Source: a virus
Lineage: Duplodnaviria > Heunggongvirae > Uroviricota > Caudoviricetes
Reading direction: 5' to 3' (one strand)
Virus record (IMG/VR): IMGVR_UViG_3300031994_002305
Location: 101,073 to 165,072 of that record
DNA: 64,000 nucleotides
Positions within the stretch are counted from its first letter, which is position 1. Each line of letters opens with the position of its first letter. The translations under genes and the position numbers were made by a program. This document shows, one piece after another, positions 1 through 64,000 of the stretch. The notes under the pieces were generated by a model. That model ran no database searches. It was not told where the DNA came from and saw only the letters and a program-made list of their open reading frames with translations.

Positions 1-211
1 AGCAAGAAAAGATTTAATAGAGCATATGTAATATGACTTAAAGTGAGTTTAATTCCAATACATTAAATATCTATATTAATATATGAAGGAATTTTTTGAA
101 ATTATAGCTGAACATCCAATTGTTGCTTTCTTTTTAGCAATATTTATTTTAGGAATATTGGATGGCATTAAAGATATAATATTGGCGTTTAGAAAAAAAT
201 AAATTTAAATT

Positions 212-574
212 ATGGGATTAGATAATAGTACAAGAGTAATTTATGGTTGGAAAATTGAAGGTCGCAATAAAGTTTCAAAGTTTGAGAATGAATTAGAAAA
301 AATAAATAAAAATTATTATGAAGACTATATTGATTTTCTAGTTAATGATAATATGTCTGGTCAATATATTTATTTTGGAGCTGATTTAGTTAATTATGAT
401 GCAGATGAAGGCGGAGAAGAAATTATCAACAAAAAATTAATTAAAGATGCAACAGATGATTATCATAATTTCTTAAAGGAACATCCAGAATTAGATGAGT
501 TTCTTAAAACACAAATTGGGAAAACAACTACAAGTAAAAATCCCCAATTATTCGTTTTTCAACAAATTTGGTAA
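212..574 (+). CDS. hypothetical phage protein
   Basis: 120 aa ORF, packed head-to-tail with neighbours. Confidence 0.8.
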   Translation: MGLDNSTRVIYGWKIEGRNKVSKFENELEKINKNYYEDYIDFLVNDNMSGQYIYFGADLVNYDADEGGEEIINKKLIKDATDDYHNFLKEHPELDEFLKTQIGKTTTSKNPQLFVFQQIW

Positions 575-861
575 ATATGGAAGAACTTTATACTGGTGAT
601 GCATTTGGTAATCAATTACAAGTAGGAGATACAGTTATTGCAGCAACAACAATTATTCAATCTCCAGCTATCAAAAAAGGAACAATTATTGGGATGTCAA
701 AAGGTAAACCTTATGAAGCGTGGGATTGTAATGGTGATGAAGCAGTATTGCATAAAGTTGCTAAATGGCGCATTAAATGGATAGAATATCCAAACTGGAC
801 ATATGCGAAATGTGTCCCTGAAGAAAGTACAATACATGGACTTAATTTATATAAAATATAA
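568..861 (+). CDS. hypothetical protein, SH3/KOW-like start (DAFGNQLQVGDTV)
   Basis: 97 aa ORF; D-x-G-N-x-L-x-(V/I)-G-D-x-V motif common in phage early proteins. Confidence 0.7.
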   Translation: MVNMEELYTGDAFGNQLQVGDTVIAATTIIQSPAIKKGTIIGMSKGKPYEAWDCNGDEAVLHKVAKWRIKWIEYPNWTYAKCVPEESTIHGLNLYKI

Positions 862-1004
862 TATGAAAAATTTATCTGAATTAAATAATTTAGAATTAAC
901 TGATTTACTTGTAAAAGGACATATTGGTAATGATACTAAAAATATAGCAGAATTGCGTTTTTTCTATAACTCTGTAAAAGAAGAAATTAAACGTCGTGAT
1001 TTAA

Positions 1005-1370
1005 ATGAAAGATATCGTAGAAACAATTAATCAGCATAAAGCATTACTTATAACATTACCAAGTTCTATTAAATGGGAAGACTATGAAAAAGAACTTAAA
1101 GCTGTTGAAGACGAATCACAAGTAATGAATTTTAAAGTTCCTGTATTACCTAAAGATGTTTCAAATATTGAACGTGTTTATTTAATATATAAAGGAAATA
1201 TTGTTGGGTGGCAAAAATTTGTTGGCACATCAGATAAACCATTTAAATGTTCTACTACTGATAAAAATTGGGATGGGAAGTTTTTACAAAGAACTGGACC
1301 ATTTCATAAAATTAACCCTATTGAACATAAAGGATTTCAAGGATTTAGATATTACTTTTATAATGATTAA
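1005..1370 (+). CDS. hypothetical protein (ends GFQGFRYY, possibly ASCH/PUA-like)
   Basis: 121 aa ORF; fold guess is weak. Confidence 0.7.
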   Translation: MKDIVETINQHKALLITLPSSIKWEDYEKELKAVEDESQVMNFKVPVLPKDVSNIERVYLIYKGNIVGWQKFVGTSDKPFKCSTTDKNWDGKFLQRTGPFHKINPIEHKGFQGFRYYFYND

Positions 1371-1373
1371 TAT

Positions 1374-1805
1374 ATGAACAGATATAATTATACATCAAAA
1401 TCAGCAAGGTGTTTAACTTGTGCTAATTATATGTATGGATGTGGTGGATGCACTAGTAATGAAAAAGCTCATAACTGTGAAGAATATGAAGAAGATTTAA
1501 ATGCATACGTGCGACAAGATCAAGATGAAACATATATTAAGCCTTCATTAGATTTAGATAAAGAAATTAATGAACGTATTAAACATTTAAATCAATATAA
1601 AGATAAGATTTATGTTTTTAAATTAGAAGGAAATATTTCTGATTTAATAACTGTATGTTATTCAAATCATATTCCAAATATTGGAGAATCATTAATTATT
1701 CATGATGAAGGAATATTTACAAATTATACAGTTATTAAACGTGCATTGGGAATTAATAAAGAAACGGAAGGATCTGTTTGGAATTTATATGTTAATAAAG
1801 AATAA
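1374..1805 (+). CDS. hypothetical protein with Cys-rich N-terminus
   Basis: 143 aa ORF; CxxC...CxxC cluster. Confidence 0.7.
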   Translation: MNRYNYTSKSARCLTCANYMYGCGGCTSNEKAHNCEEYEEDLNAYVRQDQDETYIKPSLDLDKEINERIKHLNQYKDKIYVFKLEGNISDLITVCYSNHIPNIGESLIIHDEGIFTNYTVIKRALGINKETEGSVWNLYVNKE

Positions 1806-1808
1806 ATT

Positions 1809-2195
1809 ATGACTATTGATGATTTTAAAACAATAAGAAGTAATTTTGTAAAATGTGCTCAAAAATATTTACAAAATAATATAGATAAGCAAACATTCAC
1901 AAAAGTAGTTATAAATTATTATATAACAGGTCACGATAAATTAAGTATAAGATATAATTATGAAAAGAAACCTACTGAGTTATCTCCTTATATACTTGGT
2001 ACAATTAATGGTGATTGTGTTATAGAAATATATTTTACAAATAATGAAAAAGGACTAACATATGAATTAATACCTATTAATATTATTGATTTTATAACAT
2101 ATTCATTTTCAGAATTTAATACACCAAATAAATCAACAGAAGATATTAAAGAACCTGAAAATGACGATTATATTGTTTATGATAACTTAAAATAA
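1809..2195 (+). CDS. hypothetical protein
   Basis: 128 aa ORF in tandem array. Confidence 0.7.
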   Translation: MTIDDFKTIRSNFVKCAQKYLQNNIDKQTFTKVVINYYITGHDKLSIRYNYEKKPTELSPYILGTINGDCVIEIYFTNNEKGLTYELIPINIIDFITYSFSEFNTPNKSTEDIKEPENDDYIVYDNLK

Positions 2196-2265
2196 TTTGA
2201 ATATTTTTCAAAGAATAACCATATTATTAATATATAAACAAATAATATTTGTTCTTTGAAATATT

Positions 2266-2674
2266 GGGCTCATTTTTGGTATTTGATTATTAATTTGAGT
2301 ATTAAAATCATGCCGTCTTGGTTATGACGTTAAAGAATCAAAACAATAAATGCTAACGATGAATTAGTAGACGATGCTTGGCTTAACAGCTGGGAATATC
2401 GTATGGCTGCTTAATCCCTCAGGGATACCATTTTACATAGTTAGGTTATAAATAAGCAAAGCCGGCGCAGTGGGAACCTACGGGTCGGGCAACAGAAGTC
2501 CCACATAAGATAGCGGTGGATATCTGGCTATTCAATTCAGATGTGTCTCCTGGTTTTCTAATTTTATGGAAACGTAAGAAATTAGATATTGAAGATAGAA
2601 ACTTACAAAAGCATGTAACAAATTTTAGTATGACGGTTGGTAAGACGACGGTTCGAATCCGTCTGGGTCCACTA
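2266..2674 (+). ncRNA. ssrA: tmRNA
   Basis: 5' GGGCTCA pairs with 3' TGGGTCC including G3.U70; discriminator A at 2671; T-arm GACGG-TTCGAAT-CCGTC; tag frame 2352-2414 encoding ANDELVDDAWLNSWEYRMAA* after an AATAAAT resume context. Confidence 0.93.
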
Positions 2675-2678
2675 TAGG

Positions 2679-2716
2679 CTTTGCCCTTGTGCCTTAACAG
2701 GATGGGTAAGTTTTTT
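2679..2716 (+). terminator. hairpin plus U-tract directly after tmRNA
   Basis: CTTTGCCC...GGGTAAG stem followed by TTTTTT. Confidence 0.5.
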
Positions 2717-2734
2717 GGTTTTGTACTTTGAACA

Positions 2735-2970
2735 ATAACTTGGTTTATGCGTTTGTACCTTAAACAACAAGCCGGTTTGATGTAATCATGTGACCGCAAA
2801 CAAGGAGATCCCTTAGTTGATTGATGGGTTATCAATCAGGGTTTTCCAATATAATCCTTAACATATTGGCGTATTTATTAACTTATGACGTTACAAGTTA
2901 ATGGGCTGTAAGAGACGTCCATATAAATATTCTGACAGGTATACAGAACATTTTATAACGCGTTATTTTG
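2735..2970 (+). ncRNA. candidate unclassified structured RNA
   Basis: gene-free, relatively GC-rich stretch with at least six consecutive hairpins, closed by a terminator at 2980. Confidence 0.4.
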
Positions 2971-2979
2971 TATATTAAT

Positions 2980-3004
2980 AGGACCCCTAAAGGGTCCTTT
3001 TTTA
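2980..3004 (+). terminator. Rho-independent terminator
   Basis: AGGACCC-ctaaa-GGGTCCT then T-run. Confidence 0.8.
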
Positions 3005-3015
3005 TTTTAATTTTG

Positions 3016-3068
3016 TTTGAATTTTTTAAATAATATTCTATATTATATTTGTTATTTAATCAAACAAA
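3016..3068 (+). promoter_or_regulatory. repeated early-type promoter with AATCAAACAAA leader
   Basis: TTTGAA(3016)-17 nt-TATATT(3039), then TATATTTG and AATCAAACAAA. Confidence 0.7.
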
Positions 3069-3073
3069 TAAAT

Positions 3074-3484
3074 ATGAAGAAAAATTTTACAGATTCAGAG
3101 ATTGCAATTTTAAAATCAACGCTTGGTTCTAAGTTGAATGTTTCAATTAATCGAGCAGGTAATATTAAAGTAATTAATCCAAATGAGCCTGAAAATCATT
3201 CATATTGGGGTAGTCCTGCACGCGGATTTTGGGTACTTTATCATAATAATGTAGGTTATCTTTGGCGTCGTCATGATGGTCATGGTTATTGTTATCCTCT
3301 AAATATGAGAGGACGTAAGAATGATTTGTCATGTAAACCTTTTGTTTGGACAGATGATAATGGACATACACATAAAGAATATTATCGTCCCTATAATATT
3401 AATAAAAGTTATTTTAATTCTGTTAATGAAGCTCTCGAATATTTTGTTAATTATTTAAAGAAGCATCGTAATATTAATCTTTAA
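3074..3484 (+). CDS. hypothetical protein (true start MKKNF at 3074)
   Basis: the ORF-track extension from 3017 reads through the promoter. Confidence 0.8.
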   Translation: MKKNFTDSEIAILKSTLGSKLNVSINRAGNIKVINPNEPENHSYWGSPARGFWVLYHNNVGYLWRRHDGHGYCYPLNMRGRKNDLSCKPFVWTDDNGHTHKEYYRPYNINKSYFNSVNEALEYFVNYLKKHRNINL

Positions 3485-3856
3485 TTATGGAATATATAAT
3501 TTGGTATATTTTAATTGGAATATTGGTTACAACACTATTTTGGATTTGGCATGCTAAATCAACTAATTATCAAGATGGTAGTCCAATGATTGCATTTTTG
3601 CCTTTTGGTGTAGTGTTATGGCCTATTCTTGTTTTGGCTTTTGTTACTAAGCTATGAGAGAAACGTGGAAACACAAAGTCATAAGAGAATCATTAGAAAA
3701 AGGATATTCATTACCTAGAATAACAAAGGAATATAAATTATCTCCTGCTGCTATTATAAATGAAATAGAATCTGATTTTGAGTTAAAAATGATGATGTTA
3801 GAAAATTAATAAATTAAATAACTATATTAAATTTGATTAATTAAATATTTATACAT

Positions 3857-4579
3857 ATGCAAACAAACGTAAGACAAAAGAATTTTGTAAATCGTAAGCC
3901 TAAGAATAATGGCACTGTAAAAAATGTTGAGAAAAATAAGGTTAAGAAGACACCTATTGAATCTGAAACAGTAATTATTGTGGATGATCAAGATGATTTT
4001 AGAAAACCAACGGGTGCTCTTTACGTACCTGGGGGAGAGAATATTGATGAACATATTCTTAATTATGTAACAAAGAATCAAAAAAGAATTAATCAAATTG
4101 TTTGGACACGAGATTGGCATCCAGAGAATCATATGTCATTCAAGGAAAATGGTGGTGTCTGGCCTAATCACTGTGAGCAAAATATGCCTGGCGCAAATAT
4201 AAGTAAGGAACTTTACGATACATTTGCAAAACTTGGTATTCCTCAAGTAATTGTTAATAAGGGTACGGATTCTGCATATGAAGAGTATGGAGCATTTGAG
4301 ATTTGCACTACATTCCATCATCTCCATCCTAACGATAAGCCTCAAGTAAAAAACTGTTATTTCAGAAATCATGATGGTACGTCGGGATGTCGCATTATTA
4401 ATGATAATATTGTCGTATGCGGTATTGCTGGAGATTATTGTGTTAAGGAAACAATGAAAAATCTAATTAAGCATTGGAGATCATTTAAGATTAAGGTACT
4501 TACTGATGGCATTGCTTCTATTGATGGTGGTACTGCATTAAATGAATTCATTGCTGAAAATAATCTTAAAACAGTATAA
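3857..4579 (+). CDS. pncA: nicotinamidase (isochorismatase family)
   Basis: IIVDDQDDF...GALYVPGG, TRDWHP, WPNHCEQ, KG...EEYGAF, CGIAGDYCVKET motifs; adjacent to pncB. Confidence 0.88.
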   Translation: MQTNVRQKNFVNRKPKNNGTVKNVEKNKVKKTPIESETVIIVDDQDDFRKPTGALYVPGGENIDEHILNYVTKNQKRINQIVWTRDWHPENHMSFKENGGVWPNHCEQNMPGANISKELYDTFAKLGIPQVIVNKGTDSAYEEYGAFEICTTFHHLHPNDKPQVKNCYFRNHDGTSGCRIINDNIVVCGIAGDYCVKETMKNLIKHWRSFKIKVLTDGIASIDGGTALNEFIAENNLKTV

Positions 4580-4591
4580 AACACTATTTAT

Positions 4592-4634
4592 AACTAAATA
4601 AGTTTATATCAACCAAATATAAATTTATTTAGTT
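4592..4634. repeat. 18-bp inverted repeat between pncA and pncB
   Basis: AACTAAATAAGTTTATAT / ATATAAATTTATTTAGTT, 7-nt loop. Confidence 0.6.
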
Positions 4635-4708
4635 TTAATTAGTTTAATATATATTATAGTTTATATTAAGAATTAAAAACACTTTTAAAATATCAAATAT
4701 TAATCATT

Positions 4709-5905
4709 ATGACATACAGTATATTAGATACAGATCTTTATAAGTTTACAACTTCTTATGCGTATATGAAGAAATTTCCTGACGCTGAGTGTACTTTTAC
4801 TTTTAAAGATCGTAATAAGATTAAACGTACGAAGGAATTTTTGAATAAGTTTAAGAAGCAATTGAAGAAACTATGTATGATGCATTTGACTGTAGAGGAA
4901 CTACAATGGCTTCTTGAGTCTCATCGTGTTGATTTTATTGCTGCTTATTATTGGGAATGGCTAATGTCATTCAGATTTGAATATGATAAGATTAATGTGT
5001 ATCTTGATAAAGATGGAATACTTTGTATGGATGTAACAGATAAGTGTTACAAATGTACACTTTATGAGATTCCATGTATGTATTCAATTCCTGAAGTCAA
5101 TAATGCTGATAAGCCAATTAACTGGGAACTTACAATGGCTAAGTTGAAGGAGAAGGTAGACTTGGCTAATGAAAATGGTATGTTATTTTCTGAGTTCGGT
5201 ACTCGTCGTCGTTTTAATTATGATGTACAAGATAAGGTTTGTGAGTATCTTAAGAATAATGCAAAGACCTGTGTTGGCACGTCAAACGTACACTTCGCAA
5301 TGAAGTATGATATGAAACCAATTGGTACTCACCCTCATGAGTGGTTTATGTTCCATGGAGCTCAATATGGATATAAAGCTGCTAATTATATGGCTCTTGA
5401 AAACTGGGTAGATATTTATGATGGTGATCTTGGTATTGCTCTTTCAGATACATACACAACAGATGTATTCTTCCGTAGTTTTTCATTGAAACAGGCTAAG
5501 TTGTTTGATGGTGTTCGTCAGGATTCGGGAGATGAATATGAGTTTACTGATAAGACAATTAATTTCTATAAGGGACGTGGAATTGATCCTAAATCAAAGA
5601 CAATTGTATTCTCTAATGCTCTTGATTTTCCTAAAGCACTTAAGGTTCTAAATTATTGCAAAGAAAAAGGAATTAAATGTTCATTTGGTATTGGAACAAA
5701 TCTTACATGTGATGTGTATGCTCCTGATGGAACTAAATATGATGCAGAGAATATTGTAATGAAGATGTCTCGTTGTCGTATGAATTCAAATCAGAAATGG
5801 TATCTATGTATTAAGATTAGTGATGATCTAGGTAAGCATATGGGAGATAATGCAGAATTTAATCATGCATGTTATGAGTTAAATATTATAATTCCTATTG
5901 AATAA
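4709..5905 (+). CDS. pncB: nicotinate phosphoribosyltransferase
   Basis: SILDTDLYKFT, SEFGTRRR, GTSNVH, IGTHPHEW, ALSDTY, GVRQDSGD, FGIGTNL, NIVMKM, KISDDLGK motifs. Confidence 0.95.
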   Translation: MTYSILDTDLYKFTTSYAYMKKFPDAECTFTFKDRNKIKRTKEFLNKFKKQLKKLCMMHLTVEELQWLLESHRVDFIAAYYWEWLMSFRFEYDKINVYLDKDGILCMDVTDKCYKCTLYEIPCMYSIPEVNNADKPINWELTMAKLKEKVDLANENGMLFSEFGTRRRFNYDVQDKVCEYLKNNAKTCVGTSNVHFAMKYDMKPIGTHPHEWFMFHGAQYGYKAANYMALENWVDIYDGDLGIALSDTYTTDVFFRSFSLKQAKLFDGVRQDSGDEYEFTDKTINFYKGRGIDPKSKTIVFSNALDFPKALKVLNYCKEKGIKCSFGIGTNLTCDVYAPDGTKYDAENIVMKMSRCRMNSNQKWYLCIKISDDLGKHMGDNAEFNHACYELNIIIPIE

Positions 5906-6082
5906 TATGTGGGAACAATTTTATGAATTTTTAAATTTTCTTGATAGAATGATAAATAAATATCCATTTGATTTACACCATACAATTGAAATGGATTTAG
6001 ATTTATATAAATTCTGTAGAGAAATTGGATTTATGCCAGAAAATGGTATATTTAAATTTAAAAAAGTTACATTTGTTTTAGG

Positions 6083-7042
6083 ATGAATAAAAAACTAAAA
6101 GTAATAACTTATAATATTGATGGATTACCCGAGAAATTGGATTTGAGTACTTTACCATGGGTACTCAAACCAATATCTTGGATATATAAGTTAATCAAAA
6201 AAACCACAATAATTAAAATTAATGATAATACAAATACTTCTAATAAAATACAGCATATCAGTAATTATTTAAAATTAATGGATGCTGATTTAATCGCTGT
6301 TCAAGAAGATTTTAATTATCATGCTGAATTAACAATGGATTTACATGATAAATATAGTTGGGGAACATATTCTGGTGGCTTTGATATTTCAAAAATATTT
6401 TCCTCTGTAGAATGTTTATCTAATTTTCCATTTCCAAGATTTAAAGCAGATGGACTTAATTTATTTACTAAACATAATACAACTCTTTTAAATATATTTT
6501 CAGAAGATATTGTAAATTGGAAAAAATCTTATGGTTATCTAGATCATGCAAATGATTTATTGACACATAAAGGATTTAGATTTTATACAATAACAATAGA
6601 AGATAATATTGATATTGATGTATATGTTCTGCACATGGATGCTGATTTTTATCATCCACAGAATTGTCCAGATATAAAAAAGGATATAGAAGCACGTAAA
6701 TCTCAATTTAATCAATTATCAGAATACATTTTTAATAGATTTGAAAATAATATTAATAATCCAATTATTATAATGGGTGATACGAATTCATATAATAAAT
6801 ATGAATGGGATTTAAAAAATATATCAGATTTTCAAAAATCTATTAATCGCAATATGAAATTATTTTGTGAAGAAGTAATACCAAATAATTATGAAGATTG
6901 CGACAGAATATTTATAATAAATAATGAAAAATCAAAATATAGAATAGAAACTATTGATTGTTATTTTGATAAAGAAATGAATTTATCAGACCATAAACCA
7001 CTTATAGCAGAATTTAAAATTACCAACAAATTAAATAATTAA
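6083..7042 (+). CDS. endonuclease/exonuclease/phosphatase (EEP) family phosphodiesterase, sphingomyelinase-like
   Basis: TYNI, AVQEDF, HKGF, LHMDA, IIMGDTN, DRIF, SDHKPL motifs. Confidence 0.8.
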   Translation: MNKKLKVITYNIDGLPEKLDLSTLPWVLKPISWIYKLIKKTTIIKINDNTNTSNKIQHISNYLKLMDADLIAVQEDFNYHAELTMDLHDKYSWGTYSGGFDISKIFSSVECLSNFPFPRFKADGLNLFTKHNTTLLNIFSEDIVNWKKSYGYLDHANDLLTHKGFRFYTITIEDNIDIDVYVLHMDADFYHPQNCPDIKKDIEARKSQFNQLSEYIFNRFENNINNPIIIMGDTNSYNKYEWDLKNISDFQKSINRNMKLFCEEVIPNNYEDCDRIFIINNEKSKYRIETIDCYFDKEMNLSDHKPLIAEFKITNKLNN

Positions 7043-7046
7043 AATT

Positions 7047-7517
7047 ATGAAAAAAATTATTTTAACATTAGTTTTTGTATTTATTGCGACATTAAGTTTT
7101 GCTCAACCCCCTCTAATGAATCATTTTAATAAAGTAGATTTTTCAAAATATGAGGTTGTTGATTCTTTACCTCTTGAACGTATTACTGTACATTTTAATA
7201 ATGAAGTTGATAATGAAGATTTTATCTATTTAGGTGATAAAGACTATATGGCTCCACTTCCTCATAAAGATAAAATGATTATTAAGACTACTTCAGATAA
7301 ATCAAAAGCAATCGTTATTTATAACAGTTATTGTTTTGGTCGTCATTTGGAATTTAATGTGGAAGAAAATGAACGAAGAATAGTTCTTTGGTTTAAAGAT
7401 AAAAATCTATATTGCGGATATATATATGATAAAACATTTAAAGTAGCAACATATTTTGAATCAAAGAAAGAATTTAAGAGATTTATTAGACGTCCAATTT
7501 TTAATAAACCAATTTAA
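7047..7517 (+). CDS. secreted hypothetical protein
   Basis: MKK plus hydrophobic signal peptide ending SFA/Q, typical of Bacteroidetes exported proteins. Confidence 0.7.
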   Translation: MKKIILTLVFVFIATLSFAQPPLMNHFNKVDFSKYEVVDSLPLERITVHFNNEVDNEDFIYLGDKDYMAPLPHKDKMIIKTTSDKSKAIVIYNSYCFGRHLEFNVEENERRIVLWFKDKNLYCGYIYDKTFKVATYFESKKEFKRFIRRPIFNKPI

Positions 7518-7519
7518 TT

Positions 7520-7678
7520 ATGAAAATTAATTGTCCAAAATGTCACGAAGAAACAGAATTTCTATTAAATAATGCATGTGATGAACTAGGAGAAGTCTTT
7601 AGGTGCCAACATTGTGGGTGGTTATTTAGATATGTTACAGATCATGTAAAGAAAATAGAAAATTTAAATAATATTTGA
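7520..7678 (+). CDS. small zinc-ribbon protein (below the ORF-track size cut-off)
   Basis: hand translation MKINCPKCHEE...RCQHCGW, 52 aa. Confidence 0.6.
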   Translation: MKINCPKCHEETEFLLNNACDELGEVFRCQHCGWLFRYVTDHVKKIENLNNI

Positions 7679-7710
7679 ATTTTTAAAATAATGTTCTATA
7701 TTATATTTGT
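7674..7710 (+). promoter_or_regulatory. repeated early-type promoter
   Basis: TTTGAA-17-TATATT then TATATTTG. Confidence 0.7.
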
Positions 7711-7987
7711 AAAATCAAAATATAAATATGTCAGATAAAGAATTTTGGGCTCAAGCATTTTTGGAAGCATATAAAACTATGCTTTCTGTAAAAGGTAAAC
7801 ATTTATTTACTAAAAATGCATCAGAAGTAAATGATAAAATTAACTATGAAATTGCTGATGATTGTGCTTTTTGTGCAGATATAGCTGATAGTGCTTTAGA
7901 CATCTTTAAAACTAATATGCAAGTTTTATCAATTGAAGCTAAAAAAGATATTAATAAGAAAGAATCATCTAAATTGTCATATAAATA

Positions 7988-8473
7988 ATGAAAAAAGTAC
8001 AACAATTTTATACTGGTTGTGAAAAGGAACTTCCAAATGAATTAGTTGAAGTTCGTCAGTTCAAGTTTGAGCCTGAAGATATTGAAAAATATCTTGTAAT
8101 GAAGTTTCGTTATCAACAGAATATGTTTTGGGGTTCAGTATTTGGAACAAAACTACAAGTAAATGGAAAAGATCCTGAAACATTATTTGGAGTTTATAAA
8201 ATTGAATGGCATTCAGATTGGTGCAAACATGAAAATAATGTAAAGTATAAAATTAAGTTAACTCCTGTAGGAAATTGGGGTGCCTGGTGTCCAAATCGTT
8301 CTTGGTATACATCAGATATTGAGTCAATGATTAATCATACATATAATTTATTTGAAGAAATTCCATTGTTTGATAATAAGGAAGACGCAAATGAATTTGC
8401 ATTAACTAAGAATTTTGAAATGTATCCTAAGGAGAAAAAACTTTATAGATTTTTTAAAACTATTTTTAAGTAA
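7988..8473 (+). CDS. hypothetical protein
   Basis: 161 aa ORF. Confidence 0.75.
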   Translation: MKKVQQFYTGCEKELPNELVEVRQFKFEPEDIEKYLVMKFRYQQNMFWGSVFGTKLQVNGKDPETLFGVYKIEWHSDWCKHENNVKYKIKLTPVGNWGAWCPNRSWYTSDIESMINHTYNLFEEIPLFDNKEDANEFALTKNFEMYPKEKKLYRFFKTIFK

Positions 8474-8478
8474 TAAAT

Positions 8479-9444
8479 ATGAATTACGCTAAAGTATTTG
8501 AAACGATGGTTCAAGATACACAAAAGTATCTTGAAGATCATAATTTATGTTCGATGATTTTGGGAATTAGTGGTGGTATTGATTCAACAGTAACTGCTGC
8601 AGTTTGTCATGAGGTTGAGAGGAGAAACCCAGAGCTTAAGTTCTATGGTGTAAGTCTTCCTTGTACATCAAATACAATAGATGAAAATAATTCTGCAACT
8701 GCTTGTATGAAAGCATTTTGTAAGGAAGGACGGTATTGGACTGAGAATCTACAAAAAGAGTATTTATTTATGAAAGCTAGTTTTTCTCAGCGACACTCAT
8801 CAACGACAATTGGTCTTGGTAATATTAAAGCTCGTCTTCGTATGATGTATCTTTATGACCTTGCTAATTATACTACGGGCCTCGTAATGGACACAGATAA
8901 TCTTACCGAGCATTATCTTGGTTTCTTTACTATTCATGGAGATGTATGTGATTTTAATCCTATTGGTGGTCTTTGGAAACATGAGGTTTATGGTTTGGCA
9001 AAATATATTCGTGATAAGTATGAACACGATTTGAAGCATTACCCAATGAGTCCAGATTCTTTTGATTACATGGATGATACAATTGCAATGGAGAATATTG
9101 GCAATAAAATTAAAGCTTTGGACCATGCACTCGGTATTCGTCCTACAGATGGTAATGGAGTAAATGATTTGGGTGATATGGGACAGATTGCTCCAGCATT
9201 TGCTCATGATAAAAATGTTGATGCTTATACAAAGGTTGATGATATCATTCAGACATATCTTCATGCAATTACACAGTTCCCAGATGAACGTGATAAAATG
9301 ATTCAGGACTTGCGTGATAAATACGATGTTGATAATAATGAAGTAACATATCATACAGTTGATGATGTAATTAATAGAATTAAGAGAACAGAATATAAAC
9401 GTAAAGGATTGCCTATTGTAATTCCTCGAAAAAAATATGAATAA
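8479..9444 (+). CDS. nadE: NH3-dependent NAD+ synthetase
   Basis: LGISGGIDSTV, NIKARLRMMYLY, TDNLTE...GFFTIHGD, PIGGLWKHEVY, TEYKR motifs; no glutaminase domain. Confidence 0.92.
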   Translation: MNYAKVFETMVQDTQKYLEDHNLCSMILGISGGIDSTVTAAVCHEVERRNPELKFYGVSLPCTSNTIDENNSATACMKAFCKEGRYWTENLQKEYLFMKASFSQRHSSTTIGLGNIKARLRMMYLYDLANYTTGLVMDTDNLTEHYLGFFTIHGDVCDFNPIGGLWKHEVYGLAKYIRDKYEHDLKHYPMSPDSFDYMDDTIAMENIGNKIKALDHALGIRPTDGNGVNDLGDMGQIAPAFAHDKNVDAYTKVDDIIQTYLHAITQFPDERDKMIQDLRDKYDVDNNEVTYHTVDDVINRIKRTEYKRKGLPIVIPRKKYE

Positions 9445-9464
9445 ATGAAATTATTTATATAATA

Positions 9465-9500
9465 TTTGAATTTTTTAATTAAGTTACTATATTATAATTG
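9465..9500 (+). promoter_or_regulatory. repeated early-type promoter
   Basis: TTTGAA-17-TATATT. Confidence 0.7.
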
Positions 9501-9523
9501 TAATTAATTTAAACAATTTAAAT

Positions 9524-9937
9524 ATGAGAAATGTAATTTGTTACACCGAGCTTAATGAAGTAATGAACTGTAAAAAGTCCATTAAGAATGAAATTACTCC
9601 TGGTATGGGTGCTACAATGTATGTTGGATCTGACAGATACGCAATGGTTGTAACAAAGGTAATCACACCAAAGAAAATTATGGTTGCTCATGTAGCTGAT
9701 GCTCATATAGATAAATTCATTACAGAAAATGGCGTAATGATTCTTCCTGAGGAATACATGGAGTTTTATAGTCGTCAGAATAAAACAGATGAATGGGACC
9801 ACCCGCTTAGTTACCACCATTCAATTGAATATACACTTCGTAAAAACGGTCGTTGGATGCCAAAAGGAGAAGGTCTGTGGGGTACTAGTTCAATTCATGT
9901 AGGTCATGCAGATGAATACAGAGATCCGAGTTTTTAA
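9524..9937 (+). CDS. conserved phage hypothetical protein
   Basis: GMGATMYVGSDRY...RKNGRW...YRDPSF, a recurrent phage family signature. Confidence 0.8.
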   Translation: MRNVICYTELNEVMNCKKSIKNEITPGMGATMYVGSDRYAMVVTKVITPKKIMVAHVADAHIDKFITENGVMILPEEYMEFYSRQNKTDEWDHPLSYHHSIEYTLRKNGRWMPKGEGLWGTSSIHVGHADEYRDPSF

Positions 9938-9946
9938 TTCGGATCT
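9922..9946. terminator. hairpin overlapping stop codon
   Basis: AGATCCGA...TCGGATCT. Confidence 0.55.
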
Positions 9947-9980
9947 TAAATTATTTATTCACATTTAAACATATCAAATA

Positions 9981-10295
9981 ATGAAACTTATTACAAAGGC
10001 AATTGAAAAGAAACTGTTGGCAAATCCCCTTTATTCAACAGATGGAAACATGGTCAAGGATGTATTGGTAAAGTTCTTTAATCCTTGTGGTGCAGGCACA
10101 TGGTATGTTTTTGAAGCAGAGAAACATGGTGATGACTGGGAATTCTTTGGACTTGTTGATTTGTATGACAAGGAACTCGGATATTTTACTTTGAATGAGC
10201 TTCAGTCACTTCGTCTTCCATTTGGACTTAGTATTGAGCGTGATTTGTATTTCGACAATAAGAAATATAATTGTGAAACTGGAAATTTTGAATAA
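9981..10295 (+). CDS. DUF2958-like protein
   Basis: VKFFNPCGAGTWYVFE...FFGLVD...ELGYFTLNEL...IERDLYF. Confidence 0.85.
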   Translation: MKLITKAIEKKLLANPLYSTDGNMVKDVLVKFFNPCGAGTWYVFEAEKHGDDWEFFGLVDLYDKELGYFTLNELQSLRLPFGLSIERDLYFDNKKYNCETGNFE

Positions 10296-10319
10296 TGTAA
10301 ATTAAAATAGGAAATTAAT

Positions 10320-10598
10320 ATGGAAGAGAATTATAATGTAGCAGAACGTATTAAAGATGTAAATATTCTAAACTTTAAAAATGCACTTCATGCAGGAGCT
10401 GTTGAGTTTAAATACAGGAAAAAGAACGGAGAAATTCGTGAAGCTCGTGGTACTTTAAATATTGATGTTATGGGTGAAGACAATGCACCTAAAGGTACTG
10501 GATATGATATCACAGATACAAATATTCGTTATTATGATTTGAACTCTAAAGGTTGGCGTTCATTTATTGTAGAAAATTTAATTGAATGGAGTAAGTAA
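10320..10598 (+). CDS. SH3/WYL-like beta-barrel protein (DUF2693-like)
   Basis: VEFKYRKKNGEIREARGTL...YYDL...GWRSF. Confidence 0.75.
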   Translation: MEENYNVAERIKDVNILNFKNALHAGAVEFKYRKKNGEIREARGTLNIDVMGEDNAPKGTGYDITDTNIRYYDLNSKGWRSFIVENLIEWSK

Positions 10599-10869
10599 TA
10601 TGGAGTATAAAGAAATTAAGAAAAATATTATTGAACGATTTCTTAATCGTAATTATCGTTATGTTGTTCTAACAAATAAGTCCATATTGTCTGCAGATAT
10701 AGAACAACGACTTCCATTTAGTTGTGTTTTTGAAAACAACTTTAATAATCTGATTATCAATCTTGGCGATAATGTTAAAGTTGAATTAAATGTTCATTGG
10801 GAATCTCGAAATAATAGAACATTTAGGTTAATTAAATTTGATTAAATTAATTTTAAAATAAAGTATATT

Positions 10870-11139
10870 ATGGCAATAGTTGATTTAAATAATAAAGAAG
10901 TTAAAATAGGAGATAAAGTTGTAATTAGTAAAGACTGGGCAAAAGGTTGCGATTATCTTGTTGTTGGTATTGTTAAAAATATTAATACAACACCATCCGG
11001 TGATACTGCTATAATTGAATGTACAAATAATGGCAGATGGAATTATAAAAAAGATACAGCAAAAGTACCTAAATGGGAAAAACAAATAGTTTATAAAAAT
11101 ATAGGTAGATTACACAATAATCTTTTAATTATATCATAA
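10870..11139 (+). CDS. hypothetical SH3/KOW-like protein
   Basis: DLNNKEVKIGDKVV start. Confidence 0.7.
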   Translation: MAIVDLNNKEVKIGDKVVISKDWAKGCDYLVVGIVKNINTTPSGDTAIIECTNNGRWNYKKDTAKVPKWEKQIVYKNIGRLHNNLLIIS

Positions 11140-11221
11140 TATGGGTGATTATGTTGAAGATGCTTATAAAGAAGAAATAGATATTGATAAATTATATGGA
11201 CATTAATTCTATATTATTTAT

Positions 11222-11755
11222 ATGAAGGACGATAAATATTTACAATCAACTGAAGGAAAGATATATAAAATAATGGATAATCATTTACTCCAGCTTTCTC
11301 CGTGGAAAGCTGGAGATGATCGTCGTATTTATGAATATGATGATTCTGAAATGCATGTCATTACTTATCAAAATGCATGCATGATTGTAAATAAACAATA
11401 TAATGAAATAGATGAAGAATGGGAACATAATGGAAAAAAATATAAAGCACATGCATTGATAAATAAAGATATTAATGAACATACTGCAATGCTTTCTATG
11501 TTACCATCACATTATATTAAAGAATCATCTAGAATTTTAAAGACAATGCCAAATGAAAATTCAATAACATTTTCAGATGAAAATGGAAATGAATTTAAAA
11601 TGGTTAAACATAAAGGTAAGATATATTATTGTTTAATCATAAATGAAATTTTACCTAAAGTTCAACTTTACAATACATTTGGACAATTTTGTCAAATGGT
11701 TAACATCAAAAATGTAAAACCAATATTTAACGAAACAGATAAAAAATATATGTAA
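11222..11755 (+). CDS. hypothetical protein
   Basis: 177 aa ORF. Confidence 0.75.
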   Translation: MKDDKYLQSTEGKIYKIMDNHLLQLSPWKAGDDRRIYEYDDSEMHVITYQNACMIVNKQYNEIDEEWEHNGKKYKAHALINKDINEHTAMLSMLPSHYIKESSRILKTMPNENSITFSDENGNEFKMVKHKGKIYYCLIINEILPKVQLYNTFGQFCQMVNIKNVKPIFNETDKKYM

Positions 11756-12297
11756 TTATGGTAATACTTTATATACTTAACATTATTGTAATTATTGCTG
11801 CTATAATTGCAATGTCATTACAATTTTTTGTTCTTAAGAAACAAAAAGAAATAACAGAAATGAACAATATTGTTCTTGGCATGAATAAATTGTTTACACA
11901 ACGTAAACTTATTGTAAGAGAACCCGATTGTTCATTACGTGGTGTAAGTATTCATACAGCAACTTGTAATCACGAGCCATTGTTAGTTATTGATTTATTT
12001 GATGATAAAAAGTAAAAAATGATGAAGATTTATGAAATTAGATATTAGTCGACAACTTGATAATAATGTATATATAAGTGTATATAATGATGATTTTCAT
12101 ATTTCAGAATTTTATATATGTAATTATGAAAAGTTTGCAAATATATATTACAATAATGGAATAACTGATTTTGATAGACTTAATGACGACATAGCAGATA
12201 CAATATTGAATATGTGTGCTCTACCATGTAATAAAGAAGAGTTTAAAAAAGATTTGAAAGTTGTTATTCATAGTTATATAATAAAACATTTAGATTT

Positions 12298-12873
12298 ATG
12301 AAAATATTTTTTGATACTGAATTTACGGGATTACATAAAAATACTACATTAATATCAATAGGTCTTGTTGATGAAAATGGTCGTACTTTTTATGCAGAAT
12401 TTGGTGATTATGATGAATCACAATGTGATAGTTGGATTAAAGAAAATGTAATTAAACATTTAAAATTTAATAAATATGTTATAAAGTTACCAGGATTAAA
12501 ATTTGGACATAATGATAATGTTGAATTAAAGTCTAATAAATTAACAATACAAACATATTTAAAACAATGGTTAATGGCTTATGATGAAGTTGAATTAGTA
12601 TCAGATGTTTGTCATTATGATATGGTTCTTTTCATTGATATATGGGGCGGAGCTTTCGATATTCCTTCTCATGTAAATCCTGCATGCCACGATATAAATC
12701 AAGATATTGGAAGATATTATGAAATTTCCGAAATTGAAGCATTTGATTATTCGCGAGAACAAATTTTAGAAAATAATAAAATTACAATAGAAGGTGATAA
12801 ACATAATGCTTTATATGATGCTAAAGTAATAAAGGAGATTTATAATGTAATTAAACAAAACGGTTTAATATGA
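12298..12873 (+). CDS. DEDD 3'-5' exonuclease/exoribonuclease
   Basis: FFDTEFTG, LISIGLV, YDMVLF, HNALYDA motifs. Confidence 0.85.
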   Translation: MKIFFDTEFTGLHKNTTLISIGLVDENGRTFYAEFGDYDESQCDSWIKENVIKHLKFNKYVIKLPGLKFGHNDNVELKSNKLTIQTYLKQWLMAYDEVELVSDVCHYDMVLFIDIWGGAFDIPSHVNPACHDINQDIGRYYEISEIEAFDYSREQILENNKITIEGDKHNALYDAKVIKEIYNVIKQNGLI

Positions 12874-13616
12874 AGTTAGCTATTTGTTTTTTAACCACAA
12901 ATGAAAAACATTTTAATTTAAATATTTTAAAACAGCAAATAAAAGATTCAAAATTACATAACATTGATTTATATGTTTATGTTGATAATAATGATAATTA
13001 TGTAATTAAAGATAACATAACATATTTTAATTATCAATATTTAAAAAATAAATTTAACTATCAGCATACTTATTATAGTGGTAATGTAAATGGATCAACA
13101 GTTTTTTATAAAGCTGGTATGCAATTTTTACCATGGCTAGATATGTATACAAATCATAAAGACGAATATGATATGTATTTATTTTTTGAAGATGATGTTT
13201 CTTATTTTAGTGATAAAAATTTATTTGATTCTATAGATTTTAATTGTGATGCATTATTTCAAAATAAAAGAATTACTGTTGAAGAAGATGAATGGTGGTG
13301 GTGGTATCATAGCGAATATAAAATAGATAGAAATAAAATACAAAAAACGTTTCACGGTTTATTAAATATTTATGGGTGTAAACAACATATTATAAATGAT
13401 TTTATTAATTTTTTAAATGAAGATAACTATATTCATCATGAATTACTTTTAAGTGCATTTATATTAAATAATTGTAATATTAAAGTAAATTATGTTGATG
13501 ATTATTTTAAATGTTATTTTACATATATTAATAAATATTCATTAGAAGAAAAATATGATTTTGTTCATCCTGTAAAAACTTTGGAGAAATATAATTTTTT
13601 AAATAACTTAAAATAA
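12870..13616 (+). CDS. putative glycosyltransferase-like protein
   Basis: YDMYLFFEDDV (ExD/DxD-type) and HPVK ending; family not resolved. Confidence 0.45.
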   Translation: MKLAICFLTTNEKHFNLNILKQQIKDSKLHNIDLYVYVDNNDNYVIKDNITYFNYQYLKNKFNYQHTYYSGNVNGSTVFYKAGMQFLPWLDMYTNHKDEYDMYLFFEDDVSYFSDKNLFDSIDFNCDALFQNKRITVEEDEWWWWYHSEYKIDRNKIQKTFHGLLNIYGCKQHIINDFINFLNEDNYIHHELLLSAFILNNCNIKVNYVDDYFKCYFTYINKYSLEEKYDFVHPVKTLEKYNFLNNLK

Positions 13617-13624
13617 ATTAAATT

Positions 13625-14431
13625 ATGAAAGGTATAATTGGTGCAGTAGTTGGATCTAGTATAGGTCTATCTTATGAGATTAAAAAAACTCGTGATTACA
13701 ATTTTAATATGATTTATGATAAAGCTAATCCTTCAGATGATTCAATTGCTATCATTGCAACAGCTGATTGGCTTATGAATACAAATCGGACAAAAGACGA
13801 GTACATTGATAAACTTCATTATTGGTGTAATAAGTTTAATTATGGAATGTGGAATTATGGATTAGCTACAAGATTTAAAGAATGGATTCGTAATAAGGAA
13901 CGTAAACCATATAACTCTTATGGCAATGGTTCTGCTATGCGTGTTATTCCTGTAGCTTGGGCAGCAAAATCATATGATGAATGTTTGGAATTGGCAAAAA
14001 CAACTGCTGAAGTAACACATAATCATTCAGAAGGAATTAAAGGAGCACAAGCTATTGCAGCTGCAATGTTTTTAATTATTCAAGGAAAACCAAAGAAAGC
14101 AGTTATATCACATATTGAAAATACTTTCGGTTATGATTTAAGTAAGTCATATAATTCATTAAAAAATTCTCATAAATTTGAATGTATTTGTCAACGTACG
14201 GTGCCAGCTGCATTGATTTGCTGGGCTGACGCAAAATCATATGAAGATGGTATTCGTAAAGCAGTATCACTTGGTGGAGATGCAGATACTGAAGCAGCTA
14301 TTACCGGAGCATTACTTAATTGTAACCCAAAAACTGAAATAAGTAATGAATTTGTACAGGATGTAACAAGATTCTTTAGTATGGAATTCTTGGAAACACT
14401 TAAAAAGTTTCACGATAAATATGAAAAATAA
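13625..14431 (+). CDS. ADP-ribosylglycohydrolase (DraG/ARH3 family)
   Basis: SDDS, SYGNGSAMRV, THNHSEG, CQRTVPAA, AVSLGGDADT motifs. Confidence 0.88.
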   Translation: MKGIIGAVVGSSIGLSYEIKKTRDYNFNMIYDKANPSDDSIAIIATADWLMNTNRTKDEYIDKLHYWCNKFNYGMWNYGLATRFKEWIRNKERKPYNSYGNGSAMRVIPVAWAAKSYDECLELAKTTAEVTHNHSEGIKGAQAIAAAMFLIIQGKPKKAVISHIENTFGYDLSKSYNSLKNSHKFECICQRTVPAALICWADAKSYEDGIRKAVSLGGDADTEAAITGALLNCNPKTEISNEFVQDVTRFFSMEFLETLKKFHDKYEK

Positions 14432-14620
14432 TTATACAAAATTATTAAGAATAAGTGCAAATGATACGAATGAATTAAATGAATATTTGGAGCAAAATTA
14501 AATTATTAAAGATTTTAAACATCTTGCTTCATGTATAGTGCATATGTTTTATTAGAAAAAATTTTCAAAAAAAATTAAATAAATTATACATTAGTTCTAT
14601 TTTATTTTTATTATAAAATA

Positions 14621-14642
14621 CAAGATAGATGTTTCTATCTTG
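14621..14642. promoter_or_regulatory. 9-bp inverted repeat 31 nt upstream of dnaK
   Basis: CAAGATAGA-tgtt-TCTATCTTG. Confidence 0.4.
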
Positions 14643-14673
14643 AGCAACTATAAATAAATAACATAAATTAATT

Positions 14674-16620
14674 ATGAGCAACAAAGTATTTGGTATTGAC
14701 CTGGGAACAGGTTTCAGCGCTTGCGCTGTAATTGAAGGTGGTAAACCTCAAGTTATTGCAAATTCAGAAGGTCATCGCACCACTCCTTCTGTAGTTTTTA
14801 TTAAAGGTGACGAACGTAAAGTAGGTAATTCTGCTAAACGTGGAATGGTAATGAATCCTAAGAATACTATATCATTCGTAAAACGTTTCATGGGTTCTGA
14901 TTGGAATGATACAGATGTTCAAAAGATGCTTTCTATGGTTACTTATGATGTTGTAAATAAGAATGGAAAGCCTTATATTAAGATTGACGATAAAGAATAT
15001 TCTCCAGAAGAGATTTCATCTTATATCCTTGCAGAAATGGCAAAGATTGCTTCAGATTATTATGGAGAAGATGTGAAGAAAGTTGTTATTACTGTACCTG
15101 CATGGTTTAATGATGTACAACGTAAAGCAACTAAACTTGCTGGTGAATTGGCTGGTCTTGAAGTACTTCGTATTATTAATGAACCTACAGCAGCTATTCT
15201 TTCTTCAGATATTGATACATCTAAGGGAGATCGTATTGTAATGGTTGCTGACTATGGATGTGGTACATTGGACTTCTCAATTTGTGAATGTTCTGATGGT
15301 ATGATTGAAGTACTTGCATCTGATGGTGATGTATTCCTTGGTGGTCAGAATTATGACAATAAGATTGTAGATTGGCTTGCAGATGAGTTTATGAAGGATC
15401 ATCCAACTGTTGATCTTCGTAAGGATCAAATGGCATATGCCCGTTTGGTTGAAGCTGCAGAAAAAGCTAAATGCGAATTATCTACATCTATGCAAACTGA
15501 AATTAATCTTCCATATATAACTGTATTAGATGGAGCTCCTCAAATGCTTATTACTACACTTACTCGTGCAAAATTTGAATCAATGGTTGCAGATTTAAAT
15601 CGTCAAGTTATTGAGATTGCAAATAGAGCATTAAGTAAAGCTGGTAAGACTGCTTCAGATATTAATGATATTCTTTTGGTAGGTGGTTCTTGTCGTATTC
15701 CATCTGTACAGGATGCTCTTAAGAATTCATTTGGTGATAAGTTAAATAAAACAGCTAATTTTGATGAAGCCGTAGCATTGGGTGCAGCAAAGCAAGCAAA
15801 ATCAATTGAGAATCCTGATGATACTGATATATTACTTCTTGATGTTACTCCTATTACTCTCGGTATTGAGGTAAATGGCAATATGATGGGTAAGCTTATT
15901 GAAGCTAATACAACAATTCCTGCAAAGAAATCTCAAGTATTTACGACTGCGGCAGATAATCAACCAGCAGTATCAATTGTAGTTCTTCAGGGTGAACGTC
16001 CTATGAGTCGTGATAATAAGATTATTGGACAATTTAATCTTGACGGTATTGCTCCTGCTCCTCGTGGTGTTCCTCAAATTGAAGTAACATTTGATATTGA
16101 TGCTAATGGTACATTAACAGTTTCTGCTAAGGATCTCGGTACACAAAAAGAACAACATATTACAATTGATAATTCTAATTCTTTAACTCAGGAAGAGATT
16201 GATAGAATTAAAAAGGAAGCTGAGGAACATAAAGCTGAAGATGAAAAGAAGAAGGCTGAAATGGACAAGAAAAATGCAGCTGAAGGATATATCTATTCAG
16301 TTGAGAAATCTTTAAATGACGATAACCTTAAAGATAAGTTTACTTCAGATGAACGTAAGCAATTAGAGGATCTTGTTAAGGAAGCTAAGGAAGCTATTGA
16401 TTCTAAGGATGATACTAAGATGTTTGAAAAGAAAGATGAACTTGAAAAAGTTTATTCTCCAATTATAACTAGAATCTATAAGGAAAATGCTCCTAAGGAT
16501 GCAAATGGTAATCCACAAGTAGATCCAAATATGTTTAACCAAATGTTTGGTGGTGGCAATAATGGATCTAATCCATTTGGTGGAAATCCTTTCCAAGCTG
16601 GACAACCATTTCAAAAATAA
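14674..16620 (+). CDS. dnaK: Hsp70 chaperone
   Basis: GIDLGT, TVPAWFND, RIINEPTAA, LVGGSCRIP, LLLDVTP, NQPAVSI, GVPQIEVTFDIDANG. Confidence 0.97.
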   Translation: MSNKVFGIDLGTGFSACAVIEGGKPQVIANSEGHRTTPSVVFIKGDERKVGNSAKRGMVMNPKNTISFVKRFMGSDWNDTDVQKMLSMVTYDVVNKNGKPYIKIDDKEYSPEEISSYILAEMAKIASDYYGEDVKKVVITVPAWFNDVQRKATKLAGELAGLEVLRIINEPTAAILSSDIDTSKGDRIVMVADYGCGTLDFSICECSDGMIEVLASDGDVFLGGQNYDNKIVDWLADEFMKDHPTVDLRKDQMAYARLVEAAEKAKCELSTSMQTEINLPYITVLDGAPQMLITTLTRAKFESMVADLNRQVIEIANRALSKAGKTASDINDILLVGGSCRIPSVQDALKNSFGDKLNKTANFDEAVALGAAKQAKSIENPDDTDILLLDVTPITLGIEVNGNMMGKLIEANTTIPAKKSQVFTTAADNQPAVSIVVLQGERPMSRDNKIIGQFNLDGIAPAPRGVPQIEVTFDIDANGTLTVSAKDLGTQKEQHITIDNSNSLTQEEIDRIKKEAEEHKAEDEKKKAEMDKKNAAEGYIYSVEKSLNDDNLKDKFTSDERKQLEDLVKEAKEAIDSKDDTKMFEKKDELEKVYSPIITRIYKENAPKDANGNPQVDPNMFNQMFGGGNNGSNPFGGNPFQAGQPFQK

Positions 16621-16625
16621 TAAAT

Positions 16626-16653
16626 AAGGGATGGGATTAATCCCATCCCTTTT
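16626..16653 (+). terminator. terminator after dnaK
   Basis: perfect palindrome AAGGGATGGGAT-TA-ATCCCATCCCTT plus T. Confidence 0.75.
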
Positions 16654-16683
16654 GAATATAAAAAAGGAATATTTTTAAATAAA

Positions 16684-17121
16684 ATGAACTTAACACAATT
16701 AAAAGAAAATCCAAATATTAAGTCAGATCGTTTTGCATATGCAGCAATATCATTTATATTTAAAGCATATGCGGATAATATACGTTCAAAAGAATATTGG
16801 CCATGGAACGAAATATTAAATTGGAATGAATTTTTAGGTATTCCTGATAATCAAATTTTAGATGCTAATGATTATTTATCTATAGCACGTGACTTATTAA
16901 TGACAGCATCATCAAGATATTCGAATGAAAATGATACTAATAATGTAGATGAATTAAAAGATAAATGGGAACATGCTTCAAAAAATGAATATAGACGTAA
17001 ACTTAATCAGATTAAATTAAGTATGAATTCATCAAAAAATACATCTACAAATGTTAATACAACTACAATAAAATTCAATAATGATGCTGACGAAATTACA
17101 AATGAAGATAATATAGCATAA
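16684..17121 (+). CDS. hypothetical protein between dnaK and dnaJ
   Basis: 145 aa; no GrpE motifs recognised. Confidence 0.7.
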
Positions 17122-17123
17122 TA

Positions 17124-18179
17124 ATGAAAAAGGATTTATACGAAATATTAGGATTACAAAAAGGTGCATCTGATAGTGAAATAAAAAAGGCATTTAGAAA
17201 TCTTAGTTTAAAGTATCATCCTGATAGACAAGGTGGAAAAACAGAGGCTGAGAAGAAAGAAGCAGAAGAAAAGTTTAAAGAAATTTCAGCAGCCTGGACA
17301 ATATTATCAGACCCTGATAAAAAACGTCAATATGATACTTTTGGAACTGTAGATGAAAATGCTTTTACAGGTGCTGAATTTGATTTCTCAGATATATTTG
17401 GAAATATGGGAGATATATTTGGGAATATATTTGGTAATCGTCAACGTCGTCCATATAGAGACCCAGGTCGTCAAAAGGGTGCTTCTGTAAGAATGCAAGT
17501 TGGAGTAACTATTGATGAAATTCTAAACGGTAAGATTAATAGAGATATTGAATTTGATATAGATGTACGATGTGACAGTTGTCATGGTGAAGGTGGAACT
17601 GGAAAGAAAAGCTGTCCATACTGTCATGGAACTGGTATGATAACTGAAACACAATCATCACCATTTGGATTTATTCAGAACGGTCACCCATGTCCACATT
17701 GTAAAGGAACTGGTGAAACTTTCGATAATGTATGTAAAAAATGTAATGGAACTGGTTTTATTAAAAAGAAACAAACAGTTCATATTTATGCAACAAATTT
17801 CCAAAATGGACAACAATTAATGTTTAATGGAAAAGGATATCAATCAAAATATTCTAATGCACCTGATGGAGATTTAATTGTTGAATTGATATTCCAATAT
17901 GATCAAAGTAAATTTGCAATTCAAGGAAATACAATTTATGAAAAAATAGAAGTTCCATATTATGATTGTATTTTGGGAACGACTATTAATCATACATACG
18001 CAAATAATACTAAAGGGGATATTCAAATTCCAGAATATTCAAATGATGGCAAACATGTAAGATCTAATAAAAGATTTAATAATATGAATTATGAATTTAT
18101 TATTTCTGTTAAGATGCCTACATACATTAGAGAATCTGAAAAGAAATTATTGCAACAAATAAAAAAGGAGAATGATTAA
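17124..18179 (+). CDS. dnaJ: Hsp40 co-chaperone, class A
   Basis: J domain with HPD, G/F region, four CxxCxGxG repeats. Confidence 0.96.
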
Positions 18180-18404
18180 ATTCTCCTTTTATTGTTTTCT
18201 ATATTATAATATGAAGTATTGGGAAAAAACTTGCCTATGTATTAATGACTTGATATTTGAAGATTATCAATATCATAAAGGTAGAGAATATCAAGTAGAT
18301 GTATATCCATTGTTTTATAAAATTTATAATAATGGTGGATGGGATGATTATATTTTCTTTGAAGGCGAAGACAATTTTAATAAATATTTTAAATTAATTG
18401 AATA

Positions 18405-18581
18405 ATGATACAAGAACAGGAAATATTAAATGATATTCAATCTTTACGAAAGAAAACAGAATTATTAGCAAATCCTTTATATAGTGATTTTTGTGGATCT
18501 CATTTTTGGGGAGATATTGATAAACTATTAAGAGAAGTTGAACTTAAATTAATTAAAGATAAAGAAATGTATAAATGGTAA
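18405..18581 (+). CDS. small hypothetical protein (58 aa, not in track)
   Basis: hand translation MIQEQEIL...EMYKW*, translationally coupled on both sides. Confidence 0.55.
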   Translation: MIQEQEILNDIQSLRKKTELLANPLYSDFCGSHFWGDIDKLLREVELKLIKDKEMYKW

Positions 18582-19228
18582 CTAATTATAATGTAATAGG
18601 AAAGAATAGTTCTATAAAAGAAGGTTGGGCTTTATCATTAAGTGCATTTCTTGCAGGATTATGTATATCTATAGGATGTATTGTTAATTTAATGGTAGGT
18701 GGTGGAATTCCTGGCGCAATATTATTTACATTTGGATTAATTGCTGTAGTTCATTATAAATATGCCTTATATACTGGTACAGCTGGATTCATATCAGAAT
18801 GGAAAGATATATTAATTTTATTTTGGTGGATATTTTGTGGTAATTTTGTTGGGTGTTGGATAACTGCTGATGTTGCTTCATATGCTATACCAGAATTAGT
18901 AGAGAAGTCGAATCATATAATGGAATTAAGAGCACAAGTAGATATTTGGCAGGCAATGATTCGTGGTATATTTTGTGGATTCTTAATGACAACCGCTGTT
19001 AAGTTTGCACGAGAAAATAAATGGCTTCCACTTTTATTTGCAGTACCTGTTTTTATATTAGCAGGATTTTATCATAGTATAGCTGATGCGTTTTATTTAC
19101 AATGCTCTGACTATATTCATATATTTAAATCTGATATAGGATCACAAATACATGCTAATTATTGGATGACTGTATTAGGTAATTTTATTGGGTGCAATTT
19201 ATATAGATTAAAATTTATAGATAAATAA
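18575..19228 (+). CDS. formate/nitrite transporter (FNT) family channel
   Basis: several TM helices; LYTG, GNFVG, CGFLM, FILAGFYHSIAD, VLGNFIG motifs. Confidence 0.88.
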   Translation: MVTNYNVIGKNSSIKEGWALSLSAFLAGLCISIGCIVNLMVGGGIPGAILFTFGLIAVVHYKYALYTGTAGFISEWKDILILFWWIFCGNFVGCWITADVASYAIPELVEKSNHIMELRAQVDIWQAMIRGIFCGFLMTTAVKFARENKWLPLLFAVPVFILAGFYHSIADAFYLQCSDYIHIFKSDIGSQIHANYWMTVLGNFIGCNLYRLKFIDK

Positions 19229-19251
19229 AGGGAGAATCTTATTCTCCCTTT
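19227..19251. terminator. bidirectional terminator between convergent genes
   Basis: AAAGGGAGAAT-ctt-ATTCTCCCTTT. Confidence 0.8.
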
Positions 19252-19742
19252 GTTATTATTGTATCTTTATTATCTTTAAATTTATTTTTAACTTTTTGTA
19301 CACCTAAATACATATCATCAATAACTTTTTCATGCATATCTTTTTTACGACGTTCTTTACATAATTCTTTATTTGTATCTAAAATAACTATTTTTACGTT
19401 AGCTCCAGCTTTACGTAACTTATCGTAAAGATTTTGAACATAACCTAATTTAATATTTGTATTATCAATAACAAAATCTTTTCTATCATGTATTAATTTA
19501 TCAATTCTATCAAAATTAATCTGACGAACTTCTTTTTCTTGTTCTTTATTGCCTATTCGTTTTTGATTAATATTTTTCATAATACCTAATTCAACACGAA
19601 TAGAATCTTGATTAACTATATTAATATCTTTTTTTAAATTATTTTTTATCCAAGTTGATTTACCAGATCCAGGCACACCAACCATTATCCAAACATTAAA
19701 TGGATTAAGTTTTTCTAATATAAATGATAATATATGTTTCAT
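19239..19742 (-). CDS. P-loop kinase (AAA_33/polynucleotide kinase-like) with CTS-like leader
   Basis: MVGVPGSGKST, DSIR, VIDNTN, R-x-x-R lid; starts MKHILSFILE. Confidence 0.82.
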   Translation of the reverse strand: MKHILSFILEKLNPFNVWIMVGVPGSGKSTWIKNNLKKDINIVNQDSIRVELGIMKNINQKRIGNKEQEKEVRQINFDRIDKLIHDRKDFVIDNTNIKLGYVQNLYDKLRKAGANVKIVILDTNKELCKERRKKDMHEKVIDDMYLGVQKVKNKFKDNKDTIITKGE

Positions 19743-20245
19743 TTTAAATCTTGTAAAAAATCTTTAAGTTCTTTAAGATGTTCTTGCTCATCTGATAAAA
19801 TTTCTTTAAGTTTTGAATTAGATATTGGATCTATATCTTCTGTCATTTTAACTAGTTCTTCATAAGTCTCTATTGCACCTTCTTCATTCTTAATATTGTC
19901 TTCTAATGTTTTCTTAATATCAATATTACCTTTATTCCATGTTGGCGCAATATATTTATGTTTTGCTGTTTCCCATGAATTAGGAGACATTGTTATATCT
20001 TCAATTGTACCATCAAGCTGAGCAATACGTTTCATAAGCCAATATCCATGGTCTTCTAATTCATCTTTGGCAGTATCTTCATAGAATTTTTCAATATCTT
20101 TACGATCTGTTCCAGCTAACCATTCTTTAACAATTACATATCCATACCATGCATTAAGTTCTTCTTTTAATGCATTTTTCATGGCATCAATAATTTGTTG
20201 GTTATTATTTGAAGCTTCAATAATTAATTCATTAATAGATTTCAT
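19739..20245 (-). CDS. ferritin/bacterioferritin-like protein with CTS-like leader
   Basis: EELNAWYGY, DELEDH...KRIAQLDG, NEEGAIETY, DEQEH di-iron pattern; starts MKSINELIIE. Confidence 0.85.
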   Translation of the reverse strand: MKSINELIIEASNNNQQIIDAMKNALKEELNAWYGYVIVKEWLAGTDRKDIEKFYEDTAKDELEDHGYWLMKRIAQLDGTIEDITMSPNSWETAKHKYIAPTWNKGNIDIKKTLEDNIKNEEGAIETYEELVKMTEDIDPISNSKLKEILSDEQEHLKELKDFLQDLK

Positions 20246-20257
20246 ATTTAAATAATA

Positions 20258-20294
20258 TTTGAATTTTTTTGAAATAATAACTATATATTATTTG
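20258..20294 (+). promoter_or_regulatory. repeated early-type promoter
   Basis: TTTGAA-18-TATATA. Confidence 0.6.
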
Positions 20295-20311
20295 TTAAAA
20301 ATAAAATATAT

Positions 20312-20671
20312 ATGAATTGGCTAAAAAGAAATTATTGGTGGTTAACACTTGTTTTTATTGGATCTTTAATTCCTATTTGGATAATTGCACAAATTATTCA
20401 TTATAATTCAGAACCAAGACATAAGATTTATGTTGAATGGGTTGTGTATGATTCCGGTACAACCAGAACATGTCATGGAACTTATGAAATTGCTGGTGAA
20501 CAATATGGAATAAGAGATGAATGGCATAGTACAGGTAAACATGGTGGAGCTTATAGAGCCGTATCAATTATTGATAAAGATAATTGGGGTTCATATATTG
20601 AAAAACAATCTGTATGTATTTATACTGGTTTACATGATGTACAAGTTACTAAAATTGAAATAGTAGAATGA
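20312..20671 (+). CDS. membrane-anchored hypothetical protein
   Basis: N-terminal TM segment. Confidence 0.7.
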   Translation: MNWLKRNYWWLTLVFIGSLIPIWIIAQIIHYNSEPRHKIYVEWVVYDSGTTRTCHGTYEIAGEQYGIRDEWHSTGKHGGAYRAVSIIDKDNWGSYIEKQSVCIYTGLHDVQVTKIEIVE

Positions 20672-20864
20672 AAACTAAAATTAAGATCACAGAAATTAAT
20701 GAAAATATCATAGGTTGGCATGGAGATATGCTTAATAGATATTTTAATGAAACACTTATGTTACGACATGCTAGAAATGTTGGAGATGAAGAAACTGTAA
20801 ATAATTATGTTTTAGGACAGTTAAATAAGTGTAAGGAATTTGGTGGAATTAATTTTAAGAAGAT

Positions 20865-21278
20865 ATGAGAAAAGTTTTTATTAAAGATTTAGCAGAAGCA
20901 CGAGCAAAATCATTGTTTACAAAAGATTTTTTTCTTACCGTAACTGATTCGTGGTATCTTGATGAACTTTTTAGATTTGAAAATAACACCAAAAAAACAT
21001 TAGGTAAGAATCCTCGTAGAACTGAAAAGGATTATTACATGGAATTAATGAGTAATCTTTTTAATTCATACGAAGATAAATTCTATAGTGGTCCTCTTGC
21101 TCAAAATGCTTATGGAGAATGTATTAATTGTTTTGATAAATTATTACGAATAATTGAACAAAGCAATAAGAAATTCAGTCAATTTGATATTGATGAAGAT
21201 ACTATAAAAAAAATTAAAGATCTAGGCAATATATTTGTTTATAAACATAATGAATTTTGTGAAGATGCTAATAAGTAG
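20865..21278 (+). CDS. hypothetical protein
   Basis: 137 aa ORF. Confidence 0.7.
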   Translation: MRKVFIKDLAEARAKSLFTKDFFLTVTDSWYLDELFRFENNTKKTLGKNPRRTEKDYYMELMSNLFNSYEDKFYSGPLAQNAYGECINCFDKLLRIIEQSNKKFSQFDIDEDTIKKIKDLGNIFVYKHNEFCEDANK

Positions 21279-21516
21279 AAAACCATTTTGTAATAATTGT
21301 AAGAACAGAGGCACAGCTTGGGGTCCATCAGATTATAATTTATATCCATGCTCATGCGGCGCGGAAATACATAAGCTTCATCCTAATAAAATTATCGTAA
21401 AAGAAAGTGAGCCTGGAATGTATTTTGTTGGGGAACGACAAAGATGCCCTGACAAAAGATTTTTTGTTCCAATTTATACTAAAGAACAACAGTTACAGTA
21501 TAATCATCACAAATAA

Positions 21517-21552
21517 TTTGAATATTATTTAAAAAATACTATATTATAATTG
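21517..21552 (+). promoter_or_regulatory. repeated early-type promoter
   Basis: TTTGAA-17-TATATT. Confidence 0.7.
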
Positions 21553-21567
21553 TAATTATTAAAACTT

Positions 21568-22116
21568 ATGGAAAAAGTACTTTATATTTATGGCTTCGGT
21601 TCAAATCCAAAAGATTCTTCTACAATGAAAGTTTGCAAAGAAATAATGGAGGAATTGGGTTATGAACTTGTTTCTTATGAATATGACCAATATGAACCAA
21701 ATGAAGGTCTTAATGATTTGGAAGATTTCATTAGTGAAAATAATATTAAGCATGTAATTGGACATTCTCTTGGTGGTTTTCTTACATTGTGTTTGAATTC
21801 AAATGTTAAGAAGTTGGTTATTAATCCATGTATGAAACCGCAATTTGAACTTCCTAAACTTGGTAAAGTTTCTCCAGGAATGCTTTATGATTATGAAGCT
21901 TTGGAAGAGTGGTTGAAGAGTGGAGATGATACTCCTTGGGTAAGTCAAACTGATGAAGTAATGGGATTGTTTGGTAATGATGATGAGTTATTTAGTTATT
22001 ATGAATCATTTAAGAAACGATACCCGCGAAGCTATAAATTTAATTCAACTCATCGCCCAACAGTTGAAAGTTTTACAGAAGATATCAAAACAAAAATAAA
22101 GGAGTTCTTTTGTTAG
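21568..22116 (+). CDS. YqiA/YcfP-like alpha/beta esterase
   Basis: YIYGFGS, IGHSLGGF nucleophile elbow, INP, DDE...H triad pattern. Confidence 0.85.
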   Translation: MEKVLYIYGFGSNPKDSSTMKVCKEIMEELGYELVSYEYDQYEPNEGLNDLEDFISENNIKHVIGHSLGGFLTLCLNSNVKKLVINPCMKPQFELPKLGKVSPGMLYDYEALEEWLKSGDDTPWVSQTDEVMGLFGNDDELFSYYESFKKRYPRSYKFNSTHRPTVESFTEDIKTKIKEFFC

Positions 22117-22124
22117 AACTCCTT
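22099..22124. terminator. hairpin between convergent genes
   Basis: AAGGAGTTCT...AGAACTCCTT. Confidence 0.7.
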
Positions 22125-22164
22125 AGTTTTTAACTCATATCCCAAATTAGACGTTTAATATCTT

Positions 22165-22785
22165 TTATGCTTTATATAATAAATTTTCTTTAAATATTTC
22201 TTTTCTATTTACATCCAATATTCTTGTAATTTGAATCGGTGCATCTTCTTCTAATGTTAATTCATATTCATCTGGATCAATTATATTTGCTGCTATAGTT
22301 TCTTCCCAATTAACATCTTTTGGATCAACTAATGCACATATTGTAATATTGTTTCTTGAACTACTTACTGCTCCATGAGAATCTCCCATACCTTCCATGA
22401 ATGTCCAATAGATACCTATATTTCCTTTATATTTAGAAAATGAATCATTTAAAGAAATAACACGTTCAATTTTAATTAAGCCTCTTTCTAATTCTAATGT
22501 TAATTGTTCATCAACAATATCTTTTATATATTTTATAAAATTTTCTTCATCATCTTCTACCGAATCAATATCGTGTTCTTCACAATAATCTTCAGCATAT
22601 ACAGTATTATTGATATTTAAATAAAATTTAGGATTATTAAAGGGATTACATTCATTAAAATAATCATAATAAGATTTTGAATTATTCTTAAGTTCACCAG
22701 GCTTTGAATTTTCTTTAAGAAACTCTATAAATTTTTCAATATGTTCATTTAAAGATTCTATGATATATCGACTTAGCATTTTCAT
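22165..22785 (-). CDS. CTS-leader protein, possible ADP-ribosyltransferase fold
   Basis: starts MKMLSRYIIE; ERVI / GIYWT / DEYEL spacing resembles R-S-ExE ARTs (inference). Confidence 0.45.
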   Translation of the reverse strand: MKMLSRYIIESLNEHIEKFIEFLKENSKPGELKNNSKSYYDYFNECNPFNNPKFYLNINNTVYAEDYCEEHDIDSVEDDEENFIKYIKDIVDEQLTLELERGLIKIERVISLNDSFSKYKGNIGIYWTFMEGMGDSHGAVSSSRNNITICALVDPKDVNWEETIAANIIDPDEYELTLEEDAPIQITRILDVNRKEIFKENLLYKA

Positions 22786-22786
22786 C

Positions 22787-23416
22787 TTATTGTTGTTCTA
22801 ATAACTTTGAATCTGTTTTATCATCAGCATCATATTTACGAGCTAGTTCTTTAAGTTTTTGACGTACTTCTTCCGGTACATCTACTTTACCTTTTGGATT
22901 ACCCATCATAAGTTTAGTATGTGGGTGACCACCAATTTTTCTTGTATAGTAATATCCATCAGGCTTTATTTCAATGAATTTTTTATCTTTCATTATTTCT
23001 TGTGCAATCTCAGCTTTAACTGGCATAGCACCTTGATTAAACATTGTTGAAACAGCTTTACCAGAAAATTCTCCCCATGCTTGTCTTTCTGGAAGTAAAT
23101 TATCTTCAATCATAATTTTCTTAAGAGATTGAACTCCTAATTCAGTTCCATCTGTACCCGCATAACATGCTTTACGACCCCCTCTTTTATTGTTATATAC
23201 GATACAAGCAACTATCTTTCCTTCTTTACGAACTAATTTCCATAATGTTGTTTCATCTATTAATTGGTCAACAGAATCCATACCTGCCATACCACCACAA
23301 TATTCGTATGATTTATTTAAAATCTTCCAAACATCATTAGCGTATTTTTTCATATCTTCTGGTCTATGACAATTAACAAAATGCTCAGTTATTATATATT
23401 CTTTTAAATTTTTCAT
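22787..23416 (-). CDS. CTS-leader hypothetical protein (possible GNAT-like fold)
   Basis: starts MKNLKEYIITE; VWKILNKSY..CGG and GTDG motifs. Confidence 0.6.
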   Translation of the reverse strand: MKNLKEYIITEHFVNCHRPEDMKKYANDVWKILNKSYEYCGGMAGMDSVDQLIDETTLWKLVRKEGKIVACIVYNNKRGGRKACYAGTDGTELGVQSLKKIMIEDNLLPERQAWGEFSGKAVSTMFNQGAMPVKAEIAQEIMKDKKFIEIKPDGYYYTRKIGGHPHTKLMMGNPKGKVDVPEEVRQKLKELARKYDADDKTDSKLLEQQ

Positions 23417-23422
23417 ATATAA

Positions 23423-23452
23423 TTTGAATTTTTTAAATAATATTCTATTTTG
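23423..23452 (+). promoter_or_regulatory. repeated early-type promoter
   Basis: TTTGAA-17-TATTTT. Confidence 0.6.
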
Positions 23453-23891
23453 TATATATAATAATAAAAATTATGACAAAATATCCATATTATATTGCAG
23501 CATATTTTAATGCTGGAATTCTTAGAAAAATATTTGATAATCATAAGTTTGCGTGTTATAATTGTTGTATGGATGCTATACGCAAACTTTTGGAAAATAA
23601 ATGGGTGAAGAAAATGTTTGGATCTCAGATAGTTATTTTGGAATATGCTGGCAAACATCAAATAAAAATTATTAATGTTATTGAAAACGGTCAAGGCCAC
23701 ATTATTGCAGAACCAATAAAATACGATTATGAGAAGCAATGTTAAACTTGAATGCATTATTGTTCCAAATAAAGGATCATTTGTAGTTGGTAATACTTAT
23801 ATAGGATTTGATCATTGGTATAATGCAGACGCTGGTGAAACAGAAATGGTGATTACTGATGATAATAATAATTTACAGAAATTTAGAGATT

Positions 23892-24605
23892 ATGAGTGGT
23901 ATAAATATTTCAGAGAAACCAATTAAGAATATACTTTGTTATTCTCATTATGATTTTGATAAGATCATGGAGAAAAATGGATGGATAGAATCACCACCTA
24001 AAGGTGTATCATGCATCTCTATTTGTTCTCCAAATGAGGGAGATTTATCTGAACATTGGTTTAAAGATTCAATTTTTGTGGGAGAAGAAGGTGCAGCAAT
24101 CTTAAAACGTAATTTTAGAGTATTTAATCTCGATATTGATGATGCTAGTCCATTTTGGTTTGATAATCATGAGAGTGAATGTTACGATAAATCATTAGAT
24201 TTATATAAAGATGGAAAAAAGAAACAATCAAATGCTTACTTTAATAACCTCTACATATCTGGTAAGAATAGAGAATTCGTGGATATCATTCACGTTCTCG
24301 ATTATGAAGAGGCATATGACCTTGTTGATTGGATTGATTGGCGAATCAAACATGACGACACTATTTACGTTCACTGTGCCGTTGGAGCAAGCAGAAGTCA
24401 AGGAGTTGTTAGATATATTGTCGATACCTATGGAGGAGAATATGATATTAGATTAAATCCAAATAATCCTAATAATACATATAATCCCCATGTCGTACTA
24501 ATGCTTAAGAGAGCTTATATAACATTTATGCAAGATATGGGTGATTCATATTTACAAACTGAACCAATGAAATTTAACGAAAATATTAAATTAAATTTAC
24601 TATGA
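23892..24605 (+). CDS. protein-tyrosine/dual-specificity phosphatase
   Basis: VHCAVGASRS = CX5R P-loop; likely start MSGINISEK at 23892. Confidence 0.8.
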   Translation: MSGINISEKPIKNILCYSHYDFDKIMEKNGWIESPPKGVSCISICSPNEGDLSEHWFKDSIFVGEEGAAILKRNFRVFNLDIDDASPFWFDNHESECYDKSLDLYKDGKKKQSNAYFNNLYISGKNREFVDIIHVLDYEEAYDLVDWIDWRIKHDDTIYVHCAVGASRSQGVVRYIVDTYGGEYDIRLNPNNPNNTYNPHVVLMLKRAYITFMQDMGDSYLQTEPMKFNENIKLNLL

Positions 24606-24698
24606 GTGAACAAGAAAAAGAAAGATTGCACCAAATTCAACATGTAGAATTGGACGCGGATTATTTAAGAGAAATATATAGACAAGCAGACAAATAAT

Positions 24699-25007
24699 AT
24701 GAAAAGGTTATTTATATTTTTATTTTGCTTAATAATAATGAGTTGTGGGTGTGGTCATAAAGAAGGTGAACATATTCCAAATGATACGATGCTTTGCGTA
24801 GTAGATTATAAGGCAAGAACTTGGAGTTATAATGTTGTGTTTCATATGCCAGAATGGAAATATAAAGTAACATTTAGAAATATACAAACTGGTAATACAA
24901 GTATAATTCATAAAAAATTATTTTATGATATGTTTAATGAAGGTGATACAATTTATGAAATCGTACAACATTGCCCTTATTATAGAGTAGAACTAAAAAA
25001 TAGATAA
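24699..25007 (+). CDS. putative lipoprotein
   Basis: hydrophobic leader followed by SCGCG. Confidence 0.55.
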   Translation: MKRLFIFLFCLIIMSCGCGHKEGEHIPNDTMLCVVDYKARTWSYNVVFHMPEWKYKVTFRNIQTGNTSIIHKKLFYDMFNEGDTIYEIVQHCPYYRVELKNR

Positions 25008-25008
25008 T

Positions 25009-25206
25009 ATGAGTACAATACAAGAAATTGCAGAAAAATTGGTTAATCTTTCTGTTAAAGAAGTTAATGAACTTTCAATGATTCTGAAGAATGATTCTAT
25101 TGAACCAGCCAGATATAATATGTATGATGTTAAACCACAAAAAATAATGACTCCTAAGCAATATGGACAACAACAAATTCAAAGAAAAATTAGAAGACAT
25201 CCGTGA
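25009..25206 (+). CDS. ribosomal protein bL12 (L7/L12) N-terminal domain homolog lacking the C-terminal domain
   Basis: IAEKLVNLSVKEVNELSMILK...IEPA matches the recalled Bacteroidetes bL12 NTD; followed by a basic tail. Confidence 0.75.
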   Translation: MSTIQEIAEKLVNLSVKEVNELSMILKNDSIEPARYNMYDVKPQKIMTPKQYGQQQIQRKIRRHP

Positions 25207-25447
25207 AAAATATGGAATGCAATATGCATTATTTTGGATGGGATATTATTTATGGAAAGCTGACCAAGAAAAACTTGAAGAGGAAGCAAAAAAATCATTA
25301 GAAGAAATCCAAAAATCATTTGAGGAACATAAGAAAAAAGAAGAAGAACTAAGATTTTATTTTGAGCATCCTGAATTAATGCCAAAAGTTACTTCACCAA
25401 AAGAATATGGAATGTCTTTAAAGAAAAATAAACGATATAAATATTGA
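25163..25447 (+). CDS. hypothetical protein with SPKEYG basic tail
   Basis: 94 aa ORF. Confidence 0.7.
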   Translation: MDNNKFKEKLEDIREKYGMQYALFWMGYYLWKADQEKLEEEAKKSLEEIQKSFEEHKKKEEELRFYFEHPELMPKVTSPKEYGMSLKKNKRYKY

Positions 25448-25497
25448 ATTAATATTATTTAGTTTCTATATATTATACAATAATCAAGCAAACAAAT

Positions 25498-25656
25498 ATG
25501 AATAAAACAGATTTGAAAACAGATGAACTTAAGATTGCCTATAAGGTAATTACTAAGATTATGAAAACAAATAATCTAATGAGAGATAATTCTTTTAATA
25601 GAGTTCGTAATTGGATATCTAATTCACTTTGTGATTCATTGACAGATGACGAATAA
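25498..25656 (+). CDS. small hypothetical protein (52 aa, not in track)
   Basis: directly follows promoter ATTGAA-18-TATATA and AATCAAGCAAA leader. Confidence 0.6.
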   Translation: MNKTDLKTDELKIAYKVITKIMKTNNLMRDNSFNRVRNWISNSLCDSLTDDE

Positions 25657-25814
25657 ACTTAAAACATATTTACAATGGAGATGCTTAAAGAATTGGCCAG
25701 GAAAATATATTAAGACTAATTTATATATTGATCTTTGGATCTCTAATGTAACACATACTCAATGTGAGTATTTTGAAAAGGAAATGAATAATTTAATTAA
25801 TAGAGGAATTTATA

Positions 25815-26162
25815 ATGGGTAGGCAACGAAAATTCATTATTGTAAAGGATTGGTCTGGTAAGAATATTGAAATTCGTATTGGATATCCTATATATCATCG
25901 TGATTTGTTAAATAAGTCTGATGAAAAAAATAATATTGACTGCTACGGTGGTGGTTATTGGTCTGTAGATTTTGAAAATAAAACAATTAAACTTTATGGT
26001 TCATCTGATGATTTTGGAAAACCAAATAAAGATGATATTCAAAAGGCAATCAAAAAATTGGATCCACATGATTGGTGGCAAATAGGACATGCAATTGAAT
26101 CTTCATATGACCTCGATAATGATGAGGAATATGATAGTTTTAAGTTTATTGTAGATTATTAG
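25815..26162 (+). CDS. hypothetical protein
   Basis: 115 aa; HRDLL...YGGGYW...LYGSSDDFG. Confidence 0.75.
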   Translation: MGRQRKFIIVKDWSGKNIEIRIGYPIYHRDLLNKSDEKNNIDCYGGGYWSVDFENKTIKLYGSSDDFGKPNKDDIQKAIKKLDPHDWWQIGHAIESSYDLDNDEEYDSFKFIVDY

Positions 26163-26234
26163 TAAATTAAATTATTTATAAATCTAAGTCATTCTAGATA
26201 GCTCTAATGACGATTAATTAAATACAATTGAATT

Positions 26235-26612
26235 ATGATTAAAAACTTTAATTTAACGGGAGAAATTCAAAATATTTTGTGCGATATGGTAATTGATATT
26301 CATAAACTACTTGATGAGGCACAGAATACAAAAGTTAACATAACAATTGGAAATGCAGCCAATATTTCTAAATTTAATGATCGTATTGTAAGCATTTTTA
26401 ATTATGTTAATTCAATGTATAAGGAGTTTATTGAGACTGGTAACTATGAGGCAACAATTTCTCGCATGATGTATTTGTATTCTTGTATTGATAAGAATTA
26501 TAATTATAAAGAAGGTACATATCCTTATAAATCAATTAATTCAATTAAAGATGTTATTGATAGTGCTTGGGATGATTTAAGTAATTTAATTAAGAACTAT
26601 TACAATTTTTAA
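26235..26612 (+). CDS. hypothetical protein
   Basis: 125 aa ORF. Confidence 0.75.
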   Translation: MIKNFNLTGEIQNILCDMVIDIHKLLDEAQNTKVNITIGNAANISKFNDRIVSIFNYVNSMYKEFIETGNYEATISRMMYLYSCIDKNYNYKEGTYPYKSINSIKDVIDSAWDDLSNLIKNYYNF

Positions 26613-26615
26613 TGT

Positions 26616-27101
26616 ATGAAGAAAAATAAGATTATTCGTAAGCTTTATAATGCATTGATTGATAAGGGTTTTGATGATAATAAGTATAACGAAGTTATGG
26701 GTTATACTCGCGATAAGTTTGAAAATCCTATTTATGTAAAAAAACTTATTGTTGAAGGTGTTGAAGGAATTGATTCTATTGCAGTAACTGCAACAGAAAA
26801 AGATTTTGAAGATGCATGTGATGCAAATATTCGTGTTGCTTATAATGATCATAATATTGGTAAACGTGTATTTGTTTATGCTAATGAACTAAATGGCCAG
26901 GTTTTGGATAATATTTTAAATGCTATTATTAAGAAGTATTATCCAGTTTCTAAGGTATGTCATTGGAAACGTCTATGGGATGTTGTTGAAAATTCATATT
27001 ATAATAATGGAAAAACATTTATTGGTAATGTTGAAGTACCAGTTAATTCATTGGCATTTATTTTAAATGATTATAAGGAATATCAGAATTTAGAAATTTA
27101 A
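26616..27101 (+). CDS. hypothetical protein
   Basis: 161 aa ORF. Confidence 0.75.
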   Translation: MKKNKIIRKLYNALIDKGFDDNKYNEVMGYTRDKFENPIYVKKLIVEGVEGIDSIAVTATEKDFEDACDANIRVAYNDHNIGKRVFVYANELNGQVLDNILNAIIKKYYPVSKVCHWKRLWDVVENSYYNNGKTFIGNVEVPVNSLAFILNDYKEYQNLEI

Positions 27102-28337
27102 TTATGAGTTGGAGCATAAGTGAATTAGATAAGGATAAGACAGAGCAATCAATTGCGAATGAATCAGCTCGTCTTGATAGTTGTAGAGAAGCATTGGATA
27201 AGCTCAAGAAGGAATATGAACAAAAGCGATATCATTTTATTCATGTAGTTCTTGCACAAATGGAAGATAAAATAACAACATTGGAAACTTCTATTGCATC
27301 AGGAGAAAAATTTCTTGAAGAATGCAAGAATCATTTGAAAACTTTTGAAAATTAAATTTTTAAGTACTATTATTAATTATCAAACAAATAATAAATGAAA
27401 TACTTAGGTTTTGATGGCGGTTGGTTAATTGAAAATTTTGCTATTTTACCTAGCATTAGTTATAGTTGGATGAGAACTAATAAAGCTGGTCTTTGTTGGT
27501 CTGTACAATTTGCATGGCTATGGTGGTATTTTGATTTTGGAACTATTCGTAAGAAACTTAAAGAACAAGGATATTAATATGATTGAAATTAAAATAGCAG
27601 AAGTATATTATTCTGAAGATCCTAAGCAAGCAGCGATTTTACGTACTGACTGTGAAAAGTTTATTGAAGGATTTAAGAAATTGTGTAATTTAACAAATAT
27701 GCATAATGTTGATGTATATAATTTACATTCCGTAAATATTCCTACAAAATTGAAATTTAATGATGGGTCATCAATAGGTATTGGTAAATTATTTGAAGAG
27801 ATAGGATTTGAATAATGAATTATGATAATAAAAATGCTTTCCCATGTGAATTTGATTGGGTATTCATACTTAAAAAAATGAAACAATTTGACGTAGATTT
27901 TGCTAGTTTATATGGCGTAAAGATTTTTGAAAAGGATTTTTCTGGAGCTATTAAACGTTCATTAAAACATGGGCCTATTCATTTAAACAAAGAATATATT
28001 AATGCAATATTACGAAAATATAACAAAAAATGAAATTCTATACGCATATAATTATTTGCTGTATATGAATAAATATCCTGGAACGGCGTGCTTGCATTGG
28101 TATTCCATGACAACCAGTACATTTAAATCACGTCAGAAATTTCCTGAGATATATGATTTTGGATTTTTATATCCTGATATGTCAATATGGTTTACACCAG
28201 AAAAAGGAAAAGAAGTTCTTCATATTAGAGAAGATTTTGATAATACATTAATGAAAGATATAATTAAAGATATGGATTCATTTATTGAATCTATGAACGA
28301 ATTAATAAACATAAACAAATAAATAAGGAGATAAACT

Positions 28338-29786
28338 ATGAGTAAATTAAATTCCACAAAAAAGTCTTCAACACTTAAGGCTAATCAAGTAACTGTTGGT
28401 GAAATTGCAGGTTGTGTTACAAATACAGCTGCAGCTCAAACAAATATACAGTATCTTCGTCGTCTTGTACTTGCCAATCTTCTTTGGGAGGACATTGCGT
28501 ATGCAGACGGTATAAGTATCGCTGGAGAGATTAAGCGTCTTATTCCACTTTGTGATCCAAAGGATGTAGCTTTACTTACAATTGAAGCGCGTACAATGCA
28601 AAAGCTTCGTCATACACCTCTTTTCCTTGCGGTTGAGATGTGTAAGCATGATGCTACTCGTGCATATGTTCGTGAAGTACTTCCAAAGATTATAACTCGT
28701 GCAGATATGCTTACTGATTTCATGGCTCTTTATTGGGCTGATGGAAAGTGTCCTATCTGTAATGCAGCAAAGAAGGGTCTTGCAGATGCGTTCCATAACT
28801 TTAAGGAATATCATTTTGCTAAATACGACCGTGATGCTGAGATTAAGCTTCGTGACGTAATGTTCATGGTTCGCCCAAAGCCACAGAATCAATTGGAGGA
28901 AGCTCTTTACAAAAAGATTGCTGACCGTACTCTTGAAACACCAGAGACATGGGAGGTACTTCTTTCACTTGCTCACACACCAAGTGAGAAGTCAGCTGTT
29001 TGGACAAAACTTATTACAGAAGGTAAGCTTGGTGGTATGGCTATGCTTATGAATATTCGTAATATGCAGCAAGCTGGTGTTCCTCGTCCAATTATTGAGC
29101 AAGGTCTTAATAATATTAATGGAACTATGCTTCTTCCACTTCAGTTCCTTAAGGCAAGACAAGAATCATCCGGTTTTGACCGTGAGATTGAAGATGCTAT
29201 GCTTAAGTCATATGCTAACCTTCCTAAGCTTCCAGGTAAGACTCTATTTATCGTAGACGTATCAGGTTCTATGGGATGTGAAGTTTCATCTAAATCAAAA
29301 TTCTCACGTATTGATGTTGCAGCTGCTATGGCCATGCTTGCAGCTAATCAATGTGAAGATTTTGAATTAGTATGTACTGCTGGCGATGACTGGAAATTAG
29401 TTGAAGCACAAGAACGTATTAAGTATCCTTCTAAAGGATTTAAGATGATTGATGATATTCATTCAGCTGCACATAGATGTGGTGGGGGTGGTATATTCAC
29501 ATATCAATGTCTTGAAAAACTTCGTAAGGAGCTTGGTGATAAGATTCATACTTATGATCGCGTAATTGTGTTCTCAGATTCTGCTGATATTGATGTAGCA
29601 CATGGTAAGAATGTTAAGCCACGTCCATTTGGTAAATATAATTACATTTGTGACGTATCTTCTCATAAGCATGGTATCGCATATAAGGGTGTATGGACTG
29701 CAGAGATCACTGGTTGGTCAGAGCACTTCTTAACTTATATTGCAGCCTTTGAAGGTATTGAAAATGCCTTTGGTGATTTGAATTAG
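28338..29786 (+). CDS. TROVE domain (Ro60/Rsr) RNA-binding protein with C-terminal vWA domain
   Basis: LRRLVLANLLWED, LRHTPL, RADMLTDF, FAKYDR...KLRDV, TWE, NIRNM, VDVSGSM, VFSD, ITGWSE. Confidence 0.92.
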   Translation: MSKLNSTKKSSTLKANQVTVGEIAGCVTNTAAAQTNIQYLRRLVLANLLWEDIAYADGISIAGEIKRLIPLCDPKDVALLTIEARTMQKLRHTPLFLAVEMCKHDATRAYVREVLPKIITRADMLTDFMALYWADGKCPICNAAKKGLADAFHNFKEYHFAKYDRDAEIKLRDVMFMVRPKPQNQLEEALYKKIADRTLETPETWEVLLSLAHTPSEKSAVWTKLITEGKLGGMAMLMNIRNMQQAGVPRPIIEQGLNNINGTMLLPLQFLKARQESSGFDREIEDAMLKSYANLPKLPGKTLFIVDVSGSMGCEVSSKSKFSRIDVAAAMAMLAANQCEDFELVCTAGDDWKLVEAQERIKYPSKGFKMIDDIHSAAHRCGGGGIFTYQCLEKLRKELGDKIHTYDRVIVFSDSADIDVAHGKNVKPRPFGKYNYICDVSSHKHGIAYKGVWTAEITGWSEHFLTYIAAFEGIENAFGDLN

Positions 29787-29825
29787 TATAGACTAATAAT
29801 CTATATTAATTTAATCTTATTGAAA

Positions 29826-29896
29826 GCCGACATACTAGAAATAGTCACTGTAACAGTTAGGCATACTTATTCTTCACGAATAGGTATGCCTTTTTT
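29826..29896 (+). ncRNA. candidate Y-like small RNA plus terminator downstream of TROVE
   Basis: GCCGAC...TAGGC closing two hairpins (ACTA-GAAA-TAGT, ACTG-TAA-CAGT); 14-bp terminator stem 29859-29891 plus U-tract. Confidence 0.4.
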
Positions 29897-30119
29897 CTTT
29901 TTAAATATATTAAGTTTTAATTATGACAGAAGATGAAATTAAAAGACATGAAGAATGGTACAATTATTATTTTGGTTATTCACATCTAACACCAGAAAGA
30001 AGATGTAGACGTGGTGCATTAACCTTAGAATCAAAGTATTAATAAAAATATTTAATTTATAATTATGGGAGATTGGGAATATGATTGGGAAGATTAATAC
30101 ATATATTTAAAATTGTATT

Positions 30120-30248
30120 ATGACATTAGATGAAGCAATTAAACATTGTAGAGAGAAATCTCAAGGTTGTTCAGAATGTGCTAATGAACATTATCAATTG
30201 ATGGAATGGTTGATTGAATTGAAAAAATATAGGGAAGCTAACGAATAG
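30120..30248 (+). CDS. small phage protein MTLDEAIKHC...CANEHYQL
   Basis: 42 aa hand translation; recurrent phage motif. Confidence 0.6.
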   Translation: MTLDEAIKHCREKSQGCSECANEHYQLMEWLIELKKYREANE

Positions 30249-30262
30249 CTTCCCTATTTTTA
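30229..30262. terminator. bidirectional terminator
   Basis: ATAGGGAAGCTA-acgaa-TAGCTTCCCTAT plus T-run, at a convergent junction. Confidence 0.8.
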
Positions 30263-30766
30263 TTGTTGATTTTTTAATGATTCATTAATTTCAAGATTAG
30301 CTTCAGATTCAGCTTTCTGTTTTCTTTTCATTAGTTCTTCTAATTCTTTTTCTTTCTTTTCGATTTCTTTTAAAAGACCTTCAAGTTTTTGTTTTCCCTT
30401 AGAATTAATAAACTCTTGTATAACTTCTTTTGAAGTTCCAATATAAATTGATCCTATTTCCTCACCAAATCCATAAAATTCTACTTGATGTTTTTCATCA
30501 GTATAATCAATAGATCCAAAATGATATTCTGTATAATGATCAACTTTATATTCATTTTCAGAAAGATAAATATAAATATAGTACGAATCAAATTTTGAAC
30601 CCTTTTCCATTTTTACCTTCTTAATATCAGTTACTGTTGCTTTTACAATTTTTGATTCCCCATCTTTTAAAAGATATACTGTTGTACCTTTACGAGGACA
30701 ATGAATATTTTTGGCATTAGCTTCTAATATTAAATTTTCATTAATTTTTTCGTTTAAGTTTTTCAT
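30260..30766 (-). CDS. CTS-leader hypothetical protein (start MKNLNEKINE)
   Basis: leader motif; C-terminal coiled coil. Confidence 0.75.
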   Translation of the reverse strand: MKNLNEKINENLILEANAKNIHCPRKGTTVYLLKDGESKIVKATVTDIKKVKMEKGSKFDSYYIYIYLSENEYKVDHYTEYHFGSIDYTDEKHQVEFYGFGEEIGSIYIGTSKEVIQEFINSKGKQKLEGLLKEIEKKEKELEELMKRKQKAESEANLEINESLKNQQ

Positions 30767-30770
30767 ATTA

Positions 30771-31109
30771 TTATTTAACATGTGTTTTTATTTCTTGCCA
30801 AATTCGTTTATCAGATTTTGAAAACTCATCATCAGGACAACTTAATACATAATCAGCTGTTTTATTGATAATATCATGATATTCTTTAATAAATGACCAT
30901 TGAACTCTTGAATTATCATCTTCCAATTGTTCTAAAACAGCATTTAATTGTAAAAATTCTTCTTGTTCTTCTTTAGTTAATTTTCCAAAGAATTCATCGT
31001 ATAATTTATATTCTTTCCACATTTGATATGCAATCATAATTGTAAGCATATCTAATTTTCTTAGAGTACCTGATTTACCTTCGCTTATTATATCTTTAAT
31101 ATTTTTCAT
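30771..31109 (-). CDS. CTS-leader hypothetical protein
   Basis: starts MKNIKDIISE. Confidence 0.75.
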   Translation of the reverse strand: MKNIKDIISEGKSGTLRKLDMLTIMIAYQMWKEYKLYDEFFGKLTKEEQEEFLQLNAVLEQLEDDNSRVQWSFIKEYHDIINKTADYVLSCPDDEFSKSDKRIWQEIKTHVK

Positions 31110-31486
31110 TTCATTTGATTAATATAATTAGTTATTTTGGATTTTTTCTTAATATCTTCATATGGAATCAACTTTTTATCAATAATCTTTTTAGCAATAT
31201 TCATGATTGCATATTTTTCATAAGCTTCCTGTGAAGAATAATTTTCTTTTAATTCCCAAAAATAATCATTGATTGCTCTTCTTGTTTTATTTGATTGAAT
31301 TTTATATACCCATGCATTATCATATTTACTAATACAAAGTATTAAATCTTTTATCTCATCATATTCAAAACATATACCTGAAATATGTTGGGCCGTTTCC
31401 CATGGAAGTTTAAAACCATCAACACCTAAAACTAGCCAATATTCTTTATTTTGTGATTCATTTATATATTCTTTTAATTGTTTCAT
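31106..31486 (-). CDS. CTS-leader hypothetical protein
   Basis: starts MKQLKEYINE. Confidence 0.75.
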   Translation of the reverse strand: MKQLKEYINESQNKEYWLVLGVDGFKLPWETAQHISGICFEYDEIKDLILCISKYDNAWVYKIQSNKTRRAINDYFWELKENYSSQEAYEKYAIMNIAKKIIDKKLIPYEDIKKKSKITNYINQMK

Positions 31487-31489
31487 AAT

Positions 31490-31792
31490 TTATCTCCATT
31501 TATGTTTTAATATTAATAATTGTTGTACTTTAACAGTTTTAGGTACATTATAATTTTCTTGATCAAAATCTAATGTTTTAATAGTTCCAACAAGTTTTTG
31601 GCTATCCCATTCTTCCAATATTCCTCTATAAAGACGTGGAGTTTTCGTATTATTATCCATCATCTTGTCTTTAATGCCATCTTCATAATAAAACATAACA
31701 TCTTCAGGAATTTTCATATTTTCTCCAAGAACATCAAAATGATTTTCTGAAGAATCATTAGTTTCATTTATGATATCTTTAATATCTTTCAT
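31490..31792 (-). CDS. CTS-leader hypothetical protein
   Basis: starts MKDIKDIINE. Confidence 0.75.
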   Translation of the reverse strand: MKDIKDIINETNDSSENHFDVLGENMKIPEDVMFYYEDGIKDKMMDNNTKTPRLYRGILEEWDSQKLVGTIKTLDFDQENYNVPKTVKVQQLLILKHKWR

Positions 31793-31812
31793 ATTTAATA
31801 TTTCCTATATTT

Positions 31813-32238
31813 TTAATATCCGATACAACAACTCATATCATATGTATCAAATGGATCATCAACAGTTCCTGCTGCATGACAATTAAGTGTTCCAACCATA
31901 AATGGATCTTCTGCTCCTTTTACGTAGATTTCAACTTTGTATTGTTTCCATTGTGACATACCATCTTTTGATTTACGATATCCACCATCATCAGGAGCAA
32001 TAGTAACTTCATATTCGTGAGGTGCATTTTTTATATTCTTAAATGCATCTTCAATATCTTTCTTAACCAAGCCAACACCTTCCCAAGCATCATCTCGATA
32101 AAACTTGCCGGTTGTACCTGTCTTTTCAAGTTGTTTATAAATTGCATTTTGAACCTTTTTCTTTTCAGGTGCTTTAATTGATTTATCTAATACACCATCT
32201 GAATATGATTCATTAAGTATATCTTTTAAGTTTTTCAT
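31813..32238 (-). CDS. CTS-leader hypothetical protein
   Basis: starts MKNLKDILNE. Confidence 0.78.
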   Translation of the reverse strand: MKNLKDILNESYSDGVLDKSIKAPEKKKVQNAIYKQLEKTGTTGKFYRDDAWEGVGLVKKDIEDAFKNIKNAPHEYEVTIAPDDGGYRKSKDGMSQWKQYKVEIYVKGAEDPFMVGTLNCHAAGTVDDPFDTYDMSCCIGY

Positions 32239-32246
32239 ATTAATTA

Positions 32247-32837
32247 TTATAATTTTCCAAGTGCAAATCCTTTAATAAACCATTCAGATGTTTTATCTTC
32301 ACCTTCCCATTTTACATCATATCCTTTATATGAATTAACAGGTGCATTTAATTTAAGATTACCTGATTTAACATTATCTTCAACATCTTTATGAGATATA
32401 ACCTTAAATGATTTAGCAGTTTTATTGATTAAAAGATAATAACCATCTTTATTGAAATTAACTAATGATCCTAATGATATAGCTCCAAAATATTTATCAG
32501 ATATCTTTACATCAATAAAGTAAACAGGTTTATCATTTTTCATAATAATTAAGTCACCATTTTGGGCATCAAATTCACTCTTTTCCTTTTGACTTAATTT
32601 ATTAAAATCACCATCTTTTACTTTTGAATAATATTCAGCAGTTCCAATAATTGTAAAATCACCTTCATTAAAATCTTTTGTAATTAAAAGTTCGTTTTCT
32701 TTTTGTTTATCAAATTTATCTGGATCTTGTTCTGACCATGATTGTAATTTACTATAATCAACAGAACCCATCATTCTTTTAATCATTGGCATTAATTCAC
32801 TTAATGATTCAAATAAATATGTTTTTAATGTTTTCAT
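32247..32837 (-). CDS. CTS-leader protein, possible PD-(D/E)xK nuclease
   Basis: starts MKTLKTYLFE; GDLII...FIDVK motif. Confidence 0.5.
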   Translation of the reverse strand: MKTLKTYLFESLSELMPMIKRMMGSVDYSKLQSWSEQDPDKFDKQKENELLITKDFNEGDFTIIGTAEYYSKVKDGDFNKLSQKEKSEFDAQNGDLIIMKNDKPVYFIDVKISDKYFGAISLGSLVNFNKDGYYLLINKTAKSFKVISHKDVEDNVKSGNLKLNAPVNSYKGYDVKWEGEDKTSEWFIKGFALGKL

Positions 32838-32879
32838 AATTTATATGTATGTATTTTAAATCTTTTATAATTACTTATT

Positions 32880-33128
32880 TTATTTTTCTCTAAGTTTTAA
32901 TTCAATTTTATCTCCAGGTTTTGACATATCAGCAATTGTTTCATAAAATGATTTAATAATATGAAAACGATTTTCTTCTTTATTTAAATCATATTTCATT
33001 GATTTCATACCTTTTTCTAAGCAATCTTGAAGTTCATCTAATTCATCAACATTTAATAATATTGTTGAATCTGATGAATATACTTTTGGTGTTCTTGATT
33101 CTTTTATTTTATTAATTAAGTTTTTCAT
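32880..33128 (-). CDS. CTS-leader hypothetical protein (start MKNLINKIKE at 33128)
   Basis: leader motif; the track's upstream extension overlaps the previous gene. Confidence 0.7.
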   Translation of the reverse strand: MKNLINKIKESRTPKVYSSDSTILLNVDELDELQDCLEKGMKSMKYDLNKEENRFHIIKSFYETIADMSKPGDKIELKLREK

Positions 33129-33145
33129 AATATGTAATTGTGTAT

Positions 33146-33901
33146 TTAATCTCCTTGATATTTGCCTTGTCCATATCCCCTTGACCAAGCAAGTTTTTCG
33201 TGATCTGTTAAGCTGTTCCACCATTTATCCCAAGCTTTTGCAGCTTTTTGTTTTTCTTCTTCATCTTTTCTTCGTTTTTCAATTTCAGCTTTTTCTTTAT
33301 TATCAGCTTCTTTAGACCATTCTTCAAGATGTTTAATATCTTTTAATTCTTTAATTTTTTCATCACGTTCTTTATTAAATTGTTCGTTATTCAATTTAAA
33401 CTCTAATACATTATTGCCTGCATCAATAACTGTTACTGAAATTTTTCCTTTCATAAATGGCTTAATCATTTTAAACCAATCATTCCAATCTTTATTATAT
33501 TTATCATAATTATATTCTACAAATTTATGAGAATACCATGCACCAGCCCAAGTGTATTCTTGAATTTCTGGTATTTCAGTCCAATCTTTCGTATTCTCTT
33601 TGTTTGGAAATTTCTTATATGTTATTTTATCTGCAGGTAATGGAAGTCTAATCATTTGATTATAATTATTAACAAACTTAACTATTTTTCCTTCATCCTT
33701 TTCAGTTTGTTCTTCTTTACCAATACTGAAAAATATTTTGTAAATATTTGATTTTGTTATTTTATAATCTTTATTTTTTGGGCCTTCATTATAAATATCA
33801 AATGTATAGGGTAATTTAATTATGTCTTTACCTTCACCTATGATTTTAAAACATTCATCTTTTAATGAAGTCTCATTAATATAAGTATTTAAAGTTTTCA
33901 T
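33146..33901 (-). CDS. CTS-leader hypothetical protein
   Basis: starts MKTLNTYINE; C-terminal coiled coil ending GYGQGKYQGD. Confidence 0.78.
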   Translation of the reverse strand: MKTLNTYINETSLKDECFKIIGEGKDIIKLPYTFDIYNEGPKNKDYKITKSNIYKIFFSIGKEEQTEKDEGKIVKFVNNYNQMIRLPLPADKITYKKFPNKENTKDWTEIPEIQEYTWAGAWYSHKFVEYNYDKYNKDWNDWFKMIKPFMKGKISVTVIDAGNNVLEFKLNNEQFNKERDEKIKELKDIKHLEEWSKEADNKEKAEIEKRRKDEEEKQKAAKAWDKWWNSLTDHEKLAWSRGYGQGKYQGD

Positions 33902-33907
33902 ATATAA

Positions 33908-34507
33908 TTAATTTAATTTCTTTCCCATGAATCTTTGTTCAATTTGACCATTTTTTAATATTTTAATACGTTCTTGAATTGATATATGATTTATTCTTTC
34001 TCCTCTAAATAATGTTTTAATTATAATATCTACTTTTGGGCCATTTTCTTCAAGTAACCATATTGCCCATAATGTTTTTTCAGTAGGTCTTGCACCATCT
34101 GGAATTAAGCGTTGATTCTCTTCTTTTAAATAACATTGACATTCAATAGTCCATGCATTAACTTTTCTTTTATCATATCTATTAAAAAATGGTTTTAACT
34201 TACCATCATAATTTAATTCCATTATGTCATTCCATGCATATTTAAACATATCAATAATTTCTTGACGATCAATTTTTTCGCCATCACCACCCTTTTCAAC
34301 TGGACGTTCTAATCTATCTTCAGCGTGTGTTCCCATTTTAAGTTCATCACCATCATTTGAAGTATAAACTGTGCGATTTCCTTCAAGAATCATTTGACGA
34401 AACTCATTAGATAAAAATTCTAATGAACTTTCATCTAATTCAAATATAATGTTTCCTAATTTATTTTCCAAAGAATTACGATTTAAATATTCTAAAATTG
34501 AATGCAT
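33908..34507 (-). CDS. hypothetical protein, first gene of the - strand cluster
   Basis: 199 aa; THAEDRLER motif. Confidence 0.75.
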   Translation of the reverse strand: MHSILEYLNRNSLENKLGNIIFELDESSLEFLSNEFRQMILEGNRTVYTSNDGDELKMGTHAEDRLERPVEKGGDGEKIDRQEIIDMFKYAWNDIMELNYDGKLKPFFNRYDKRKVNAWTIECQCYLKEENQRLIPDGARPTEKTLWAIWLLEENGPKVDIIIKTLFRGERINHISIQERIKILKNGQIEQRFMGKKLN

Positions 34508-34593
34508 AATGTTTATTAACCTATTCTATAAATAAAAATAAATTTATATGATTATATTAATTATCTATTTAATTATAATTTTTTCATATAATA

Positions 34594-34642
34594 TTTGAAT
34601 AATATAAAAAAACGACTATATTATATATTGTAATCAAACAAA
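34594..34642 (+). promoter_or_regulatory. repeated early-type promoter with AATCAAACAAA leader
   Basis: TTTGAA-17-TATATT. Confidence 0.7.
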
Positions 34643-34649
34643 TTTAAAT

Positions 34650-35352
34650 ATGACAAAGAAAGAAAAGCTTGCAAATGAGTACATCGCACTTCGTAAGGAA
34701 TTTGATGGTGATGATTTTAAGCCAGGTTTGACTGAGAACCAGATTTGGTGGCTAGTTCGCGAGTTTAAAGTTTATCAGTTGGAAGATAAGATTGACGCTG
34801 TAAATAGAGCTATTAAAGAGAAAAAACTTCGTTTGAAGAAGGAAGCATACTTTGAAACCCCCAGAAGGTAAAGCATATAAAGCAGACATAGAAAGTCAGA
34901 TTGAGAAATATCGTAATGACTACAGAACAATGCACGATGAATTTCAGAATTGGATTATTTCTGAAGTAAATCGTATGTGCCCAGGTGGTTGGACTGCTCA
35001 TGTATCTTTCGGATATAAAAGTGGTAATGTAGAGATTGGTCTTATAAATCGTGATCCTGAAAGAAATTCTTCAATGCAGTTTGGTCATGAGTTTACAATT
35101 TATTTCGACGGATATACTTTTGATAAAAAGACTCCTAGATTTGAACTTAATTATGGATGTCTTGGCTGTTTTGATTTGTTTAATGATAAGACTCGTCCTT
35201 TATATTTAAATGGACTAGCTACTATTTCAAACAATAAGGAATGGCTACAGCTTCTGATGGCAAAGTTTATTGAGTATACTAATAAAGAACATGAGTTATC
35301 AAAGTTTGGTGATGAATTAAATAATAAATTGAAGAATCCATTTAATGATTAA
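34650..35352 (+). CDS. single hypothetical gene split by a +1 frameshift at a C5 run
   Basis: TTT GAA ACC CCC AGA AGG TAA; skipping one C gives FETPEGKAYK and one continuous ORF. Confidence 0.6.
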
Positions 35353-35355
35353 AAT

Positions 35356-35715
35356 ATGGTTGTAAAGTATAAAGTTTCTGGAGTAATTGAAATTGACTTA
35401 GATAAAGAAGAAATTAAGGAATTTCAAACTCAACAAAGTGAAACTATGAAGAAAGAATATCTTAATGAACTTCTTCATAATCGTTTACGCGGATGTGAGA
35501 CAACTCTTGAAGGTGAGTTAAGTCAAAATATTAATTTTGATGAACTTTATGTGGAAAGTGACTGGGATAGATATGCTGGTAATATGAAATCAAAAAATGA
35601 ACTATATGGCAGTCCATTAGGTATATCTATTGAAGGAATTTCTACAACTCCTTATGAGGAATATGAAAACGCTATGTATGAAATTGGTAAACGTAAAAGG
35701 AATAAAAAACATTAA
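35356..35715 (+). CDS. hypothetical protein
   Basis: 119 aa ORF. Confidence 0.75.
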   Translation: MVVKYKVSGVIEIDLDKEEIKEFQTQQSETMKKEYLNELLHNRLRGCETTLEGELSQNINFDELYVESDWDRYAGNMKSKNELYGSPLGISIEGISTTPYEEYENAMYEIGKRKRNKKH

Positions 35716-35718
35716 CAT

Positions 35719-36102
35719 ATGAATATGGAAAAGACATTTGCAGATATCAAAGTTGGAGATATTATTTTTTGGGGTGCAATTGGTATGGATCATATTGCAA
35801 CAACAATTGTTACTGATACACATCTTAATCTTGATGGTGAACATCTCCCTAAGGTTTGTGAAGTAACATTCAAAACAAATGAAGGATTTGAGTTCGATAT
35901 TAATAATTGTCTTTTGAATAAGCATAATTGTGTTATCTTTACTCATCAAGTAAATGGTAATGCTATTTATGTTGGAACATCAAAATATGCTGTAGCTAAA
36001 AACATTATTAAATATCTTGATAATAAGATTAATTTTTGGACAGCACGAAAAGAAAGATTTGTTAATCATTTGGTTGAAGATGATATGGAGATTAGACTAT
36101 GA
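35719..36102 (+). CDS. hypothetical protein
   Basis: 127 aa; FADIKVGD start. Confidence 0.75.
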   Translation: MNMEKTFADIKVGDIIFWGAIGMDHIATTIVTDTHLNLDGEHLPKVCEVTFKTNEGFEFDINNCLLNKHNCVIFTHQVNGNAIYVGTSKYAVAKNIIKYLDNKINFWTARKERFVNHLVEDDMEIRL

Positions 36103-36554
36103 TAACTAATAGTAATATAACAAATAAAGATAATAAACGACTAGAAGATTGGAATAAAATCAATTCAGATGATCGTTGTTTAATTAATTCATATTCCTTG
36201 AATATTATTACTTATCTTATGGACCATGGTTGGGATATTAATGATAATGCAATTGATAAGATTCAAGATACATTCGTAGATTTTTATAAAACAATAAAAA
36301 ATTATGAAGACCTATAATTTGAATTGTGGTGACATGTTTGGGCGAAATGATGTTGCTACAGAATTATATAATTCAAAGTTTGTTCCTTATTTGGAAAAAA
36401 TAGGAATTAAAAAAGATAAAGAACTAGATAATATATTCTCAATTGTTAAAAATATTGTGGAGGAAGCTACTTCTAATGCAAGAATTGAAACAGAGTGGGA
36501 ATTAAATGCTGGAGAAGGAGTATAAATAGCAGAATCTGTAAACACCATATCATT

Positions 36555-36626
36555 ATCCCGTAAAATTTTCATATATAATTTGAATTTTTTACGGGATTTA
36601 CTATATTATATTTGTAATCAAACAAA
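36555..36626 (+). promoter_or_regulatory. early-type promoter bracketed by an 11-bp inverted repeat
   Basis: ATCCCGTAAAA(36555)/TTTTACGGGAT(36587) flank TTTGAA(36579)-17-TATATT; AATCAAACAAA leader. Confidence 0.65.
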
Positions 36627-36636
36627 TATTAAATAT

Positions 36637-36936
36637 ATGAAGAATTTTATTCCTGTTAAGAAATACAAAAAAGTTAATTCAATAACATTTGGTAATATGT
36701 CTGATAATTCACGAAATGGACATAATTACTATATGGGTTTTGGCGATCCTAAGGATATTATTCTTGAAAGTATTAATTGTGAAGGTATTTATGTTTATGA
36801 TAGAATTAACAGTTTATGCAAGATGGGTGAAACTGTTCTTACTATCTCTAATATGATTGGTTTTCATAAGTCAAGTATCTTTGATACAAACTGTTCTGAT
36901 ACAGATGAGTTTGGATTTGTAATGGTTGAATATTAA
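36637..36936 (+). CDS. hypothetical protein (true start MKNFIPV)
   Basis: follows promoter/leader. Confidence 0.7.
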   Translation: MKNFIPVKKYKKVNSITFGNMSDNSRNGHNYYMGFGDPKDIILESINCEGIYVYDRINSLCKMGETVLTISNMIGFHKSSIFDTNCSDTDEFGFVMVEY

Positions 36937-36945
36937 AACATAATT

Positions 36946-37335
36946 ATGACAAACGAATATATTAATTATCCTGTAGGAACTTGTTTCAAGGAAGTTTGTG
37001 AAGGTAAGCCTTGTTATTATATTATTGGTGAATACTTTGTATACTGTAATGATTATGATTGTCCACAAATTCGTCCTTGGAAGTTTAATCCTTCTGAATG
37101 TACAATAATTATTTCTAATGAGGAGAAAAAGGAATTAATTGAAGCATTTAAGAAAAATCATTTGATTTGGAATGATGAAACTGGAAAGCTTGAACGAGAA
37201 TATGAAGAGATTACGTTAAGTGTAAAAGTTAAGGTTAAACCAGGTACAGATATTAATAAATTACTTGAAAGACTTAATGACCCTCATAATGAGCTCCCTT
37301 GGTATATTTATAATAGAACATATGAAGAATTTTGA
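36946..37335 (+). CDS. hypothetical protein
   Basis: 129 aa ORF. Confidence 0.7.
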   Translation: MTNEYINYPVGTCFKEVCEGKPCYYIIGEYFVYCNDYDCPQIRPWKFNPSECTIIISNEEKKELIEAFKKNHLIWNDETGKLEREYEEITLSVKVKVKPGTDINKLLERLNDPHNELPWYIYNRTYEEF

Positions 37336-37622
37336 TTATGAATAAAAAAGAATTACTACAATTATTGAAAAATAATCTTAAAATAAAGCTTACTGCAAGT
37401 AATGAATATTGTGATAATGGATTTGAAATAACTGCAAAAATCATATTTGATGGTGAATGTATATCAGAATCTTCAGAGTATATAGATTTTAGGTAATTAT
37501 GAAGAAAAATATTAACTGGAAACTTATTAAAGATATATGTCTTTTTATAATATATTTAACTGGAGTAATAATTGTATGTTTACCATTATGTTATAATTTT
37601 TATTTATTACATTTTAAATAAT

Positions 37623-38984
37623 ATGAATAAAAAAACACTTCATTTTACTGTTGGTCCATTGATTGGCGAGCATCTTCTTGAAATCGCACAGACAAATATT
37701 TCAAATGGAAATGTTGAATATGGTGCTAATGTATATAAGACGGCGTTTGCTGGTTTTACTGATGAATTGACTCTTAAGGTATTGAAGAATCAGTTAGTTG
37801 TTATAACTGATGAAGATGGTGAAGGAATTCATTTGACTGACAAGGAAAATGAAATTAAAGCCAATGCTCATAATATTTTAGATTGGGAATATATTATGAA
37901 GAAAAGACATAATAATCTCAGAGATCTTTTGCAGAGTCTTCTTTATACAGAAGAAAAATTTCAGAAATACTATAATGGGAATATTCGTAATTATAGTATG
38001 ATTGGTATGATGAAGCGTTACTATACTGATGAAGAAATGAAGGTTATGAGTGGTACAGCAAATATTGCTGCTCGTATTTGTGGGCATCCTAATTGCAAAG
38101 TTTGTTCTAAAGGTAATTCAAATCCACAATCAATTTGGGATAGAGTTGAAGGACGAGTTGAAAGATACCTTGAAAATCCTGAAGGATATGAATATGATAT
38201 GCCAGCAAAATGGGAGATTGTTCTCGTATTGACTGTTAAGTATAACAAACTTATTCGTATGCTTCAGAAGGAATATATGAATTATGAAAATACATATTTG
38301 TTCCTTGTTGAAAATGATTTTATTAAGAAGCCATTATATAACGAAACATTTATTGAGAATGTAGTTTCTTCTCTTGTAAAATTCTGTGATACTGGAGAAG
38401 GTTATTATCATCCTCTTTGTAATACTGGGCTTTATGATTATAAGGAGAATCTTTATAAAGATCTTTTAAAAACAAAATATGGCAAGGAATATATTCAGAA
38501 TGGTATTATTAAAAATGATATCATGGATGGATATGATGCAGGTTGGCTTTCTCCTGATGGTGAGTTCTATGGAGCAAATGGTGAGACATCTGCAATGATT
38601 CATATGAATTTGGCTGACCAGATTTTTGATGGAAACAGTATTTATGCTAATCAGATGGCTAAAGATGGTATTTCAAAAATTGGTGGAATCGACTCTCCAG
38701 ATTATTGGCTTGAAAAGCATGGTTGGATTAAGATTCACCATGATGATTGCTATGGTTCATTTATTGGACGTCGTAATGAGGAGCCAACACCTGATTATCC
38801 TTATGCATATGTTCCTACTGCAATTCAGGTCAAGATGATTTGTGATTATGCAGATAAGTTCTATGGAGGTAAGTTCTATACTGAAGCAAATGTAATGGGT
38901 AGAGATTTTCATCCTGATGCAAATAAGACATATGCAGTAAGGCAGATGGATGATATTATGTTGCATGAAATTTTTGGAAGGTAA
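37623..38984 (+). CDS. large hypothetical protein (GWLSPDGEFY...H motif)
   Basis: ATG at 37623; about 453 aa. Confidence 0.8.
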   Translation: MNKKTLHFTVGPLIGEHLLEIAQTNISNGNVEYGANVYKTAFAGFTDELTLKVLKNQLVVITDEDGEGIHLTDKENEIKANAHNILDWEYIMKKRHNNLRDLLQSLLYTEEKFQKYYNGNIRNYSMIGMMKRYYTDEEMKVMSGTANIAARICGHPNCKVCSKGNSNPQSIWDRVEGRVERYLENPEGYEYDMPAKWEIVLVLTVKYNKLIRMLQKEYMNYENTYLFLVENDFIKKPLYNETFIENVVSSLVKFCDTGEGYYHPLCNTGLYDYKENLYKDLLKTKYGKEYIQNGIIKNDIMDGYDAGWLSPDGEFYGANGETSAMIHMNLADQIFDGNSIYANQMAKDGISKIGGIDSPDYWLEKHGWIKIHHDDCYGSFIGRRNEEPTPDYPYAYVPTAIQVKMICDYADKFYGGKFYTEANVMGRDFHPDANKTYAVRQMDDIMLHEIFGR

Positions 38985-39978
38985 TATGAAAACTAAATAC
39001 GGAATAGATTTTGTTACTAAAAAAGAATTTGTAAAGTGGATTGAAGAACATCTTAATGAAATTGATTTTGATGAAGATGTAATTACATTAGAATATTACC
39101 TAAAAGACGAAGATTAATATGAATACATTTTTAATTTGTGTTATTATTGTTCTTTTAATTGTAATAATATTTCTATTATTTAAAAGACCAAAAAATATTT
39201 TGATTCATAATGATTCAGATATAAGAAAGGGAATGGAATTACAAAGAAGAAAACAAGAGTATCATGATTATTTAGAATCATATTATTATGATACAATGCC
39301 ACCTTCATCGGTAAAAGATAGATATAGAGAAATTGAAAAGGAAGTTTTAGGACATTATTTAAATGATTAGATAATATGGAAGAAGTTAAAGATTATGTAG
39401 GCAATGTGCTTCATATTGGAGATGATGTAGTAGTTTTATCTTCGGGTAATTCCAGCTGGAGAAAAGGAAAAGTTACAGGATTTACAGATTTAAAATATGG
39501 AATTAAAGTTCAAGTTGAATATAATGATCATTGGTATTGCAATTTGAAACATTATGAATTAACTGGTACATATTATAAAACAGAACCAATTAAATTTCGT
39601 ATGAAACCTGTAAGAGTATCTATAGATACATTTAATGTTGTTAAATTGTTACCAGAATATTTAGATTAATATGTGGCTATTTTTATTATTTTTGTTTATT
39701 ACAATTTTGGGTGCATGGGGTGCATCTAGTGATCCTGATTTAGCTGATTATGTATGTAAGCATAAATATGAATATGATGGCGATTCATTTACACCAGATG
39801 ATAAACATTATGGTAGATATTATATTTGTTCTAAATGTAATAAAGAACATTTCATATCATATAAAGATTGGAGAGATATGAGAGATATATATCCAGATAA
39901 ATTTAAGTATTGGAAAAATCTACCTTATACAAAAAGATTAACAGAACAAATTGAAAGAGATAATAAAAACAATAAATT

Positions 39979-40818
39979 ATGAATTATTTTACTTATAAAG
40001 CAATTACATCAGGCCCTCGTTATTCAAATATGAAAGAAGGTCGAAATAATCGTATTCGTATTAAAGAACCTGTTATAGAACATACATATCCTAATGAACT
40101 GATTATTGATATTAATGAATTAAAAACACTTAGTCATCATACTTTAGGGGGAGGTTTTTGGAAGCATCGTAATGTATCATTTATTGATGAGAATGAATAT
40201 AACAATGTGTTGAAAGATAAATTGTTTTATCCTACACAATCTCCTAACTATGAATTTACTTCATATATAGGTGCAGTAATGATTCATAGTGCTAGTGGTT
40301 ATGATATTTTAACATATGTTGGTACTCGAAAAGAATATGCTAATAAGATTATGCTATTACCAATTCACATGCTTAAATATGGGGAATATGAAGAGTATAT
40401 GTGTATGGCAGGATATCTACCAAAACGTAATGTAAAATGTTTTTTCAAAAAAGAAGATATTGATGAACATTTTGATAAAGCAAATGCTAAAGCTAAAGCA
40501 AATAGCGAAGCTTTAAAGAAAGCATCAGATCATGCTAGATCTTTAGCTCCAGTATTTTCGCTTAAGACTCCAAAGTTTAAAATTACTGAAGTTGTTAAGA
40601 AAACAGAATATCTTAGAGGAGCTGGTGTCGGTGATATTATTTATGCAGAAATTCCTGTAATTAAAGAATCTGATGATCGTAAATTTGGTGCTCTTAAAGG
40701 AATTGGAACTCTTACTAACTGGGTTACTTTATATGTAAATGATAAACCAGTTAATACAATTAGTCCTAAAGTATTCCCACAATTGTTCTTTTATAATATC
40801 GTTGTTGAAGAAGTTTAA
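39979..40818 (+). CDS. hypothetical protein
   Basis: 279 aa ORF. Confidence 0.8.
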   Translation: MNYFTYKAITSGPRYSNMKEGRNNRIRIKEPVIEHTYPNELIIDINELKTLSHHTLGGGFWKHRNVSFIDENEYNNVLKDKLFYPTQSPNYEFTSYIGAVMIHSASGYDILTYVGTRKEYANKIMLLPIHMLKYGEYEEYMCMAGYLPKRNVKCFFKKEDIDEHFDKANAKAKANSEALKKASDHARSLAPVFSLKTPKFKITEVVKKTEYLRGAGVGDIIYAEIPVIKESDDRKFGALKGIGTLTNWVTLYVNDKPVNTISPKVFPQLFFYNIVVEEV

Positions 40819-41635
40819 TTTTTACTTTAAAATTTCTATATTAAATTTGAATTAAATTAAATAGTATGAGTAAACATATAGTTGATATATTTCTTGAAAA
40901 GAAAGATTATGATATAGTGAACGTAATGTTAATTCATAGTTTCATGGATTATGGGTATGGAGTACTATTTTCACAATTTCCAATAAAAAATGAATTTGTG
41001 AAATATGATGAAAATAATAATCCAATATTTAAACGTACATATCTTATAAGTAATATTATACTAGATTATCAAGGCGGATATGTTATTGAACCTATTGGTG
41101 AATGGGAAGATTATTTAGGACATGTTACATTATATGATTCAAAAGATATAGATTTTTTTAATAGAAACGTTAAACAACTATTAATGTAATTAGTTTTTAT
41201 TAATTATGAACATTTTTGAAAGATTCGATAGTTTACACAGGGAATGGTGTCATGTATCTGCACAAATATCTGAAATAGTAAGCAAATGGGTTGAAGAACA
41301 TGTAGGATTTGTTACTGATGAAACTCCTTATGATTGTTACAAAGGATTAACCCGTCCTGAAGAGTTTGGATGGTCACTCATTGGTAATAATAAAGTACAA
41401 ATTTCATATGCAGTATATGAAGATAAATATGGAGATTATTGGAGTGATGAAAAATATGTAACAGTAGAATATGATGAATTACTAAAATATATTGAAAAAT
41501 AAATATGGGAGATTATTTATTTAATTTTACTTTAGGAAAGTATGAATTTGGAATAATGAAACATTTTAACACCATATATTTTAACAATGGATATATGAAG
41601 TCGTTTTTATGGTTTTATATTTATAGCGATTAATT

Positions 41636-42259
41636 ATGGGTGCATATACAGATACATATATTAAAATTGACAAAATAGATAAAAAAACTATAGATAGATT
41701 AGTTAAACATGCTCTTAAGTCAATTAAATGGTCTACTTATGGAGAAGTATTAGAAAATGGATGGGAAAGAGGTCTTGCTGATTGGCTTGAAATACATGAA
41801 AAGAATTATGATTATTTTGTTAAAGAATGTGGAGTTGATCCAGCAAAAATGACAAAAGAATATTTGACTGAAGAACTTCGTAAAAAAGTTAATGAAACTA
41901 AATCAAAAATTAATGATCTTAATTTGGTTTTAGAAGGTAAAATGGATTTGTTTGAATGTCTCAAGAAAAATCATATGCTTAAAGATTACGATAATTTTTC
42001 AGTTAGAAAGTATAATGGAGAATATTACATTAATACTTTACATGAGATATTTCGTAATTATGAATATGATCAATTACGAATTAATTTACATACTGTTGAA
42101 GATTTAATTAATCATCTTAAGCAGCCTTATTTAAAATCAATTAAAGATTTAACTGTTGATGATTCAGAATACGGACCATTAACCCCAGAACTTGAAAAAA
42201 AGATTAGAGATTATTATGGGGCTATTGGTGATAACAATTTTTTAGTTAATTTTGGATAA
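41636..42259 (+). CDS. hypothetical protein
   Basis: 207 aa ORF. Confidence 0.8.
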   Translation: MGAYTDTYIKIDKIDKKTIDRLVKHALKSIKWSTYGEVLENGWERGLADWLEIHEKNYDYFVKECGVDPAKMTKEYLTEELRKKVNETKSKINDLNLVLEGKMDLFECLKKNHMLKDYDNFSVRKYNGEYYINTLHEIFRNYEYDQLRINLHTVEDLINHLKQPYLKSIKDLTVDDSEYGPLTPELEKKIRDYYGAIGDNNFLVNFG

Positions 42260-42662
42260 TATGGATAAAGAAAAATTATATGATATATTAGTTGATCATA
42301 TTAAAAAGGAATGGACTAAAAGGGTTGAAAAAGATATTGATTATGAAAATAGAATTATAAATCAACCTGACACTGAAATAGATTATAAGAAAATTTTAGA
42401 ACATGATCAATTGCGTCATAAAGGTCGCATAGATGAACTTAATGAGTTAATAGAGTTTATTGAACATACAGAATATAATTTAATGTGATATGTCATATAA
42501 AGAACCTTATTTTGCAAGATACGTTAAGTCATGGCGAAAACCTCCCAAATATGAACCAAGAAAAATAAAAGTAAAGCCATTACAACATTGTGCAGCATGT
42601 ACAAGAACATGTGATTATTATGATGAACCTGGTTTATGTCCATTTTATAATATGCAATAAAT

Positions 42663-43073
42663 ATGAAAAAATATGATTATAATTTTAAAATACAATTAAG
42701 AGCAGTACCTTATGCATCATCTAGTCATGTTTTAGAATATAGATTAGATCCTAATCAAGATCTTACATATGAAGAGGAAAAAACATATTTCTTTGGTTTA
42801 TTTAAAAGAAAGGTAATTAAGTCATTTGATACAGATTGGCATCAAATTCGTTTGTTTTGTAATGGAGTGACTTCACATATGTATGATGCAAATGATGATT
42901 TTAATTATGCTCCAATATGGTGTGAATCTAAAAATGATTTAGAATATTATAAATCACAATTTAATACTTATGGAGATCTAGCAACATATATAAGAAAACA
43001 TAATGAAAAGGCTCGTGAACAACACGCAAAAGACCGAGCAGCTTATTTGAAAAGCCGTAAAATAATATATTGA
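42663..43073 (+). CDS. hypothetical protein
   Basis: 136 aa ORF. Confidence 0.75.
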   Translation: MKKYDYNFKIQLRAVPYASSSHVLEYRLDPNQDLTYEEEKTYFFGLFKRKVIKSFDTDWHQIRLFCNGVTSHMYDANDDFNYAPIWCESKNDLEYYKSQFNTYGDLATYIRKHNEKAREQHAKDRAAYLKSRKIIY

Positions 43074-43074
43074 T

Positions 43075-43761
43075 ATGTCAAAAAAAGAAAAAAGTACAAT
43101 ATTATTTAGTCGTAATGGAATTAAAATTGAAAAAATTGAATTTCTTGATATGACTAAATATGAAAATAAAAAAGATAATAATTCTTGTTTTAAAGAAACA
43201 TATACATCTATTTTAGACACGAAAGAAATTATAAAAGGTAAACCAGCATGGGATGAAAAAATAAGAAAAGAATCAGTGCTTGGTTTTTACTATTATTGGA
43301 CTATACATCATTCTGCAACACAAGACAGATATATTGAAGATACGGCTACATATGTAAAATATATTGCGAAGTTTGGAAATACACGATATGAATTTATATA
43401 TCCTACATCATATAATAATGTATCAATAAATAAAGAAACTCGTCCATGGGATATATTACCAGGTTATAAGGGAATTCCAGATCATTTTATTACAGATCTT
43501 TATAAAGAAATTAATAAAATGTTTGATGTTTTTGAATCTGAACGAATTCCATTTAGAATTATGAAAGGCACATATAGTACACAATGGAAAGATCAATATT
43601 CATCAGATATGAGTTGGATTAAAACTGAAAAGAATCGTATATTCTTAGATATATTTGGTGATACAAAAGGACCAGAAGGATTAGTTAATTATAATGATAT
43701 TAAAATAATGTCGCATGGATTTGATTTAAAAGAATCATTTAGAAAAAGAAAAGAAAGTTAA
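43075..43761 (+). CDS. hypothetical protein
   Basis: 228 aa ORF. Confidence 0.8.
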   Translation: MSKKEKSTILFSRNGIKIEKIEFLDMTKYENKKDNNSCFKETYTSILDTKEIIKGKPAWDEKIRKESVLGFYYYWTIHHSATQDRYIEDTATYVKYIAKFGNTRYEFIYPTSYNNVSINKETRPWDILPGYKGIPDHFITDLYKEINKMFDVFESERIPFRIMKGTYSTQWKDQYSSDMSWIKTEKNRIFLDIFGDTKGPEGLVNYNDIKIMSHGFDLKESFRKRKES

Positions 43762-44906
43762 TATGAATGAATATACATCTATTAGTGAAGCAATTCAAGA
43801 TTTAGAAATATTAAAAGAAAAGTTTAGATATTATCAAAGTCGTCAAGAAAGTGCAAAACGAGATTTATTAATGTATGACCCTTATGATTACGAAGATGAA
43901 GACGTATCAAAGGAAGAACATGAAAAACGATATTATGCAGAAATAGAAGCTAATAAATATACGTTAAGACATCTCGAATATGACATTAAAGAACTTCGTA
44001 AAATTGTTAAAAATTTAAATAGAAAACAAAATGAAGAACGATTGGGCAGGTCATCCAACGTTTGATTATGCAACATTTACTACATATAAAGTAAATGTAT
44101 TTGGTCATATCTGTGTTGTTGAAGAATATCAAGATGGAGATATTTGGTCAGATAATGAATATTGGGGTTCAAGATTATGGGATTTTGATGGCAATAGATA
44201 TTTGACTGTTTCTGGATATGAATATGGGGGAGATGATTATGAAAATATAATTAATAGATGGCAAAAACATGGTGATCCATGGGATAATACAATTGATGAA
44301 CATATTGAAATGTGTCCTGATGATATCGATGCACTGAATTTTTATAAAGCGTGGATTAAATCTGATGTTTATGATGCATCAGAATTTTATAAGAAATATT
44401 ATAATAAAGAAAATGATAACAGCCCAAGAGTGTAGAGACATACAAAGAGATATGCAAGCATATCATAATAGATATACTACATTATATAGATTAGAAAGAT
44501 TAGATAAACTTATTAGAGAAAGAGTAAATAGTAAATATAATTTTAGAAGTTTACCTCTTAATAATACTGAGTTTTCCAAATTAACAATTTTAGAAAAAAA
44601 ATTTTTACAAATAAAAGGGTTTAAAATTTGGGAAGGTCATGGTGGTAAATGTGGAACATTTGATATAATTGGTTGGTAATATGATTAAAATATTTATTAC
44701 AATTTGTTATTTAATATCTATATTAATTGCATATATTATTTTTAGATTTATTAATATTAAACATAACGGAGATGAACCACAAGGTGTATCATTAATAATG
44801 TCTCTATTTTGGCCAATAATAATTATCATGTGTATGATAATGTATATTGGTAAATGTATTGATTATGTTATTAAATTTTTATTAAAAATCAATTATCTTA
44901 TAAAAA

Positions 44907-45788
44907 ATGGGAGAAATTAAAGAAAGACATTTAACATATTGGCAAAATTCAAATGGAACATCAACATATCCATCTGAACGTTATGTTGTTTTATTTAGTA
45001 CATGGGATGATATGCCTAGATCACGTACATGTACTAAATATGAAACATTAGATGAGGCATTAGAAGAAATTAAACTTATCAATAAACTATATACAGATAC
45101 ACCTAAGCCACAAAAGAATTATCATGATAATGGAAAACTTGCTAATAAAGGATGGTATGGTAAATATCAAAAATATGATTGGGATTTTTCTAATGGAGCA
45201 TATTTTTGGGGTTATGCTTTATTAGATATGCAGGAATGTAAATTCGTTAAAGTTGTTAATGGATTTCATTATGGTGGTTTTTCAATATTTCCAAAAAATA
45301 ATGATTTATCTATTTATGATTTTTATTTCAGAAAAGATAATGAAATACCATTTGATTTTACTTGGGATAAAAATGAATATGATGGATGGCTTCAATTTAG
45401 ATGGGGTGATGGTAAAAATGCAATAGGTTATGTAGACTCAAATAAAAAAGAACGTCCTGGTGTAGATGAATGGTGGGATATATACGATGAAGCTACCGAT
45501 ACTTATAAAAGACAAAAAGTTCGTGTTGTATATGTAGATTGGAATGATCCATTACCAAAGAAAGAAAAAGGAATTAAATATTTAAGACCAAATAAAGAAC
45601 CTGTTATATTTCCTGGAGAATTTGGTTATGACGTAGATACATCAATAAATGAATGGGCTTTACAGGAAGAGTTAGCTGGTGATGAATATTTAAATAAAGG
45701 GGGAACTTTCGATAAACAAGAAACAACTTCTTCAATTGCAGATATACTTGGTGATAATAATCCACTTTTAAAATTATTGAATAAGTAA
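44907..45788 (+). CDS. hypothetical protein
   Basis: 293 aa ORF. Confidence 0.8.
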   Translation: MGEIKERHLTYWQNSNGTSTYPSERYVVLFSTWDDMPRSRTCTKYETLDEALEEIKLINKLYTDTPKPQKNYHDNGKLANKGWYGKYQKYDWDFSNGAYFWGYALLDMQECKFVKVVNGFHYGGFSIFPKNNDLSIYDFYFRKDNEIPFDFTWDKNEYDGWLQFRWGDGKNAIGYVDSNKKERPGVDEWWDIYDEATDTYKRQKVRVVYVDWNDPLPKKEKGIKYLRPNKEPVIFPGEFGYDVDTSINEWALQEELAGDEYLNKGGTFDKQETTSSIADILGDNNPLLKLLNK

Positions 45789-45822
45789 TATCTATTTTAT
45801 ATAAAATTATGTTTAGATATAT

Positions 45823-46326
45823 ATGAAATTTGATAATAAAATAGTAGATACATATCAAAATACAATAGATAATTTTCCATTTGAAAATATAGGTAAACTT
45901 ATTGGAGAAAATCGCATAGATGCAAATATAAGACAAGAATCTCCCATAATGTCATATAATGATTATGGGAGTATTAGATATTGTTCAGGTTGTATCGAAG
46001 AACCAATAACAACAATTGAATTATGTGGTACAACATCTCAATTACAAGCACTTGACAATGATTTATCATGTTGTGTAACGGGATATGATGAAAAAACTGC
46101 TCGTATAGAAAAGTTAGAACGAGAATTTAATGGATATAAAGATGAAATAACAGATTTAAAATGTAAGATTAGTGATTATAAACAAAAAATAAGAGAGTTA
46201 AAACAAGCTATTAAATATGAAGCAGATACAGATTTCTTTTATTCTACTGCATATAAACATTGTTTAGAAATAATTAAAGATACATTTAAAAAGTTAGACC
46301 AATATCACGATAATTATGATTCTTAG
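45823..46326 (+). CDS. hypothetical coiled-coil protein
   Basis: 167 aa ORF with heptad-rich C-terminal half. Confidence 0.7.
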   Translation: MKFDNKIVDTYQNTIDNFPFENIGKLIGENRIDANIRQESPIMSYNDYGSIRYCSGCIEEPITTIELCGTTSQLQALDNDLSCCVTGYDEKTARIEKLEREFNGYKDEITDLKCKISDYKQKIRELKQAIKYEADTDFFYSTAYKHCLEIIKDTFKKLDQYHDNYDS

Positions 46327-47248
46327 TATTGATTTTAGAACAGACATACCTGCATTTTATTCAGAATGGATTGTCAATAGATTTAAAGAAGGATATTTAT
46401 ATTTTCGTAATCCAGCATATCCATCTACTTTGCATAAAGTAATTTTAGATAAAGAACATATTGAAGGAATTATTTGGTGTTCAAAAAATTATCTTCCAAT
46501 TCTTCATGAATTACATACAATAACTGATAAATTTCCAAGCATATTTCATTATACAATAACTGGATATGGGAAAGACATTGAACCAAATGTACCAAGTTTG
46601 GAGCAATCTATTTACACTTTCAAAGAACTTTCAATGAGATATGGCAAAGAAAAAGTAATTTGGAGATTTGATCCTATCTTCTATTGTAAAGATTTTGTTC
46701 AAAAAGAAACACTTGAAAGATTTGAAAAGATTTGTGATGAACTTCACTATTATACAGATAGAGTTGTAGTCAATTTTGTATCTCCTTATGAAAAGGTAAA
46801 AAGACATTTACCTGAAATGATTTCGTTATTAGACATTGAAAAGGAATCACTTATAAAGAACATACTTAAAATTTGTCAAAAATACAACTTAAAATTACAA
46901 ACATGTGGTAATGGGTTGCAATTCAAAGACTTGGGAGGAGTTGAAGTTACTGGGTGTCTTGATGAACATGCATTAAACTTGATGGGAATTTATCCTAAAG
47001 CTCCTAAAGGAAATGCTGTTCCATGGGGATGCTTATGTTATCCAAATACATCAATAGGTGAATATAATACATGTCTTCATAAATGTAAATATTGTTATGC
47101 TTCTGCTGATTTTAATAAGTGCGATGAAAATTATAAATTACACGATTCTAAATCACCTTTATTAATTGGTTGGCCAAAAGGTAATGAAGATATTATTGAA
47201 ATGAAGCCTAAGTTATTAAATACAAAACAACTTAAATTAGAATTTTAA
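46316..47248 (+). CDS. DUF1848 family radical-SAM-like protein
   Basis: RTDIPAFYSEW, WSKN-type motif, IEPNVP, VIWRFDPI, IGEYNTCLHKCKYCYA (CxxxCxxC). Confidence 0.88.
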   Translation: MILSIDFRTDIPAFYSEWIVNRFKEGYLYFRNPAYPSTLHKVILDKEHIEGIIWCSKNYLPILHELHTITDKFPSIFHYTITGYGKDIEPNVPSLEQSIYTFKELSMRYGKEKVIWRFDPIFYCKDFVQKETLERFEKICDELHYYTDRVVVNFVSPYEKVKRHLPEMISLLDIEKESLIKNILKICQKYNLKLQTCGNGLQFKDLGGVEVTGCLDEHALNLMGIYPKAPKGNAVPWGCLCYPNTSIGEYNTCLHKCKYCYASADFNKCDENYKLHDSKSPLLIGWPKGNEDIIEMKPKLLNTKQLKLEF

Positions 47249-47274
47249 AGGGGAGATTCAAATCTCCCCCTTTT
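47247..47274. terminator. bidirectional terminator
   Basis: AAGGGGAGATT-ca-AATCTCCCC(C)TT at a convergent junction. Confidence 0.75.
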
Positions 47275-49012
47275 ATATTAATATTTGTTCTAAATTTTCT
47301 TCATCAGAATAATTTAATTCATCTTTAAAAATTAAATTAGGATATTTATATTTTAATTCTTTTAAATTTAATTTAAGTTTATCATAATTAGTAATATAAT
47401 AATACTTATCTTTATTTTTTTGACACAAATCAATTATTGAATCAAAATTATTTAAATTAGATACATTTATAACATTTGCTAAATATCTATTATATATTAA
47501 TTTATCATTATACTTTATTGCTAAAAAATTTCCAACAAGATATTCAATTAATATTGCAGGAGATCTTTGCTGAATACAATGAACATTATTTGAATAATCA
47601 TAATATGTTATACCAATATCATATACTGTTTTATATCGCATAATTGTATTAGAATATATATCGTACATATTATCAATATACATATTCATATTTTTTTCAT
47701 TAGTATAATCACCAAACACGTATTTTAAAAATCCATCAATATATTCCATTATTTCACAAAATATTTCCCATTTACATATGTACATTGTTTTTAATACGGG
47801 ATTCACTTTATATAAATTATTTCTAGCATCATCAATATTAATATTAAAATATTTTTGTTGATATTTAATTATATCAATCAAATAATAATTAAATCCCATA
47901 AAATCAAGAGTATGTAATATTGGAGTTGTCATTAAAGAATCTTTAAATTTATAATATACATATCCTTGATCTAACTTATTATAATCAATATCATTTACAT
48001 TAAATTGTCTTCTATAATGAGAAAATCCTACATATTTTGATTTTATATTATTTTTCCAAACATAGTACATTGCCGTATATTCACCAAATATATAATGTAA
48101 ATGATTAATATTTACACAATCATTTCTTATTTGTGATGTCTGATATAATTGTATTATATTTGTATTTTTTAATTTATATGAATCTATAAATGAAGGATCA
48201 TGATAAGCACACCAAATAGTTAATGTATGTTTACTTAATTTATTTGGAACATCACATGAGGAAGGATTTTTAAAATTAATTTTTCTAATAATTAAAATAT
48301 TATCATTGTTTTTAAGAACATCAAAAATATTTTCTTCTTTTACAACCATAGGGTGTGAATCATTTTCATAAAATTTATGATATCTTAAATTACAATTGAT
48401 TATATTATATTTATTAATTAATTCTTCATCTTCATTACATAAATCATAAATAATTAATTGTGTTAATAACATTTCATCAAATGCTCCATGCTCTATAACT
48501 ATTTCAGAATTACAAAAATCATTAATATAATTATTTACATTTGATTCATATTTTAATATTTCATTAACAACAGTTTTATATAATGAACTCCATTGTGATC
48601 CCAAATATATTTTTTTATCAGAATTAACATATCTTGCACATTCATCATTATTCCAATACATTAAATATGTTTTATCATTATTTACAAAAAACTGTTTAAA
48701 ATATTGTAAAGGTTTTGCTAAATAACAATGATCACTAAAAAAGTGATAATAATCATAATTATAATTATTATTTGCTATTTTTAACATATCGAACATTATT
48801 TTTGCTAAATTTGTTGAAAATCTAGGACAATCATACAAATGTCCAATATATTTTATATTATAATTGTTTTGATTAAAATTATCTATTGTGTTATATGTTT
48901 CACTATCTATGTGAATATATAAATCTATATCATTATCATTTTCAAATTGCTTAATACAATTTTCTAAATATTCATATCCATACGATGATAATATGATAAT
49001 AGCATGCTTCAT
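47273..49012 (-). CDS. fused glycosyltransferase: GT14/branching-enzyme-like plus DUF4422-like domain
   Basis: LYIHID, YDYYHFFS..CY, GSQW, DE, RK in the N-half; EYTAMYYVWKN...YVGFSHYRR in the C-half. Confidence 0.7.
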   Translation of the reverse strand: MKHAIIILSSYGYEYLENCIKQFENDNDIDLYIHIDSETYNTIDNFNQNNYNIKYIGHLYDCPRFSTNLAKIMFDMLKIANNNYNYDYYHFFSDHCYLAKPLQYFKQFFVNNDKTYLMYWNNDECARYVNSDKKIYLGSQWSSLYKTVVNEILKYESNVNNYINDFCNSEIVIEHGAFDEMLLTQLIIYDLCNEDEELINKYNIINCNLRYHKFYENDSHPMVVKEENIFDVLKNNDNILIIRKINFKNPSSCDVPNKLSKHTLTIWCAYHDPSFIDSYKLKNTNIIQLYQTSQIRNDCVNINHLHYIFGEYTAMYYVWKNNIKSKYVGFSHYRRQFNVNDIDYNKLDQGYVYYKFKDSLMTTPILHTLDFMGFNYYLIDIIKYQQKYFNINIDDARNNLYKVNPVLKTMYICKWEIFCEIMEYIDGFLKYVFGDYTNEKNMNMYIDNMYDIYSNTIMRYKTVYDIGITYYDYSNNVHCIQQRSPAILIEYLVGNFLAIKYNDKLIYNRYLANVINVSNLNNFDSIIDLCQKNKDKYYYITNYDKLKLNLKELKYKYPNLIFKDELNYSDEENLEQILI

Positions 49013-50792
49013 TTTTTATATTATATTTGAATATTTTTAATTACTGTACTATTTATTAAATATTAAATAAATAATATTATAAAATAGTTAGTTATATGTT
49101 TCCATTTAAAAAGAAAACAATTTCTGTTTGGATTGGCGTTAATAAAAATGGTAATATTTCCATGCATACAGTAGAGCCAACAAAGGATGAAGAACTCGGT
49201 ATTTGGGTATCTAATTCACCATTTGTCAATAGTGTTTTGTATGATAATTTTCAGAAGATGATTGAAAAGACTCCAATGAATTGGGAATCATCTCCACAGC
49301 CATTTCAAATAGAGATTAAATAATCATTTATTAGATAGCTCTAGAAAGCCTTCTAATGACATAAAAATATAAAAATATAGATTTATTATGATTCTTGAAT
49401 CGTATGATAAATATGAATACAAGTGCCCTGATATAAGTGGATATTCATTACCTACAATAATTTCAAAATTTAATGCATGGGGTCAGGAAGGATGGGAAGT
49501 TATATCATTCAGTCTTGATAAGTATCAGGTTTTATTAAAAAGAAAAATAATGTGTACTAAAGTCGATAATTTATAATAACATGACAAATTATTGTAAACA
49601 AGAACGATTAAAAGTATATAATTTATATCTTAAACATCTTAAACTAGATACGGTAGAAACTTATAGAAATTATATTAGAGCCGTACAAGATTTTAAAGAT
49701 AGATTTCATAAAAGATTTGACCCACTTTATTTATGTGACGAATATGATATTTTTGGTATAACATGGCATGGTTCTAAGGAAAATCCAATGATACCAATGG
49801 AATTTATAGATAAATATAAAATTGTAAATTTTGAATTGATTAAAATATGAAGATATTAAAATTTTTGTTTTTACTTATTTTAAGATTGATTTGTATACCA
49901 TTGTTACCCATAAGTATGGTAACTGGTGCGTTTATTGATTTTATTCTTGGTATAGTAATGATTTTGCTATTAATATTAACAGGAAAATTTTATGATGATA
50001 TAATTGAATATTTTCTAGTAACAATGGCTTGGCCTTTATATTTATATGATATAATAGAAAAAAAGATAAACAAAAATTAAAGAAATATGAAAGGTCCATC
50101 ATTAGAAAACCAATATAATCAAATTCAAGAAAAGATTAAAGAACGAATTGATATATATAAATCTAAACATTTTAAATCTAAGTATATAAGCGAAGATGAA
50201 TTTATTAAATCATTTCAAAAGTTTTATGTTCAAGAGTCAGATTATTTATATGACCCTAAATATCCTGTAGGAATGGGTTGTGGTCCAATTCGTATTAGTA
50301 GATGGAAATTGTATAAATTTGATAAAGAGAAATTTGAAATTTGTAAAACTAAAAATCCTATAGAACTTAATTGTAAGGAATGCCAATGTTGTGGGTTATG
50401 GGATATTGATGGACATTATAAAATTCCATGCTATAATATAATGAAAATAAAATTAGATTTATAATAGTTACAAATTGAATTATATAAATGGAAAAGATAA
50501 CAATTAAATCAAAAGACATTACAATTGAGTTTGATTATAATAAACTGTGTAGTATTATATTAGGTTGGTCACTTGAAGAAAGAATTAATTTGATTCATTA
50601 TATTCTAAATCATTCAAGAGGCAATGAGAAACCACTTAAAGAATTAGCACAATTAGAATATGATTGTTCAATTCGAAATGCTAAACAATTTGATGAAATG
50701 TCTCGCGATAAAATTTTAGACTGTCCCACATATAAAGATGTATCAGATCGTTATCAAAAAGATGCAGATTGTTGGAAAACATTTTTAGATAT

Positions 50793-51371
50793 ATGAAAGT
50801 AATATTTTTAGATTTTGATGGAGTTATAACAATTCCTCCTAAATGGCATATTAAAGCTGATAAAATAAAATATATTAAACAAATTGTGGATGTAACAGGA
50901 GCAAAAATTGTTATATCTTCATCGTGGCGCATGAGGTCTGTTGATGAAACTATTGAAAAAATGATAGGTAGACCAAAAAGATGTCCAAAAAATAAAATGC
51001 TTAATTGGCTTATTGATAATTTTTATGATGTAACTCCATGGTGTGGAGCAACTAAATATAATGGACAAGGTCGTGGTGGAGAAATACAAACATGGTTAGA
51101 TGAGCACCCTGAAGTTGATAATTATGTTATATTGGATGATGATGGAGATATGATGGATCAACAGTTATTTCATTTTGTCGAAACTAATTATGAAGATGGA
51201 ATAACTGAGCTTGAAACAAATTGGTGCATTAAGATACTTAATAGAAAGTTCTTTCAAAATTCAATGGCTATTAATTTTACATTACGGAATGAATGGATTA
51301 ATAAATGTAAAGGATTACCTAATAGACAAGAAGAACTTTGGAAATATAATGATCATTGTAAAGAAAAATAG
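50793..51371 (+). CDS. HAD-superfamily phosphatase (HAD_SAK_2, RNA-repair-like)
   Basis: FLDFDGV, KIVISSSWR, RGGEIQTWL, YVILDDD; start at 50793. Confidence 0.85.
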   Translation: MKVIFLDFDGVITIPPKWHIKADKIKYIKQIVDVTGAKIVISSSWRMRSVDETIEKMIGRPKRCPKNKMLNWLIDNFYDVTPWCGATKYNGQGRGGEIQTWLDEHPEVDNYVILDDDGDMMDQQLFHFVETNYEDGITELETNWCIKILNRKFFQNSMAINFTLRNEWINKCKGLPNRQEELWKYNDHCKEK

Positions 51372-51501
51372 ATATGAAAATAACATGTGATAAAAATTGT
51401 CCAAAATGTAAATTTTATTTGAAAATATATGATGGATATTTTGAGAGTTATCGTTGTGCACAAAATATTAAAGATGACTTAAATTTAATTAAAAAATAGA
51501 C

Positions 51502-51930
51502 ATGAAAATTTCTGATTATAAAGTTGGGACCTCATTTGAAATAACATGTGCTAAAGTAAAAAGAAAAAAAGAAGGTAAAGAAATTGATGAATATATTTAT
51601 GATAGTTTTGAAATAAACAAAGATCATGCATATTTATGGGGTCGTAAACCTGAACAGATTATAAAAGTTAAAGCTACTATTATAGAAGAAGATGTTTTAA
51701 TATCACAACTTTATAAATATAATTCAGGATATAATTGTAACCAAATAGATTATTTTGGATGGATTTCTTTTGAAGATTCTGGAGAATTAAAGATTGGTTT
51801 GATTTATCAAAATATTAAATTATATTTTATTTGTTTTCCTTATGGACCAGATGCTGGAAGATTTTGGGATCAAGATTTAAAAGATTTTAAAACTAATGAG
51901 ATTATACGCCATGCTGGTGATAGAAAATGA
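51502..51930 (+). CDS. hypothetical protein
   Basis: 142 aa ORF. Confidence 0.7.
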   Translation: MKISDYKVGTSFEITCAKVKRKKEGKEIDEYIYDSFEINKDHAYLWGRKPEQIIKVKATIIEEDVLISQLYKYNSGYNCNQIDYFGWISFEDSGELKIGLIYQNIKLYFICFPYGPDAGRFWDQDLKDFKTNEIIRHAGDRK

Positions 51931-51970
51931 ATGACTGTTAGATTAAAAATTGAAGAAATATAAAATTAAA

Positions 51971-52000
51971 AAATGAACTGTATCTAAATACAGTTCATTT
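51971..52000. terminator. bidirectional terminator
   Basis: AAATGAACTGTAT-ctaa-ATACAGTTCATTT. Confidence 0.8.
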
Positions 52001-52010
52001 ATTTTTTATA

Positions 52011-54287
52011 TTATTCATATGATCCAATATTACAGTTTGCATTATTTAACAATGTAGGCAACCCATATACTGGTAATATTCCTTTTAATTCACTTTTTAC
52101 ATTATGAACATAATTTAATGCATTATGCGATATCATAAAAAATGATAAATTATCATCTGCAAATACATGTTCTTTAAATCTATACTTAAATTTAAATAAA
52201 TCAAATTTTTTTACAAAATCATTGTTAATAAACTTATCAATATCAAAAACATATAACTTATTTGTAAAGAAATCAATATTTTCATCTTTAAAATTTAATT
52301 CCATATCATTTATTTGCTTATAAATATCATTATCAAATTGTGTTTCTGTAAATATATAAGCTTTTGTAAAATTAGGAAAATTTCCAAAAATAAATTCATA
52401 TAATACATTATAAATAATCAACATATAATGCATATCAAAATAATCATCTAATTTCCAGTTATTAATTTTATTAGATAAATTATGCATTACTTGTGTTAAA
52501 TTGACTAATAGTAATTTATCACTTGAAAACATTTTTCTGATATAATATAAGTAATCATTATTTATATTTTGATCACAAACAACCATTACATCATATATAT
52601 TTTTATCAATAGTTTTATATAAATTTCTTAATTTATCTAATTCATAAAAATAATAATGTAAGTATATAATTATTAATGGTTTTCCATTATATACATTATT
52701 TCCAATATTTTCTTCTTTATAATCATGAATATAGTTATATATATTTTCATAATTATATAAAGGTTTTAAATAATGTGGTTTTATAAAGTTTGAAAATTTA
52801 TCTTTCTTTGCATTTTCTGATTGCTTATAAATATTTTCATGTAAAATTATAAATTGCGTATCTTCTTTAGGTTTATTATTTCGCAAATTATATATATGAT
52901 TAGTATTAGTAATATCATATACAATTTGTGATATTAAAACATTAGATATATTTGCATTATTATGTAAATAATTATACTTATTTAAATAAGTTTCATCATG
53001 ATATCTTGGTATAATATTATTACATAAATCAATATTAATCATTTCATTAACTTCCTTACACATATTATATACTAATTCTGCATTACCACCAAAAAATGCA
53101 GCTTGTACATATGTATAATCTTTTGTACCAAAATATGATACTGAATTAGGATTATCCATGTATGGTTCTAAAAATACTGTAGGATCTTCATTATGATCAA
53201 ACCAATCTTTATGATATGTTAAATTTAATTTATCTTTATCAAACCATGAATAATCAGAATCTAATATTTCAGAATTAGCATTAAAATAAAAAACATAATC
53301 ACAATTGCATTGATATGTTTCAATATATTTCATTTTAAATAATGTAACAATTGGCCATGGATAATCATTAATAATATGATGTTCAATTGTTATATTATTT
53401 GTTTCATATTTTTTAGGTTCACTAATACCATCAGATATTAATATTACATGTTTTTTATTATTTGGGAAAAACTTATTTAAACTTCTAATAAATCTAGGAA
53501 AATCGTTTTTATAAATTCCTGTACAAATATAATAAATACCTATAGTTTTTGTAAATAAATTTGTTGTATATTCATAATATAATTTATTAATTAAATTTTT
53601 ATTATCTCTTTTTACAGATGATACATTATATAATAAAACTTTAACATCATCTGTTGTTATATTCTTATTATACTTACCAATTAATCTAACCCACAATTCA
53701 TAATCTTCCATTCCATCATAATTACTATCATAAAAAACATCATTTTTTATAATTTCTAAATATAATGATTTTCTAAAACAAACAGCAGGATGACATATAA
53801 AATTATAATTTAATTTAGCATTAAATAAATCTTCTACATCTAATTTATTCTTAATTAATTCCAATGATGGTGCATGATCATATAATTTACCATTTAAAAA
53901 TCTATCAATATTTGAACATAATACATCTACATTTTTGTTCTTTAACATATAATTAATTTGATATTCTAACCTATTATTATACATTAAATCATCACCATCC
54001 ATTCTTATAATATATGCGCCACTACTTAACTTAATTCCTAAATTTAATGTATCAGATATTCCAGAATGTTTTTTATTAATAACTTTTATTGTTTTATATT
54101 TTGAATATTTATTTAAAATTTTTAATGTTGTATCATCAGTACTTCCATCATTAACAATTATAATTTCATAATTGTATTTTGTTTTTTGAAATAAACATGT
54201 TTCTAATGTATCTTCTAATACAGATCCACAATTATAAATTGGTATAACTATTGATGCTAATACTTTATTACCTTTATTATTTTTCAT
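52011..54287 (-). CDS. multidomain glycosyltransferase: GT2 + GT6 + C-terminal domain
   Basis: GT2: SIVIPIYN, VNDGSTD, RMDGDD, HPAV, EDYELW; GT6: IGIYYICTG, WP, YFNAN, FFGG, HDETYLNKY. Confidence 0.85.
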   Translation of the reverse strand: MKNNKGNKVLASIVIPIYNCGSVLEDTLETCLFQKTKYNYEIIIVNDGSTDDTTLKILNKYSKYKTIKVINKKHSGISDTLNLGIKLSSGAYIIRMDGDDLMYNNRLEYQINYMLKNKNVDVLCSNIDRFLNGKLYDHAPSLELIKNKLDVEDLFNAKLNYNFICHPAVCFRKSLYLEIIKNDVFYDSNYDGMEDYELWVRLIGKYNKNITTDDVKVLLYNVSSVKRDNKNLINKLYYEYTTNLFTKTIGIYYICTGIYKNDFPRFIRSLNKFFPNNKKHVILISDGISEPKKYETNNITIEHHIINDYPWPIVTLFKMKYIETYQCNCDYVFYFNANSEILDSDYSWFDKDKLNLTYHKDWFDHNEDPTVFLEPYMDNPNSVSYFGTKDYTYVQAAFFGGNAELVYNMCKEVNEMINIDLCNNIIPRYHDETYLNKYNYLHNNANISNVLISQIVYDITNTNHIYNLRNNKPKEDTQFIILHENIYKQSENAKKDKFSNFIKPHYLKPLYNYENIYNYIHDYKEENIGNNVYNGKPLIIIYLHYYFYELDKLRNLYKTIDKNIYDVMVVCDQNINNDYLYYIRKMFSSDKLLLVNLTQVMHNLSNKINNWKLDDYFDMHYMLIIYNVLYEFIFGNFPNFTKAYIFTETQFDNDIYKQINDMELNFKDENIDFFTNKLYVFDIDKFINNDFVKKFDLFKFKYRFKEHVFADDNLSFFMISHNALNYVHNVKSELKGILPVYGLPTLLNNANCNIGSYE

Positions 54288-54547
54288 TAAATTTAAAAAT
54301 ATATGTTAATTTATATAAAAATAGTTTTTTTAATTATATAATATTAATATTTATTTGCTTAAAATTTCTATATTAATTAAAATAGTTTTAATATGGATGA
54401 AACGGCAAACAAAAGACTTAAAATTGTTTAGAGAGTATATTAAAGCAAAATATGACACTCCATATTTTATTGAAAATTTTATTATACTAAATAATGCAAG
54501 AATTAAATTAAAAGCTTGGCAAAAAGAATTTATTAAAAAATTAGAAT

Positions 54548-55048
54548 ATGAAAGATCTATTAAACAGTCATTTTGAAAGAATTTTGAATCATCAGCAGCA
54601 TTTACATTTTAATGTTCCTTATGATGATGATTATGAGCATTATTATCACAGTGCTAAAGCTGAATCAGATGAATGGAAAAACAAATATGAAAATCTTCAA
54701 GATAAGTTCAAAAACTTTTTTGATATTCCACGTCAAAATGAACTAGGTTCAAAATTTCCATGGTGTGGTTATATTGATATGAATGGAAAGAAATATGTTT
54801 GTGAACAATGTGAACATGAATCTATTATTCGTCAAATTGTTTTAAAAGAATATCTTGAGGAATATCTTAGTGTACCTGCATCATTTTATGATCATAAACC
54901 ACAAGGTACCTTCCAAGAAGAATACTTTGCAATGAAATATTTAGGTTTTGCTAAAGTATCTTCATTTAGAGATGCGCCTACAAAACGTATTCTTTTCTTT
55001 TATAATAATCTTACGTGGAAACAATCAAAAGAAATATATCCTACTTAA
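54548..55048 (+). CDS. hypothetical protein
   Basis: 166 aa ORF. Confidence 0.7.
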   Translation: MKDLLNSHFERILNHQQHLHFNVPYDDDYEHYYHSAKAESDEWKNKYENLQDKFKNFFDIPRQNELGSKFPWCGYIDMNGKKYVCEQCEHESIIRQIVLKEYLEEYLSVPASFYDHKPQGTFQEEYFAMKYLGFAKVSSFRDAPTKRILFFYNNLTWKQSKEIYPT

Positions 55049-55052
55049 TAAT

Positions 55053-55292
55053 ATGTTAGACAATAAATGGCATTATACAGAAAACAATGATTACCCAGAA
55101 GTATTTGGACAATATGAAAATACACATTATCCACAAATTCCATGTTTAGTCGAAGATCTTGGATTTTTTGGAATAAGATATTGGAATGTTACAGAACAAT
55201 GTTGGGATGATGAAGATTGTGATGATTATTTTTGTTCAAAAGAAGGTATTGTACGCTGGAGATATTTAGATCCATTACTTGAAGAAAAATAA
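55053..55292 (+). CDS. small hypothetical protein (DUF551-like, true start MLDNKW)
   Basis: W...P and WRYL pattern. Confidence 0.55.
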   Translation: MLDNKWHYTENNDYPEVFGQYENTHYPQIPCLVEDLGFFGIRYWNVTEQCWDDEDCDDYFCSKEGIVRWRYLDPLLEEK

Positions 55293-55298
55293 ATAATA

Positions 55299-55347
55299 TT
55301 TGAATTTTTGAAATAATGTTCTATATTATATTCGTAATCAAGCAAAT
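55299..55347 (+). promoter_or_regulatory. repeated early-type promoter with AATCAAGCAAA leader
   Basis: TTTGAA-17-TATATT. Confidence 0.7.
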
Positions 55348-55353
55348 ATTAAT

Positions 55354-56112
55354 ATGACGAAGCAGTTTATTGGATTTACAAATAAGTATTATACATTATG
55401 GACAATGACTGAAGATTTTAAACCTCTTGGTAATGGACATAATTATGTAGTACAACACTTCACATATATTCAGAATATTTCAATGGATCGTGAAACTGCA
55501 TTTAAGAAATATCCTGGTGTTGAATATATGGAGGGTCTTCGCGGTAAAAGTCATTCGTTTGATTATAAAAAGGAAGTTTGGGATAATGTAGATACATTTC
55601 GTTTCGGTAAATACAAATATGAGAAGATTGAATCAGTAAATGATCTTAATTATATTGCATGGTATTGGGATCAGGTTTATGCTGAGCATAAGGATTTTGT
55701 TTCAGAATTTCTTAAGAAAAATGGATATGAAGTTCGAACTCATACTTGGATTCCATATAATGGAACGGAACAAACTGATGAATATCTTATGAGTCCTAAA
55801 GATCTTGAAGAAGAAAGAAAGAATATCGCAGCAGTTAATGTAACTATTGAAAAATGTAAGAATAATGAATCTTTTGAATTCATACCAGAATATAATTTGG
55901 ATGAGATGGGAGATTACCGTGGTGGAGATGTAATTTTTCATTTTGATGAGATTAAAGAAAACTATTATCAGGGTTATACATATTATCTTCCAATGATTAA
56001 TGGTAAAGCTAAAAGATTTAAGAACAAACATGTCAAAGTTACTAAATATTCATATTCTGTAAATAATATGGTTGTAATTATCAATGTTGAAAAATTTGAA
56101 ATTATAAAATAA
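55354..56112 (+). CDS. hypothetical protein containing FGKYK...Y..W motif
   Basis: 252 aa ORF. Confidence 0.8.
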   Translation: MTKQFIGFTNKYYTLWTMTEDFKPLGNGHNYVVQHFTYIQNISMDRETAFKKYPGVEYMEGLRGKSHSFDYKKEVWDNVDTFRFGKYKYEKIESVNDLNYIAWYWDQVYAEHKDFVSEFLKKNGYEVRTHTWIPYNGTEQTDEYLMSPKDLEEERKNIAAVNVTIEKCKNNESFEFIPEYNLDEMGDYRGGDVIFHFDEIKENYYQGYTYYLPMINGKAKRFKNKHVKVTKYSYSVNNMVVIINVEKFEIIK

Positions 56113-56130
56113 TTAATCTATTAATATTTA

Positions 56131-56190
56131 TAAATGTTCTAACCACTGAGCTAAATAGGATCGAAAACAAACAGTAGTTAAAAACATTTA
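56131..56190 (+). promoter_or_regulatory. structured leader antisense to a tRNA D-arm
   Basis: - strand reads TTTAGCTCAGTGGTTAGAACA; + strand folds TAAATGTT..TAAC.ACTG / CAGT.GTTA..AACATTTA. Confidence 0.45.
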
Positions 56191-56205
56191 AATTTAATTA
56201 AAATT

Positions 56206-57039
56206 ATGGGAAAACAAAAACGTAGTGAAAACACTTATCAGAAGATTAACACAATCTTCATGCGTGATGCAAAGAATGTAATTATGCCTTATGATCCATT
56301 TACGGAGCCTGAATTTGAGTACCTTCGTAGTCTTAAGTGGCGCGGTGAGGAAAAAATTGACGGTACAAATATGCGTATTGAGGTAAAGAAGGCACAAGTA
56401 TGGGATGATCCTGCTGAAGGTAGTAAGGTAGAAGGCGTATCGTTCTCTGTTCGTTTTGCAGGTAAAACTGATAATGCCCAGATTCCACCAAAGCTTCTGG
56501 CTCACATGGAAGCAAAATATCCTAAGGAGAAAGTTCTTGCTGCTCTTGGTCTTAAGGCATTTATTCCTGTAGATGAGTGGGAGACTGAACACAATTGGAT
56601 GTCTTATGATCAAATTCCAGATCTTTACACTATCTATGGAGAAGGTTATGGTATTGGAATTCAGAAAGGTGGTAATTATATCAAGAACGGAAATGAGTTT
56701 ATTGTTTTTGATGTTAAGGTAAATGATATTTATCTTAAGACTGATGCGCGCGATGAAATTGCAACAAAGCTTGGTGCACCTATTGTTCCATTCATTGGTT
56801 ACTTTACTCTTGATGAGGCAATTGATTATGTTCGTAAGGGCTTTAAGTCAACAATTGCAGAGAATCCAGATTACATGGCAGAAGGTCTCGTACTTCGTAC
56901 AGATTTAGGTCTTCGTAACCGTATGGGTAAGCGACTTATCGTAAAGGTTAAGTATGAAGATTTTCAAAAGTACCGTGATGTTTATGGCACTGATGAAAAA
57001 GTTGATCAACCTAAGAATGAAAACTACACAAAACATTAA
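56206..57039 (+). CDS. ATP-dependent RNA ligase (Rnl2-like nucleotidyltransferase)
   Basis: EKIDGTN (I), YGEGYG (III), FIVFDV (IIIa), AEGLVLR (IV), VKVK (V). Confidence 0.85.
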   Translation: MGKQKRSENTYQKINTIFMRDAKNVIMPYDPFTEPEFEYLRSLKWRGEEKIDGTNMRIEVKKAQVWDDPAEGSKVEGVSFSVRFAGKTDNAQIPPKLLAHMEAKYPKEKVLAALGLKAFIPVDEWETEHNWMSYDQIPDLYTIYGEGYGIGIQKGGNYIKNGNEFIVFDVKVNDIYLKTDARDEIATKLGAPIVPFIGYFTLDEAIDYVRKGFKSTIAENPDYMAEGLVLRTDLGLRNRMGKRLIVKVKYEDFQKYRDVYGTDEKVDQPKNENYTKH

Positions 57040-57061
57040 TAAAATATTGATATTTTAAATT

Positions 57062-57097
57062 AAATCCACCCGCTTGTGAAAGTAGGTGGATTTTTTA
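57062..57097. terminator. terminator after ligase
   Basis: AAATCCACC...GGTGGATTT plus T-run. Confidence 0.75.
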
Positions 57098-57098
57098 T

Positions 57099-57455
57099 TT
57101 ATACATAATCATATCTTTCAAATGGTGTTTCATTACTATTTCGTAAATCTAATTTAGCATTATATCGAGAACGTCTATTCATTCTTTTTCTATCTAATTT
57201 ATTCCAATAAGATTGCCAAATTGTTCCTGTGTTTTTATAAAGATGCATAGTTTGAGATTTTTTCTGAAGCTCTTTATAATTTTCTGCTCTTCTCCAAAAA
57301 TGTCTATTAATTCTAACTTTATGGTCATGGGCTGATAATTCATTTATATCGCACGGAATAGTATCAATACCCAATTGCATAAATAATTTGGCTCTACGAT
57401 TATAGATAACTTTAGATCTACGACGTCGTTCTCCTCTATTCATATTAATCTTCAA
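57099..57455 (-). CDS. highly basic hypothetical protein
   Basis: Arg/Lys-rich, 118 aa. Confidence 0.7.
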   Translation of the reverse strand: MKINMNRGERRRRSKVIYNRRAKLFMQLGIDTIPCDINELSAHDHKVRINRHFWRRAENYKELQKKSQTMHLYKNTGTIWQSYWNKLDRKRMNRRSRYNAKLDLRNSNETPFERYDYV

Positions 57456-58200
57456 TTTTGTTTATATCTAATGTTGAGAATGGAAATTTTTTAATATTAT
57501 TTGAATTCATATAATTAACCATTCTTATATAATTAGTTACGTCATTATTTGTATAATCTTTATATTCAGATGTTAAAGATTTTATACTTATTAATAATTC
57601 TGGCTTAGGACAACAATGTTGTTTATGTATATTAATTAAATCATTAAATAATTCTATACATTGATTACGACTTTTTCCATAAATATAATATTCGAATGAT
57701 TTGCCTTTATCGTCACATAATAAATGATTTATTCCATTTGCCTTTCTAAATTTTATAAACCATATATCACCAACTATTGCTAACATTTTAGATATTTCAT
57801 GTTTAAAGTGTTCTTTAGTTTCAGTATTTTGTTTTAGCATTCCTACAAATTCAGATATGGTCATTAAATTACTATATTCACCAGCATCCTTTTTCTGAAT
57901 AACTCGTAAATGATTTAAATCTTTAAATTGTTTATCTAAAATAATATGATCATTTGATTCACATAAATTATTAAATTCATCAGATGATAATATTCTTGGA
58001 TAATGACCATCATCATAATCAATATTTAATGCATCACAATATTTTTCATAATCAACATTATACATTATATATTCTAAAATGTTATAAATCTTATCAGCCC
58101 AAGCATTAAATTCAAATAATGCGTCTTTTGCTTCTAAATATGATTCTGCATATATAATTATCTGTTTATTCGAATCATATTGTCTAAAAATAAAAATCAT
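57445..58200 (-). CDS. hypothetical protein
   Basis: 251 aa ORF. Confidence 0.75.
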   Translation of the reverse strand: MIFIFRQYDSNKQIIIYAESYLEAKDALFEFNAWADKIYNILEYIMYNVDYEKYCDALNIDYDDGHYPRILSSDEFNNLCESNDHIILDKQFKDLNHLRVIQKKDAGEYSNLMTISEFVGMLKQNTETKEHFKHEISKMLAIVGDIWFIKFRKANGINHLLCDDKGKSFEYYIYGKSRNQCIELFNDLINIHKQHCCPKPELLISIKSLTSEYKDYTNNDVTNYIRMVNYMNSNNIKKFPFSTLDINKIED

Positions 58201-58243
58201 AAATACTTCTTAATTTATTTATATTATATTAATATGGAACTTC

Positions 58244-61200
58244 TTATTCTATTGATTCAAATAAGGTCTGTTCTTTATGTATTGCTTTATTTTGTTTGTC
58301 TTCTAATGTATCGACATCCTGTCCAAATATATTATCACGTAATGAATTTGTACTTTCCTGCTTACGTAAGAATCTATTATTTGAATCATCCATTTCTGCA
58401 TATTCATAATATCCATAAGGCTTATGAATAACATTTGGTAATTCTGATGAAACATCTGACAATTTCTTTTTCTCTGTAATTTCAAATGGTTTATTAATTA
58501 ATTCGTCATCTTCTTCTATTTCATCTCTCATATCATTTACTAATTCTTCAGCAAAGAATTCTTTTGTTAATGATGATCCTCCATAAAAATCCTCTAAATC
58601 AGTTTTCTTTTCCCATAGTAATTCAAATGGTACAACTCCTATTTGACCTTTACTTGGTCTTGATTGTAATACGATTACTTTCCAAAGATCTTTTGTTAAT
58701 TCAAATATTGTTTCAAGATATTCTTTATCATCAACAACCAAATTCTTAACTGAATTTGCATATGCAACTGAGTAATCAGCAAGATACTTATTAATCTCCA
58801 TTTCAGTAGTAGAACTATGAGCTAATACCCAGTCTCTTGTTTGTTTAACAAATTTCAATACAGGAAAATCCAATCTTTTCTTTTTACGATTAGCTTCAAT
58901 AGAAACAAATCTTCTAATACGTGTAAGTTTTGTATAATTAATTTTGTTTTGTTTCTTATCAATACAATATTCAAAAATATCTCTTATTGTCTTACAATCA
59001 TAAAATTTATATAAGCTCATTACAATAGGTATGTTTCTTTCAAGAATTTCAATATCTGATGCATATATATTATTTTCTTCTCTTTCAACTTTATATTGAT
59101 CATCTTTAAATACTTCATATGATCCTTTAAGTAATTCTTTATATGTATCAATATTTCCATCTGACAAATGATCTAAGAATTTAAATGTTTCAGTTGTTAT
59201 ATAACTATATCTATTATGACGACATTCTTTTAAGAAATCTTCAGCCTCAACTTCTTTGTCTTCAGAAACTCTATTGTTAATTTCATTTGTAATTACAGTA
59301 TAACCATAATATTTCATACCATTAGTTAATACTTCTAATTGTTTTGAATATTCTGTATATCTTTCTTCAAATACTTTTAACTTATATGTTGTTTCATCAA
59401 TATAATATCTACAATCATTTTCATCATATTTAAGATATCTGTTTGATGATAATAAAGATTGAATCAATGGGTTATATTTTGATTCCTCATTATTACGTTC
59501 AAGCATATCATTACAAGTATGTATTAAATCTCGTGCAAAAAGTAAATCCTTTTCACTGAAATTCAAATCTAATGGTTGTGTATAATAGTAATTTATTGGA
59601 ACACCAGTAGAATCTTCCTTTTCTAAAAACATTTTAATATAAAGATCATTATTACGAAGACGATTTGCGAATTGTTCAATATCTTGTGCAATCCAAGGTT
59701 CATTAAAATATACGCTAAATCTATATTTATCACAAATATCTACACCCACAGAAAGATATGTTGTACATAATATAATATCATTATTACCAATAGATTTATC
59801 AATATTAATTGATTCCATTGTTTCTTCTCCATAATTTGATTTCTTATAATAAAATGTATGTAAGTCTTTCGGATATTTAAATTTTGTTAAATACTTTTGA
59901 ACCAATCCTGTAATTTGGTCATAGTAAAGATTTCCTTTATTTGTTGGGAATAATATTTTTCTTCCATCAATAATATCTTTTGCCATTGAAGAACACATTT
60001 CAATTAATTTTTCCATTTTTCTTGGAACCATATTAATTTCAAATTCCTTAATACGATGATCTTCTTTAATGACTTTAATATGTTTAATATTTGGGAAGAA
60101 TAACATTTCACCAGTTGGTGTTCCTGTCATCATAATAACCTTTGCTTTACAGTTTGCAAGACGTTGTATTGCTGGTGACATAACATCTCTATATGAACTT
60201 GTAAATAATAGGTGAGACTCATCAATAACAATATATTCAAATTTTGCTTGGTCTAATTCAAATACATTTAAACGACTAAATTTATCAATTGTCATCGACA
60301 TATTATGATCACCTAATATTTCATCAAGTGTTGGTCTTTTGTTTCCATAGTAATATAACCAATCTGATGTTTTTGTATCGGCTTCAACCTTTGCTTTAAT
60401 TGTTGATGTGAATGGAAGAATTAATAATGTTTTAGCCTTAAGACTTTTAATCATTTCAGTTTTTCCATATCCTGCACCTGCTTCAAGCAAAGTTATATGC
60501 GATAAGTTACCAATAATATCATCTTTTAAATCTGAAAGATATTGATTACTTTTCATATGTAGTATAACTGACGATGTATGATCATTTAATATTTTCGTGG
60601 GATCACAATCAATATTACTTTCTGCTAATTCCTTTTCAAGGTTTTTCATTTCATCAGTATACATATTATCTGCTTTAACCTGTAATTTGAACCCATGATA
60701 TTTATTTAATTCTCTTACAGCCCAAACAGATATTGGCTTATTATGTATTGATGCAGTTTTAACGTCTCCTCTTAACTCTTGTTTTGGTGTTCCTTCACAA
60801 ATTTCAATCATAATTTGTAAAGCCTTATCTTCACCATATATAGATGTTAATGTGTTTGCGAGCTGCCAACGTTGTGCGTGCTTATAGTGTTTACGACCTG
60901 AACTTTTTGATACATCTCTTTCATTAATACCTGAGATATTTGTTATTTCAATATTTTCTTGTTCTGTTTTATCATCAGTAAACCATTCAAGTTTATGAAA
61001 TATATCTTTTAAGTCAGGATGTGTTATCCAATCAATACTAGAAACACCGCTATGAAATGCAGATTCAAAATTTACATCAAGACGTAAATCACGAAAATTA
61101 GTATTAAGTAATGCATTATTATCTGCTGCAATGAATATACCTTGTTGTGGCTTACACATAGCCATATCCATATATTTGAATATGTCTTCTTTTGTATATC

Positions 61201-61882
61201 CATATTGCTTTGCATATTTCATTAACACAATATATATGTATGAATACTTATGACGGAAATTACAAATATATTCAATTTTTCTTGCATGAGTATCAATTGA
61301 TATTGGTGTAATTTTCGTCCACACGTGACAAGATTTTCCTGATGCAGAAATACAACATCCTAAAAACCAATTATATTGTTGTAATTCTTTAAAAAGAACT
61401 TGCTTTAAATTTAATGCTAATGCTTCATCTTTAATATCAATATCTATGATCTGAAGTCCATTCCAAACATTATAAGACATATCACCTATAGGACGTTGAT
61501 TTGAAGATGAAGAATATACAACCTTTCTTTTTATTTTTTCAACTCCTTTATAAGTTGGGTCTTTCATTAAATTATAAATATCACCCCAGTTCCAAATAAT
61601 GCCAGTCTTTTCATAAATACTATTAATTACCAATGTTTCAATAAATTGTAATTGATCTGAAAAGAAATCTTCCTGTTCATCCTCTGAACATTCACTATAA
61701 TTTGGTGAACTATAATTTTTTTCTATTATATTTTCATTAACTTCAGTTAATTCACTATAATCGTTAGAAATCTGACTAAATGAAGTTAAAATATCTGTTA
61801 TTGACTTTTCTTTATTTTTATAAGCATCATTAATTTGCTTTAAATAATTTCCTAATTTATTATCAAATGTTAATTCTGACAT
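58244..61882 (-). CDS. primase-polymerase-like domain fused to a superfamily 2 helicase
   Basis: IIDIDIKD, SASGKSCHVW, DMAMCK (AEP/BT4734-like); EAGAGYGKT, IVIDESH, MTGTP, TTYLSVGVDI, QFANRLR (SF2). Confidence 0.75.
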   Translation of the reverse strand: MSELTFDNKLGNYLKQINDAYKNKEKSITDILTSFSQISNDYSELTEVNENIIEKNYSSPNYSECSEDEQEDFFSDQLQFIETLVINSIYEKTGIIWNWGDIYNLMKDPTYKGVEKIKRKVVYSSSSNQRPIGDMSYNVWNGLQIIDIDIKDEALALNLKQVLFKELQQYNWFLGCCISASGKSCHVWTKITPISIDTHARKIEYICNFRHKYSYIYIVLMKYAKQYGYTKEDIFKYMDMAMCKPQQGIFIAADNNALLNTNFRDLRLDVNFESAFHSGVSSIDWITHPDLKDIFHKLEWFTDDKTEQENIEITNISGINERDVSKSSGRKHYKHAQRWQLANTLTSIYGEDKALQIMIEICEGTPKQELRGDVKTASIHNKPISVWAVRELNKYHGFKLQVKADNMYTDEMKNLEKELAESNIDCDPTKILNDHTSSVILHMKSNQYLSDLKDDIIGNLSHITLLEAGAGYGKTEMIKSLKAKTLLILPFTSTIKAKVEADTKTSDWLYYYGNKRPTLDEILGDHNMSMTIDKFSRLNVFELDQAKFEYIVIDESHLLFTSSYRDVMSPAIQRLANCKAKVIMMTGTPTGEMLFFPNIKHIKVIKEDHRIKEFEINMVPRKMEKLIEMCSSMAKDIIDGRKILFPTNKGNLYYDQITGLVQKYLTKFKYPKDLHTFYYKKSNYGEETMESINIDKSIGNNDIILCTTYLSVGVDICDKYRFSVYFNEPWIAQDIEQFANRLRNNDLYIKMFLEKEDSTGVPINYYYTQPLDLNFSEKDLLFARDLIHTCNDMLERNNEESKYNPLIQSLLSSNRYLKYDENDCRYYIDETTYKLKVFEERYTEYSKQLEVLTNGMKYYGYTVITNEINNRVSEDKEVEAEDFLKECRHNRYSYITTETFKFLDHLSDGNIDTYKELLKGSYEVFKDDQYKVEREENNIYASDIEILERNIPIVMSLYKFYDCKTIRDIFEYCIDKKQNKINYTKLTRIRRFVSIEANRKKKRLDFPVLKFVKQTRDWVLAHSSTTEMEINKYLADYSVAYANSVKNLVVDDKEYLETIFELTKDLWKVIVLQSRPSKGQIGVVPFELLWEKKTDLEDFYGGSSLTKEFFAEELVNDMRDEIEEDDELINKPFEITEKKKLSDVSSELPNVIHKPYGYYEYAEMDDSNNRFLRKQESTNSLRDNIFGQDVDTLEDKQNKAIHKEQTLFESIE

Positions 61883-62009
61883 TTAATACCACACGACATA
61901 TTTTTACTTTTATTAACATAGTTTGTAATTAATGAATGTTTCAAACTAAAATACAAATAAAAATTTAATTATTTTTATATAAAATTTATATTAATTTAAT
62001 ATAGAAATT

Positions 62010-62852
62010 ATGCAAAATTGTGTTCAACAAACTCAAAATAATATAAACATGGAACAATTTCTAAAAATGAAAGCACAGACAGAAGATCAAATGGATTATG
62101 CTTTCATTAAAAGAATTATTCAGGAAATTACACAATCTTGTGCATTGCCATTACCATTACCTGCTTCAGCTATCCCACCACTTATCTATCAAGCAGCAAG
62201 TTATTTTTGGGAGAATTACGATTTAGCAGTAGAGGAGAGATATTATTGTGTTCGTAATGAAGATTTTTGTAAATACGGACCTAATAATGTAATTACATTG
62301 CCACAACGTATCATATCAGTATTTGGTGTATATAAAACAACAGATAGTTTTAATTATGGAGTAATGGGCGACTTCTCATTAGAACGTATGATATTAAATA
62401 ATTCTGCATTAGCATCTGGTGCTGGTGGTACATTATCTGATGTATTTGGTTCAGGAACAGGTTATAATTTAACTGATGTTATGGGAGCATTATATGAAGT
62501 TCAAACATATAAAGCAATGTTCGATACACCATTAACATTTAACTTTAATCCTTATTCTCATAAGTTAGTTATATTAGGTGCATTAGGACATTCCGATTTA
62601 ATACTACAATGTTTCTTAAGATGCAAAATACAAGATCTTTATCAATTATATTATTTCTTTAGATATTGTGTTTGTTTAGGAATGAGAGGTTTAGCGACAA
62701 TTATTGGTTCTTATGAATTTAAGATGCCTGGTAATGTAGCAATTAATTATCAAAGATTTCACGATATGGCAGTTGATGAAATGGACAAGATACATGAGTG
62801 GATAATTTCTCAGCACAGTGCAGACTATTTCTTTAATTCAAATTCAATTTAA
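62010..62852 (+). CDS. T4 gp13-like neck/head-completion protein
   Basis: C-terminal KMPGNVAINYQRF resembles gp13 LPGGVTIDGQRL; N-terminal QAASYFWENY helix is gp13-like. Confidence 0.65.
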   Translation: MQNCVQQTQNNINMEQFLKMKAQTEDQMDYAFIKRIIQEITQSCALPLPLPASAIPPLIYQAASYFWENYDLAVEERYYCVRNEDFCKYGPNNVITLPQRIISVFGVYKTTDSFNYGVMGDFSLERMILNNSALASGAGGTLSDVFGSGTGYNLTDVMGALYEVQTYKAMFDTPLTFNFNPYSHKLVILGALGHSDLILQCFLRCKIQDLYQLYYFFRYCVCLGMRGLATIIGSYEFKMPGNVAINYQRFHDMAVDEMDKIHEWIISQHSADYFFNSNSI

Positions 62853-63068
62853 TTAATTTATAAAATAGAGGCTTATGAATTTATTTGAATATTTAAAAAA
62901 TTACAAAGATCCTGGTGTTCAGCAAACATACGGAGATATAATAAATGGTACAAATGATATTACTGAAAATATGAATTATATTGAACGTATGACATATCAA
63001 CAAATTAAAACATCAGATAGAAAGCGATTAATTGAGTCAGGAAGAATATCAAATAGTAATTAAATGTT

Positions 63069-63308
63069 ATGGATATAAAACAAAGTTTATCATATAGATC
63101 TGATGAATATGCAACATACAATCGTATAGGAAATAATAAATATGATTATGTAAGAAATGGTATACTAAATAAAACATTGCCAAAAATTTTATTTAAAGGC
63201 AATTCAATATTAGTTACATTCTTACAATTAATTGATTTGCGTATTATTATGATGCTAAAATATGTAGATAAATTAAAACGATTTAAATATATAACATGGT
63301 ATGAATAA
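63069..63308 (+). CDS. hypothetical protein
   Basis: 79 aa ORF. Confidence 0.65.
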   Translation: MDIKQSLSYRSDEYATYNRIGNNKYDYVRNGILNKTLPKILFKGNSILVTFLQLIDLRIIMMLKYVDKLKRFKYITWYE

Positions 63309-63342
63309 GGAGAACACAACATAATGTTCTCCTTGTTTTTTT
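63307..63342 (+). terminator. terminator
   Basis: AAGGAGAACA...TGTTCTCCTT plus T-run. Confidence 0.75.
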
Positions 63343-63405
63343 CTTTAATTATTATAACAATTGTATATTTTTATATATAAACAAATAATATTAGTAAATT
63401 TATTA

Positions 63406-64000
63406 ATGGAATTCGTAGATAATACAGGTCACATATTTTCATTGCCTTCTTTTGATGAAAAACCAATAGGATATGAATATGAAGAATACTCTTATGTATT
63501 TTGGATAGATACAAATACATCACATTTATCTGTTAATAATTATTATTCAAAACCTATATATGCACTTTATCAATTACAATCTAATTTTGATGAGAATAAT
63601 TTAGATATTGAAATTTATTGTGAAAAATCAAATGTATTTAAATTATTGTCATCTTCAAAATTACGTGATTATATATTTTCAGATAAGTATAATAACTTAA
63701 ATGATTATATTGATTTAAATAATTTAATAGATAATGAATCATTAGTTAAATCAAGATTAACTAATGATGATTTGGTTGTTTACAAAACAACAGAAACTAT
63801 TGAACGTGGTGATAAAAATCATAAACGAACATCTGATTTAGATTATTTGTTAATTCCTATATATCCAATTGCAATGTGTAATGAAGAAGGCACTTGGATA
63901 ACTAATATTATGATTCATATTTATGATAAGAAAATAAATCATAATGAATGGTGTTATATTTCAGTAGGAGGAGAATTTATTAATGAATATGAAGAATTAA
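63406..64000 (+). CDS. 5' part of a long ORF running off the window (not in track), probably structural
   Basis: hand translation MEFVDNTGHIFSLPS... open for 198 codons to the window end. Confidence 0.8.
   Translation, partial: MEFVDNTGHIFSLPSFDEKPIGYEYEEYSYVFWIDTNTSHLSVNNYYSKPIYALYQLQSNFDENNLDIEIYCEKSNVFKLLSSSKLRDYIFSDKYNNLNDYIDLNNLIDNESLVKSRLTNDDLVVYKTTETIERGDKNHKRTSDLDYLLIPIYPIAMCNEEGTWITNIMIHIYDKKINHNEWCYISVGGEFINEYEEL

Follow-up and report, generated by a model that had tools for sequence, protein, structure and literature searches.

The viral record IMGVR_UViG_3300031994_002305 (376,291 bp, 604 ORFs) belongs to an uncultured gut or rumen phage. In the window analysed here, a stretch of 64,000 nt covering positions 101,073 to 165,072 of the record, 12 ORFs on the minus strand began with a leader of the form MKx[I/L]xx[Y/F]IxE. 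An earlier note on this DNA had listed 12 such N-termini, and all of them were recovered at the window coordinates given below, with Glu at residue 10 in the eleven genes starting at 19742, 20245, 22785, 30766, 31109, 31486, 31792, 32238, 32837, 33128 and 33901.

The first tagged operon consisted of two minus-strand genes. One (19239..19742, 167 aa, MKHILSFILE, leader score 24.8) encoded a P-loop kinase of the AAA_33/polynucleotide-kinase type, with Pfam AAA_33 (E = 5e-20) starting from residue 17 and a match to PHROG 505 polynucleotide kinase (E = 3e-22). Another (19739..20245, 168 aa, MKSINELIIE) encoded a ferritin/rubrerythrin-like four-helix protein, whose Pfam Ferritin domain (E = 5e-16) started from residue 19. 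About 60 nt upstream of the operon there was a promoter-like element TTTTATTTTTAAC (20294..20306, minus strand), which matched the L4 form of a motif also found in front of the genes for protease, capsid, sheath and tube.

The second tagged operon, also on the minus strand, contained a gene of no known family (22165..22785, 206 aa, MKMLSRYIIE, leader score 24.7) and a gene for a GNAT-like fold (22787..23416, 209 aa, MKNLKEYIITE). The AlphaFold model of the latter had a pLDDT of 87, with residues 1-10 below 50, and Foldseek found GNAT acetyltransferases as matches with a probability of 1.0 (E = 7e-5). Its Glu was located at residue 11 instead of 10. Since the orthologues read MKNLNEFINE-QLITEHFVN at the N-terminus, four residues have apparently been deleted from this copy, so that its leader runs straight into the body. 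Upstream of the operon lay the promoter-like TAATTTTTAT (23464..23473, minus strand), a loose form for which the evidence was weaker.

Nine minus-strand genes made up the third group, preceded at 34 nt by a promoter-like TTATTTTTATTTA (34529..34541, minus strand); a CTATATTA element directed towards the plus-strand gene at 34650 was present in the same intergenic region. The first gene of this operon (33908..34507, 199 aa, MHSILEYLNR) belonged to no family and was leader-like, and it was excluded from the tagged genes with a score of 2.3 and Glu10 missing. It was followed by genes of no known family at 33146..33901 (251 aa, MKTLNTYINE) and 32880..33128 (82 aa, MKNLINKIKE, leader score 22.3), then by a probable PD-(D/E)XK nuclease at 32247..32837 (196 aa, MKTLKTYLFE). 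Further genes of no known family were found at 31813..32238 (141 aa, MKNLKDILNE), 31490..31792 (100 aa, MKDIKDIINE), 31106..31486 (126 aa, MKQLKEYINE, the top leader score in the genome), 30771..31109 (112 aa, MKNIKDIISE) and 30260..30766 (168 aa, MKNLNEKINE), the last gene of the operon. In the genes starting at 30766 and 33128 the longest ORF extended further upstream and the leader began at an ATG inside it, and these starts abolished the overlap with the upstream gene. On the plus strand, the ORF at 54548, which the earlier note had considered close to the pattern, was excluded with a score of 3.8, and 1005-1370 (MKDIVETINQ) was a marginal candidate.

For the nuclease, D95 and D109-x-K111 were invariant in 23 homologues. 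Its structure model (pLDDT 89, residues 5-10 below 50) gave the fusellovirus D212 nuclease as the best fold match (probability 0.99, E = 2e-3), with Hjc resolvases and restriction enzymes among the further best matches, and its Atlas lead was PDDEXK. Besides the GNAT fold and the probable PD-(D/E)XK nuclease, the possible ADP-ribosyltransferase fold of the earlier note was not seen among the window cargo.

Genome-wide, the leader was present on about 47 of the 604 ORFs (~8%), which lay in several clusters, 27 genes on the plus and 20 on the minus strand, so the minus-strand restriction implied before holds in the window alone. The tagged bodies included kinase, ferritin-like, GNAT, nuclease, NDK, HAD and Pol-beta nucleotidyltransferase proteins and many unknowns. 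NDK, HAD hydrolase and ferritin-like proteins would be unexpected as cargo for injection, which counts against such a role.

With a threshold of score 10 on the leader profile, 41 of 604 N-termini reached it versus 11 of 104,654 internal positions. The scores of the 604 N-termini were distributed bimodally. Because of these match rates and the bimodal scores, chance could be excluded as the source of the leader, which appeared essentially confined to N-termini. A motif-free BLOSUM62 graph of residues 2-12 also gave one connected set of 48 N-termini, while in the control graph of residues 31-41 the largest set had 3. These genes are clustered in arrays like tandem paralogues, and they might be imagined as one big paralogous family whose bodies have diverged past recognition, with the N-terminus as the last conserved part. 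Such an origin is scarcely credible: the bodies belong to distinct superfamilies (ferritin, P-loop kinase, NDK, HAD, GNAT, Pol-beta and PD-(D/E)XK), leaderless remote homologues exist, and BLASTP among the 47 bodies found 0 pairs at E<1e-3, which agrees with the lack of mutual similarity described for the window.

The consensus of the leader was M-K-x-(I/L)-x-(E/D/T)-(Y/F)-I-x-E. In the 43 strong members residue 8 was Ile in 40 and Leu in 3, residue 10 was Glu in 42, and residue 11 was Ser, Gly, Ala or Thr in 31 (72%) versus a background of 19% (p = 8e-14). Conservation of positions 1-7, with M and K at the start, I/L at 4 and Y/F at 7, was as strong as that of the predicted cut site. Codon 2 was AAA in 40 of 43 tagged genes, and the genes were tightly packed in arrays with TAA-ATG junctions; both features would suit a cassette acting at the DNA or RNA level, for example one that optimises translation initiation or a recombination joint through which genes spread, rather than a protein signal. 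We regard this as very improbable. DNA upstream of the tagged genes was not conserved, Ile8 was encoded by ATT (18) as well as ATA (21), position 4 used five different codons, and 123 untagged genes also began with MK. Moreover, an RNA-level signal does not predict a fixed Glu10 with a small residue after it, and orthologues differ in the individual residues but preserve the amino-acid pattern, as in the ferritin-like protein, where the leader was present in 107 of 120 homologues. As the upstream DNA is unconserved and the codons vary at Ile8 and position 4, selection acts on the leader as a peptide and not on the DNA.

Pfam domains of the tagged proteins started at residues 17-30. Because of these starts, and because residues 1-10 had pLDDT below 50 in two otherwise confident models, the leader is predicted to sit outside the folded domains. 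A Sec, Tat or lipoprotein signal peptide, which would show an unbroken hydrophobic core of about 10 or more residues behind a basic N-terminus, was rejected by inspection of the consensus, which is charged or polar at positions 2, 3, 5, 6, 9 and 10, and is further disfavoured by the folded cytoplasmic-type domains beginning at residues 17-30. The tag appears to be modular, standing before unrelated folded domains and, for at least one body, missing from remote homologues: P0183-P0187, remote homologues of the GNAT-like protein (22787..23416), had no leader.

Two promoter-like motifs were found in the genome. The CTATATTA motif was located upstream of 41 plus-strand genes, and no tagged gene lay downstream of it genome-wide. 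An AT-rich motif of the TTATTTTTAT type was common to the tagged operons and the genes encoding protease, capsid, sheath and tube. Its strict form, with 19-26 copies in the genome, was nearly always sense-oriented and just upstream of a gene; five or six tagged operons had it upstream, as did the genes for protease, capsid, sheath and tube, and in a 427-kb relative it stood in front of an orthologue that carries the tag. The loose form (TTATTTTTA type) lay upstream of 44 of 47 tagged genes, a per-gene statistic which treats clustered genes as independent, and it was about twice as common as in shuffled intergenic DNA and weakly directional. The tagged operons may be expressed late, a tentative reading because the loose form also occurred upstream of a UvsX-like recombinase.

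A 537-aa protease-scaffold ORF carried Peptidase_S77 (T4 gp21; PF03420, 45.9 bits, cut-off 27), and the adjacent downstream gene encoded a Gp23-family capsid protein (PF07068, 95.8 bits, cut-off 24.4). The scaffold part consisted of 6-9 repeats of W(I/V)xEEFAPEVQN. The conserved N-terminal 41 residues of the capsid protein terminated in IHEIHE-S/A, a candidate cleavage site, and the protease began with M..K.C(L/M)(I/V)(Y/F)E10-TLG, in which Glu10 was invariant. The leader had the same end motif as these conserved candidate sites. In T4, propeptides of the capsid-targeting-sequence (CTS) type are removed from IPI, IPII, IPIII, Alt and gp24 by the prohead protease gp21, and the CTS is the mark of proteins which enter the cell alongside the DNA. 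The T4 sites (NC_000866) read MKTYQEFIAE-A in IPII/IPIII, MAKINELLRE-S in gp24 and FLTE-A in gp23. Scored on the leader profile of our phage, MKTYQEFIAE reached 13.7 bits, and the maximum for 557 untagged N-termini was 9.6.

The best explanation of the decapeptide, to which together with its mechanism we assign a probability of about 0.7, is a T4-type capsid-targeting propeptide. We infer from the sequences tag binding, cleavage, packaging, injection and a cargo role. The tagged proteins would be made together with the head proteins, the tag would bind the scaffolding core built of the protease-scaffold fusion, and the capsid shell would close around them. The gp21-family protease would then cut after Glu10 and free the mature protein inside the head, from which the cargo would exit with the DNA at infection. 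Judging from the sequence, the phage probably loads an unusually large set of proteins into its head and injects them. The modular T4-style targeting and cleavage tag proposed in the earlier note was supported by the gp21 and gp23 genes, the Ile/Leu-x-Glu ending, the membership score of the T4 tag, the position outside the folds, the leaderless remote homologues and the motif common with head and tail genes, and it was corrected on the minus-strand restriction and the ADP-ribosyltransferase.

Two other protein-level functions could be considered. Ile-x-Glu with a small residue is a cleavage-site signature, and two long ORFs outside the window carried in-frame internal leader copies at domain junctions; the leader might then be a removable propeptide or degradation signal for activity or stability, cut by the prohead or another protease, with no packaging role. 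This is quite improbable, since a bare cut site needs no conservation of positions 1-7, and the T4 peptide of the same kind both targets its protein and gets cut (PMC5694885, PMC3012670). Alternatively, the tag might be a docking or sorting signal that leads elsewhere than to the capsid interior, for example to an assembly of several enzymes, to a compartment of the tail or baseplate, or to a phage structure within the cell, with a resemblance to T4 that arose by convergence. Several bodies of the nucleotide-metabolism type (NDK, P-loop kinase, HAD and Pol-beta), which are cytoplasmic in T4, would fit it. We consider it unlikely, as the real capsid-targeting tag of T4 scored as a member, the end motif matched the candidate sites of capsid protein and protease, and the tagged operons had the head and tail motif and never CTATATTA. 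A capsid-targeting propeptide remains the preferred reading.

Related contigs carried 16 to 32 tagged genes each, and on one incomplete relative the tagged share was 14% of ORFs. Relatives with 58-67% capsid identity had 16 and 32 tagged genes with just 8 orthologous bodies in common; the tagged gene set turns over fast between related phages and the tag stays constant. By capsid protein the nearest named relatives were Tenacibaculum phages PTm1, PTm5 and pT24, Sphingomonas phage PAU and Prevotella Lak phages, all with a gp23-type capsid protein of 31-38% identity; 11 Pseudomonas phage records were among the weaker matches of this search. PTm1 had the same protease-scaffold fusion, and in PAU an 'internal capsid protein' was annotated adjoining the protease and scaffold genes. 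The leader DNA pattern was not enriched in PTm1, pT24, PAU, a Lak phage or the uncultured huge-phage record LR756500, and the motif-free N-terminus test found no common leader in PTm1. Proteomics of the nearest cultured relatives is not transferable because those phages are without the tag. The tag system appears specific to the gut/rumen clade of this genome, and it was not mentioned in two jumbo-phage reviews or in a preprint of 2025 that deals with gut phages of similar kind and 360-402 kb in size. The chances are a little better than even that in a clade of roughly 300-470-kb gut/rumen phages one tag loads some 15 to 50 proteins into the capsid. No injected proteome inferred for a phage so far would be as large or as modular, and captured or invented genes would become new cargo simply by acquiring the tag.

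If this is true, a ten-residue motif would flag about 47 proteins delivered at infection, most of them of no known family. It would serve as a sequence-only readout of injected effectors and give a catalogue of candidate takeover or anti-defence proteins for Bacteroidota, and, for phages of these hard-to-culture hosts, a defined set of first-minute effectors that can be tested. This clade of huge gut and rumen phages is abundant; cargo loading would then scale to a sizeable share of jumbo-phage genes, and a natural short tag would be available to load proteins into large capsids.

Head propeptides thought to be CTS-like, with a gp21-related protease, are described in phiKZ, 201phi2-1 and SPN3US (PMC5694885), which are likewise jumbo phages packaging many head proteins cut after Glu. 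Those of the phiKZ/SPN3US type are mostly longer than 100 residues with an Ala/Ser/Gly-x-Glu motif (PMC5694885), whereas the tag here is a uniform 10 residues with Ile/Leu two residues before the cut, so a propeptide of that type was rejected. Like the CTS of T4 IPII and IPIII, the leader is N-terminal and 10 residues long, with M1, K2, a hydrophobic residue 4, acidic 6, aromatic 7, Ile8, Glu10 and a small residue after it, and like T4 processed head proteins it ends in Ile/Leu-x-Glu, often with a small next residue. In both systems the tag is found on otherwise unrelated proteins, and the phage encodes a protease of the gp21 family and a capsid protein of the gp23 type. Unlike T4, which infects Enterobacteria, our phage probably has a Bacteroidota host, its protease is fused to the scaffold, and many tagged bodies are recognisable enzymes. 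The T4 tagged set is a handful, namely three IPs, Alt, gp24 and core proteins (PMC5694885), in contrast to the roughly 47 tagged genes in several operons here. Among these, IPI is an inhibitor of a host restriction enzyme (PMC3012670) and Alt is annotated as modifying host RNA polymerase (NC_000866). Like the T-even internal proteins (PMC3012670), the tagged genes of our phage form a fast-changing set.

Twelve minus-strand proteins of the window had been listed in the earlier note as sharing a 10-residue leader, and all 12 N-termini were found at their positions. Glu was residue 10 in 11 of them, the exception being MKNLKEYIITE (23416). Since the orthologues of this protein read MKNLNEFINE-QLITEHFVN, four residues seem to have been lost from the copy in this phage, and the leader would be joined to the body's own ITE. 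Scored with a profile derived from this phage's leaders, the N-termini of the genome showed a bimodal distribution. At a threshold of 10, the profile matched 41 of 604 N-termini; inside proteins it matched 11 of 104,654 positions, and several of these 11 were mis-called starts. A chance origin of the leader was rejected on these results. In a motif-free BLOSUM62 graph of residues 2-12, 48 N-termini formed a single connected set; the largest set was 3 in the control with residues 31-41. The plus-strand ORF at window 54548, which had been taken as close to the group, scored 3.8 and is not a member.

Once alternative starts were allowed, the tagged ORFs numbered 47. The minus-strand restriction proposed earlier held inside the window but not genome-wide, where plus-strand ORFs accounted for 27 of the tagged set and minus-strand ORFs for 20. 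Tagged clusters were located at ~33-57 kb (minus), 120-135 kb (minus, the cluster of this window), 184-191 kb (plus), 229-234 kb (plus), 254 and 272 kb (minus) and 365 kb (plus) of the genome. Two longer ORFs contained an in-frame internal leader copy, …RKMKTINEYINEE… at residue 356 (G000:C1:188014-189402, this genome) and …MMALKDYIIES… at residue 179 (G000:C1:185907-186827), which point to cargo fused from two parts, or to internal starts that went unrecognised.

The leader consensus was M1 K2 x (I/L)4 x (E/D/T)6 (Y/F)7 I8 x E10, and residue 11 was Ser, Gly, Ala or Thr in 31 of 43 strong members (background 19%, binomial p 8e-14). The upstream DNA of the tagged genes was unconserved, Ile8 was encoded by ATT (18), ATA (21) and ATC (1), and five different Ile or Leu codons were in use at position 4. 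Leaders of the ferritin-like orthologues differed and kept the pattern (MKSINELIIE, MKQLLTYINE, MKNLESFIFE, MKRLSQIINE), and 107 of 120 ferritin-like homologues carried one. A DNA-level cassette was rejected on this evidence, and the wider idea that the common start is carried as a DNA- or RNA-level cassette is very improbable. The bodies proved to be unrelated, as had been stated before, with no BLASTP pair at E<1e-3 among the 47. A single paralogous family was thus rejected as well, and one family that has diverged beyond its common start is the least credible of the readings weighed here. A signal peptide was considered and rejected as the identity of the leader.

The tag is an add-on outside the folded domains. 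Pfam domains of tagged proteins started shortly past the leader, at residue 17 (AAA_33), 19 (ferritin), 19 (NDK), 22 (HAD) and 30 (Pol-beta nucleotidyltransferase). Two AlphaFold models of good confidence (mean pLDDT 87 and 89) dropped below 50 over the first ten residues. The GNAT-like body occurred without a leader in its remote homologues (P0183-P0187, 31-45% identity) and with a leader in closer ones, in some of which the leader was fused straight onto the first strand.

Among the tagged proteins of the window, both the kinase and the ferritin named earlier were recognized, the former as a P-loop protein of polynucleotide-kinase type (19239-19742) and the latter as ferritin/rubrerythrin-like (19739-20245). 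A GNAT fold was revealed at 22787-23416 (Foldseek probability 1.0, E 7e-5). The suspected nuclease fold is probably PD-(D/E)XK (32247-32837), as suggested by invariant D95 and D109-x-K111 and by fold matches that were weak yet consistent. The possible ART was not borne out, as no ADP-ribosyltransferase was present among the window's tagged proteins, and eight of them matched no family. NDK, HAD, GNAT and Pol-beta nucleotidyltransferase bodies were observed elsewhere in the genome; of the 30 further tagged proteins that were screened, 26 were without a Pfam match. PHROGs gave no match for most of the cargo, and none for several large genes that have the L motif (described below) upstream. Net charge and pI of the bodies were like those of other small proteins (median 5.6 vs 6.3), so there was no sign of basic DNA-binding cargo as a class.

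Several untagged plus-strand genes adjoin or lie near these proteins. A membrane protein of the formate/nitrite transporter family (window 18575-19228; PF01226, E 3e-24) adjoins the tagged kinase-ferritin operon, and a UPF0227 alpha/beta-hydrolase (window 21568-22116) adjoins the GNAT-like gene. In another metagenome, the 362-aa protein P0176 runs from a leader-like start (MKTLREYLSN) through the hydrolase (PF05728) into a homologue of the GNAT-like body, and this fusion exemplifies modular shuffling around the tag. A 248-aa protein (window 23859-24605) gave a weak match, below the threshold, to the catalytic domain of dual-specificity phosphatases (PF00782, E 3e-4, 21 bits vs cut-off 33.5).

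A 537-aa ORF outside the window (G000:C1, 212552-214165) has an N-terminal Peptidase_S77 (T4 gp21) domain. Its C-terminal half looks like a scaffold and combines an acidic linker and a coiled region with 12-residue repeats, W(I/V)xEEFAPEVQN, in tandem. The repeats number 6-9, varying among relatives, and every one holds (I/V)-x-Glu, a candidate cut site. The next gene downstream encodes a Gp23-family capsid protein. Residues 1-41 of the capsid protein were highly conserved in 17 relatives and ended with IHEIHE, then Ser or Ala, followed by a variable Gly/Pro-rich stretch; more distant capsid proteins had MFE-A or IHE-A. A complex prediction for the protease-scaffold and the tagged ferritin-like protein scored 0.00 in a run without controls and counts neither for nor against an interaction. 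That the leader is a docking tag for some destination other than the head is unlikely, though it is the strongest of the alternatives.

Two promoter-like motifs were conspicuous upstream of genes. CTATATTA preceded 41 genes, ~33 nt from the ATG; every one of these genes was on the plus strand, and none was tagged. The motif was enriched 11-fold in upstream gaps, and examples in the window are upstream of 21568 and 34650 (plus). It probably marks a distinct transcription class, perhaps early or middle. The strict TTATTTTTAT(A/T)TA-type element (L element) existed in only 19-26 copies in the genome, almost all of them in sense orientation and no more than 130 nt ahead of a gene. It preceded the genes for protease-scaffold, capsid, tail sheath (PHROG 34521, E 8e-86) and tail tube, as well as several ORFs of very large size and the opening gene in each of five or six tagged operons. 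In the window, a strict copy (34529-34541) lies upstream of the nine-gene tagged operon, and another strict form, L4, upstream of the two-gene tagged operon at 20245. In a 427-kb gut relative the same element was present upstream of a tagged orthologue of the nuclease and of the large genes beside it.

When the same strand was walked upstream, 44 of the 47 tagged genes reached a loose form of the L motif first and none reached CTATATTA, against 144 and 228 untagged genes, respectively (Fisher p 3e-17, with clustered genes taken as independent). The loose form, T[TA]ATTTTTA[TA], is AT-rich and shows weak directionality, and its frequency was only ~2x that in shuffled intergenic DNA, so the stricter forms were relied on; it was also upstream of a UvsX-like recombinase. 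Judging from the neighbouring genes, we infer that the L-motif class is late. The minus-strand pattern of the window is best explained by small islands of L-motif genes lying among plus-strand genes of the CTATATTA class.

The virus record, from which the window takes bases 101,073-165,072, comprised 376,291 bp with 26.9% G+C, was estimated to be 98% complete, and had no end repeats. Our own greedy ORF caller, run on all 376,291 bp, gave 604 ORFs (476 plus, 128 minus) covering 90% of it. No Shine-Dalgarno sequence was visible in the inspected upstream sequences, TAnnTTTG-like words were enriched upstream of genes, relatives of the phage occurred in gut metagenomes, and a 482-aa TROVE/Ro60-like RNA-binding protein (window 28338-29786, plus) matched genes of crAss-like Bacteroides phages at ~60% identity. 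Taken together, these features suggest that the host belongs to the Bacteroidota. Near the TROVE/Ro60-like gene no Y-RNA-like family was found at Rfam gathering thresholds. A phage tmRNA was also identified (window 2266-2674, plus; ARAGORN tag peptide ANDELVDDAWLNSWEYRMAA; Rfam RF00023 69 bits, gathering score 47).

Sixteen IMG/VR contigs encoded capsid proteins 48-93% identical to that of this phage. The leader DNA pattern occurred in 16, 9 and 6 copies in whole records (capsid identity 58-67%) and in none of the reversed control. The leader profile tagged 32 of 222 ORFs in a 170-kb fragment (G003) and 16 of 342 in a complete 294-kb genome. Only eight body families were common to the three genomes. 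The cargo set changes quickly while the tag stays; fast turnover has likewise been described for the internal proteins of T-even phages (PMC3012670). In G003, about 17 tagged proteins had a longer leader, M(K/I/N)xLNxYIIEKLHLNKD (e.g. 147407-149122 and 18265-24085), and the GNAT-like orthologue P0136 had an extension of the same kind, EKMHMNE; such extensions may define another class of tag or carry an additional signal past the cut site. In PTm1, pT24, PAU, LR756500 and Lak-B5 the leader DNA pattern showed no enrichment relative to the reversed control, and a motif-free search of PTm1 gave no shared N-terminus of any kind, so published proteomics of cultured relatives could not be used here.

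No description of the tag system was found in the jumbo-phage reviews that were searched or in the 2025 preprint on gut huge phages (PMC12363816), whose 'Jug' phages resemble this one in size, G+C and coding density. The preprint also contains metatranscriptomes for similar phages. The closest known system is that of T4, where 10-20-residue N-terminal capsid-targeting sequences lead internal head proteins to the scaffolding core, are removed by gp21 with a cut after Glu, and suffice for packaging of foreign proteins (PMC5694885; PMC3012670). T4 IPII and IPIII do start with MKTYQEFIAE-A (NC_000866), and the match noticed earlier was upheld: this peptide scored 13.7 bits on the profile of our phage, above the best of 557 untagged proteins (9.6 bits). 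In the same T4 record, gp24 starts with MAKINELLRE-S and Alt with MELITELFDE-D, and gp23 has FLTE-A at residues 62-66. A propeptide that is cleaved without any targeting role is a rather improbable reading of the leader. With a probability of roughly 0.7, the leader would be a tag for capsid targeting and cleavage of the T4 type, employed here on an unusually large scale. The protease of this phage starts with M..K.C(L/M)(I/V)(Y/F)E-TLG, in which Glu10 is invariant, comparable to MNEPQLLIE-TWG of T4 gp21, and its fusion with the scaffold is the same in Tenacibaculum phage PTm1, where it is annotated as 'prohead core scaffolding protein and protease'.

Follow-up and report, generated by a model that had tools for sequence, protein, structure and literature searches.

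Phage genes that appear to join the N-terminal domain of ribosomal protein bL12 to a conserved basic helix

Results

Judged from its sequence, the small phage gene P0001 is a chimera, in which the domain that anchors bL12 in the ribosomal stalk is followed by a phage helix, and not a bL12 N-terminal domain alone. This conclusion rests on the finding that the tail of the protein is a second conserved module, one that also ends the overlapping downstream gene. Ribosomal proteins of phages have for the most part been interpreted either as spare copies or as factor-binding heads. The P0001 family is the reverse case, in which the anchor is kept, the head dropped and a conserved phage helix added, and it occurs in jumbo phages and in smaller unrelated phages of gut and rumen Bacteroidota. 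The family is real and conserved, and apparently undescribed; no description of proteins with both the N-terminal domain and the tail was found in the literature, with most subscription journals lying outside the search. In the window (the whole 64,000-nucleotide stretch of DNA that was analysed), the gene and its parts are as follows.

25009..25206, + strand: chimeric 65-aa gene P0001, with a bL12 N-terminal domain, a variable linker and an SPKxYG-basic helix
25009..25110, + strand: bL12 N-terminal (dimerisation and uL10-binding) domain, residues 1-34, from PF16320, 62% identity and the AlphaFold2 model
25111..25149, + strand: variable linker, residues 35-47, from the family spacing and lower pLDDT
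25150..25203, + strand: conserved module, TPKQYG plus basic helix, residues 48-65, net charge +5, predicted helix 49-63

The N-terminal part of P0001 resembles bL12

P0001 runs for 65 codons from ATG to TGA and starts 1 base past the stop of a 102-aa gene. Its translation is exactly that quoted in the first-pass annotation, which had read the product as a bL12 N-terminal domain only, with a short basic tail, and as a possible stalk decoy. The proposed origin of the domain is borne out. The Pfam family PF16320 (Ribosomal_L12_N) matched residues 3-27 with an E-value of 5.6e-4, and the same family was found in all 31 of the close relatives (best E-value 1.9e-7). The profile match that had been anticipated was therefore there, but its score of 20 bits is below the gathering score of 25 bits. 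Threshold annotation misses P0001 for this reason, though the bL12 match is real; a more host-like member of the family, L223, passes the cut-off with 29.6 bits.

Direct comparison gave the same result. Over residues 1-29, BLASTP against a Prevotella-type bL12 (the gene directly downstream of uL10 in a human-gut contig) found 18/29 identities (62%) and 26/29 positives, and a family profile searched against 1.84 billion proteins retrieved genuine Bacteroidota bL12 N-termini at an E-value of about 1e-8. P0001 retains the core hydrophobics of bL12 (I4, I7, L11, V12, L14, V16, V19, L22, I25 and L26). The Tyr30-Gly31 of the host has been lost, P0001 having D-S-I-E-P as compared to D-E-Y-G-I-E-P.

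The bL12-like part of P0001 ends where the Ala-rich hinge of the host protein begins. There is no Ala-rich hinge in P0001, in which homology ends at or before E-P-A, and the Ala-rich run is absent from all tail-bearing family members examined. We also confirmed that the C-terminal domain is missing: PF00542 matched neither P0001 nor anything else in the 376-kb record, in a search whose control was positive in 10 of 14 genomes. The whole-length bL12 equivalog TIGR00855 did not match P0001, and two relatives gave weak partial matches. Compared with Bacteroidota bL12 of the Prevotella type (L7/L12; rplL; PF16320 plus PF00542; TIGR00855), P0001 is alike in residues 1-29 and in its predicted two-helix hairpin. 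It differs in having no hinge, no C-terminal domain and no acidity (P0001 is basic, with a pI of 9.6, whereas bL12 is acidic, with a pI of 4.6), in lying outside any rplJL operon, and in ending with a phage-specific helix. By hinge, C-terminal domain, acidity and operon context alike, P0001 is not a bL12. A frameshifted or split full-length rplL was rejected because no C-terminal domain was found in the record, and read-through of a recoded TAG was rejected because P0001 ends in TGA and its relatives are of equal length.

In the AlphaFold2 model of P0001, residues 4-12 and 16-28 are helical and the linker is of low confidence. A further helix, at residues 49-63, is predicted with confidence; it starts at the T-P motif and is separate from the two bL12 helices. 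The model is too small for fold searches to be informative. All VIA-align matches had Z below 3.5, and those to the bL12 N-terminal domain chain 1dd3_C (Z 2.2, rmsd 3.0, 32 aligned) and to 1rqt (Z 2.2, rmsd 3.8, 34 aligned) are at noise level at this size; Foldseek against the PDB gave no match, the model being too small to be informative there. Searches of PDB sequences with P0001 and with A1 found no bL12, and A6 gave only weak matches to T. maritima bL12. There was no meaningful family for P0001 in PHROGs or NCBIfam. Complex prediction for Prevotella-type uL10 (alignment of 43) with two copies of residues 1-36 (alignment of 41) gave scores of 0.07 and 0.13, with controls not folded, and speaks neither for nor against binding. 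A sigma-70 promoter scan, the model of which does not cover Bacteroidota promoters, remained at shuffle level.

A conserved basic module ends the protein

The tail that had been taken for a short basic appendage is a conserved [ST]P[KR]xYG-basic module, and the reading of P0001 as an N-terminal domain only was revised for that reason. Over 133 sequences, the motif is S/T in 97%, P in 98%, K/R in 100%, Y in 98% and G in 99%. These values are partly by construction, as the motif helped to define the set, but searches driven by the N-terminal domain independently show the same pattern. The tail after the motif has a median net charge of +6 in the 133 sequences, and across the family 9-31 aa (mostly 19-26) separate residue 26 from the motif. 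Codons of the motif differ freely at third positions, indicating that selection acts on the protein; conservation at the DNA level was rejected on the same grounds.

The SPKxYG motif was found exactly twice in the 376-kb record, in P0001 and in the overlapping 94-aa gene, compared to a chance expectation of 0.015 copies in six frames. A search with the tail only recovered 77 new fusions to the N-terminal domain and 7 relatives of the downstream gene; of the 4 remaining sequences, 2 have a damaged N-terminal domain. The tail had no match among known families, PDB chains or the sampled host proteins. Searched against 121 genomes of the family that contains Prevotella, the tail profile gave a single spurious match, and no host origin for the tail was found in this sample. 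The N-terminal domain and the tail occurred together in none of the best-listed 150 matches from 401 genomes of that family. A DNA-pattern scan of IMG/VR for the tail returned mostly frames without an upstream start. The resemblance to SPKK and AT-hook-type basic nucleic-acid-binding tails, which have S/T-P-K and then many Lys/Arg at the protein end, is a resemblance only, and the invariant Tyr-Gly and the predicted helix are foreign to those motifs.

The SPKxYG helix at the C-terminus is conserved like the N-terminal domain, persists where that domain has diverged, and ends a second gene that has no such domain; we conclude that it probably forms a functional module. Identical linkers bear different tails after the Tyr-Gly, and identical tails sit on both gene families, which suggests recombination at the motif. 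The downstream gene was possibly inserted there. The likeness between K-E-Y-G in the tail and D-E-Y-G-I in the host protein was taken as coincidence, since the tail is also present in members whose E-Y-G-I-E-P is intact.

An overlapping gene ends in the same module

25163..25447, + strand: 94-aa gene with a long charged, probably helical body, then HPE and an SPKEYG-basic tail
25394..25444, + strand: second copy of the SPKEYG-basic tail, in the 94-aa gene

The sequence TATGGA, the Tyr-Gly codons of P0001, supplies the first ATG of the 94-aa gene, so that the last 13 codons of P0001 are read in two frames. The same start arrangement was found in the window and in the related loci L132 and L001. 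The 94-aa gene, which has a dN/dS of 0.24 against L132, is present in the window, L132, L001 and L004, and absent from L012, L017, L134 and L135. Tyr-Gly is kept in family members whose second frame is closed.

The family is widespread and its bL12 part is conserved

The truncation first read from a single sequence is shared by the whole family. We identified 133 distinct relatives of 52-74 aa, all with the same layout of bL12 N-domain, variable linker, [ST]P[KR]xYG and basic tail; full-length or decaying relatives did not occur. Family loci span 25-57% GC and lie in unrelated Bacteroidota phages. Some are on jumbo-phage contigs (25-31% GC), which reach 465-474 kb; others are on unrelated phage contigs that have a GC content of 38-57% and a different gene neighbourhood. 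In the high-GC members the host E-Y-G-I-E-P is retained and the bL12 part ends exactly at the start of the Ala-rich hinge, identifying this as the point at which the captured gene was broken. The first-pass annotation had used a Bacteroides-like sequence for comparison, but among host types the Prevotella-like one is nearest: the family consensus agrees best with the N-terminus of Prevotella-type bL12 (18/23 positions), and on this basis we infer a Prevotella-like Bacteroidota host. The 23 aligned residues are too few for counting capture events.

In the low-GC phages, residues 4-22 have a pooled pS of 0.56, a pN of 0.08 and a dN/dS of about 0.08; when all members are compared, synonymous sites have reached saturation. 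The pooled values are descriptive and carry no formal test, because pairs share ancestry. By these counts, the bL12 part is under strong purifying selection. Residues 8-22 remain nearly host-like in the 133 sequences (E9 96%, N13 87%, K17 87%, E18 98%, N20 95%, E21 98%). As polar positions are among them, this stretch is more conserved than a generic helical hairpin should require in order to fold. In the jumbo-phage members the end of helix 2 has drifted, and an aromatic residue near position 30 was found in 41/133; the equivalent residue of E. coli bL12, Phe30, is part of the dimer core. In three loci (L226, L227 and L229, each at 6001), the bL12-like part is strongly diverged and the tail, S-S-P-K-Q-Y-G, is intact; PF16320 had no match in the two of these that were searched.

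These data bear on whether P0001 could be a decaying fragment of a captured rplL, or a chance likeness to bL12. Such an origin would fit the sub-threshold Pfam score and the closest pair of sequences, in which residues 30-65 have 1 synonymous and 6 non-synonymous changes and no purifying signal. However, the tail of that pair is dual-coded with the downstream gene, which distorts its dN/dS. The 133 intact relatives, the low dN/dS of the N-terminal domain (0.08) and the conserved synteny argue against decay, and remnants of a hinge or C-terminal domain were found in no member of the phage family. We regard this explanation as scarcely credible.

Most members escape annotation because they score below the Pfam cut-off. 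One member record bore the JGI label 'ribosomal protein L7/L12', and the others checked had no name or were called hypothetical. A contig-wide profile scan was dominated by matches to host rplL. The GenBank entry L007 (MT836236.1, 'Bacteriophage sp.') contains a nusG-rplKAJL-rpoB run, which is Prevotella-type chromosomal DNA.

The gene lies in a jumbo phage that appears to use the host stalk

23859..24605, + strand: dual-specificity-phosphatase-like gene (weak DSPc match), upstream and syntenic
25815..26162, + strand: Janus/Ocnus-family gene, downstream and syntenic

The window comes from a virus record of 376,291 bases with an estimated completeness of 98%, 26.9% GC, 65 tRNA calls, a tmRNA and IF1. 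Long open reading frames read normally under code 11, and 5 of 118 end in TAG. There was no uL10, bS21, EF-Tu/EF-G/IF2-type GTPase or bL12 C-terminal domain found in the 376-kb record. From this absence, the phage appears to use the stalk and factors of its host.

The phosphatase-like gene also lies just upstream in the jumbo-phage relatives L001, L004, L012, L017, L132 and L135. In the jumbo-phage contigs the family gene usually lies between this gene and the Ocnus gene, with TROVE nearby. In the window, the TROVE/vWA (Ro60-like) gene is at 28338-29786; in relatives it is near the family gene, and is followed by IF1 in L001 and L004. The major capsid protein is T4-like, with 35-38% identity to its counterparts in uncultured and Tenacibaculum phages. 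A Lak megaphage (540-660 kb, TAG recoded, near-identical capsid) was rejected, given the 376-kb size, code 11 and a capsid protein 31% identical to that of Lak-A/B, and no Lak record matched P0001. The carrier fits the Jug phages (360-402 kb, 27-30% GC, code 11, IF1; PMC12880540) in size, GC, code and IF1, by description only.

Other features of the genome were noted. The phage tmRNA (window 2266-2672) encodes an unusual tag peptide ending in Y-R-M-A-A, and genes for DnaK and DnaJ are at window 14674-18179. ARAGORN called a tRNA with anticodon CUA (G000:C1:347128-347199) at the end of the large tRNA cluster. Many minus-strand genes in window 19239-34507 open with leaders that resemble one another (M-K-x-I/L-x-x-Y/F-I-x-E).

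Possible action at the ribosomal stalk

The N-terminal domain of bL12 (residues 1-37) is a hairpin of two helices, through which the protein dimerises and attaches to helix alpha-8 of uL10, and the C-terminal domain binds translational GTPases (PMC3299993). Ribosomes one bL12 dimer short have slower IF2 and EF-G steps and support slower growth (PMC3299993), and bL12 exchanges on ribosomes as both monomers and dimers (PMC5310722). Our leading proposal, to which we give about an even chance, is that the chimera uses the host stalk-anchoring domain as a docking tag with which it enters the uL10-bL12 stalk. The sequence ground for dimerisation and entry into the stalk is the host-like state of residues 8-22.

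The sequences show that some 30-35 codons from the 5' end of a Prevotella-type rplL were taken up, truncated where the hinge begins and fused to a phage SPKxYG-basic helix. The fusion, now in unrelated Bacteroidota phages, has been maintained by purifying selection. By homology and the established structure of the stalk, the two-helix hairpin would pair with host bL12 or with itself. The dimer would then bind helix alpha-8 of host uL10, entering by the normal exchange of bL12 monomers and dimers. Each phage subunit would replace one acidic factor-recruiting C-terminal domain with a tethered basic helix, and close to the factor-binding site this helix might be offered to a partner, either RNA or protein. 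The expected outcome would be partial re-tuning of IF2/EF-G-dependent steps and not shut-off; partial occupancy or tethering is the likelier result given the apparent dependence of the phage on host GTPases.

That dependence, and the tail, weigh against a plain decoy, the main idea of the first-pass annotation taken here with an incidental tail, in which the N-terminal domain fills stalk sites or soaks up bL12 and throttles translation. The anatomy fits a dominant-negative decoy, with the anchor present and the C-terminal domain absent, and fewer C-terminal domains do slow IF2 and EF-G steps (PMC3299993). However, an incidental tail would not be 98-99% conserved at three positions across unrelated phages. 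A phage record in which no translational GTPase was found implies a need for active host ribosomes, and a full block of the stalk would stall the phage's own translation. We consider a plain decoy improbable.

Several observations argue against docking: the drifted end of helix 2 in jumbo-phage members and the lost aromatic near position 30 in P0001, the Pfam score of P0001 below the gathering score, the strong divergence of the N-terminal domain beside an intact tail in L226, L227 and L229, the presence of the tail, without any N-terminal domain, on the neighbouring 94-aa gene, and the fusion of a bL12 N-terminal domain to a Tad2-like domain in L228. In an alternative reading, the bL12 hairpin would be only a borrowed dimeriser and the effector would be the dimerised SPKxYG-basic helix, binding nucleic acid or protein off the ribosome. 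Consistent with this, the tail is near-invariant at P, Y and G despite synonymous divergence, it survives where the N-terminal domain has diverged, the charged helix-like body of the 94-aa gene could be an alternative oligomeriser, Tyr30 is mostly lost, and the N-terminal domain has also been fused to a Tad2-like domain (see below). In contrast, self-dimerisation would allow polar residues to drift, yet E9, N13, K17, E18, N20 and E21 remain host-like at saturated synonymous distances, and a host-like N-terminal domain made where bL12 is abundant should mix with the host protein. We judge a role off the ribosome, the main rival to docking, to be plausible but on the unlikely side.

The target might instead be free uL10(bL12)4 or the pool of free bL12, so that the protein alters autogenous control of rplJL or stalk assembly and not mature ribosomes. 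uL10(bL12)4 autogenously regulates rplJL in E. coli and B. subtilis (PMC10931766), and a basic helix beside this mRNA-binding complex could add RNA contacts. The regulation is that described for those two species, the gene context gives no pointer to it, and a protein that enters the free complex should enter the stalk too. We think an action confined to the free components quite unlikely.

The Tad2-like fusion is in locus L228 (6001-6417, equal to L230:3001-3417; IMGVR_UViG_3300012016_000056), where a bL12 N-terminal domain (PF16320, 29.7 bits) is joined to a Tad2-like anti-Thoeris domain (PF11195, E-value 2e-22). This fusion shows that phages can reuse the bL12 N-terminal domain as a portable module, without ribosomes necessarily being involved. 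The domain was absent from all 19 of the next-closest Tad2-like loci read. A broader, speculative and rather doubtful extension of docking at the stalk is that in Bacteroidota phages the bL12 N-domain is a general 'ribosome-docking tag', which plugs an effector (the SPKxYG helix, and once a Tad2-like anti-defence domain) into the multi-copy stalk. The helix might then act at the factor-binding centre, for example by favouring phage mRNAs or by shielding the GTPase centre from host translation-arrest defences.

If docking to uL10 is correct, P0001 would be a natural 65-residue tool for altering how many stalk heads are active; control of the translation rate in this way has already been proposed for bacteria. 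The family would then offer a simple test of whether phages build specialised ribosomes.

Comparison with known phage ribosomal proteins

Huge phages encode rpL7/L12 (Al-Shayeb et al. 2020, PMC7162821). The bL12-domain proteins of phages described by Mizuno et al. 2019 (PMC6375957) are, like P0001, phage-borne pieces of a stalk protein under purifying selection. Their cultivated-phage cases, however, are Ribosomal_L12 (the C-terminal-domain family) with residues for uL11 and EF-G/EF-Tu, whereas P0001 has the opposite half and a new tail. Also unlike P0001, the 735-kb phage LR756501 and locus L016 have full-length bL12; the 123-aa genes, at L313:701-1072 (LR756501) and L016:6001-6372, are of the Bacteroidota type.

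The nearest design precedent is the bL9 chimera of Mycobacterium phage 32HC (PMC6375957), in which, as in P0001, the ribosome-anchoring N-terminal part was kept and the C-terminal domain replaced by unrelated phage sequence. The 32HC chimera involves a different ribosomal protein with an RNA-binding anchor and is a single case, whereas the P0001 family has more than 100 sequences that share one conserved tail.

Two genes upstream of the family member in L226, the gene at L226:5297-5656 has a GAPDH-like N-terminus (Gp_dh_N, E-value 0.005, 17 aa) and a basic tail after F-P-K-D-Y-D. It is possibly another fusion of a host fragment to a tail.
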